DNA of 40,969 nucleotides from Proteromonas lacertae. Its lineage: Eukaryota. Position numbers and translations under genes: made by a program. The notes beneath the pieces are model-generated. The model saw nothing but the letters and a program-made list of their open reading frames with translations. It did not search any database and was not told where the DNA came from. Positions 1-40,969 of the stretch are shown here, piece by piece; the stretch's first letter is position 1, and each line of letters starts with the position of its first letter. The DNA is taken from the NCBI GenBank assembly GCA_002245135.1, contig NGBS01000904.1, forward strand, positions 1-40,969. The letters are read 5' to 3'.

Positions 1-2992
1 TCAATCAGATATGAAAGCAATAAAATCTTTTACAATTCCTAAAATTAAAATAATAATGATTCCTTTGAGTGTAATTTACCAAGGTAGAAATTTTATATCA
101 GTAGAAATTCATGAGAATAAAGAAGTATTAAACAAAATTGATTCATTCTATTTGAGATTAGGAATAACTGATCCAATATATGATGAAAAGTTAATGACTC
201 CTAATATTGATGTAAATATTAATCATTATACTAAAAAAGAAGGTTTGAATTGGGCTAATCCTACTGGAATTCATGATGATTATGAAAATATAGGAACAAT
301 AAATAAATTCAACTATAATTATGGTATTGCTGATGTATTACCTTGGAATACAACAATCTCATTAAAGAGTGATGAAGCAAGATATGTGAATGTATTTAAG
401 TTAGCTGCTTGTACCAATTCTGCAGTTACTCATCCAAAGAGTATAATCGTATATGGATCAACAGATAAAGATAATCCAGATTGGGATGAGATATATCGAA
501 ATGAAGATTTGGTTTTGAATTAACAACAACTGCTGCTTCAATTAGTAGTTGTTCTGATCAAGTAACCATTACACTTTCCAACTTATAAATCATATGAATC
601 ATTTAAATTCACCATATTAACAACAGGTAGTTATAATAAATGGATTCAATTCAGATTATTAACATTTAGGCCAATCCAGACCAAAAGATATGTAAAGTGA
701 AGGAGAATATCCAAATGGATTTGGAAATGGTATAGTAAGAATTCCTTGTAATGAAATGGATTTAAAAGTCGAAAATGTAAAGAAAATGGTTATTGGGATA
801 GAGATATTGATGATAGTATGTGTAATGTTTATCCAACAATACCTCCACCAACTATACATCCTGATGATTCTTCATTAATAAATACTAATGATTTCTATTA
901 TACTGATACTCCTCAAAATGATTTATCTTGGATTTCTTATTTTAAACCTGATGAAGATGGTTGGATAAAAGCCAGCTAAATTTCCTATGATTTATACAAT
1001 AACCAGATATTATCGAAACACTTTTACTTTAAAAAGTAATTTAACAGCAATTAGTTATCCTACTTTTAAAAGCAGATTTTATCATGGAATTGTAGTATAT
1101 GTAAATGGAAAAGAAATATATCGAAAAAATATGCCTGATGGTGTTGTTAATTCTGAAACGTTAGCACTTGATCAAAATGGTTTTCTTGATGCATTTTTAA
1201 TTAGAATTCCTCCAAGTGTTCTTCAACAAGGAACAAACTATATAGCATTTGAAATGCATAAAATAGCTAAACCAGCTGGATATGGAGATTTATCTGAATC
1301 ATCTTTACAGGTATTAGAAAGTTTTAAAGATGAGATAATAGTTACACCAAATATTGATGTAGAAATAGAATCATTTCCACATACAGATGGTCTTTTAATC
1401 GATAATGAAACAGAATCAACAAGATATGATTATGATAATATGAAATCAATAAGTAAGTTTTTATATTATAAAGGAAATAATGAAACAATATCTTCTCAAA
1501 AAGATGTATTACCTTGGACAACCATAATCAAGTTTAAAGGATTTGAAGCACGATATTTTAATACATTCCGACTAAGTGGTTGTCTTGATGATGTTCAATC
1601 ATATCCAAATAATATAAAGATATTTGCAGCAACAGATAAAAAATATCCATATTGGGAAGAAATATATTCAAATACTAGTTTAAGCAATGGTCAAGAAGAA
1701 AGTTGTGAAAATCAATTATCAATTCCAATCGAGATTTATAAATCATATGAAATATTTAAAGTAGTTGTATATGATACAATAATATGGAAAGATTATATTC
1801 AATTTAAATCATTGATGTTTAGTCAAAATCGAATAAAAGTGTGTGAATCAGAAGGTGGTTATCCACAGACAGCTGGTGGTCTTACAGTTCGAATTGATTG
1901 TGATATAAGAGGATATGAAACTCGAAAATGTGGCTATGATGGAAAATGGTTAGAAGCTGATCTGAGTAATTGTGAAAAGAAAAACATGCCAACCACAATT
2001 GCTCCAACAACTCCAAAACCAACAACAATTCCTCCAACAACACAATCTCCTACCACACTAAATCCAACAACAATACAACCAACAATTCCTCCAACAACTC
2101 CAAAAGCAACTACTAATAGTCCAACAACGATTAAACCAACAATTATTTTACCCACAACACCAAAACCGATAGAAACAATAGATATTGAAATTAGATTGTC
2201 AAATATTAGCAACACCTACTCAACAGAATTGAATGAAAATGATAAGGATATTATAAAAGATTCAATAATCGAAATATACAAAAGAGAAGGTATAACATTA
2301 AAAAGAGAAGATATTGAAGTAACTAATATTGAGAATGATAAACAATTGTTATTAAGAGGATTAGCTAATGAAATGAAATTTGAAGTTACAATAACAGTTC
2401 CAGAAGAATCAACTAAAGAAGTAATAATCGAAATAGCCGAAAAATTATTGAATAATAAAAAGTTACATGAAAAAATCAAAACAATATCTGATTCATCTGA
2501 AGAAAAAACAATCTTTAAAGATGCTAATGTTGATGTAATTGGAGTAGAAAATAAAACAATATATCCATCCAATCAAGATAATATAGGAGGTAAAGATGAT
2601 AATAATAGTGATGGTGGTAGTTTATCAGCTATTGTAATAGTAATAATAATAGCCGTTGTTGTATTTATTATAGTAGTTATTGCTGCAATACTTGTGATTC
2701 GAAGAAAAAGAATAACTGTCATTCATGATCCAGAAATAACAACTAACAAAGCAAATCCCAAACCAAAAAAACAGAATCTTTAGATGATGATAAATGGGCT
2801 ATTAAAGTTGATAGAAAAGTAAAAAGGACTGTTGAATTGACAGAAATTGATGATAAATCAAAAATAAGTGATGTAAAGAAAGAGAATGATGATAGTGTAG
2901 AAACTATAGAAGTAATCCATCGTAACCAATAGTAAATAACAAAAATCAAACCTCACTTCCTCTTAGAAGAAAGAAAAGCACATAAAGAGTAA
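1..2992 (+). pseudogene. Modular type I membrane/surface protein (repeated jelly-roll/discoidin-like and Cys-rich modules, Pro/Thr stalk, TM helix); 5' partial, many frameshifts
   Basis: ORFs 11-523 and 987-2783 contain homologous blocks (TPNIDV...LPW.T.I..K..EARY.N.F.L..C...W.EIY.N). Bases 523-987 encode the same module across several 1-nt frameshifts. PTT repeats and a hydrophobic TM (AIVIVIIIAVVVFIIVVIAAILVI-RRKR) follow. The tail continues in shifted frames to ~2932-2992. Domain names come from motif resemblance only. Confidence 0.7.
1989..2170 (+). repeat. Coding Pro/Thr-rich imperfect repeats (mucin-like stalk)
   Basis: Repeated CCAACAAC units encoding PTTIAPTTPKPTTIPPTT... Confidence 0.85.
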
Positions 2993-3208
2993 TACTTTTA
3001 TATCGTTTGTGAAATTATATTATATTTCATTTGTTATTTTAGATATGTGTGTATATGTTAGTATAAAAGAGAAAATAGAGCTATTAATTGAATTATTCTG
3101 TTTTTAAAATCTTGGGTTAATGAAAATAAGTTTGGTTCAGCTTGTTTTCATAGAAAGTTCGAAGTAAGCTTGCTATATTTACATAAAAATTCTATTTACA
3201 TAAACAGT

Positions 3209-6200
3209 ATGAAAGCAATTAGAGAGATTAATGATGAAGGGTATATATTATAATGTTTACTATATAGGTTATACTCTGAAATGATTAAAGAAGGGTTTAC
3301 TGACGTTGTTTTTATGATCGAAAATGAAGAATTCGCTTCAGTTTCTTCAATTTTATGTGTATCAAATCCAAAGTTAAAAAACATTATAAAAGAAAGTAAA
3401 GAGAGTGATAAAATCCCTCTTCCTGATCAAATAACCAAGAGAGCATTTTCACTATTATGCGATTATTATGGTTATGGAACAATTGAAATAAACAATGAAA
3501 ATGTGAATGAATTGTTGTTATGTTGTCATCTTTTAAATGAAGAACGTCTGTACAATAAATGTGAGAAATATATTAAATCTAATACAAGTAAAGAAATAGT
3601 GATTAAAATGTTAGATCAAATTAAATACTTTCAAGGCAATTTATCAAATGATCTTGAAACAACAATTAAGGATTATATTAGATATAATTGTATGTTAATT
3701 CTTGATGACAATGATATTTTTAGAACATTAAATCTTAACTGTATGAAGTATATCATTACTGTTGAAAATTTATTAATTCCAAGTGAGAAATATTTATTAG
3801 ATAGAATCTTAAAACATTACCATGAAAATATGGAAAGAATAGAAAATAAAGAAGAAGAGTATAATGCAATAATGAAGTATTTGAACTGGAAAGAAATAGA
3901 TATAGATGAAATTGATGAAATAGACTTGGATTTAATAGATATAAAGACAATTAAGAAAAGCAAATCAGAAAAGCCAATAAGAAGAAAATATGCAAGAATT
4001 GCTAGTACAAAGAATGTGAAGTTAAATGAAATGATAATGAATGGATTTAAGGATATAGATTCAATAAATGAGTTGTTTTGTATAACTTATTTTGTTATTT
4101 TATTCCTATAGATGAAGATTGTGAATATGTTTTATCAACATATAATTTACTAAAAGAAATTAGTTGTTTTTTAAAAGACAGTAAATATTTGTTAGAAATA
4201 ATAACCATTTTAAGAATAACAAAGAGACTGGAATTAAAAATAAATCAATTAACAATTAATGAAGAAGAGAAAGAGAGGATAACTAAATTGTTAGTAAAAT
4301 TGTATGAAGAGAATGAAGAAGAAAAATCATTAGTAATAGAATGTCTATCTTATTTCTTAGATGATAGTATATATAAATAATATAATAATATAATATTATA
4401 GAATCAGTTATTGAGACAATACGTTATTGTATAGGAGATACAATCCTCTCAGAATTATTAAATTATGATAAGGTTGAAAATGGTTTAAGCATAATAGGAT
4501 ATATAAAAAACAATCTTAATGAGAATAAGAGATCTTTTGTAGCATCAAAGATTAAAAATGAAGCTATTAAACAGATTATATTGTCAAAAAGCGATATAAA
4601 TTATGAAAGTAGAATTTTCAAATCTAATACAATTAGTCATTCAAATGATTTATTAGACAACTGCATTAAAGTATTAGATGATTCAAAGATTGATATTACA
4701 GTGGAGAATTGTGTTGATTTGCTAATTGTATCTGTTACTATGAATATACAAAACCTTAGAAATGAGACATCTGAGTATTATTTTCTATTTAATATCTTAG
4801 TTTCATTATTAATAACATTAATGAAGAAATTGTAACTAATTTTTTAAATAATCTTGAAACAGCAACGAAAGTAGATATAGTGGAAGAAAAAGTTGTAGAA
4901 TATTTAGTTTTAAATGGATATAAATATTTTGATATAGATCATATATATAAATTATCAATTCAGCAACTGTTTTATATTTGTCAAATTGAAGATATGCTTA
5001 TTCCATCAGAAAAGTATTTGTTAGGTAGGATTATAGATTACTATAATGAAACTGTAAAGAAGTATTCCGGCGTTGATAGAGATGTATTTACTGATAATAT
5101 AAAAAGCATAATATAATTTATGAATCTTGATGAAGAAGGTATAAATGAAATGAAGAATTTAGGGTTATATGAAAATAAAGATGGCAGTGAACGAATTAAT
5201 AGAATTTATTTCAGTATATATATAATACTATTATAATTTATTAAATAGATCCATGTTTAAATGATATTGTTAACTTCAGTTTAATTAGCCTATATAAGAG
5301 TGATAAATATGCTTTTCATTTACCTGAAGATATGATACAGTCTTTAATAAGAATAGATAATCTAGTTGATGTTATTACACCTATATTTACAAATGGAGAA
5401 ATAAACGATAAAACATTTTTAAATTGTTTGACTATCTTGTTAGAATGTCATATTATACAACCATTCAAATCACAAATGGAATGTCATTACTGTTTTACAA
5501 GATTATTAAGTCTATATGATATGGTTATTGAGAATGAAGAATTGAATTACTGTGAAAATAACATCTTAGAGTGTTGTTTACTCTTTGCATCACAATGTAT
5601 TTATGTTTTTATTATATATTATATATAGATCCTGATACTCTAAGAGAGAAATTGGGTAGTGAAAAGCTTGTATCAATATTACGATATTTTGGTGTATTAC
5701 ATGATCTGGATGTTGTTAGGATATGTGAATGTTTGCAGAATGTTTGTAGTGCAGATGATTTTAGAAGCTTACATGGATTATTAAATGTGAATTTAATAGA
5801 AGATCAACAATTCTGGGAATATATTTGTCAATTCGTTAATAATGAAAATCAAAATATAGATGTTAATCCTCAAGAAGATATTATGGCACCTCAACCTATT
5901 CCTGCTATTTCTAATGGATATATATATCCTCCAGCTCAATATATACCTCAATATCCAATTCAACAGTATGAAAGATCAACATTCTTAACACAACAACAAC
6001 AACAGTATTTATTACCATTACCACCTCCATCACCAAATATGATGAATAACCATTCAAGACTTGTTCCTCCTCCTCCACCACCACTATCACAAGATATGGT
6101 GAATATACAACAATCAGGATTCATACCAAAACACGAAATGGGAAGTAATAATATACAGCAAGGATTTATTCCACCACTAGATAATATGCAACAAATGCAA

Positions 6201-6221
6201 ATAATACCAGTTTATCCATAA
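3209..6221 (+). CDS. BTB/POZ-BACK domain protein (two modules, Pro/Gln-rich tail); 6 short introns; one in-frame TAA at 5114-5116
   Basis: BTB-like motif FTDVVFMIENEEF...ILCVSNPKLK...AFSLLCDYYGYGTIEINNENVNELL and BACK-like LLIPSEKYLL (present twice). Frame-restoring GT-AG introns at 3241-3267, 4080-4111, 4367-4401, 4775-4800, 5214-5248 and 5597-5628 join the separate ORFs. Confidence 0.8.
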
Positions 6222-6373
6222 TTAATAAGCTAACACCTCGTAAGATTAAATTTCTAATGCAATAATTATAATTTATTTTATTATATGATGTTTATTTGAT
6301 GAGACTTATAGTGCATATTATTTAATTAAAAATCCTAGCATACATTTCATAAAGCTTGAGAAAAAAACAAAAA

Positions 6374-8394
6374 ATGAAAATGAGAGTAATAAAAGGTGTT
6401 GCTGATAATGGGTATGATATATATGTATGATATATAATAGACTATATTCAAAAATGATGAATGAAGGGTATAACGACATAGTTTTGATGATTGAGAATGA
6501 AGAAATCCCTTCCATTTCTTCGATTTTATGTGTATCGAATGAAAGATTGAAAAGTTTGATAAAAGATGAAAAAGCTGAAGAGAAAGTGTTACTTCCTGAT
6601 CAAGTGACAAAGAAAGCGTTTTCATTGTTATGTGATTATTATGGATATGGAATAGTAGAATTAGAAGAATCAAATGTTGTAGAATTGTTGTTATGTTGTG
6701 TTTGTTTAAATGAAGAAGATTTATTAAATGAATGTATTATATTTATAGAATGCCATCTAAACAACGGATTGGTGATTGAAATACTGAATAAGATAGATTA
6801 CATTCCCAATAATTTAGTAGATTTTCGAAATAGAGTAAATGATTATATTCGATTGAATTGTGCTTGCTTATTTGATGATACAAGAATATTTAAAAGATTA
6901 ACTCTCGATAATTTAAAGTATATCATTACTCTTGAAGACTTATTGATTCCAAGTGAGAAATACTTATTAGAAAAGATATTAAACCACTATCATAAGAATA
7001 ATGAAAAAATGGAGAATAAAGAAGAAGAATATAATGATGTGATGAAATATTTAAACTGGAAAGTTATTAGGAATGATGAATTAGAAGAAAAAGATTTGGA
7101 TATAATCGATATGAATATAATGAAAAAAGCAATATTCAAAAGTTCAATAAAAAGAAAATATGGAAGAATTCCAAAAACGAATAATGCATTATTGAATGAA
7201 ATGATATTGAATGGATTTAAAGATATTGATGTTATTAAAAGAATGTTATGTATAATATTATACATTATTAATATTATATTATATTAAATAGATGAAGATT
7301 ATGAATGTTTATTATCCACTGAAAATATAAAAGAAGAAATAAGCAATTACTTAAAAGAAATTAAATATGTATTAGAAATACTAACAATATTAAGAATAAT
7401 GAAAAGAATGGATATAAAAAAGAATGATTTAACTCTTAATGATGAAGAGCTAAATGATATAATAGAATTGTTGACAGAGAAGTATAAAGAAAATAGAGAA
7501 GAAGAAAAGAAAATGACAATAGAATGTTTATCATATTTCATAGATGGTAATATATTTTCTAAAAAATATAATGATATAAAACCGTTGATTGAATCAATCC
7601 CTAAATCAATAAGATATTTAATTCTAACAGAAATGTTAAATGATAAGCAGATTGAAGATAAAACCAATATAATTAAATATGTTGCAAATGATGATGATGA
7701 AAAAGAAAAGCAATTGATAATATCAAATGTAGATGATGAAGAAATTAAAGAAATGATAATATCAAAGAGTTATATAATATCAGTTGATATAACTATAGAT
7801 GTATTGAGATATATATGTGATTTAGTAATTATTGAAAACGTTTTAAAGAAATCTGAAATGATTAGAATAAAGAATGAAAATCTAGTTAATGAATTTAAAA
7901 AGAAAGCGTATGAAAGATTTGGTGTAACAGAAGAAGAAATGGAAAGAGCCATATCAGAATATGCTGATGTGAAAGTAGTAAAACATTATTTAATTTTAAT
8001 AAATCACATATCAGATAAACCACCAGAATGTGAAATACCAGAAGTTTTAACAAAAGAAGTTGTATTGGATATTAATAAAGAATGGTTTTCAAATATGATA
8101 AAAGTGATGGAAGGACAATTAAATGAAATGGCTAAACAAAGAAACATTTCAATAGAAGAGTTTAAAAATATTATTAACGAAGATAAAAACTTGAGTAATA
8201 GTATAGCAACAAAAATAGTAGAAAAAGGATTAGATTGTCACTATAACACCCTTAAAAAGCACAATATTACTTTGCTTGAATTTATCAATGCAAATAAAAA
8301 ATATGAGTATGATCTTATATTTGATATAAAAATACAAGAAATGAAGGAAAGATTTTTATCAGAAATGAATATGTTGAGAAAAATGATGTTATAA
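6374..8394 (+). CDS. BTB/POZ-BACK domain protein, tandem paralog with a different C-terminus
   Basis: N-terminal part is clearly similar to the 3209 gene (SSILCVSN, LPDQ.TK.AFSLLCDYYGYG, LLIPSEKYLL, ENKEEEYN). Introns at 6412-6440 and 7250-7291 lie at the same positions as in the paralog. Confidence 0.85.
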
Positions 8395-8466
8395 AGTAGT
8401 TTAAAATATATAAAAAGCTAATAATGAAATAACATTCTATTATTATTGTTCATTATTTTTATTTAT

Positions 8467-9670
8467 TCATAAACAACCACAACATAAACAATTTGATTTG
8501 ACAATATTTTCACCATCATATCCAGGAAAATATCTAATTGGAATAAAACCATCTTCATTACTCATCTCATTTTCTATCAATTCATCTTCATAATACACTT
8601 TATAATAATATTCTTTATTCTTCATATTTTCATATAGCTCAATGTCGATATGAGAATAATAAGGAGGTTTTATATTCTCATATTTTTTGTTCAATACTGT
8701 TAACATTGTATATAATGTTGTATCATGTCCACTGTAAGTCACAAATAAAGGAATATTATTTTCATTCTCTTTCTTTTTATTGTTCATTGTTATTTTCATA
8801 TATTTATATATTGTTTTATAAGCTTCATTAGTTAGATTTTTCTTCATATTTGGTATTGAATAAATCATTTTTCGATATATTTGAGCCATATCAAACACTT
8901 TATGTATATATGGTTCATATACTGATTCTAGAAATACATTGTGAGCTTTTAAGGTTGTAAATAAATCATCAAAACTATCCCAACTGATATGATGAGTGAA
9001 TGCTGGAAATAATTTACTTAATTCTATTAAGCATTGTTGATTTTCATTTGATATTTTAACCCATTTTTCTTCAGCTTCTTTTATATCATCATAACTATAA
9101 GGATGATTAAGAAAACTGTTTTCATCTATCATCACATTGATTGAAGGATAATTATCTTTTCTATTTATACTACCATCTTCAGCATTTATATCAAAAAAAC
9201 CACTCATCAAACTTTGACAACTTAGAATTGTTCTTTTTCTGAAGGTTGAATAGCAAATTATACTGTTTGGATAAGTACACTTGTCAAATAAACTCTGATA
9301 TCTTGTTCTCTATATTAATATATGTATGAATATATGAAATACTAATTTTACTCCCAGATTAAACAGTTGAGTCAAACCAATTTTAGTTAGTTCTCCATAA
9401 GGTGAAGTAAATGGGTACTTAGGATAAATAGAAGGTATGAATAGCCTGTTGTAAGTATTAACTTGTGGTTCAGTGACAACCTAAAAAATAAATATGACTA
9501 TCTTATACTTGACCATCCCAGTAACTAAAAAATTCAGACTCTTTTGCTGTTCTTTCAAAAGGATTTCGATATGGTGCTCTATCGCCATGCCTGTGAATTA
9601 TTTGGGCTTGTCTAGATTATGCATAAGCATTATATCAATACCTCAGTACAAAATCGCCAGTTTGACTCAT
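8467..9670 (-). CDS. Histidine acid phosphatase (His_Phos_2 family), 3 introns
   Basis: Spliced translation MSQTGDFVLRQAQIIHRHGDRAPYR contains the RHGxRxP motif, followed by GELTKIG, RT and the HD motif (SGHDTT). Introns at 9612-9641, 9481-9508 and 9310-9342 restore the frame. Confidence 0.92.
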
Positions 9671-10332
9671 ATTTCAAAAGATGCTGTTTAAAAGAAAAGA
9701 AGTGTAAAATAAAAGCCGATTGTTTTATTGTATAGATTATGTGTACAATTTCTATTTTTTAAAGTACATATATATACTGTTATAATGGAAAGTAGAATTA
9801 GATTTGATGAAAACTGAATAACAATAAAATAGTAATATATCTGCATAATGTAGTTTAATATGTTTCTTTAGCGTATTATTTTTAAATAAATACCTCACAA
9901 TGAGATTATTTAAATTCTTTTACTTAATATACAACTTAAAAACTTATTGTATACTACATATTGTCATAGATTAACATATTCATGTTTATATTTCTTACAC
10001 ATTCAATATCTCATTTTAACTCTAAATTTCAACCACATATTTATTTATAATTTTAATAATACATTTATTTCGACAAAAATATGTTCATTGCTGTAAATTA
10101 TTTTATAATACACTCTTATTTTATGCTAATTTCGTACTTTTATGTTTATTGTGTATATGCAGTATTTGGTCTATTAATAACCACATATCACTGTAAAACC
10201 ATAATATTATACCTACATGTAGAGAAAATGAGATTAGTAATTTGAATTTTCAAATACAAGCCAAGCTCAAAAACTGTTTCTGGCTTATTAAATCCATTAT
10301 TTCATAACACAAATTTATTTATTGACTTATTT

Positions 10333-13300
10333 ATGTCTCAATCTGCTAGAACTGCACCAAGGGAAATATCCATTGATGGAAGTGTTAGTTTTAGTCCAAG
10401 AGAATTACCAGAATGGTCAAAGAAGAAAGTAAAGGATCATAGAAGAGAAGAATATTTATCTTCTACTTTAGAAGAAGGATCCGTGCTTTATCATAAGCAG
10501 AACCATCGTATTCTATACGAATCAAAAGGACCAAACAATATTCCACGTAAATATCAAAAACCAGGTATAGCTGCACGCAGAAATCACATATCTTACAAAG
10601 AAGCAGGTATAAAACCATTCCCTGTCTCAGAACACACTAAATTACGTAATTATCATCCAATATCCATTATCCCATCAGATAATTCATATATACCACATCC
10701 TCCAGAATCGGAATCACCTCGTTTAATGTCTTCATTAGAATTAACTAGATCTACCTATGCAGAGTCAATAGACAATCCTATTCCAGATTTACCAATGTTA
10801 AAATCAGTATTATTTGATGAAAATCCATCGCTTATTGACTGGAACCCTCCAGTTTATGATAGATACTATTTAAAGATAGATTCCTCCAAATTACCACCAT
10901 TAGAAGAATTCGATGATATTTCCTCAGAGTCTCATACACCAGAAGAGTGGTTACAAATCTGTACAACAGGTAAATCACCGTATTATGGAGATGGTGGTTG
11001 GAAATGGGCAGAGTGTGATATAAAATCATACAATCCATCTACAAAGCGTTATTCAATAGAATACAAATTTTTAAACCATATAAAGCGTGAAGTGTCAAGA
11101 TTCAATTTAATCTTTGATGATGAGGATGAACAGCTGTTCCGTCAGAGAGTAAGAGATGCAATGGAAAGAAGAGAAGAGTTTAAGCAGAATATGAGATATC
11201 AATACTACCTCGATAGTGCATTACCTCCAATTACATCAATCGCAGACGAATGGTTAGATAACATTTACGAAATGGTGATATCACAACCACTGCTTAAAAA
11301 TCCTAATAAAGATTCATTAGCATCATTAGGAAAAGAAATAAAACAAAGATACGATACTTCAATGAAAGTTGCTTCATTATTAGTTCAATTGAAGTTTGAT
11401 AATGATTTGTTTCAAACATATTTGACTTATGGCTTGCCACTACCAGAAGATCCAAGCTTGAAGAAGTTCGTCCCAGTTCCTGTCCCATATTACAACTTCC
11501 AGGAATATAAAGAACCAATTAATACTAGTTGTATAGTCAATCCAAATTTGATTGAATTATTTCATAGTTGTTATAAAGCTTATCAAACTAAAATTGGTGA
11601 TAAAGTATATATATAATATATATTATTATTATTATTTATTATTATATTATAAATAGTTATTATTCGATGCAGAACTAACCAATTTACCTATTCCAGTAAA
11701 TTTGAAAGTATTTGAAGAATATCAAATCAAAGTTTGTGATGAATTAATCGAATTAATAAGAGATAAATGGTACACAGCTTGTTTTGAATTTGCTCAAGAT
11801 TATTTATTAGATCAATATAACTTTTATATGGCAGAAATAGATGAATATAATGAATCTGAGTTGAAACAAGTGTTGAAATTATTCAATGATCGATTATCAA
11901 CTACTTTAAGAGATTTATTGATAAATACAATCAATTCATTGATTGAGTTTATGTTGAAATATAAACCTGTAAAATATAATGAAACAGATCGAGAAATTGA
12001 TAATTATTCCACTGTAAATAGTGAATATGAGGAATATAGAAAGAGAGAAGAAGAGAAGGAAAGAAAACGATTAGAAGAAGAAGAACGTAAAAGAAAAGAA
12101 GCTGAAGAAAAAGCTAAAAAAGAAGCTGAAGAAAAAGCTAAAAAGAATAAAAAGAAGAATAACATGGATATGGATATGGAACAACAACAACAGCAGCAAC
12201 AACAACAAGATGATGAAGAAGAAGAGAAAATGCGAAAAGAGAAAGAGAATGAAATAATTCGTCCATCTACTCCTGATTGTTTTAAACCATATGAATTCTA
12301 CTATATTCGTCCTCCTGAAGATACTACATGGTGTAGTTGGAATGATTGTTTATTAGATATTCACTTAGTTCCTGTTGATAAAGAAGTGATGCTTTCTAAT
12401 ACAAAAGATGATATTTTAGAGACATTTTTACATATTTTAAATCATATTTTAGAGAAAATCCAATCATTTGATCGATTAGATACTGAATTAATGAGGTTAG
12501 TAACAATTCCTCCAACTAAATTAATACGAATTGAAGTAGATGATCCACAGTTTGTATATGTAGATGAATTGATTGATAAAGCAAAAGATATTATTACAGA
12601 AGTTGTAGAATCAAGTTGTAATGGCCCTAATATATTATGTAATAGATATAGTTATTATTCTAAAGCATATATTCAAATATTAGAATATACATTACCATAT
12701 ACTGGTATTAAAGATTTAGATGATATATTACATGAATTACAGAAATTAACTTATGGTAAACACAACATAGAAAATGAATCATTTGATATTGAAAGGTTTG
12801 GCTTGGTGAATTTAACAACTCGTGAAACCAAGGATTATTATTTGAATCAGTTTACTAATAAAATGAATTATTATTTCGATTTAATCTCTTCAGTTGGTCA
12901 ACAACAATTAGAAGATGTGAATAATGAATATGAAAAGTTATTAAAGCAAATTACCTTCAGACCAAATAATGAAGATGAATTTAAGAAAGTAAAAGAAGAT
13001 ATATCTAACTTAGAAAGTAATATAAATGTACTGATAGCTCAAGTTGAAGATATACATCATTGTTTAACTTCTATTTATCAATTCTATTATTCATTACCTG
13101 AAGAAACATTCAATTTATCATATGATGTAATGAAATGGCCAGCCACTTTGAGAGACACAAAGCAAACGTGTTTGAGAAAAATGATGAAGAGAAAGACTCA
13201 AATGATGGAACAATTGGAGCAAGATAAAGAGTTATTTAATATAGAAGTTGCTCAATTTATACCAGAAGTGAAATCATTCTATATGGCAGGAGATTGGGAA

Positions 13301-16300
13301 AAAGCAGATGATACTGCTTTAGCTATCTTTGCATTAGATGAAAGATTAAAGAAAGCATTAGAAAAAGTGGAAAATATTCATAAAAGAGAAGATATTTTTG
13401 AAGTAGAACAGACTGAATATGATGATATTGAAAAGGCGATTGATCTGTTTGAACCGCATTTGAAATTATGGACGATGATATATGACTTTAAGAATGATAA
13501 GGAAGGATGGGAAACTACTAATTTCTTCACTTTAGATCCACAAGAGATTACTAATAAAGTAAATGAATGGTGGACTCTATCTTATAAGCTTGCTAAAAAG
13601 CTTGAAAAAGATTTCCCAAAACCATCAGAAATGGCTAAAAAGTTGAGAGAAGAAAGTGATGCTTTTAAAGATGATATTCCAATCATAACAGCCTTAGGAA
13701 GTAAATCACTGAAAGATCGTCATTGGGAGAAGCTATCATCATTATTATGTCCAGAAGGAACAATGGTTATTAATCCAAATGCTGAAGAAATTACACTCCA
13801 ACAATTAATAGATATGAATGTAATGGAACACTGGGAAGAAGTTCAAGAAATTACTGTTGTTGCTGAGAAAGAATATGCATTAGAAAAAGCATTAAATCAA
13901 ATGATGAAAGAATGGGATGATATTAAATTTGAATGTATTTTATATAGAAATACTGGAAGTTATGTTATTAAAGGAGTTGAAGATATAATGGCATTATTAG
14001 ATGATCATATTGTAAAGACTCAAACAATGATGGGAAGTCCATATATAGCTGCATTGAAAAGTGATGCTAAGAATTGGGAAAGGAAATTAATATATGCACA
14101 AACATTGATTGATGAATGGTTGGCTTGTCAGAAGACTTGGATGTATTTAGAGCCAATATTTAGTAGTGAAGATATTATGAGACAAATGCCAAATGAAGGT
14201 AGAAGATTTGCTGCTGTTGATACATTATGGAGATCAACAATGAGTGAAACTTATGCTCAACCAAGAGTAATGGATATTGCATCGAAAGAGAAACTATTAG
14301 ATAAATTTAAAGGAGCAAATAATTTGCTTGAGATTATTCAAACAGGTTTGAATGATTATTTGGAGTTGAAGAGATTGAAATTTCCAAGATTTTTCTTCTT
14401 ATCGAATGATGGATTATTAGAAATCTTATCACAAACAAAAGATCCAAAAGCAGTTCAACCTCATTTAGGTAAATGTTTTGAAGGTATGAATCAAGTAGTA
14501 TTTAACTGTGATGATGGTGGTAAAGAAGATGATTTAACAATTACAACAATGGTTAGTTCAGAAGGTGAAAGAGTAAAGTTATTAAAACCAGTAGATCCAA
14601 ATGAAGGTCAATGTAAAGGTAATGTAGAAGAATGGTTATTATTATTAGAATCATCTATGAGATTAACTATTAAAGATATTATCAAACAAGCATCAGTTGC
14701 TTATCCAATTAGTGAAAGAACTGAATGGGTTTTGAATTGGCCTGGTCAAGTTGTATTATGTGTAAATCAATTAGTATGGACTCAGGAAGTAACAACAGCC
14801 ATATTAAGTGGTAAATCAAATGCTTTACCTGATTATGTACAAAAATTAAACAAACAATTAGGTGATATAGTCAAACTAGTTCGAGGTGATTTGACAAACA
14901 TGGCAAGAATCAGTTTAGGTGCTTTAACAGTCATTGATGTCCATGCAAGAGATGTTGTAGTTGATATGATCAAACAAAAAGTTGAAACAGAAGATGATTT
15001 TGGTTGGATGGCACAATTACGTTATTATTGGGAAGAAAAGAAAGATGATTATAATCGTTATGGTGAAGATCCACATAATATGATTGCAAGAATAGTGAAT
15101 GCATCTGTTATGTATGGATATGAATACTTAGGTAATAGTACAAGACTGGTAATTACTCCATTAACTGATAGATGTTATAGAACAATGATGGGAGCTGTAT
15201 CTTTAGATTATGGTGGTGCTCCAGCTGGTCCTGCTGGTACAGGTAAGACTGAAACAGTGAAAGATCTGAGTAAAGCTGTTGCATTCCAATGTGTAGTATT
15301 TAATTGTTCTGATGGTTTAGATTATAAAGCTATGGCTAAGTTCTTTAAAGGTTTAGCTGCTTCTGGTGCTTGGGCTTGTTTTGATGAATTTAATAGAATT
15401 GAATTAGAAGTGTTGTCTGTGATTGCTCAACAATTATTAACAATCTTAAAAGCCAAAAGAGCAAGAGTTGCTAGATTTATATTTGAAGGAACAAATATTC
15501 CATTAAATCCAGATTGTAATTCATTCATTACAATGAATCCCGGTTATGCTGGTAGATCAGAATTACCTGATAATTTAAAAGCACTATTCAGAGATTGCGC
15601 TATGATGGTTCCTGATTATGCAATGATTGCTGAAATTAAACTATATTCTTTTGGTTTTGAAGATGCTAGAAATATGGCAAGAAAACTAACTCAAGTATTG
15701 AGATTATGTTCTGAACAATTATCTAGTCAAAAGCATTATGATTATGGTATGAGAGCGGTGTTTTCAATCTTAGTAAGAGCTGGTAATTTACGACAAGAAA
15801 GAGATTGGAGTGAAGATTTGATTGTATTATCTGCTATTGTAGATGTAAACTTACCAAAGTTCACTAATAATGATATTCCATTGTTTCAAGGTATTATATC
15901 TGATTTATTCCCTGGTGTAAAGTCTCCACAACCTGATTATGGTCCGCTGATTCCATCAATCTTAGCAAATTGTGAAAAGAATAATTTACAACCTGTTAAA
16001 GGTTTTACAACATCAGTTGTTCAGTTATGGGAAACTGTGGTAGTTCGACATGGTTTGATGTTGGTTGGTGAAACTGGTTGTGGTAAAACAAAGGTAATGA
16101 GAGTATTAGCAGCTGCTTTAGGTGATAATAATGGTGTTGGTCCTTATACAAATGTTCAAATAATTACAATGAATCCTAAATCAATCACACAAGGACAATT
16201 GTATGGTAAATTTGATGAAAATACAAATGAATGGACTGATGGTGTATTAGCTGTAAAGTTTAGAAATTCCTGTAGAGATACAAGTACTGATAGATTTTGG

Positions 16301-19300
16301 ATTGTATTTGATGGTCCAGTAGATGCAGTTTGGATTGAAAATATGAATACTGTGTTAGATGATAATAAGAAATTATGTTTAAACAGTGGTGAAGTTATTA
16401 AAATGACACCAAGAATGACTATGGTATTTGAAGTAGAAGATTTGAAAGAAGCATCACCAGCTACAGTGAGTAGATGTGGTATGGTGTATATGGAACAATC
16501 TAGATTAGGATGGGATGCATTAGTTCGAAGTTGGTTGAATAATTTATCAGATGATTTAGATAAATTTAAAGAAGAAATAATGTCATATTTTGATTGGTTA
16601 TTCCCTCCATTATTGTATGTAGTGAATAATGAATGTAAGAAACTAACACCAATTACAACATTAGAATATACAGCATCCTGTTTAAGACTATTATCCTGTC
16701 AAATGGATCAATTAGAAGAAGGTGAAGGTTCTACCAATAAAAACATTATGAAAATAATTGAAGGATTTATAATCCAAAGTATAATTTGGTCATTAGGTAT
16801 AGTTACTAATGCAGATGGTAGATTAATATTTGACAGAATATTACATAATATATGTGCTGGTAAAATGTCAGCGGATGATTTCTATGAGATATTTATAAAG
16901 AAAAATCCTTGGTATATTGAAGGACCAGAAAGTACAAAAATATTGTTAAGATCAACAGTTGTTCCATTACCAACAGATAGTGTTTATGATTGTTACTTTG
17001 TATTAAAAGGATGTAGATGGAATCAATGGAGTAATTATGTAAAAGATAATGAAATATCACCAGATGCTACTTATAATTCCATTATTATTCCAACTATTGA
17101 TACTGTTAGGACTTCACATTTTATTGATATGTTATTAAGTAATCAATATCATATATTACTCACAGGTGATACTGGTACTGGTAAATCAGTTTCAATCAAT
17201 AACAAACTGTTAAAAGAATTAGATGAAAAGTATATGTGTATAATGATGAACTTCTCAGCTCAAACCTCCTCAAACATGACTCAAGATATTATTGATGGTA
17301 AATTAATAAAGAGACGTAAAGGAGTATTAGGACCTCCATTAGGTAAAACATGTATAATATTCGTTGATGATTTGAATATGCCAGCTAAAGAGAAATATGG
17401 TGCACAACCTCCAATAGAATTATTAAGACAATGGATGGATTATCATGGTTGGTATGATCGAAAGACGAATGATTTCTGTACAATAGCTGATGTACAATTT
17501 ATCACTGCAATGGGGTTACCTGGTGGTGGAAGATCTGTTATTACACAAAGATATGTAAGACATTTCAATGTGATTGGTTTAGTTCCTTTTGAAAGAGATT
17601 CTTTGAAGAGAATTTTTACAAAATTGACTGAATGGATAATGCAGAAATATGCTTCAAGTTATAGAACAATTGGTAATTCTATTGTTGATTCTACTATACA
17701 AATATATCAGAAAATCGCTTTAGAATTACGTCCAACTCCCAATAAATCACATTATACATTCAATCTTCGTGATTTATCTAAAGTATTCCAAGGTATCTCC
17801 ATTGCTGATGCAAAATCTATTGAAAAACCTGATGATATGATAAGATTATGGGGACATGAGTGTTTGAGAGTATTCCAAGATAGATTAGTCGATGATGTTG
17901 ATAGAAAATGGTTTAATGTTTCACTTAGTTCAATATGTATGACTGTATTTGGTAAAGATTGGAATAAACAAATATGTGCTGATAGTAAGAACTTAATATA
18001 TGGTAATTTCATGAATCCTCAAGCTGATCCCAAACCTTATCAAGAAATTAATGATTATAATCACTTGAAGGAAGTAATGAGAGAATATTTAGAAGATTAT
18101 AACAATATGCATCCAACACATATGTCTTTAGTATTGTTTCAAAATGCAATAGAACATGTAGCTAGAATCAGTCGTGTTATAAACCAACCAAATGGACATT
18201 CTTTATTAGTTGGTGTTGGTGGTAGTGGAAGAAAGAGTTTAGCAACTTTAGCAACCTTTATGGCTGATTATCAATTATATAAAGTTGAATTAACAAAGAA
18301 TTATAACAGAAATGAATGGAGAGAAGATTTGAAGAAGTTATTAAAGATAAGTGGTTTAGAAGGAAAACCAGTTGTATTTTTATTCAGTGATACTCAAATC
18401 ATTAATGAAACATTTGTTGAAGATATTAACAACATATTAAACACTGGTGAAGTTCCAAATTTATTTGAATCTGATGAATTAACCCAATTATTAGAAGAAA
18501 TCTCCACATTAGCTCAAAAATCAGGTGTTAATACTGGTATTCCAGCAGAAGTATATAATTTCTTCATTCATCGTTCTAAGACCAATTTACATGTAGTTTT
18601 AGCATTTTCACCAATTGGTGATTCATTTAGAACCAGATTAAGAATGTTCCCATCACTTGTAAACTGTTGTACAATCGATTGGTTCACACAATGGCCAGAA
18701 GAAGCTTTACATTCAGTAGCCAATCATTTCTTAGATGAAATGGAATTACCTGATCGTGTAAAAGATGGCATAGTTAATGTATGTGTTGATATGCAAGAAA
18801 GAGTGAGTCATTTATCTCAGAGATTGAAAGAAGAATTAGGAAGATTCTATTATGTTACACCAACTAGTTATTTAGAATTAATTAATACATTTAAGATATT
18901 ATTAGTAGATAAACAAAAGGAAGTAAATGCAAAGAAAAGAAGATATGATAATGGATTGAACAAATTATTAGATTGTCAAGAACAAGTAGAACAAATGCAA
19001 TTAGAATTGAAAGCTCTACAACCACAATTGAAAACAGCCCAAGAAGAAACAGATGCAATGTTAGAGAAGATTGAAGCAATGCAAGCTGATACAGAAGAGA
19101 AGAAAAAAGTAGTAGAAATTGAAGAAAAAGATTGTACAAGACAAGCTGATGAAGCCAAAGCAATGGAAGCTGAATGTAATGCAGAATTAGCTGAAGCATT
19201 ACCTATTTTAGAGAAAGCAATAGAAGCTTTAAAAACAATAGATAAAAGTCATTTGACTGAAGTAAAATCAATGAAAAAACCACCAGATGGTGTAAAAATT

Positions 19301-22300
19301 ACATTAGAAGCAATTTGTATATTGTTAAAAGTAGCTCCAAAGAGAGTATTTGATTCAACAGGTAGAAAGAAGATTGATGATTATTGGGAAGTATCTCAAA
19401 AGGAAGTATTAGGTGATACTCATTTATTACAAAAACTATTAAATTATGATAAAGATCATATTCTAGTAGAAATCATTACCAAAGTCAAACCTTATTTGTC
19501 AATGGAAAAATTCCAACCAAAAGCTGTTTATACTGCCTCCTTTGCTGCTGGTGGTTTATGTCAATGGGTTCATGCTATAGTAAAGTATGATGAAGTTGCT
19601 AAAGTTATAGCACCTAAAAGAACTGCATTAGAAAGAGCACAAGAAGATAAAGCGAAAGCTGAAGCTCAATTAGCAACCAAACGAGCTGAATTGAAAGAAT
19701 TAGTAGATCAAGTCGAAGCATTACAAAGACAATTAGATAATACAATGAAGAAGAAAGAAGAATTAGAAAAACAAGTAGATGATTGTATGAAGAAATTAGA
19801 TCGAGCTCAAAGATTGATAGGTGGTTTAGGAGGTGAAAAAACACGTTGGACTGAATTCTCCGCAAGTTTAGGAAATGATTATTATAATTTAGTTGGTGAT
19901 ATATTACTCTCCAGTGGTGTAATTGCTTATTTAGGATGTTTCCCAACACAATATCGTAGTGAATGTATTAAAGATTGGTTTGAATTATTAGATCAACAAT
20001 CAATACCGAAATCAGAAGTTTATTCTTTAACCACCGTTTTAGGAGATCCAATAGCCATAAGACAATGGACAATATGGAAATTGCCAAATGATTCTTTCTC
20101 AATTGATAATGCTATTATGTTATTTAAATCAAATAGATGGCCTTTAATGATTGATCCTCAAGGACAAGCTAATCGTTGGGTGAGAAATATGGAGAATGAA
20201 AATCAATTGAAAATAGTAAAACAGTCAGCTTCAACTTTACAAAGATCATTAGAAAATGCAATTCAATTTGGTTCACCATTATTAATAGAGAATGTTCCTG
20301 AATATTTAGAGCCATTATTAGAACCAATATTAATGAAAGAAGTGATAATTGTAGGTGGAACTTCAAGTATAAGAATTGGTGATAATACAGTAAATTATGA
20401 TGAAAAATTCCGATTATATATAACAACAAGATTAAGAAATCCACATTATCCACCTGAAACTTGTGTAAAAGTGAATTTATTGAACTTTATGGCAACTCAA
20501 GAAGGTTTACAAGATCAATTATTAGGTATATTAGTAGGAAAAGAACAAGGAAGTTTAGAACAACGAAGAGTAGAATTGGTATTAAAAGATGCAGAATATA
20601 AAAAGACATTGAAAGATATTGAAGATCAAATTTTACACTTATTAGCTTCATCTGAAGGTGATATATTAGAAGATGAAAAGTTGATTGACACTTTAGCCAA
20701 ATCCAAACAAACCTCCAATGAGATTATGAATGCTGTAAAGAGTGCTGAAGCAACACAACAACAAATATCGCAAGTTAGAACAAGTTATATTCCAGTAGCA
20801 GAAAGAGCATCAGCTTTATTCTTCTGTATTTCTGATTTAGCTGGTATTGAACCAATGTATCAATATTCATTGGATTGGTATATTAATCTATTCTTATTAT
20901 CAATTGATAAAGCTGTAAGAACTAATAAAATCAAAGATCGATTGAATAATTTGAATAATACATTCACTTATATATTATATGAGAATGTATGTCGATCTTT
21001 ATTTGAAAAAGATAAGTTATTATTCTCGTTCTTATTATGTACAAAGATATTATTAATTAATAATGAATTAGATCCAGCTGCCTTTAGATATTTATTAACA
21101 GGTAATACTGCGTTGACAGTAGATGAACCAAATCCAGTAAACTCTGATCCAAAATGGCTAAGTGATAAGAGTTGGAAAGATTTAGTAGGTTTAAGAAAGA
21201 TTCAAGGAATGGAAAAAATAACTGAAATATTCAAAAAGAATATAAAGAAATGGGAAGAATTGTATTACAGTAGTGATCCAATTGAAAAACTGGATGATTT
21301 AATAGGTGGAACATTTGGTAATACTTTCCACAAACTATTAATCATCAAATCCATAAGAAGTGATGTAGTTGTTCCAATGTTACAATTATTTATAACTGAA
21401 AAGATTGGTAGAAAATTCATTGAAATTCCAAGTAGTGATTTAATGGCTTGTTATAATGATTCTAACTGTTGTGCTCCATTAATCTTCGTATTATCTCCAG
21501 GTGCTGCTCCAATGAATGAATTATTGAAATTAGCTGATAAAATGGGTTTATCTAAAAAACTATTTAGTGTTTCATTAGGTCAAGGTCAAGGTAAAATCGC
21601 TCAAAATGCAATAGCTGAAGCTGTGGATCGAGGTACTTGGGTTTGTTTACAAAACTGTCATTTAGCCGAAAGTTGGATGCCTGAATTAGAGAGAATTTGT
21701 GAAGAAATATCTCCTGAAACTACTCATCCTGATTTCCGGTTATGGTTAACTTCCATGCCTTCTCCCAAATTCCCAGCTACAATCTTACAAAATGGAGTAA
21801 AAATGACAACTGAACCTCCGAAAGGTTTATTAAACAGTTTACAAGGTACTTATAACTCATTGGATAAAGAATGGTTTGAAAAGAATAAGAAAAGTAATGA
21901 ATTTAAGAAATTATTATTTGGTTTAGCTTTCTTCCATGCAACAGTTCGAGAAAGAGTAAAATTTGGTCCATTAGGTTGGAATATTCCTTATGTATTTGCT
22001 GATTCTGATTTACAAATCTCAATGGATCAATTGATGTTATTTTTGAATGATTATGAAGAGATTAATTTCGAGATGTTAACTTATTTAGCTGGTGAATGTA
22101 ATTATGGAGGTCGAGTAACTGATGATAAAGATCGTCGATGTTTAATGAATATTTTAAGTGATTTCTATACAATCGATATATTAGATGATAATTATAAATT
22201 CTCACCTTCTGGTATTTATTATGCACCTCCTGATGGTCCATTAGAATCTTATATCGAATATATCAAAACCTTACCAATCAATGAAAATCCAGAGATTTAT

Positions 22301-23269
22301 GGTTTACATGATAATGCGAATATCACTTGTGCAAATCAAGAAACCAGTCGAATTTTAGATAATATTTTATCCCTTCAACCTCGAACAAGTAGTGGAAGTG
22401 GATTGAGTTGGGAAGATCAATTAATGGAATTAGCTCAAACAATCGAAAAGAGAGTTCCTGATCCATTTGATATAGAAAAAGTATCAGTAAAATATCCAGT
22501 AATATATGAAGAAAGTTTAAATACAGTGTTAGTTCAAGAATTGATGAGATTTAATGATTTATTATTAGTAGTGAAAAGTACATTGGTTGATGTTCAAAAA
22601 GCAATAAAAGGATTAGTGGTAATGAGTAGTGAATTAGAAGAATTAGGAAATAGTATGGTAAATGGAAGTGTTCCAGAGAAATGGAAAAATGTATCTTATC
22701 CATCTTTGAAACCATTAGGAAGTTATGTAAATGATTTATGTCAAAGAATTGACTTTTTAAATACTTGGATTGATTATGGATCTCCCAATGAATTTTGGCT
22801 AAGTGGTTTTTTCTTTACTCAATCATTTTTAACTGGAACTCGTCAGAATTATGCTCGAAAATATACAATTCCGATTGATGAAATAACTTATGATTTCCGA
22901 GTAATAAATAAAGAAGAACAAAGTAAAATCACTGAAAAAGCAGCTGATGGTTGTTATGTATATGGTTTATTTATTGAAGGAGCAAATTGGAATTATGAAA
23001 CAATGACATTAGATGAAAGTAATCCAAAAGAATTATTTGTTGAAATGCCTCACATTCATTTACAACCAAAAAGAATTGATGAGATAGACGAGAGTGAACA
23101 TCGATATGAATGTCCAACTTATAAAACATCTGAAAGAAGAGGTGTATTATCAACAACAGGTCATAGTACGAATTTTGTGATGATGATCAATTTACCAATG
23201 AAAGCTGAACATGATCAGAAACATTGGATAAAACGAGGTGTTGCTTTATTAACTCAATTAGATGATTAA
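10333..23269 (+). CDS. DNAH1: Axonemal inner-arm dynein heavy chain, DNAH1-like (~4294 aa, one intron at 11605-11656)
   Basis: P-loops GPAGTGKT, GETGCGKT, GDTGTGKS and GVGGSGRKS; CFDEFNRI, FITMNPGYAGRSELPDNLK, stalk coiled coil and C-terminal HWIKRGVALL. The N-terminal LPPLEEFDD...TPEEW resembles DNAH1/DHC2. A 52-nt GT-AG intron joins the two ORFs in frame. The ortholog assignment is less certain than the family call. Confidence 0.93.
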
Positions 23270-23553
23270 TTATTATAATATATTATTTAATATATTCATC
23301 TTGTTTATGTTTACTAGATGTATTAAGTAATAAATGAAAATGAATAAACAATAATTGAAAATATAGTTGTTTTATTTGAGAATATATATATATTTCTTTT
23401 ACAATTCTCTCTTTTCTTTCCATATTAATGGATGATTTTAAATGTTTAAATATTGAAGATTTTCATTTACTAATTTGACAATACTATTCAGATTTCTCCT
23501 ATATTATAACATAATAATTAAAAATGGATGAATAGAAATCAAGCTTGTATATA

Positions 23554-23610
23554 GTATATAAATGGGACTCTGACACTTGTACCATAGTCCCATTTACGTA
23601 AGGTTCCTAC
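23554..23610 (+). repeat. Left TIR of element A with internal 11-bp inverted repeat
   Basis: GTATATAAATGGGACTCTGACACTTGTACCATAGTCCCATTTACGTAAGGTTCCTAC is the reverse complement of 30905-30962 with 1 mismatch and 1 indel. TAAATGGGACT (23559-23569) pairs with AGTCCCATTTA (23586-23596). Confidence 0.95.
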
Positions 23611-23683
23611 TGTGTCAACTTCCCTATGAGACGATCTAGAGTCTCTTGCTGCGCTGGTAACAAGTTACCAAATGGTAACTCCG

Positions 23684-24123
23684 GGAGGTTCTAGCTAGTT
23701 GTGGATTTCTCAAGGCCCTTGAAGATAATGATTAGCAATCTCGGAAGGCTTCTGAAGGTAAGTTTTATCATCCTTATAACTCTCCTAGATAAGTTCATCC
23801 ACGACCTTCCCGAGAAGAACAGCCTTGTTGGCAAGGAAGGAATCTCCCATCATGAGAGATTCCCTGACGTAGTCATGCACGGCTGGACGTATCTGGGAAG
23901 GTCTTGATGGTTCTTCTATTAATCAGTGACTTTACAACTGGAGGTTCTGGTTAGTACTGGATTTTCTCAAGGCCTTGAAGATCATCGTAAGTATTCTCGG
24001 AAGCTTCCTAGAGGTAAGTCTAATCGCCCTTGTTAATCAACTAGGTAACATTCAATTATCATCTATCCTAGCAAGGAAGGGATGTTCCTCCTTGAGTTGT
24101 AACTCAAGGAGGAACCTCCCGAC
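23684..24123. repeat. Two diverged ~185-bp direct repeats rich in palindromes (23684-23868 and 23940-24123)
   Basis: Collinear shared blocks GGAGGTTCT, TGGATTT, CTCAAGGCC(C)TTGAAGAT, TCTCGGAAG, AGGTAAGT and GCAAGGAAGG. Each copy ends in a hairpin. Confidence 0.8.
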
Positions 24124-24359
24124 AAAGCCATGGAACTTCCATCAAAAGACTTCATTGCAAAGCCAAGGAACATCCACAGATTGTTGACTGAGTAAATTTC
24201 AATACCATTCTAAGTCTTCAAGATAAGCTACTTCTGGTAATCGTGGAAACTCAAAAGGGAATCTCAAGAGTTAACAATTGTAAAGACCTTCTTAACAATC
24301 TCCGATGAGTTCAATATTCCAGCAATTCCTATCGATCTAAGCATACAGCAATAATAATT

Positions 24360-25881
24360 ATGCAACCTTACAATCCCTTTAGAGTCGTGGCTGAGCATCA
24401 TGGAGATGACAAGAGCAACCTTACTCAGGAGATGTTCAATAGCTACTGGGATAAGAAGATGGAGCTCTTTGAAGCAGTACGAGATGCAGTAAAGGATTAT
24501 AAGGACGTAGTTGATTACACCTTGGGGAAGTTCAAGGAGTCTAAACAACCAGCCGATGAAATCAACACCTTAGAGACTCTTGCACTGGATCTAAGCAAGT
24601 ATCTGGAGTTCACTGCTAGCTATCGTGAGTTGATAACATGGAGCAAGACTTCTATCGATGATCCAGATCTGAAGGACTGTGGATGGATACCTCCGATAAG
24701 CTACTCTTCAATCATTCCTTTATGGCAGTCAAGACACTTTATCAATAACCCCAACTACAAGGCAATTAAAGTTGCAAGGAGATGGACGATGATGATCTAC
24801 GATAGTTTCATCGACTGGAGCTATTGCCATCTTAAAATCTTAAAGGATGTGTATTCCCGATATCAACCAGACTCAAGTAGGTTCAACCCGAAGGATTATA
24901 GAGCTCCTTACCCGATAGAACTACCTGTACTTGGTTGACATTGGTTTATTCGATAAGGATGGTAATATGCGAGATGCTTTCTCAGCAAGATCAATCAAGG
25001 GAAGATTCATCCAGCTTACTCCCTATGATGTTCCTAACTTCATGAGCAGGACAATCAAGAGACCGATGCTAGAGCAGTACCTTAGCAGGTTTAATATCTA
25101 TGGCTTATACACACGATCCCGTAAGGCCTTTAAGAAATGTCAAGAGAAGATCAAGGAGCTGATAACTCAATACCGAAACAGTCCCGAACTGATAGAAGAA
25201 GTACCAGAACTACTTCTTTTGGAGGATCTCAAGGAGCTGACAATACCTCAGTTCATCGAAGAGCTCAAGGAGGTAAAGGTTGTTGAAGAGCGCATCGAAG
25301 CTAGGCATACTCCATCATGGTGCTTAACTCAAGTGAAGAGCATTATAAGGAACGTGTTGAAGCTCCGATCAGCATTGAAGGCGATCCAAGAACCCAACTA
25401 TCGATGCTCGGAGAAGTATAAGAGATTCTACGATGGGATGATCAACTTAAAGTATTTCACTGCAAAGTATTTAAGCAATCTCCTGGAGTTCAAGATCAAG
25501 GTCGAGGACTATGCCGAGATGTATGATTACTATCACTGGGAGAACCACAACAAAAAAGAGAACCACTTCACGGAGGAAGACTCTGATGAGTTGATGAAGG
25601 ATGCTAGCAAGATTGTTAGTGAAATGAAGGAGCAAGAACAACTCGAAGAGTTCAACAGCACCAAGGAAGAGACCTCAAAGGACATGAAGCTGGAGACTTT
25701 AATCTCAGAAGCATTATCAGTAGTCAATAACCCCGTGAGGTCGGAGGAATTACAAGGGCAAGTCACCTGTGAGCTAACATCAACACCCAAGGAAGATGAG
25801 GACATAGTCACCAAGAGAAGCAGAAGCTCCTCCGAGGATGTAGAATCGCCTAGCTCAAAGAGACCAGAACTTAATCATTAA
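24360..25881 (+). CDS. Orphan protein(s) of element A; ORFs of 192 aa and 316 aa, probably one ~506-aa gene split by a +1 frameshift at ~24930
   Basis: The ORFs overlap by a few bases, the second has only a TTG at the junction, and codon usage is uniform (AAG/GAG-rich). The C-terminus is acidic/basic with NLS-like KRSR...KRP. Confidence 0.6.
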
Positions 25882-26085
25882 ACGCTAAGTCATAATAAGC
25901 AACTGTTGTCCTAGCTGTGATCAAGATAACATAAAGGAGCAAACGAAGAAGAAGAAGAAGTGAAGTTAGAAGACCTCGGAAAAGTTCATGATTGGAATCA
26001 TCGGAGAAGTCTATGATCGGATTCTACGTGAAGTGAAACACCTGGTAGCTATCAGTTTTTAATTTCCAAGTACTTCTCAGGAAGT

Positions 26086-29000
26086 ATGAAGAGATCATTA
26101 CCTAGCGATAATACTCCAGCAAAGAAGCAAAGGACTTCAAGGAGCCCGAGAAGAGATCGCGCAGTAGTTCCACCGATGGTTAATGATCCAAGAGCATTAC
26201 CTATGGATCAGAGAGTTTTCAACATGCATGAGAAGGAGTTGTCTTCCATGGAGTACTCTAGGGTAATCCAGATGGAGACTCCTCAAATGACCTTAAGAGA
26301 TAATCCAGAAGCCTTCGTCAATCAACTATGCTATGGCAATGAACCATTCTACGATAGATTGGAGCAGATACTGACTGCTCATGTGAACCTCAAAGTAAGC
26401 ATCACATTGATTTGTACCTTCGAAGAGACCGCAGGCACCAACAAGATCTATACTGTCAAGTGCGATACATTCCCAATCAACAACTTCATCGATAGGAAGA
26501 GCATCCAGGATCTATTCCAAGCAGCGATTCATGATAAGCTCAATAAGGACTTAGCTCAAGAGAAGTCAGGGATGATCTTCAAGACAATAGATGGGGTCAA
26601 AGTAAAGCTAGCAGTCTTTGATAGCATGCAAGGAGGATGTTGTAGGATCCCGAAGTTGCCTGAGTTTATTGCTAATAAGAAGTGTTGTTGTACAGTAAAG
26701 AACACTGACGATCGATGCTTCCTTTACTGCATCGTGATGTTCTTAAAACCTTCCTGTGGTACTAATCCTAATCGTCCGAAGCAATATGAACCCTTCCTAT
26801 CCATGGTCGATGATAGCATGTTAACCTACCCAATGGACTTAGACTTCCATCATAACAAGATTCAACAGTTCCAGAAGAAGAACCACCTTACCATCTCCAT
26901 CTTCGGTCTTAAGATCATCAATGAGGAGTCAAAGAAGGAGAAGAACCATATCCATTGCGTAGCTCCAATCTACTTACCGAAGATCGATAAGCACTTAAAC
27001 TACCCCCATGTGAATCTATTCTATCATGAAGGTCACTTCTGGTTAGTCAAGAGTCTCAGCGCCCTTATGAAGAGATCGTACTCCAAAGACACCGGTAAGA
27101 AGAACCACAACACTTACTTTTGTTGTCCTTACTGTTGCTCGGGAACAACTTCCTTCCGGCAGTTCCTTACTCATCAAAGTTATCCCTGCCAGAAGCTTAT
27201 CAAGTACCGTATCAAGAGAGAGTTCCCTGACTCAAACGATTATGAGAAGAGCCATTGCTTCTTTAAGCACTACAAGAACATGCAATACATCCCCATTGTC
27301 ATCTACTACGATACCGAGGTCTATTTCAAGAAGGTATCCCACGTTGATGCAGATGGTAATGCCTTAAACGAAAGCAAGACTGAGGAGTCCAAGAAGTCCC
27401 TTCACGTATTATACAGTTATCATATCCTTGTGTGGAGTAGAGTCGATGACTTCCCTTCAAGGTGCATTGAAGGCAAGAAGACAAGTCCCGATCAGAACTT
27501 AGAAGAAGAGCTAGTGAGTCAGTTCCTATTGATCGGAGAGTTGATTGAGGACTATTATCGAGAGATCAGTGATAAGCCAAAGGTGATGAGAGTAACTAAG
27601 GATGATCAGGCAGCTTTTAATGAAGCAACTAACTGTGCCTTCTGTGGTGAGTTGTTTACCAAGGAGAACTATAAGGTAAGACATCATGATCACTTCACCG
27701 GTAAGTACATCGCAGCCTTATGCAATTCCTGTAACACAGCTTGCCAGATTGCTTATATGAGAATCCCGGTGATAGCCCACAATGCTAAGAACTACGATCA
27801 GGCATTCATCCTACGAGAGTTAGCTAAGAGATGTCAAGTAGATGTGATACCAAAGTCCGATGAGAAGTTCCTTAGCATATCAACCTTACGATTGTCCTTC
27901 ATTGATAGCTACTGCTTCATGTCCTCTAGCTTAGAGTCTCTTACAGAGTGCTTACATCGTCAGGCAGTCCAGTCCGGGGACTTCAAGAAGTACTTTGCCC
28001 TGGTGTTCTATGTGATGAACCAGATCAAGGGATATGATGAAGAGTTGATCAAGACTTACCTCATGCAGAAGAACTACTTCCCTTATGAGTATTGTGATGA
28101 CTTAGCCAAGTACGATGACCCAGAGTTACCACCACAAGAAGCTTTCTACTCAGAGCTCAATATGAAAGGAATCAATGAGGAGGAGTACAACTTTGCCTGT
28201 GAAGTGTTTAAGAAGTTCAAGTGTCAGTCCTTAGGTGATTACAACATGCTTTACTTAGCCGTCGATGTTGGCATCCTAGCAAGTGTCTTTGAGAACTTCC
28301 GTAATGTTATCCTCGGAGGGTTCCAGTTAGATCCAGCCTGGTACATCTCTGGTCCTAGTTTATCATGGGATGCATTCCTCCAGCATGAGCACATCAGCAT
28401 CCCCTTGATCTCCGAGGAAGACATCTACGACTTCTTCATAGCTGGCCTTTACGGAGGTATCTCATCTATGGGAAGTGAAAAGTATAGCACTAGTAACAAC
28501 AAGTATCAGAACAACTACGATCCATCGGAGCCTTCTACTTATATCATGTACAATGACTACAATAGCTTATGCCCATCCACGATGTCCTCCAGCAAGTTAC
28601 CATGTGGAGATTTCAAGTTCATTGCCACGACCGATGAAGTCATTCAAGAAATCCTCTCGAAGCCTTATTACGATGACATGTCTATGAAGGAGTTCAAGGA
28701 GCCAGGTAAAGGATACTTCCTCGAAGTCGATATCGAGTGTCCGAGAGAGCTTCATGATAAGTTCAAGGAGTATCCTTTGTTCCCAGAACGAAAGACAATC
28801 GCTTACGATCAGCTATCACCGACTCAGCAGGCATTAGCTCAAGAGCATGGATTGGTGCTAACAACAGAGGATGGTAAGATGACCATGAAGGTAAAGACCG
28901 AGAAGTTGATCTGCGATCTCACCCCTAAGAAGAATTACGTAATCCATAATCAGGCACTTAAGTATGCAGTTGAACAAGGTTATAAGATACAAGGTGTCCA

Positions 29001-29994
29001 TCGTGTGTTGGAGTTCACCGAAGAACCTCTGATGAAGACCTTTGTGGATGATATGATCCGATACCGAGTAGATGCAAAGAAGAGCAATCGTACTGCCGAT
29101 AGTGATACTTATAAGCTATTGTTGAACTCCATCTATGGTAAGAGCTGTGAGCGTAAGGAACGACGATCCAGCATCAAGATAGCCTGCTCCGAGAAGACCT
29201 TTAAAAAGTACGCTAGCAGCAACTGGTTCGATACCTTCAAGAACTTAGATGAAGAAGATCCAGATCTCCGATTATGTTATTTCAATAAGTCCGCCTGCTT
29301 CATTGACATGCCCATCTTCCTCGGTACATCAATCTTATGCTTATCGAAGTTGAAGATGCAAAGGTTCTGGTATGATGTTCTCTATCCCTTGTATGGATCC
29401 TCCTTGAAGTTGCTTATGACTGATACCGACTCCTTGCTTTATAAGTGTCAGACTGAAGACATCTATCGAGATATTATGGAGCATAAGCAGTTCATGAGGA
29501 TGATGGACACTGGCAATCTCAACGTTGACATCTTAAGGGATAGAGGAATCGTCTATGACAATTACAAGGACACTGGCAAGTTGAACTTATTGAAATGTGA
29601 AGAGAACAAGAATGGTAAGCTTTATACAATCACTCAGTTCGTCGGAATTAAACCAAAGATGTATGCTTACGAGAAGAGTGAAGCTTCTTCCGTCTACGTG
29701 GAATGTGATAGCCGTGCAAAGGGACTCAATAAAGCCTTAAGAGAACAGAAGAACTTTGACGTCTACTTCAAGACTCTCTTCAACATGCTACCCATGGAGG
29801 ATATGAATTGTAAGACCAGGAACTTCCGTGTCCTCGATCAGCACATCTACACCGTAGAGACCACCAAGAGAGTCTTCACTCCCTTTGATGATAAGAGGTA
29901 CTTTATCGATCACATTAGAACATTGCCTTATGGGCACTACTCAATACTACCGAAGGATCAAGAGGATGATGATGATTTCAATGAGTTGTGGTGA
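26086..29994 (+). CDS. Protein-primed family B DNA polymerase (Polinton-type: terminal protein, vOTU-like protease, Zn finger, exonuclease with inserted endonuclease VII-like HNH, polymerase)
   Basis: ExoI YYDTE, ExoII HNAKNYD, ExoIII YLAVD; Pol motifs DYNSLC, KLLLNSIYGK, MTDTDS and KPKMY; C-terminal FDDKRY...TLPYGH typical of Polinton pPolB; NTDDRCF...HF and CAFC...HHDHFTG...LCNSCN. Confidence 0.95.
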   Translation: MKRSLPSDNTPAKKQRTSRSPRRDRAVVPPMVNDPRALPMDQRVFNMHEKELSSMEYSRVIQMETPQMTLRDNPEAFVNQLCYGNEPFYDRLEQILTAHVNLKVSITLICTFEETAGTNKIYTVKCDTFPINNFIDRKSIQDLFQAAIHDKLNKDLAQEKSGMIFKTIDGVKVKLAVFDSMQGGCCRIPKLPEFIANKKCCCTVKNTDDRCFLYCIVMFLKPSCGTNPNRPKQYEPFLSMVDDSMLTYPMDLDFHHNKIQQFQKKNHLTISIFGLKIINEESKKEKNHIHCVAPIYLPKIDKHLNYPHVNLFYHEGHFWLVKSLSALMKRSYSKDTGKKNHNTYFCCPYCCSGTTSFRQFLTHQSYPCQKLIKYRIKREFPDSNDYEKSHCFFKHYKNMQYIPIVIYYDTEVYFKKVSHVDADGNALNESKTEESKKSLHVLYSYHILVWSRVDDFPSRCIEGKKTSPDQNLEEELVSQFLLIGELIEDYYREISDKPKVMRVTKDDQAAFNEATNCAFCGELFTKENYKVRHHDHFTGKYIAALCNSCNTACQIAYMRIPVIAHNAKNYDQAFILRELAKRCQVDVIPKSDEKFLSISTLRLSFIDSYCFMSSSLESLTECLHRQAVQSGDFKKYFALVFYVMNQIKGYDEELIKTYLMQKNYFPYEYCDDLAKYDDPELPPQEAFYSELNMKGINEEEYNFACEVFKKFKCQSLGDYNMLYLAVDVGILASVFENFRNVILGGFQLDPAWYISGPSLSWDAFLQHEHISIPLISEEDIYDFFIAGLYGGISSMGSEKYSTSNNKYQNNYDPSEPSTYIMYNDYNSLCPSTMSSSKLPCGDFKFIATTDEVIQEILSKPYYDDMSMKEFKEPGKGYFLEVDIECPRELHDKFKEYPLFPERKTIAYDQLSPTQQALAQEHGLVLTTEDGKMTMKVKTEKLICDLTPKKNYVIHNQALKYAVEQGYKIQGVHRVLEFTEEPLMKTFVDDMIRYRVDAKKSNRTADSDTYKLLLNSIYGKSCERKERRSSIKIACSEKTFKKYASSNWFDTFKNLDEEDPDLRLCYFNKSACFIDMPIFLGTSILCLSKLKMQRFWYDVLYPLYGSSLKLLMTDTDSLLYKCQTEDIYRDIMEHKQFMRMMDTGNLNVDILRDRGIVYDNYKDTGKLNLLKCEENKNGKLYTITQFVGIKPKMYAYEKSEASSVYVECDSRAKGLNKALREQKNFDVYFKTLFNMLPMEDMNCKTRNFRVLDQHIYTVETTKRVFTPFDDKRYFIDHIRTLPYGHYSILPKDQEDDDDFNELW

Positions 29995-30146
29995 GACCAG
30001 TAACACGCATAAGCTCATAGCTTTTACTATCAACGAGTGTTTAGGGTACTTGTAAAGTCACTGGAGTAAGAATCATCGGAGATAGCTAGTTGGTCTTTTC
30101 CTTGTCATTCAAAGAGCTACTTACAATCACCCACAATTACTTATCA

Positions 30147-30644
30147 ATGGAAGCCATCGGTAACAACTTACTCCAGACCGTAGATTGCCCAAGTGATAAC
30201 AACTACCCGAAGTTACCATCAGAGAATGAAAGGCAAGTGTTAGAGATGTGGATGAACAGGGCCGAGCAGATCTATCATTCCCTGGTCAGTGGAGAAGCAC
30301 GTATACTCTACGATGAAGCAATCTCTCGTTATTGTAAAGACGAGATCATCAGTAGTAGCTTCGGAAAGGCTTACAACCTCTTGGACACTTGCGAGAAGAT
30401 TAACATGGAGAGTTGTCTTGGACAAGGTGCAATGATAAGAGACTTAAGGCATCGACTCAATTAAGAGAACGAAGTGTACCTTGTAGGCAATTCAATTAAG
30501 AGAAAAGCATCTCTAGGAAGCTACTTGAAGGATAAGAGACGTAGACTTAACAAGAGCAAGGAGTCTTCCTCTGACGATTCCTCCTCCTTCTCTGAGAAGG
30601 ATGAGGAATCACCGGAGGAAGACTTTACCGAGGACAATGCTTAA
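30147..30644 (+). pseudogene. Orphan ~165-aa ORF of element A interrupted by one TAA (30462-30464)
   Basis: After the TAA the same frame continues ENEVYLVGNSIKRKASLGSYLKDKRRRLNKSKESSSDD...EDNA*, with a bipartite NLS-like motif and an acidic tail. Confidence 0.55.
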
Positions 30645-30904
30645 CCAACACCCCCAAGAAGCCAAAGTAAATGATCTTAAGATAATCAACCTCCTACATT
30701 CATTCTCTAGTCTTTGTAAGGGGGGTAATAGAAAACATAGCTTCATCATCCCGAGATAACCATCACTTCTAGATAGCTTCCAGGAGTCCCCGTAGGAGAT
30801 CGTCTCATAGATAGATAGATATAGGTAGGTATAGAAATAGCTTAGAGGAGTTCCAGTAAGGAAGTAGACCCCGTTGAGAAGTAGACCCTGTTGGGAGGAA
30901 TCCC

Positions 30905-30962
30905 GTAGGAACCTTACGTAAATGGGACTATGGTACAATGTGCCAGAGTCCCATTTATATAC
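30905..30962 (-). repeat. Right TIR of element A
   Basis: GTAGGAACCTTACGTAAATGGGACTATGGTACAATGTGCCAGAGTCCCATTTATATAC, an inverted copy of 23554-23610. Confidence 0.95.
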
Positions 30963-30968
30963 TATATA

Positions 30969-33900
30969 ATAATGATATACCAATAATCAGCGATACATTC
31001 TTTGGTGGATTAATGCCTTCTTCCCTACCAAAACCTAACCAAAATCAAAGATTTAATGATAGAATACGTGATGCTAGAGAAGTTGATAAATCATCTCAAG
31101 GTGTTACCAGGAAATGGGTTTTCAATTATAACAATAGAAATTACAGTACATTACAACAATGTTATCATGATTTTGTTAATAATAGTGATATCAAAGATAT
31201 ATTACATGAACTAGCTGATACTATGAATATGATCAAATTTTTCTTTATTGTACGTTCAATTTATATACCTGATGAGTCTACTGACAGCGATGATGAAGTT
31301 TCTATATTTAGTCGTAGTAGACTATGTGAAATAACAAAAATGTCTACTGTAGGTGAAATACAAACTATACTGGAGAATATATTTACACAAATATCAGAAG
31401 ATGATTCAAATCATCCTCAAAGTGGTCTTACTTTTGCTAGAGTAAATACTATTGAATTATATGTAACAAAATTTAAAGTGATACGTGGAAGTAGTTTTAT
31501 TGTTTTACCTGCAAAATTTCAAGGTCTTAGATGTTTAACAAATGTAATAAATGAAGATAATGAATGCTTTAAGTGGAGTGTACTATGTTCATTATATTCT
31601 AATAATCTACAATGTAATAAAGATAAACCTGAAAAATACAAAATGTATGAAAAGAAACATGATTGGAGTATGTTAACATTCCCTGTTGATGCTACAGACA
31701 ATGAATCTATTGATAAATTTGAAACAAAGAATCGACTAAATGTGAATATATTTTATATTGATATTGCTAAAGATAAAGAAGAAATATTCTTACCCATTCA
31801 TTTATCTAAACAAAAGAAATCTAAAAAATATAGTGTTGTAAATCTATTGCTAATAAAAAATGAAGATGGAAATTCACACTATTTAACAATAAATGCCTTA
31901 CCTGCTTTATTTAGAAAAATGATAGATAAAAAGAATAATACTAATAATATATTTATGTGTCCATACTGTCTCTTCTATACTTACGATGATGGATCCTTTA
32001 ATAGTCACCAAATATATGACTGTCAAGATAAAGAGAATGTATTAAGATTATTCCCTGATAAAGATGATAAAGAAAAATCATACTTAAAATTTAGGCATTG
32101 GACTCACCTCCAAACATTGCCAGTTGTTATGTATTATGATACTGAAACTTATTTTGTACCATATGATAATGAATTGAATTTAAGTAGATATAAATCTATG
32201 GAAGAAATAGATGATAATGATACTAGAATAGAATTATCAAAAACTGAGCAATCTATTATGGCTAGGCATAAGCTTTATTCCTACTGTATCTATGTAAATA
32301 GTAAAATACCAGATATAAACAGTTTTACTGTGATTAAATATAAACAAAATGAGGATCATAATATTGAAAATGATTTTGTATTGGATATATTAAATATATA
32401 CGATCAAATATGTACAGTTTACAATTACAGACTAGCTAATCCTAAACCTTTTGATGGAGATGAAATAGCTAAGGATATACATAATAAAAAGAGAAAATGT
32501 GACTTTTGTGGTAAACCATTTAATTCTATTGATCATGTAAAGGTACTACACCATGATCATTTCACAGGTCATTTATTGCTTCAATTGGTAGTAATGAGAA
32601 TCTAAATATTGATATAAAAAAATTAAAAGTACCAATAATAGGTCATAATGCTATGAAATATGACCAGCATTTCATAGTAAAGGAATTAGCCAAATTTGCT
32701 GCAATAACTAATAGCCCACTCAATATTATACCTAATACAGATGAAAACTATAAGTGTATACAATACAAGAATTTGGTGTTTATTGACAGTTATTTATTCT
32801 TAGCAGGTTCTCTAGCAAATTTAACTAGTGATCTAAAAATTACAGCAGAATTAAATAATACTAAGAAAGAAAAATTCAAAACAATTTATGAGAATTTTAA
32901 AGAATATAATGGACATTACCTAGATGATGAAATTATTGAAAAATACTTACTTCAAAAGAATTATTTTCCATATGAACATATGACATCTCTTGAAGCTTTT
33001 GAAGAAAATTTCAAAGATCTTACTATAGATGATTTTAAGTCTAAATTGAATGATAATGAAACTATTAAACCTGAAGAATTTGATTTTGCTATGGAAGTAA
33101 ATCAAATATTTGGATTTGATAATATACGTGAATACAATTTATTTTACTTGAAAATTGATGTTTATATTCTTCAGTCTATATTTAATGATTTTAGAGATAA
33201 TATATTTGATACTTTTCATATAGATCCTTGTTGGTATATTTCATTACCCAGTTTATCACTCGATTTATTCTTGCATGTATCTGATGTGGAACTTAAATTA
33301 TTTTGTGAACCTGAATACTATGATTTTATATTGAATGGTTTATACGGTGGATTATCATATATTGGTAAGCGTAAGGAAGATGCAAATAACAAATTTATGA
33401 AAAATTATGATGAAACTTTACCTAGTAAATTCTTATTATATCAAGACTATAATTCTTTATACACTTCAGTTATGGCTTCTTGTAAAATGCCTTTAGATGA
33501 CTTTGAATTTATTGATCCAAATTCTATTACATTAGAAAGTATACTTGATTTACCATATTATGAAGAAATGGATCAAGATAGATTGGAGAATAATGATTTT
33601 GGTTATATATTAGAAGTTGATATTGACTTACCTATAGAACTACAAGACAAGTTTAAAGAATACCCATTGTTACCTGAAAGGAAGAAAATACCTAAAGAAT
33701 GGTTATTTGATATACAAACTGAAAGAGCTGAAAATCTTGGTATTATACATAAAGAAAGAGGTACTTACCATGCTACTGAGAAATTAATAACTGATTTGTA
33801 TCCTAAAGAAAAATATATAATACACTACCAAAATTTGAAGTTTGCAGTTGAACATGGCTATAAAGTGGGTAAAGTGTACAGAATAATGAGATTTACTGAA

Positions 33901-34372
33901 GGTCTATATATGGGTAAATATATTAATACTATGGTACAAAAAAGAGTCCAAGCTAAAGAAAACAATCAAAATACTACTGCAGACTATATAAAGAAATTAA
34001 TGAATAGCTTATACGGTAAATTTATGGAACGTGTTGAAAAGAGAAGTAACATATCTTTAATTACTAATGAAGATCAAATGATTAATGCTGCAAGTGATCC
34101 ATGGTTTAAAGACTTTATCATTATTGAAGGTGATTTAAGAATTGCACATTTTCATAAGAAGCTATATGAAATTAATAAACCTATACAAATTGGAATGGTT
34201 ATCTTAGCACTGTCTAAACTCAAAATGCAAAAATATTGGTATGATGTATTGGATAAAAAATATGGTTCTGATAAGCTAACACTATGTATGACTGATACTG
34301 ATAGTATACTTTTCTCAGTTGAAACTAATGATATTTTTAAAGACTTAGAGGATCCTAATAATAATGAAAGAA
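30969..34372 (+). pseudogene. Element B: AT-rich Polinton-type pPolB, frameshifted at ~32570 and truncated after motif C
   Basis: Collinear with pPolB A: IRGSS, NEDNECFKWS...HY, CPYC, YYDTE, CDFC...HHDHFTG, then a 1-nt deletion (GGT CA TTT ATT GCT) before ...PIIGHNAMKYD, DYNSLY, KKLMNSLYGK and MTDTDS. Homology stops at ~34370; the KxY motif and C-terminus are missing. Confidence 0.9.
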
Positions 34373-34455
34373 AGGGGGAAATAGCACAGTGTGCCATTTC
34401 CCCCTATGGTTTTTTGATTCAAAAAAAGATCCGTTTCAATGTGTGCCATTTCCCC
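34373..34455. repeat. 33-bp palindrome plus a repeat of its right arm (putative terminus of element C)
   Basis: AGGGGGAAATAGCACA-G-TGTGCCATTTCCCCCT (34373-34405, 1 mismatch); GTGTGCCATTTCCCC recurs at 34441-34455. Confidence 0.85.
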
Positions 34456-34609
34456 ATATTGTTTTTTCATCATTAGAAACGTTTTTAATGCATAATAAAT
34501 ATATCAATCGATTTCTCTATTTATGCTGGGCTCATATATGCCCTTAGTTTGACTTTCTGATCATAATCGAAATTTAATTTTCTTAAAAAAATTCAAAAAA
34601 CAATGATAG

Positions 34610-34661
34610 ATAGGATGGCCACTATACTGTGTGATATGACACCATATAGTGACCATCCTAT
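34610..34661. repeat. Subterminal hairpin (17-bp stem)
   Basis: ATAGGATGGCCACTATA (34610-34626) pairs with TATAGTGACCATCCTAT (34645-34661) with 1 mismatch; inner GTGT/ACAC pairing. Confidence 0.85.
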
Positions 34662-34834
34662 ATCAAATAAAACAAAATATAGAGTTCAAGCCAAATCACT
34701 TTTGAAACGCATCTATTTTTCTATTATTGATATTTCTTATAAGACTTGTTATAATGCTAATTAATTATGTAAATTATGAAAACAACACTCCCACACAAAC
34801 ACAATATATCATTTGAACCAATTAGGACCAGAGA

Positions 34835-35627
34835 TTAATAATCATTTTGGTACTCTGGCTCCACATCATCATCATCATCTACTATAAATTGTGACAAGTT
34901 ATCATCATCCTCATCTTCCTCTGTACTGGTGTCTTCTTCCTTTCTGTTTGAATTTCTTTTCTGATTGGTCTTCTTTCTTTTGAATCTTGGAGCTTTAGAT
35001 GTACTGCGCTTTCTTTTGGTGGATGACACCTTTAACAACTTGTTGTCATCATCATCATTATAATCATCATCATCCAGATTATCAAACAACGATGCTATAG
35101 AGACTTTACTACTTACTATACTTTCAGCAGTACTTCTGTAAACAATATCTCCTTTCGAATTCTTGTTTTCTTCTTTTTCGCATTTTGCTAAATCGTTGTC
35201 ACCGAAATGTATGATATACATACAAGTCAGTTCTATCATATCCTCCATTGCATGGTCAAGCATACGATCATACTATTGATTCAAAATTGAAATATATATT
35301 AAATGAATATACGATGCTTTTGTCCAGATCCTCTTTATACACGATATTACATAGCAGGACAGACATCAACACTCTGGACATCTTTAATCTTTCATGATGA
35401 TCATCAATCTTTTCAATTTCTGTGAATCTTTTGTACCATGTAGTGAAACGCCTTATACTGAAGTTACCATTCCAGCTATAGACATATAATAATATAATAT
35501 ACCTATAACGTTGCAAATCTTTCTCATGTTCTACAATCGTCTTAAAATTCTCACATAAAATTTTATATATGCTCGGATTTGGATCATTAATGAAGCTGTT
35601 TTTGTATAGTATCTTCCAGTTGCTCAT
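34835..35627 (-). CDS. Orphan protein with basic and acidic C-terminal tail, probably two spliceosomal introns
   Basis: A 40-nt GT-AG intron (35273-35312) joins the 133-aa and 142-aa ORFs in frame (DKSI|YDRML). A 27-nt in-frame GTATAT...TAG segment (35476-35502) looks like a second intron. Confidence 0.7.
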
Positions 35628-35793
35628 AATAAGTGAATTGAAAGGGAAATAACGTTGAACGATGAACAAATGTTATATGTATATATATATATTTTTTAAA
35701 TGTTGTTATAAAGACATATAACTCTATTAATTTAGATAATAATCATAATGAAATGAATTTCATTATTACTTTTGTTTTTTGTTTTTGGACCAT

Positions 35794-37080
35794 ATGTTTA
35801 GCACTAATAGTTACGATCCACATTTATACAGCTCATATAGCAACCAAAACCCATATCCTGTCAAACCGTTACCTACAAATGGTAACTTATCACTTGCAAC
35901 ATATATTAACCATGGAGCACCGAATATTACACATCCAACAAGAGAGGCTTCGTATGAAGACCAAATGTCAAACCAAATTGCCCAATATCGATCACGCTTA
36001 GATGAACTATATAAAAAATATTATTACCTTAATGAAAATGAATTTATCAAAATGACACAACATTTGTCTAGTATAAATGATATAGCTCCACCACCAGATG
36101 TAGTACGTGAATACTTAAGGAGACAACCTGGAAAACAAATTGTTGATTTCAAATATAAAAAAAATAATCCATTCGCAACTATCAAAAAGCCTGGGTACTT
36201 CCAAATGGATATAGTGTTTTTCTTACCTGATATGGAACATTTGTATTTTATCGAAATGAATTCAAGAAAAGTATGGGCAATATTTATGCCTAATAAATAT
36301 GGTGATATTACATTGGATGCATTTCAGAAGTGGTATTATGAAACAGATGCCTATGGAAACAAAACACATAAAAATGTGGTAAGTATCCTATCAGATGCTG
36401 ATGCTAGTTTTTCAAATATCAAGAAGTTATGTGATGCTGAAGGAATATCATATTTTCAAAAAGATGGTTCTGAGCATAAAATAGAGTCATTATTGGATAG
36501 ATCAGTGAGTGTGATAAAAAGATTGTTGTACAAACACTTGGTGGATCTGGGATATGATGCACCTACATATATGGCAGATATTGATCACAATGATAAGCAT
36601 ATTATACCAGATATGAATTATAAATTAAAACTCGATAGTATAATACAGGAAGTGATAGATGACTATAACAACAAGCCATTACCAGGAATTAAAGGATATA
36701 CACCAAATGAGGTATTCCATAGTCCAGAATTACAAAAACAAATATTACAAAAATCAATTAACTACAACTTAAAGAATTATGAAAAATTGGACCATACTGG
36801 TCAAAATTTCGAAGTAGGTGATTTGGTGAGATTCAAAGAGAGAAGACGTAAAATGGATAAGAACATATACTGGTCAGACAATGTATATAAGATAATCAAG
36901 AAAAATCGATATTCATACAATTTAGGTGATATCAATGGGAATGACATTCAAGGTTTTTCATTAATTCGATTCAAACACTATGAGTTGCAGTTAGTGAGAA
37001 AAGATGATGCACCAACCACATGGTTTAGAAAAATACTGGAGAGACCCAAGAGAAAGAAGGGAGACAAATCAATATTGTAA
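35794..37080 (+). CDS. Polinton-type retroviral-like (rve) integrase
   Basis: FQMDIV (D1), ILSDAD (D2), SLLDRSVSVIKR (third acidic position), YNNKP...IKGYTP and C-terminal FEVGDLVR...WSDNVYKI...Y.L.D..G..I.G...ELQLV as in Polinton integrases. First ATG used. Confidence 0.88.
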   Translation: MFSTNSYDPHLYSSYSNQNPYPVKPLPTNGNLSLATYINHGAPNITHPTREASYEDQMSNQIAQYRSRLDELYKKYYYLNENEFIKMTQHLSSINDIAPPPDVVREYLRRQPGKQIVDFKYKKNNPFATIKKPGYFQMDIVFFLPDMEHLYFIEMNSRKVWAIFMPNKYGDITLDAFQKWYYETDAYGNKTHKNVVSILSDADASFSNIKKLCDAEGISYFQKDGSEHKIESLLDRSVSVIKRLLYKHLVDLGYDAPTYMADIDHNDKHIIPDMNYKLKLDSIIQEVIDDYNNKPLPGIKGYTPNEVFHSPELQKQILQKSINYNLKNYEKLDHTGQNFEVGDLVRFKERRRKMDKNIYWSDNVYKIIKKNRYSYNLGDINGNDIQGFSLIRFKHYELQLVRKDDAPTTWFRKILERPKRKKGDKSIL

Positions 37081-37131
37081 CGAATAAATTTTTATTATGT
37101 TATATATTGTATATGTTGTTTTATTATTATT

Positions 37132-37328
37132 GGGCATTGGATAGACTAGCTACGATGAGGGCTGCGTTTCTAATTTATAATTATTTATTTATTTATTTAT
37201 TAAATTAATTTCACAAGGAATTTATGGAAGTTTAATAATTTCTACTTGGATGTGTGTTGTTTAATATTGCGCCATTGAAATTCGGCTTGAATCATCCTGG
37301 CACGGTATATCTAAATGCCCTTTTTTTT
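37132..37328 (+). ncRNA. Putative Pol III panhandle ncRNA 1 (VA-RNA-like, ~190 nt)
   Basis: 5' and 3' arms are complementary: GGGCATT/AATGCCC, GGATA/TATCT, GCTA/TGGC, GATGA/TCATC, GGGCTG/CGGCTT. Degenerate B-box GGCTTGAATCA (37284-37294), followed immediately by T8. Confidence 0.6.
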
Positions 37329-37336
37329 ATTTAATT

Positions 37337-37431
37337 GGGATCTGATAGACTGTGCAAGGAAAAAAGAGTCATGCAGCTGGCATTAGTGGTTCGATTCCTA
37401 GCACAGACTATTAGTAATCCCATTTTTTTTT
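37337..37431 (+). ncRNA. Putative Pol III panhandle ncRNA 2 (VA/vault-RNA-like, ~85-90 nt)
   Basis: GGGAT/ATCCC, CTGATAG/CTATTAG, CTGTGC/GCACAG and AGGAA/TTCCT pairings; perfect B-box GGTTCGATTCC (37388-37398); T9 two bases after the closing CCC. Confidence 0.72.
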
Positions 37432-37493
37432 AATTTCTTTTTTTTTAAATATTTTATTATACATATACATATAGTATATTCTATTTTTTATAT

Positions 37494-37901
37494 ATGCTTA
37501 CACTACCACCACAGATTGAATATAAATTACCAGAACTTGAATCCAAGGTAACAAAGAAATATCATTTAAGTGGTCCAGACATATACTTGGATTTGTATAG
37601 CCTACAATTCCTTATATTTTTTTATTATCGAAAACCTATATATCAATGGTATTTTGAGTTAACACACAAAATGATTAACATGATCATGAGTCAACGTTTG
37701 ATATTAGTGTTTGTAGGTCCTTGTGACTTAGGAAATAGAGATTATCCGAAAGTTACATATACACCAACAATGAAAAAAGTAATCATTAGAATGCCACAAA
37801 GATGTTTTAATGGTAAGATGCCAATATTCTTCAAATGTACTCATATGGATAGAGAGATGATAGAATATATTGAAACTCATACAATATTTCACCACACATA
37901 A
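37494..37901 (+). CDS. Hypothetical protein, 135 aa
   Basis: ATG-initiated ORF between very AT-rich spacers; no motif recognised. Confidence 0.5.
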   Translation: MLTLPPQIEYKLPELESKVTKKYHLSGPDIYLDLYSLQFLIFFYYRKPIYQWYFELTHKMINMIMSQRLILVFVGPCDLGNRDYPKVTYTPTMKKVIIRMPQRCFNGKMPIFFKCTHMDREMIEYIETHTIFHHT

Positions 37902-37961
37902 CAAAACAGAAAAAAAAAATAATTAAGTAATAATTTTATATTATATATATATATATATATA

Positions 37962-40712
37962 TTATATTAATCCAAATTGTTTTTTCATTAACCTAATTTT
38001 TGCTTCACCCACTATTGTATTATAGTCAGTAGCCTTTTTGAAACTACACTGATCTCTTAAAATATTTTTCAAAAAATTAATAGCAAAAAAACCACAGTTG
38101 GCAGTATTTGAATTTTGATTCTGTACTCCATTGATTTTAAGTTCATACTTTTCATTATGATACTTCTTTAATTTTTTCAAATTTTTTTTAAATTCTTCCA
38201 AGTGTTGAGGATCTTCACCAAATGAATCATAGTACAGGAATTGTTTCTTGATATTGTCAACTACTAAGGCCACCCAATGACCTATAGAATCAGGGCTAGC
38301 TTGTGTGGTGAGTGTATTGATTATGATTCCCCATTGATTCTTCTTTTTGGGTATAGGAAGTACAAGCTCGTCCCAGCAGAACACTCCCATGAACTTTCCA
38401 TGGAAATTATTGAACTCATTTTTCACAATTAACTCTATATCAAAGTTCGATAAAGCATCTGAAGTGATACTGTTATACAAAACTTTCCTACGTGAAATTA
38501 ATTTCTTTACTTTTTTATTATTTCCATTACCTATTCCAAAGTAACTCATAGCTTCACTGAGTTGTTTTGCTTGATCTAAATTACTCACTGCTCTACCAAA
38601 ATTAGTGAGTGAACTTGGAATTGTTTGTTGTGAACGTTTCACGTAGTTATCCATTTTGATTGCATTCTTGTGTTGATATGGTGTTGGTTTTAACCAATTC
38701 AATAAACCACCTGCATCTAGCAAACCAAAACAAGCAGTCAATGCACTGAATACTGTTCCTATACCTGCAACAGTTTGTAATGTACCTGTTGGATCAGCTG
38801 CAACAGCAGTTTTTGCCATTGATGGCATAGCTTTTGATAATTCACTAATACCTTTAACTGCTGCTGCAGCAGTTGTTGCATCACCTCCATTTGCAGCTGC
38901 AGCTACAGTTGCTGCTGTTTTTAATGTATCACCTACATTTTTTGCATCTATATTTCCAATATTAGAAAATTTGTAGAAGAATGGAACTAATTGAAATAAG
39001 TATCGAACATATGGATGAGTATTGAACATAAATGAAACACCAAAGTTATACAACAAGTCTACAGGTAACCATGATTTTTGAATTGCTTCAGGTAACATTG
39101 ACTTAACTTTTTCTGAATTACCATAATACAAGTCAGTGATAGCAGGTAATCTACCACCTGACAGCATACGAATTATCTCATAGTAGTCGAAAATGAAGTA
39201 CCACATTACATACAAGAACCCTGATGTTGGTAGTTTAGATTTTTTCCATAACCAATAAGCTAAACATGTCATTACTATTGCACGAACATACTTCATTGCA
39301 TGATCTACTTCAAACATTTGAGGAGTAACTCCACCTACCAAATATGACTTCATTGTATAGTATATTTGTGGAAATATCCTAAATACATTCTCTACACACA
39401 GGAACAAATTACCAGCAAAACCCATAAAATCAGATTCACGTAATGAATCAAGTGCTTTTTGAAACTGTGAATTTTCAAATTGTGCCCATGAATTACAAGC
39501 AGTTTTCACTAAACCAATAGCTATTTCATATTTTTGTTTATTATCTGCATTCACCCACTCTTGAGGAAGTGAGTGACCTAACTTCTCTCTGTTATAATCA
39601 AAGTTAATGAAATCTCTACTATTTTGTGATGCTATTTCATTCAGTTCTCTATATTTATCTTCATTAATCCATGTATGCGGTTCTTTATCTATATCTATAG
39701 CACTATTCACCAGTTCTTGATTTTTTGGATCTAATGCCCATCTATAAAATTTTGATCTTTCTAATATCTCTTGATCATCCATATATCTTTGTGCCTTTTG
39801 ATTATTCAATGCAATATATTCTTTTACTTTTTCAGCTCGATTCGGATCAAAATTATATGGATCTGAATATTGATTGATCTTACTTACTCCATCAACTAAT
39901 TCATTTTGCAAATACTCCTGCTGTAATAATAGTTTGTTATAATATTCTATTGCATCTTTATCATTACCTGTTAATTTATCCCAAGTTGAGGTCAACCAAT
40001 CTTGTCTATAATTTTTATAGGCTGCTAATTGAGGATTCTTTTCTATAATCTCTTGCAATGATTTATAATTTTGTAATTTAGGAAATTTTTGTAACAAAGG
40101 ATCTGTAACTCTATTCATTCCATTATCATATGCCTGAACATCTGCTTCTGTAACATATTCAGGCCAATTCAAAAGATAGCTTCTTGGATTAGATGTATCT
40201 AATTCTGCTAATGGGAATGTTCCTCTTAAATGTCCTGTTTTATGTTCACGATCTAGCATATCATAAAAATTAATATGATAATTGTTAGGCAACATTGAAG
40301 CATAATTATTAGTTAATGCATATTGAACTTCTTTTCGAGCTTGTCTATTCAAACCTGGACTAAATAATTTATCATAATTCCAATTATAATCATATCCTAC
40401 AGTTTCTTTTGGTATATATGGTTGAATATATTCTGGTATTTGACTTGGCTGTAATTGTGATGTTCCATTATAAGCAGCACTAGCAGCATCATACATTTGT
40501 TGTCTTGGATTAGTAATAATGACATGCTCATTAGGACCAACACTTTGACCCACTCTTAATGGTATAATACCACTATTACCACCTAATTTCTTAGTAGCCA
40601 AGAGATGCCTCCGTGGGATATTCTCTAATTTTAGTTTATTTCTTCTGTTTATGTTTCTTATGTTTGAAATGAACATGTTTTCTTCTACCTGAACCTGTCT
40701 TTGGATATCCAT
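37962..40712 (-). CDS. 916-aa protein with C-terminal adenain/Ulp1-like cysteine protease (Polinton PRO) and a long unknown N-terminal region
   Basis: The last ~165 aa read FMGVFCWDEL...IINT...GHWVAL...YYDSFG...QNQNSNTANCGFFAINFL (His-Asp-Gln-Cys set). The upstream region has hydrophobic and Ala-rich helices. Confidence 0.85.
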   Translation of the reverse strand: MDIQRQVQVEENMFISNIRNINRRNKLKLENIPRRHLLATKKLGGNSGIIPLRVGQSVGPNEHVIITNPRQQMYDAASAAYNGTSQLQPSQIPEYIQPYIPKETVGYDYNWNYDKLFSPGLNRQARKEVQYALTNNYASMLPNNYHINFYDMLDREHKTGHLRGTFPLAELDTSNPRSYLLNWPEYVTEADVQAYDNGMNRVTDPLLQKFPKLQNYKSLQEIIEKNPQLAAYKNYRQDWLTSTWDKLTGNDKDAIEYYNKLLLQQEYLQNELVDGVSKINQYSDPYNFDPNRAEKVKEYIALNNQKAQRYMDDQEILERSKFYRWALDPKNQELVNSAIDIDKEPHTWINEDKYRELNEIASQNSRDFINFDYNREKLGHSLPQEWVNADNKQKYEIAIGLVKTACNSWAQFENSQFQKALDSLRESDFMGFAGNLFLCVENVFRIFPQIYYTMKSYLVGGVTPQMFEVDHAMKYVRAIVMTCLAYWLWKKSKLPTSGFLYVMWYFIFDYYEIIRMLSGGRLPAITDLYYGNSEKVKSMLPEAIQKSWLPVDLLYNFGVSFMFNTHPYVRYLFQLVPFFYKFSNIGNIDAKNVGDTLKTAATVAAAANGGDATTAAAAVKGISELSKAMPSMAKTAVAADPTGTLQTVAGIGTVFSALTACFGLLDAGGLLNWLKPTPYQHKNAIKMDNYVKRSQQTIPSSLTNFGRAVSNLDQAKQLSEAMSYFGIGNGNNKKVKKLISRRKVLYNSITSDALSNFDIELIVKNEFNNFHGKFMGVFCWDELVLPIPKKKNQWGIIINTLTTQASPDSIGHWVALVVDNIKKQFLYYDSFGEDPQHLEEFKKNLKKLKKYHNEKYELKINGVQNQNSNTANCGFFAINFLKNILRDQCSFKKATDYNTIVGEAKIRLMKKQFGLI

Positions 40713-40962
40713 CTAAAGACATACCAAATAAACCATAATTTACTTTAGGCCATAAATGATATTCACTACCCATACCATTAATTAAATTACACACATCTGA
40801 TCGTGCTTCTGGAACACTATGACCACATTGATATTTGAAATAATGTAAGTAATCTGCCAATTGATCTATTGTTCCACCATAGCTGGAATACTTTGATATA
40901 ATATCTAATGGCAATCCTACATTTTTACATACATTTTCTAAATCTTGTTTTGTATTATTCAT
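40636..40962 (-). CDS. Small protein with GSG plus highly basic tail (candidate virion core/DNA-binding protein)
   Basis: 108-aa ORF ending KTGSGRRKHVHFKHKKHKQKK, overlapping the start of the 916-aa ORF. The function is an inference. Confidence 0.4.
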   Translation of the reverse strand: MNNTKQDLENVCKNVGLPLDIISKYSSYGGTIDQLADYLHYFKYQCGHSVPEARSDVCNLINGMGSEYHLWPKVNYGLFGMSLDGYPKTGSGRRKHVHFKHKKHKQKK

Positions 40963-40969
40963 AACCCAT

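Follow-up and report, generated by a model that had tools for sequence, protein, structure and literature searches.

The known systems that most resemble the locus reported here are Polintons (Mavericks) with an Alpha-class PolB that combines an OTU domain with pfam03175, a group that also takes in the 'MELD' viruses reported from Blastocystis (PMC8502044). Polintons measure 15–20 kb, and their ends are marked by a 6-bp target-site duplication (TSD) and by (AGT)2 or (AG)3 motifs. Priming by a terminal protein (TP) and cleavage by a vOTU domain have been proposed for them (10.1101/2024.03.18.585575). Polinton-like viruses often swap replication modules, capsid-less forms arose repeatedly, and intermediates are scarce. 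The capsid-less forms include nine Polintons (PMC4028283) and, bounded by terminal inverted repeats (TIRs), the pPolB elements of the fungal, plasmid-like pMVRE lineage (PMC13215967). For related viruses, a 2026 preprint describes integration in tandem and replicase modules bracketed by repeats, and proposes these modules as a route of replicase exchange (10.64898/2026.10.13.758929).

Within the window, by which we mean the whole stretch of 40,969 nt that was analysed, a 7.4-kb element spans positions 23548–30968 of Proteromonas lacertae contig NGBS01000904.1 (GCA_002245135.1) and is a real unit of mobile DNA with matching ends. Its TIRs lie at 23548–23610 (63 nt, taking in an ambiguous TATATA, with an internal hairpin at 23559–23596) and at 30905–30968 (64 nt, internal hairpin at 30919–30957). 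As stated in a preliminary description of this DNA, both ends are present and nearly identical: 62 of 64 alignment columns match, the two differences being one mismatch and one indel. The GC content is 42.5% within the element compared to 28.1% in the left flank and 29.3% in the right, with sharp steps at both ends, and the GC3 of its genes is 0.48–0.55 versus 0.11–0.28 in host and neighbouring genes. The four genes of the element share one orientation and cover 77% of its length. To the left, a host dynein heavy chain gene (11828–23269, plus strand) stops 278 nt before the element. A single copy was seen in this one window, and the data thus describe one element rather than a stable family.

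The element encodes a pPolB in an open reading frame of 1302 aa (26086–29994, plus strand; PF03175, E 1.7e-21). Assigned from sequence rather than from a fold, and named after 10.1101/2024.03.18.585575, its predicted domains are, in order, terminal protein, vOTU, exonuclease and palm. Ser161, the vOTU residues Cys211 and His317, the exonuclease carboxylates and motifs B and C agree with nearly all aligned relatives. The N-terminus is basic, and the histidines are conserved in an endonuclease-VII-like finger, which most members of this polymerase class share. Motif A reads DYNSLCPS, which places Cys829 where 25 of the 26 aligned relatives with a residue at this position have Tyr. Cys829 occupies the steric gate, a position at which substitutions are detrimental to family B polymerases (PMC10639073), and this copy of the element may therefore not replicate.

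A quick tree, from which the mavirus-related lineage (that of the pMVREs) was left out, unites the polymerases of the element, of a neighbouring element and of database proteins P0001 and P0002 in one clade (SH-aLRT 98). This clade is nearly unsampled, with P0001 and P0002 the two close relatives among 35 matches. Searches for close relatives with DNA context returned none that was usable in viral contigs (five distant loci matched) or in metagenome contigs (three distant loci matched), and no match in genome contigs.

That neighbouring element, which the preliminary description overlooked, is a broken, AT-rich, Polinton-like element beginning 44 nt to the right. Its pPolB (31013–34368, plus strand) has a frame change near 32560–32590, and its last ~170 residues are missing from the window. 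At 31–43% identity, the two polymerases are too different for the 7.4-kb element to be a deletion derivative of the neighbour. Further genes are a retroviral-type integrase-like ORF of 428 aa (35794–37080, plus strand), which has no Pfam hit and weakly matches the integrase-like ORF of locus L001, and a 916-aa ORF (37962–40712, minus strand) with a C-terminal Ulp1/adenain-type protease and a relative, P0036, with 43% identity across 98% of its length. The end sequence of the 7.4-kb element has no second occurrence anywhere in the window, so nothing there gives the neighbour the same ends. The neighbour is itself broken. For the 7.4-kb element, a clean loss of a whole gene module would produce an identical pattern.

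Besides the polymerase, three orphan ORFs of at least 100 aa on the plus strand show the codon pattern of the element, namely ORF1 (192 aa, 24360–24938), ORF2 (304 aa, 24967–25881) and ORF4 up to its stop (30147–30464). The gene content had been given as only an intact pPolB and two orphans; the pPolB frame is open, but the orphans number three and motif A carries the Cys829 substitution. ORF4 as a whole (30147–30644) runs for 105 aa to a TAA at 30462–30464, and the 59 in-frame codons beyond it have the same codon-position GC pattern and encode a basic-then-acidic tail, so that both parts probably belong to a single gene interrupted by a stop. ORF2 has an acidic tail with KRSR. NLS-like clusters had been attributed to all proteins of the element, which does not hold: ORF1 and the pre-stop part of ORF4 have none, and the KRK...KRRR cluster follows a TAA.

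No orphan matched Pfam, PHROGs or NCBIfam at the family cut-off. ORF1 had no match in 1.84 billion representatives, in Atlas or in plasmids, and ORF2 had none by word search, in Atlas, in phages, or among PDB sequences at E below 0.4; the ORF4 searches covered family libraries and PDB sequences only. The fold models of ORF1 and ORF2 are all-helical and of low confidence (pLDDT 42 for one and 57 for the other), that of ORF1 being a four-helix bundle. The ORF1 model had no Foldseek match at E 0.001 or better, and a fold search returned generic helical bundles only (best Z 12.1, rmsd 2.5, 133 aligned), a result that excludes no family. Comparison of the orphans with each other and with the neighbouring ORFs gave no similarity, bar two basic-acidic tails that match in composition.

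The non-polymerase part of the element returned no match to an integrase, protease, ATPase or other query gene with 79 tblastn queries, whereas in the neighbour the control recovered the integrase and protease. The statement that no integrase, packaging ATPase or protease is recognisable was thus confirmed. For an RVE integrase, the integrase-like proteins of the neighbour and L001 gave no tblastn match in the element, and the profile probability was below 1; Pfam alone is insensitive here, as it also missed the integrase-like gene of the neighbour. No orphan has a Walker A motif and no tblastn match to a packaging ATPase was obtained. Pfam detects an adenain/Ulp1 protease in the neighbour and none in the element, where tblastn was also negative. 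The search for a capsid gave no Pfam or tblastn match and covered the all-helical, low-confidence models of ORF1 and ORF2; a capsid gene is unlikely to be present, and the evidence leans towards its absence.

TATATA is found on both sides of the element and is its own reverse complement, so that duplications of 2, 4 and 6 bp all fit equally. The 6-bp TSD proposed earlier is therefore one reading of several, and would leave G...C ends. The AG...CT reading gives a 4-bp duplication and an element that begins AGTATA; this canonical boundary implies a 4-bp TSD, in contrast to the 6 bp of Mavericks. Among four readings of the empty site, a TA duplication alone supplies the polymerase of the neighbour with an ATG in frame. 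All four leave 4–8 open codons to the left of the junction, and so stop short of placing the element inside the neighbour polymerase gene.

Comparison of the element with Polintons reveals a common TP-vOTU-exonuclease-palm polymerase with PF03175, inverted ends and an integrated state, and its clade-mate has integrase-like and protease genes. However, the element is 7.4 kb rather than 15–20 kb, lacks an integrase, ATPase, protease or recognisable capsid, has ends of only ~60 nt with internal hairpins, and its polymerase, with DYNSL in motif A, belongs to a separate clade. The capsid-less Polintons and the pMVREs likewise have a polymerase flanked by inverted ends and are devoid of virion genes, but the element is without an integrase as well, and the polymerases of the pMVREs fall in the mavirus-related lineage. 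A literature search found no published capsid-less polymerase element that also lacks an integrase. Transpovirons are ~7 kb, and are linear, capsid-less and helper-dependent, properties that the element would share through a putative linear form and helper. They are parasites of giant viruses with a pPolB-S1H fusion that lacks the exonuclease, whereas the polymerase of the element has intact exonuclease motifs and no superfamily 1 helicase domain; in respect of the polymerase, the earlier likening to a transpoviron fails. Mitochondrial linear plasmids have a polymerase without the vOTU, whose Cys211 and His317 are present here. The yeast cytoplasmic linear plasmids (killer and cryptic VLEs; PMC13348850) are small, with inverted ends, the same polymerase domain order and helper dependence, but are cytosolic and unintegrated and need the helper plasmid for maintenance and expression, whereas the element is integrated. 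No toxin, immunity or housekeeping genes were recognised in the element. The Polisuviricotina replicase modules, as described in the preprint, resemble the element in having their own repeats and in their position, inside a Polinton-like genome or next to one in tandem (10.64898/2026.10.13.758929).

We propose, with a probability of about 0.45, that the element is a helper-dependent offshoot of Polintons which copies itself as linear DNA and is integrated in trans by the integrase of another element. Self-replication with a helper acting in trans was already the preliminary interpretation; it is still the best reading and gains from the integrase- and protease-bearing clade-mate next door, while its NLS and 6-bp TSD arguments are weakened. 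On this proposal, the terminal-protein domain (Ser161) would prime synthesis at each end and the vOTU would cleave the terminal protein off, while the hairpin-bearing ends would provide both the origins and the substrates of the integrase. Insertion would have been the work of the RVE integrase of a Polinton-like element from the same lineage, at a TA run that lay on the left margin of an older relative or inside that margin. The codon use would reflect long residence in a GC-richer host, from which the element probably came, and a fairly recent arrival in the present one. The copy has probably begun to decay, judging by Cys829 in motif A, the ORF4 stop and the two end differences. Packaging in helper capsids is conceivable.

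Alternatively, a GC-rich, full-length Polinton family in the same genome may have undergone a recent one-step internal deletion that kept the polymerase module and both ends and lost the integrase/capsid module. We regard this as possible though rather unlikely: most genomic Mavericks are reported to be degraded, and this copy shows signs of decay, but the possible deletion points revealed no remnant of a truncated gene, and the neighbour, as the nearest candidate parent, differs in GC and has diverged far too much. Moreover, the contig of P0001, which is the closest polymerase in the database, measures 7,636 bp, a length that would fit a similar minimal element. The genes present are exactly the replication half of a Polinton, as they would be if this were the polymerase segment of a two-segment Polinton whose partner has the same ends, the integrase and capsid genes and no polymerase. 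Such a split is distinctly unlikely, as the one element in view that bears an integrase also encodes a polymerase, differs in GC content and shares no end within the window.

A Polinton-derived, free linear plasmid, like the killer and cryptic plasmids of fungi, could have been captured once by DNA repair without an integrase. In its size, short inverted ends and TP-vOTU-exonuclease-palm polymerase the element matches the cytoplasmic linear plasmids, plasmid-like pPolB lineages without a capsid have been described (PMC13215967), and the TSD is not proven. We consider this origin improbable, since the ends are kept to the last base, which would suit enzymatic integration better than repair, the polymerase clusters with that of an integrase-bearing element, and there is a basic N-terminus and no transcription gene. 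It is very improbable that the element is autonomous, through an unrecognised recombinase encoded by ORF1 and ORF2 or through homing into Polintons driven by the endonuclease-VII-like finger. The orphans have no homologs in the searches made, the finger histidines are conserved, and a possible 31-nt intron (24927–24957, plus strand) would fuse ORF1 and ORF2 into one spliced protein of 497 aa. However, a join of this kind arises in 111 of 1000 shuffles and is thus not significant; the orphans have no HUH, HxLR or Walker motifs and no match to an integrase alignment (probability 0.4 and 0.1), the two models are plain helical bundles, and the finger is widespread in this polymerase class. Foreign DNA joined into the contig during assembly would account for the foreign GC and codon use, but both junctions lie exactly at the inverted-repeat ends and the nearest relatives of the polymerase include the neighbour on the same contig, which makes an artefact the least probable explanation of all.

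As a helper-dependent Polinton offshoot, the element would make trans-integration by a Polinton integrase testable, and a young, complete polymerase-module element beside an integrase-bearing clade-mate is a candidate intermediate for module swap and capsid loss. If full-length copies exist, it is instead a defective Polinton of the ordinary kind, from a new lineage. A broader proposal, which we think unlikely, is a stable family of polymerase-only satellites that are devoid of integrase and capsid, move among protist lineages with differing GC, are integrated by Polinton integrases beside Polinton polymerase genes and feed polymerase swaps across Polinton-like viruses.

Finally, we investigated the repeats and hairpins of the element. 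No Rfam match was obtained for the element, and no convincing spliced gene was found in the left 750 nt, where 31-nt GTAA...AG intron-like pieces occur at 23758, 24014 and 24192. A search with the end-hairpin pattern matched two viral contigs (L009 and L010); L009 has phage-type ORFs and no polymerase among its listed ORFs. A CARTGTGCCA core common to the right end and a hairpin of the neighbour was noticed post hoc and is at chance level with one mismatch allowed (3 versus 2.7). Two diverged direct-repeat units at 23684–24126 (plus strand) share a 109-nt core that is 72% identical, at a spacing of 256 nt, and their two-sequence consensus fold was uninformative. Each unit closes with its own, different strong hairpin (23839–23863 and 24079–24120), and a strong subterminal hairpin at 30562–30624 has 31-nt arms that are 87% complementary. 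The ends are rich in hairpins, with three at one end against a mean of 0.05 and two at the other against 0.1, numbers that none of 100 resamples reached at either end.

The element occupies positions 23548 to 30968, as the preliminary description had it, and its ends are indeed near-identical: in a local alignment the TIRs (23548–23610 and 30905–30968) differ by one mismatch and one indel over 64 columns. GC content steps at each end, from 28.1% in the left flank and 29.3% in the right flank to 42.5% within the element, and GC3 is 0.48–0.55 in the four element ORFs versus 0.11–0.28 in seven host and neighbour ORFs. Each TIR contains one internal hairpin. Folded in the same orientation, the left hairpin (-9.3 kcal/mol) is less stable than the right (-12.7 kcal/mol), which suggests that the left TIR has drifted. 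The subterminal DNA holds three further strong hairpins. Hairpin counts at the two ends are 3 (mean 0.05) and 2 (mean 0.1), neither reached in any of 100 first-order resamples, with a filter of at least 4 G+C per arm that biases the comparison with AT-rich host DNA. The flanking TATATA, previously read as a 6-bp target-site duplication (TSD), is self-reverse-complementary and so may belong to the end or to the target. Enumeration of the boundaries showed that 6 bp is compatible with the flanks, but so are 2 and 4 bp in this one copy; a 6-bp duplication leaves the element with G...C ends, and one that leaves AG...CT ends is 4 bp long. Vertebrate Mavericks have 6-bp TSDs and ends of (AGT)2 or (AG)3 (PMC8097293).

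Inward of the left TIR, at 23684–24310, are two or three diverged copies of a repeat unit. Every copy includes a 31-nt GTAA...AG piece, the size of a host intron, and copies 1 and 2 end in hairpins at the same place but of different sequence. The units have no match in Rfam; they may be origins, spliced units of a non-coding or 5'-UTR type, or the decayed remains of a small gene that was duplicated.

Four ORFs in one orientation cover 77% of the element: ORF1 (192 aa), ORF2 (304 aa), the protein-primed polymerase pPolB (1302 aa) and ORF4 (105 aa). Beyond its stop, ORF4 is followed by 59 in-frame codons that keep its codon-position GC pattern, thus ORF4 and this tail are likely a single gene with an internal stop. 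The basic, NLS-like clusters ascribed to all of the proteins are absent from ORF1 and ORF4 proper, and KRK...KRRR occurs in the post-stop tail. ORF1 and ORF2 could be joined by splicing out a 31-nt GTA...AG piece at 24927, but 111 of 1000 shuffles also produce such a join; in three of the five host ORFs tested, the frame is restored by introns of 32, 32 and 42 nt. The orphans (ORF1, ORF2 and ORF4) have no detectable homologs, and the single-sequence models of two of them are helical with low confidence (pLDDT 42 and 57). A gene remnant may lie between ORF2 and pPolB, where one frame of 25900–26060 has codon use like that of the element and a 24-codon ORF occurs.

The polymerase matches PF03175 (E 1.7e-21) and an endonuclease-VII-like finger (E 6e-5). 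Scored against 27 other alignment rows, Ser161, Cys211 and His317 are kept in 22/22, 21/21 and 22/22 of the rows having a residue there, with conservation also of the exonuclease carboxylates and of motifs B and C. Judged by sequence, the domains of pPolB follow the TP-vOTU-exonuclease-palm order that 10.1101/2024.03.18.585575 gives for Polintons and for cytoplasmic plasmids. The claim of an intact polymerase fails at motif A, where Cys829 replaces a Tyr present in 25/26 rows. In family B polymerases this Tyr acts as the steric gate, and substituting it impairs activity (PMC10639073). By private departures at conserved columns (element 4/131; database polymerases P0001 3/131 and P0002 1/120; neighbour C-terminal part 8/87), the element pPolB is no more degenerate overall than its relatives. 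The probability that a frame of this length lacks a stop is 0.34, 0.12 and 0.03 at 0.5%, 1% and 1.6% neutral divergence, making such a frame unlikely beyond about 1%. Hence the copy is young, though not pristine, or else it carries sequencing errors.

Searching the non-polymerase part of the element by tblastn with 79 queries, taken from the ORFs of six related loci plus six ORFs of the neighbour, gave no matches, while the same queries detected the integrase and protease in the neighbour. Walker A, HUH and HxLR motifs are absent from the orphans. As far as these tests reach, the element lacks integrase, ATPase and protease, as first supposed; of the capsid gene, also said to be missing, we can say that its presence is unlikely.

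We compared the element with its neighbour, an AT-rich Polinton-like element whose pPolB (27% GC) starts 44 nt to the right. Because the two polymerases share 31% and 43% identity over two parts and the DNAs show no match longer than 30 nt, the element is, on sequence comparison, not a deletion derivative of the neighbour. Both group with P0001 and P0002, the closest polymerases to that of the element, in a clade (SH-aLRT 98) apart from animal Mavericks and viral contigs, in a quick, midpoint-rooted tree of 34 rows that omits plasmid, mavirus and Blastocystis polymerases and, for short coverage, 11/35 hits and 2/8 loci. P0001, on a contig of 7,636 bp, carries a long acidic insertion behind its exonuclease II motif, and P0002 is cut short after motif C, perhaps by an intron. 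Among the query sources was L001, a Polinton-like viral contig whose ORFs were labelled by eye as integrase-like, pPolB, ATPase-like and capsid-like. On the host side, very short introns, an AT-rich compact genome and a dynein heavy chain of axonemal look point to a protist, possibly one similar to Blastocystis. Blastocystis genomes range from 21 to 55% GC, with introns often of 30 nt (PMC12129017), and contain elements with Alpha-class PolB and integrase (PMC8502044); a GC-richer relative would thus be a plausible donor.

The element is real, clean and fairly young, its polymerase clade is barely sampled and its position is telling. We propose, at a probability of roughly 45%, that it is a self-copying, helper-dependent Polinton offshoot, in which protein-primed copying would start from the hairpin-bearing ends and an RVE integrase supplied in trans would integrate the product. 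It would work like a non-autonomous Polinton, a kind that Kapitonov and Jurka reportedly described in 2006, and differs from a canonical Polinton in lacking integrase, ATPase and protease. It is not a transpoviron either: the likeness drawn earlier does not extend to the polymerase, which has no helicase fusion. That the element is instead a deletion product of an unseen full-length family is an appreciable but weaker prospect, and that it is a single segment of a split Polinton is rather improbable. The helper-dependent, deletion and split-segment readings agree that this form is unable to integrate unaided, but differ on whether it constitutes a lasting family. The element would matter more were it such a satellite family, inserting next to Polinton polymerase genes.

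Capture of a plasmid by repair is less probable again, an unrecognised recombinase or homing activity within the element is very unlikely, and misassembly least likely of all. Earlier papers describe Polintons without capsids (PMC4028283), plasmid-like pPolB elements that have inverted ends but no capsid (PMC13215967) and linear plasmids that depend on a helper (PMC13348850). Full-text literature searches yielded no integrated element lacking both integrase and capsid with a full Polinton-type polymerase; supplements, for example datasets 3–5 of PMC13215967, may list some.

The element may be nested in the left end of the neighbour or lie in tandem with it. The neighbour pPolB changes frame near 32560–32590 and its last ~170 residues are missing within the window. 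An integrase-like ORF (35794–37080) is 27% identical over 165 aa to that of L001, with no Pfam match, and a 916-aa ORF has a C-terminal Ulp1/adenain protease (43% to its relative P0036), preceded by 740 N-terminal residues of no recognised kind that P0036 shares. Within 31013–40969, where the neighbour runs off the edge, neither a capsid gene nor a terminus of the neighbour is recognisable; small orphans are also present. The polymerase match ceases past ~34350, followed by two strong hairpins (34373–34405 and 34610–34661), and 34350–35750, possibly a further insertion, has two minus-strand ORFs, one of 142 aa that bears a basic-then-acidic tail and one of 119 aa.

On the left, 278 nt separate the element from the end of a host dynein gene, a heavy chain that looks axonemal. 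Farther out lies a tandem pair of host BTB-domain genes (3264–4326 and 6437–7506), ~73% identical, with introns of 32 and 42 nt in matching places. The host gene at 987–2783 has no Pfam match and probably specifies a surface protein, given a repeat rich in Thr and Pro and a hydrophobic segment at the C terminus of its product; part of it is repeated in an ORF at 11–523.

Follow-up and report, generated by a model that had tools for sequence, protein, structure and literature searches.

A tandem pair of putative Pol III hairpin RNA genes in a probable Polinton-like element of a protist

The stretch of DNA analysed here, which is 40,969 nt long and as a whole is referred to as the window, contains two hairpin-forming units downstream of the integrase gene of a virus-like element, and the question raised by this locus is whether these units are genes for small RNAs and, if so, whom they would serve. 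An earlier note on this DNA had read them as RNAs of the Pol III type, similar to VA or vault RNAs and encoded by a Polinton-like element. According to our analysis, the unit pair is a real, non-random feature, and we estimate the probability that it represents two tandem genes for Pol III hairpin RNAs that are carried by the element at about 0.65, judging from sequence and predicted structure. Viral Pol III RNAs are described from few animal virus groups, namely adenoviruses, gammaherpesviruses, and some retroviruses (PMC4378190), and a literature search, with most subscription journals and supplements outside its scope, retrieved no such RNA for Polintons or Polinton-like viruses (PLVs).

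Host DNA and three virus-like segments

The left 23 kb of the window are host DNA, which encodes BTB proteins and an intronless dynein heavy chain of 3813 aa in the standard code. The best relatives of this dynein are 60–61% identical, and named stramenopiles follow with 54–57%. In a FastTree phylogeny of 68 sequences (the window sequence and 67 of the 120 listed matches, compared over one region of 500 aa), the protein groups with Cafeteria, next to oomycetes and ochrophytes, and the internal support is weak. On this basis, the host is likely a stramenopile protist. A region of the host DNA that contains a BTB-BACK gene is duplicated in tandem; the two copies (3264–4326 and 6437–7506) are ~73% identical and lie 3.17 kb apart.

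Downstream of the host DNA follow three abutting virus-like segments, A, B, and C. Segment A (23548–30968; 7.4 kb, ~42% GC) has 63-bp terminal inverted repeats and encodes an intact pPolB of 1302 aa with an endonuclease VII-like insert, alongside three ORFs without recognised function. Neither an integrase nor a capsid gene was recognised in this segment, no clear target-site duplication was found for it, and it is a minimal self-replicating element. Its subterminal non-coding regions contain long near-perfect hairpins (24079–24120 and 30559–30626), which are probably DNA-level signals because their stability is about equal on both strands. Segment B starts at 30969 and carries an AT-rich pPolB (31013–34347, within the region 30969–34350), which is frameshifted near 32570, shares 30–42% identity with the pPolB of segment A, and ends ~170 aa short, the matching part ending at 34347. 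A palindrome near 34365 marks the start of segment C, which extends past the end of the window. The pPolB of segment B is adjacent to segment C and may belong to a different element; alternatively, B and C could be one broken element instead of two.

Besides the two hairpin units, segment C contains two short ORFs, an rve-type DDE integrase of 428 aa, an ORF of 135 aa, and a protein of 916 aa. The integrase is encoded by an intact ORF (35794–37080, plus strand). It has no direct Pfam match; homologs collected with its profile match Pfam rve, and its residues D139 and D201 are invariant in alignment A2. The N-terminus of the protein has an extra ~60 aa, which are missing from more distant rve integrases. 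Since an AATAAA motif is located only 3 nt after the integrase stop codon (at 37083), the sequence suggests that the integrase mRNA ends ahead of unit 1, which begins 52 nt past the same stop. The 135-aa ORF (37494–37901, plus strand) lies directly downstream of the hairpin units; no Pfam, PHROG, PDB-sequence, or fold match was obtained for it, and its predicted structure has a mean pLDDT of 47.8. The 916-aa protein (37962–40712, minus strand) carries a C-terminal C48/C5 (Ulp1/adenain-type) cysteine protease domain of the maturation type (Pfam C48 E 2e-7, C5 E 2e-4), which sits behind ~740 aa of uncharacterised protein. In a search limited to proteins <503 aa, this domain had four homologs with 47–66% identity, three of which are proteins of ~190 aa, and one of which (301 aa, perhaps partial) has some upstream sequence in common with the 916-aa protein. 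Because the homologs are mostly short and one shares upstream sequence, this suggests that the 916-aa protein could be a self-cleaving polyprotein. Segment C thereby combines an rve integrase with an Ulp1/adenain-type protease, both of which are hallmarks of Polintons (PMC11161782), and by its gene content the carrier is probably a Polinton-like element of a protist. Capsid proteins and a packaging ATPase were not recognised by Pfam in the 21 ORFs scanned, with the element running off the window end.

Layout, fold, and promoter signals of the hairpin units

Both units start with GGG and end with CCC ahead of a T run, just as described in the earlier note. Unit 1 (37132–37320, plus strand) is predicted to form a panhandle RNA of 189 nt and is directly followed by T8 (37321–37328), whereas unit 2 (37337–37421, plus strand) would form a bulged hairpin of 85 nt and is followed by one A and T9 (37423–37431). 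These T runs are the predicted Pol III terminators. The units share the 5′ motif GATAGACT, which starts at +9 in unit 1 (37140–37147) and at +8 in unit 2 (37344–37351), exactly where it had been placed before, and has no further occurrence in the window. They also share the 3′-arm motif TRGCACRG (37298–37305 and 37399–37406), which in each case begins at a distance of 23 nt from the stem end. The expectation that both would fold end to end was borne out by structure prediction. On the plus strand, unit 1 reaches −51.8 kcal/mol (z −3.57) and unit 2 −35 kcal/mol (z −5.67), and none of 200 shuffles each was as stable; on the minus strand, the corresponding values are −31 kcal/mol (z −2.16) and −28.9 kcal/mol (z −4.75), so that under RNA rules the plus strand folds better by 20 and 6 kcal/mol, respectively. 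The outer stem of unit 1 consists of ~35 pairs with pair probabilities mostly >0.9, and it encloses an AT-rich multibranch centre that includes an (ATTT)4 tract (37183–37198). The T4 run suspected near 37187, which might have truncated unit 1, turned out to be T3; the unit contains 11 T3 runs and not a single T4.

Strong folding alone is common in these elements, as four other hairpins of the window reach z-scores of −4.7 to −6.5. Among the 651 runs of at least four T in the window, however, only 10 terminate a panhandle that folds end to end at less than −0.2 kcal/nt. In this set, unit 2 takes the first and unit 1 the fourth rank, and the other eight are located inside ORFs, so that no T-run-closed panhandle besides the two units lies outside an ORF, and none besides them has T8 or more. 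It is thus the combination of features, not folding by itself, that distinguishes the units.

Promoter elements were scored with A-box and B-box matrices taken from section 10 of PMC12498455, which are not derived from this lineage. The perfect B box claimed for unit 2 was confirmed: GGTTCGATTCC (37388–37398, plus strand) starts at +52, ends 23 nt ahead of the last C, agrees with the consensus GGTTCRANYCY, and with 16.7 bits ranks first among 81,918 positions of the window. A degenerate counterpart had been proposed for unit 1, and GGCTTGAATCA (37284–37294, plus strand) indeed ends 26 nt ahead of the last C; its score, however, is near background (0.4 bits, rank 329) and its function is doubtful, so that unit 1 would have a B box of the consensus type only if that of unit 2 serves it. 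The suggestion that GATAGACT acts as A box did not hold. The motif sits at the A-box position without matching an A box, the best scores within +5 to +25 being −0.4 and −1.3 bits, values reached by 2–3% of all positions with a matrix from another lineage, and no A box (TRGYNNARNNG) was recognised near +8 to +20 in either unit. The best A-box-like sites are the shared 3′-arm motifs, which have the wrong location for a promoter. An origin of GATAGACT from the anticodon stem of tRNA-Ser or tRNA-Leu was rejected too, as the partner strand is not in place.

Both units end at a run of at least four T without an internal T4, and in both of them the sequence TATAT, a putative TATA-like box, is located at exactly −31 (37101–37105 for unit 1 and 37306–37310 for unit 2, plus strand). 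In Pol III genes a TATA-like box is found at −31/−24; plants and fission yeast have a TATA box at −30/−24 in their type 2 genes, and an upstream box of this kind can offset a weak box A (PMC7279448). TATA[TA] occurs at 191 of 9,438 spacer positions (~2%), and two exact matches at −31 would arise by chance in ~4 of 10,000 cases, or in ~1 of 100 if two bases of slack are allowed; this coincidence was noticed post hoc. The TATAT of unit 2 lies within the 3′ arm of unit 1, and the differences between the two 3′ arms at positions 14 and 15 from the end fall within it.

How closely the units are related was assessed from their arms. The 3′ arms are alignable as claimed before, with one of 3000 shuffles scoring as well, and the 5′ arms align weakly (p 0.025). 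Of the outer 27 positions, 12 have the same pair in both units, 4 differ by two-sided changes and 2 by one-sided changes, and 9 pair in one unit only, which agrees with the observation that the terminal stems differ yet still pair; alternatively, a paired indel could account for the terminal changes. RNAalifold, applied to a MAFFT alignment, found three two-sided changes among 21 pairs, in a comparison of two sequences that were both chosen for folding and from which no statistical covariation is obtainable. The reliance on G-U pairs, which had been taken to favour RNA over DNA, is evident in the outer stems, as these contain 10 G-U pairs (7 of 35 pairs in unit 1 and 3 of 29 in unit 2) and no A-C 1x1 mismatch. 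Unit 1 consists of 40% T, and the T4 runs that it lacks are missing in only 0.2–0.5% of di- or trinucleotide shuffles, compared to 29–64% for A4. This T4-avoidance signal is moderate, because the share of T4-free shuffles rises to 2–4% without three microsatellite units and a spacer-based Poisson estimate gives 0.05–0.11.

Taken together, and with the TATAT at −31 in both units, the avoidance of T4, the G-U bias, and the paired changes as further evidence, the Pol III small-RNA layout proposed in the earlier note stands well for unit 2, which we consider likely to be a Pol III gene. For unit 1 it stands fairly, and the balance tips slightly in favour of a Pol III gene.

Relatives, RNA families, and competing explanations

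The proposed likeness to VA or vault RNAs found no support in Rfam. At E up to 10, eight matches were obtained, all below the gathering score and none of them to VA RNA; no vault, Y, SRP, U6, or tRNA model was among them, and nothing in the window reached the gathering score. Membership in the VA RNA family was also rejected on the grounds of the missing GGGU-ACCC stem, the lack of a recognisable box A, and the different lengths, and membership in the vault RNAs for want of a model match. ARAGORN identified no tRNA genes, and the predicted folds are rods and not cloverleaves. A tRNA-derived SINE does not agree with the T runs, instead of A runs, that follow the units, and the only repeat around unit 2 is a 3-nt ATT. 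A blastn search of the units against the 41-kb window revealed no further copy and no target site better than E 0.09.

Relatives of the carrier could be identified in Logan assemblies. The integrase has six close homologs with 43–56% identity, in a clade seen only in these assemblies; these six, the next 10 that were looked up, and all four protease homologs are Logan-only proteins. On the strength of these protein matches, sister elements exist. Searches of metagenomes and viral contigs with the integrase, alone or as alignment A1, returned at least ~600 candidate stretches, among which no relative was confirmed. The same applies to the integrase in prokaryote genomes and to the pPolB of segment A and the protease alignment in viral contigs. 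A scan of viral sequences for GATAGACT combined with a B box gave 85 matches, and 21 of the 35 loci run through ARAGORN overlapped a tRNA or tmRNA; none of the distinct viral matches listed has, by eye, the GGG...CCC-Tn form, and a motif scan with the 3′-arm pattern gave no matches. In metagenomes, 24 matches were found in 23 loci, 16 of which overlap called tRNAs, mostly tRNAs for Leu and Ser, in which GATAGACT is part of the anticodon stem. None of these loci scored at E up to 5 with model R1, which was built on two sequences and a gappy alignment and gives rough E-values. A blastn search against phage records yielded no match.

Four loci with distant integrases (L086–L089; 59 kb with 1,800 runs of at least four T) all lack a B-box panhandle, which is a weak negative. 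Seven closed panhandles were found, all of them in L089, and none has a B box with fewer than two mismatches. Because such a unit is missing from these four loci, the hairpin unit is not universal, and the loci are too distant to count against it. Of 19 ORFs scanned over the four loci, pPolB, integrase, and ATPase were recognised in L086 alone. In L088, a small viral contig, a TET-associated glycosyltransferase (1429–2508, minus strand; Pfam TAGT E 2e-27) is encoded near the integrase.

Several alternatives to element-borne RNAs directed at RNAi have to be considered. Host Pol III genes, either of a vault-like or uncatalogued small RNA or in the form of a tRNA-derived short repeat, could have been captured or inserted and would then ride along without serving the element, a scenario that we consider unlikely. 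It would account for the layout of unit 2, whose B box close to the 3′ arm, paired ends, and T run fit host type 2 genes, and for the ATT on both of its sides. The B box of this unit is also tRNA-like in its start at +52, the position given by tRNA numbering. In addition, vault genes share little sequence apart from boxes A and B (PMC7058938), and Rfam could miss one. However, besides the negative Rfam and ARAGORN results, neither an A-rich tail nor a clear target-site duplication was found around unit 1 or the pair, and the ORFs on either flank are intact. Moreover, the pair looks co-adapted in its sequence, because the TATA-like box of unit 2 lies in unit 1. Somewhat less likely again are cis elements that act at the DNA level and yield no functional RNA: the units would be imperfect palindromes or a worn MITE-like insertion, and the B box a TFIIIC site by which the integrated element is insulated or positioned. 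B boxes can act as insulators, and the single strong B box without an A box would agree with this role. Several strong palindromes are indeed present among the elements of the window, and in Halocafeteria, virophages and PLVs have been reported to carry palindromes at their ends (10.64898/2026.07.28.741278). However, the decay of a DNA palindrome would be expected to produce A-C mismatches as well as G-U pairs, and the observed split has a chance of 0.5^10 (~0.001), though folding by RNA energy favours G-U. Furthermore, the units fold weakly under DNA rules (−14.9 and −15.8), their conserved letters are on one side of each helix only, and the T runs, the T4 avoidance, and the TATAT at −31 all share one direction.

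Alternatively, the hairpins might form the 3′ end of the integrase mRNA or stabilise it. Giant viruses and virophages use hairpin polyadenylation signals, unit 1 follows the integrase stop closely, and another hairpin with a T run stands behind a 142-aa ORF of the same segment (see below), so that hairpin and T run may be the general end signal of the element. Neither the perfect B box nor the TATAT at −31 nor the duplicated GGG start is accounted for by this explanation, the AATAAA directly behind the integrase stop and the presence of two tandem units, which would be unnecessary, also speak against it, and we regard it as improbable. We give no more credit to element-borne Pol III RNAs with a task outside RNAi, such as decoys that bind proteins, or RNAs with a structural or packaging role in the virus particle. 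Their promoter and fold evidence would be identical to that for RNAs directed at RNAi, bulges every 4–7 pairs and motifs conserved on one side only suit the binding of proteins, and EBERs and VA RNAs act largely via protein partners (PMC4378190). The neighbouring 135-aa ORF, however, gave no fold as a candidate partner, and the conserved part of the units is a stem with the length of a Dicer product.

Possible mode of action and further hairpins

With regard to function, a role of the units as element-borne Pol III hairpin RNAs that face host RNAi as dsRNA mimics or Dicer substrates falls just short of an even chance in our estimate. From the gene layout and the predicted fold, transcription, processing, and function can be inferred as follows. 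The single strong B box, located at +52 in unit 2, would be bound by TFIIIC, and TFIIIB would occupy the TATAT found at −31 in both units. Pol III would initiate at the G run and terminate at T8 or T9, releasing RNAs of ~190 and ~90 nt. Unit 1 might borrow the downstream B box of unit 2 in the style of the yeast U6 gene, where the B block lies ~200 bp downstream (PMC5855946); the B box of unit 2 is located 248 nt past the 5′ motif of unit 1. The promoters would then be interlocked, with the 3′ arm of unit 1 supplying the TATA box of unit 2 and the B box of unit 2 driving unit 1. The function would reside in the shared outer stem of ~27 pairs, and the AT-rich centre of unit 1 would be an expansion that is tolerated. 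In both units the shared 3′ motif starts with U 23 nt from the stem end, a feature noticed post hoc, and a cut ~23 nt from the end would yield 3′ pieces that begin with this U at TRGCACRG. Similarly, the terminal stems of VA RNAs are Dicer substrates from which pieces of 21–23 nt are released (PMC7589676), and bovine leukemia virus (BLV) makes Pol III pre-miRNAs (PMC4378190). The hairpin RNAs may thus tie up the Dicer-type silencing machinery of the host as dsRNA mimics, or be cut by it. Because blastn gave no target in the window, a decoy or a target elsewhere fits. That a protist PLV itself encodes a tandem of Pol III RNAs which serve as RNAi decoys or as precursors of guide RNAs, and this with an interlocked promoter, is a more tentative proposal.

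Among known systems, VA RNAI and VA RNAII of adenoviruses are similar in forming a tandem pair in a Preplasmiviricota-type genome, with a G start and a T-run terminator (PMC7589676, PMC4378190), and in having an internal B box, as does unit 2, and paired ends that form a terminal stem. In contrast to the units of 189 and 85 nt, VA RNAs are ~160 nt long. VA RNAs have box A in the terminal stem and box B in the apical stem; in unit 2, box B lies in the inner stem, and box A was not recognised. Neither tetramer of the GGGU-ACCC tetranucleotide stem described for VA RNAs (PMC7589676) is present in either unit, and the host is likely a protist. The label "VA-like" of the earlier note is therefore apt as an analogy and does not extend to the GGGU-ACCC stem, a recognisable box A, or an Rfam match to VA or vault RNA. 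Adenovirids have been argued to descend from polintons (PMC11161782); the likeness is probably convergent rather than homologous. The Pol III pre-miRNAs of BLV and foamy viruses also are short clustered hairpins in an integrating element, with ends defined by where Pol III initiates and terminates, as would apply to the units, and with degenerate internal promoter boxes (PMC4378190, PMC12498455). Unlike these, the units are located in a DNA virus-like element and not in a retrovirus, their stems are more bulged, and unit 1 is much longer. By analogy, the units would work like VA RNAs or BLV pre-miRNAs without belonging to those families. Vault RNA genes resemble unit 2 in size, paired ends, and a B box near the 3′ arm, with little sequence conservation to be expected (PMC7058938), but the units are inside a mobile element and have neither an A box nor an Rfam match. 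The SNR6 gene of Saccharomyces cerevisiae offers the upstream TATA and the B block past the terminator that we propose for unit 1 (PMC5855946). This likeness is confined to promoter layout; the RNA is not a relative of U6, and the B box further downstream is part of a second gene.

If the units indeed are element-borne Pol III genes directed at RNAi, a Polinton-like element of a protist would possess a counter-defence or regulatory RNA, and the VA RNA strategy would recur in Polinton-lineage viruses far outside animals. Such genes would also hint at nuclear, host-driven expression and would mark the element as one that host enzymes transcribe in the nucleus; how most PLVs replicate is not known (10.64898/2026.07.28.741278). 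A B box combined with a closed panhandle and a T run would then provide a simple search pattern for thousands of endogenous elements.

Segment C contains further hairpins. A possible third unit, which is a lead only, is located at 34603–34665 on the minus strand, 171 nt past the stop of the 142-aa ORF on that strand, and consists of 26 pairs followed by T6 and T7. Model R1 scores this hairpin at 30.9 bits. A B-box-like pseudo-palindrome stands ~20–30 nt upstream of it (8.1 bits on the plus strand, at 34683) and has GGCTTGAA in common with the degenerate B-like site of unit 1. The hairpin may represent either an additional small-RNA unit or the end signal of an mRNA. Segment C presumably has its left end at 34374–34455, which consists of a palindrome and a direct repeat and carries TAGCACAG, which is identical to the 3′-arm motif of unit 2 and lies 9 nt into a G-started hairpin that is followed by T6.
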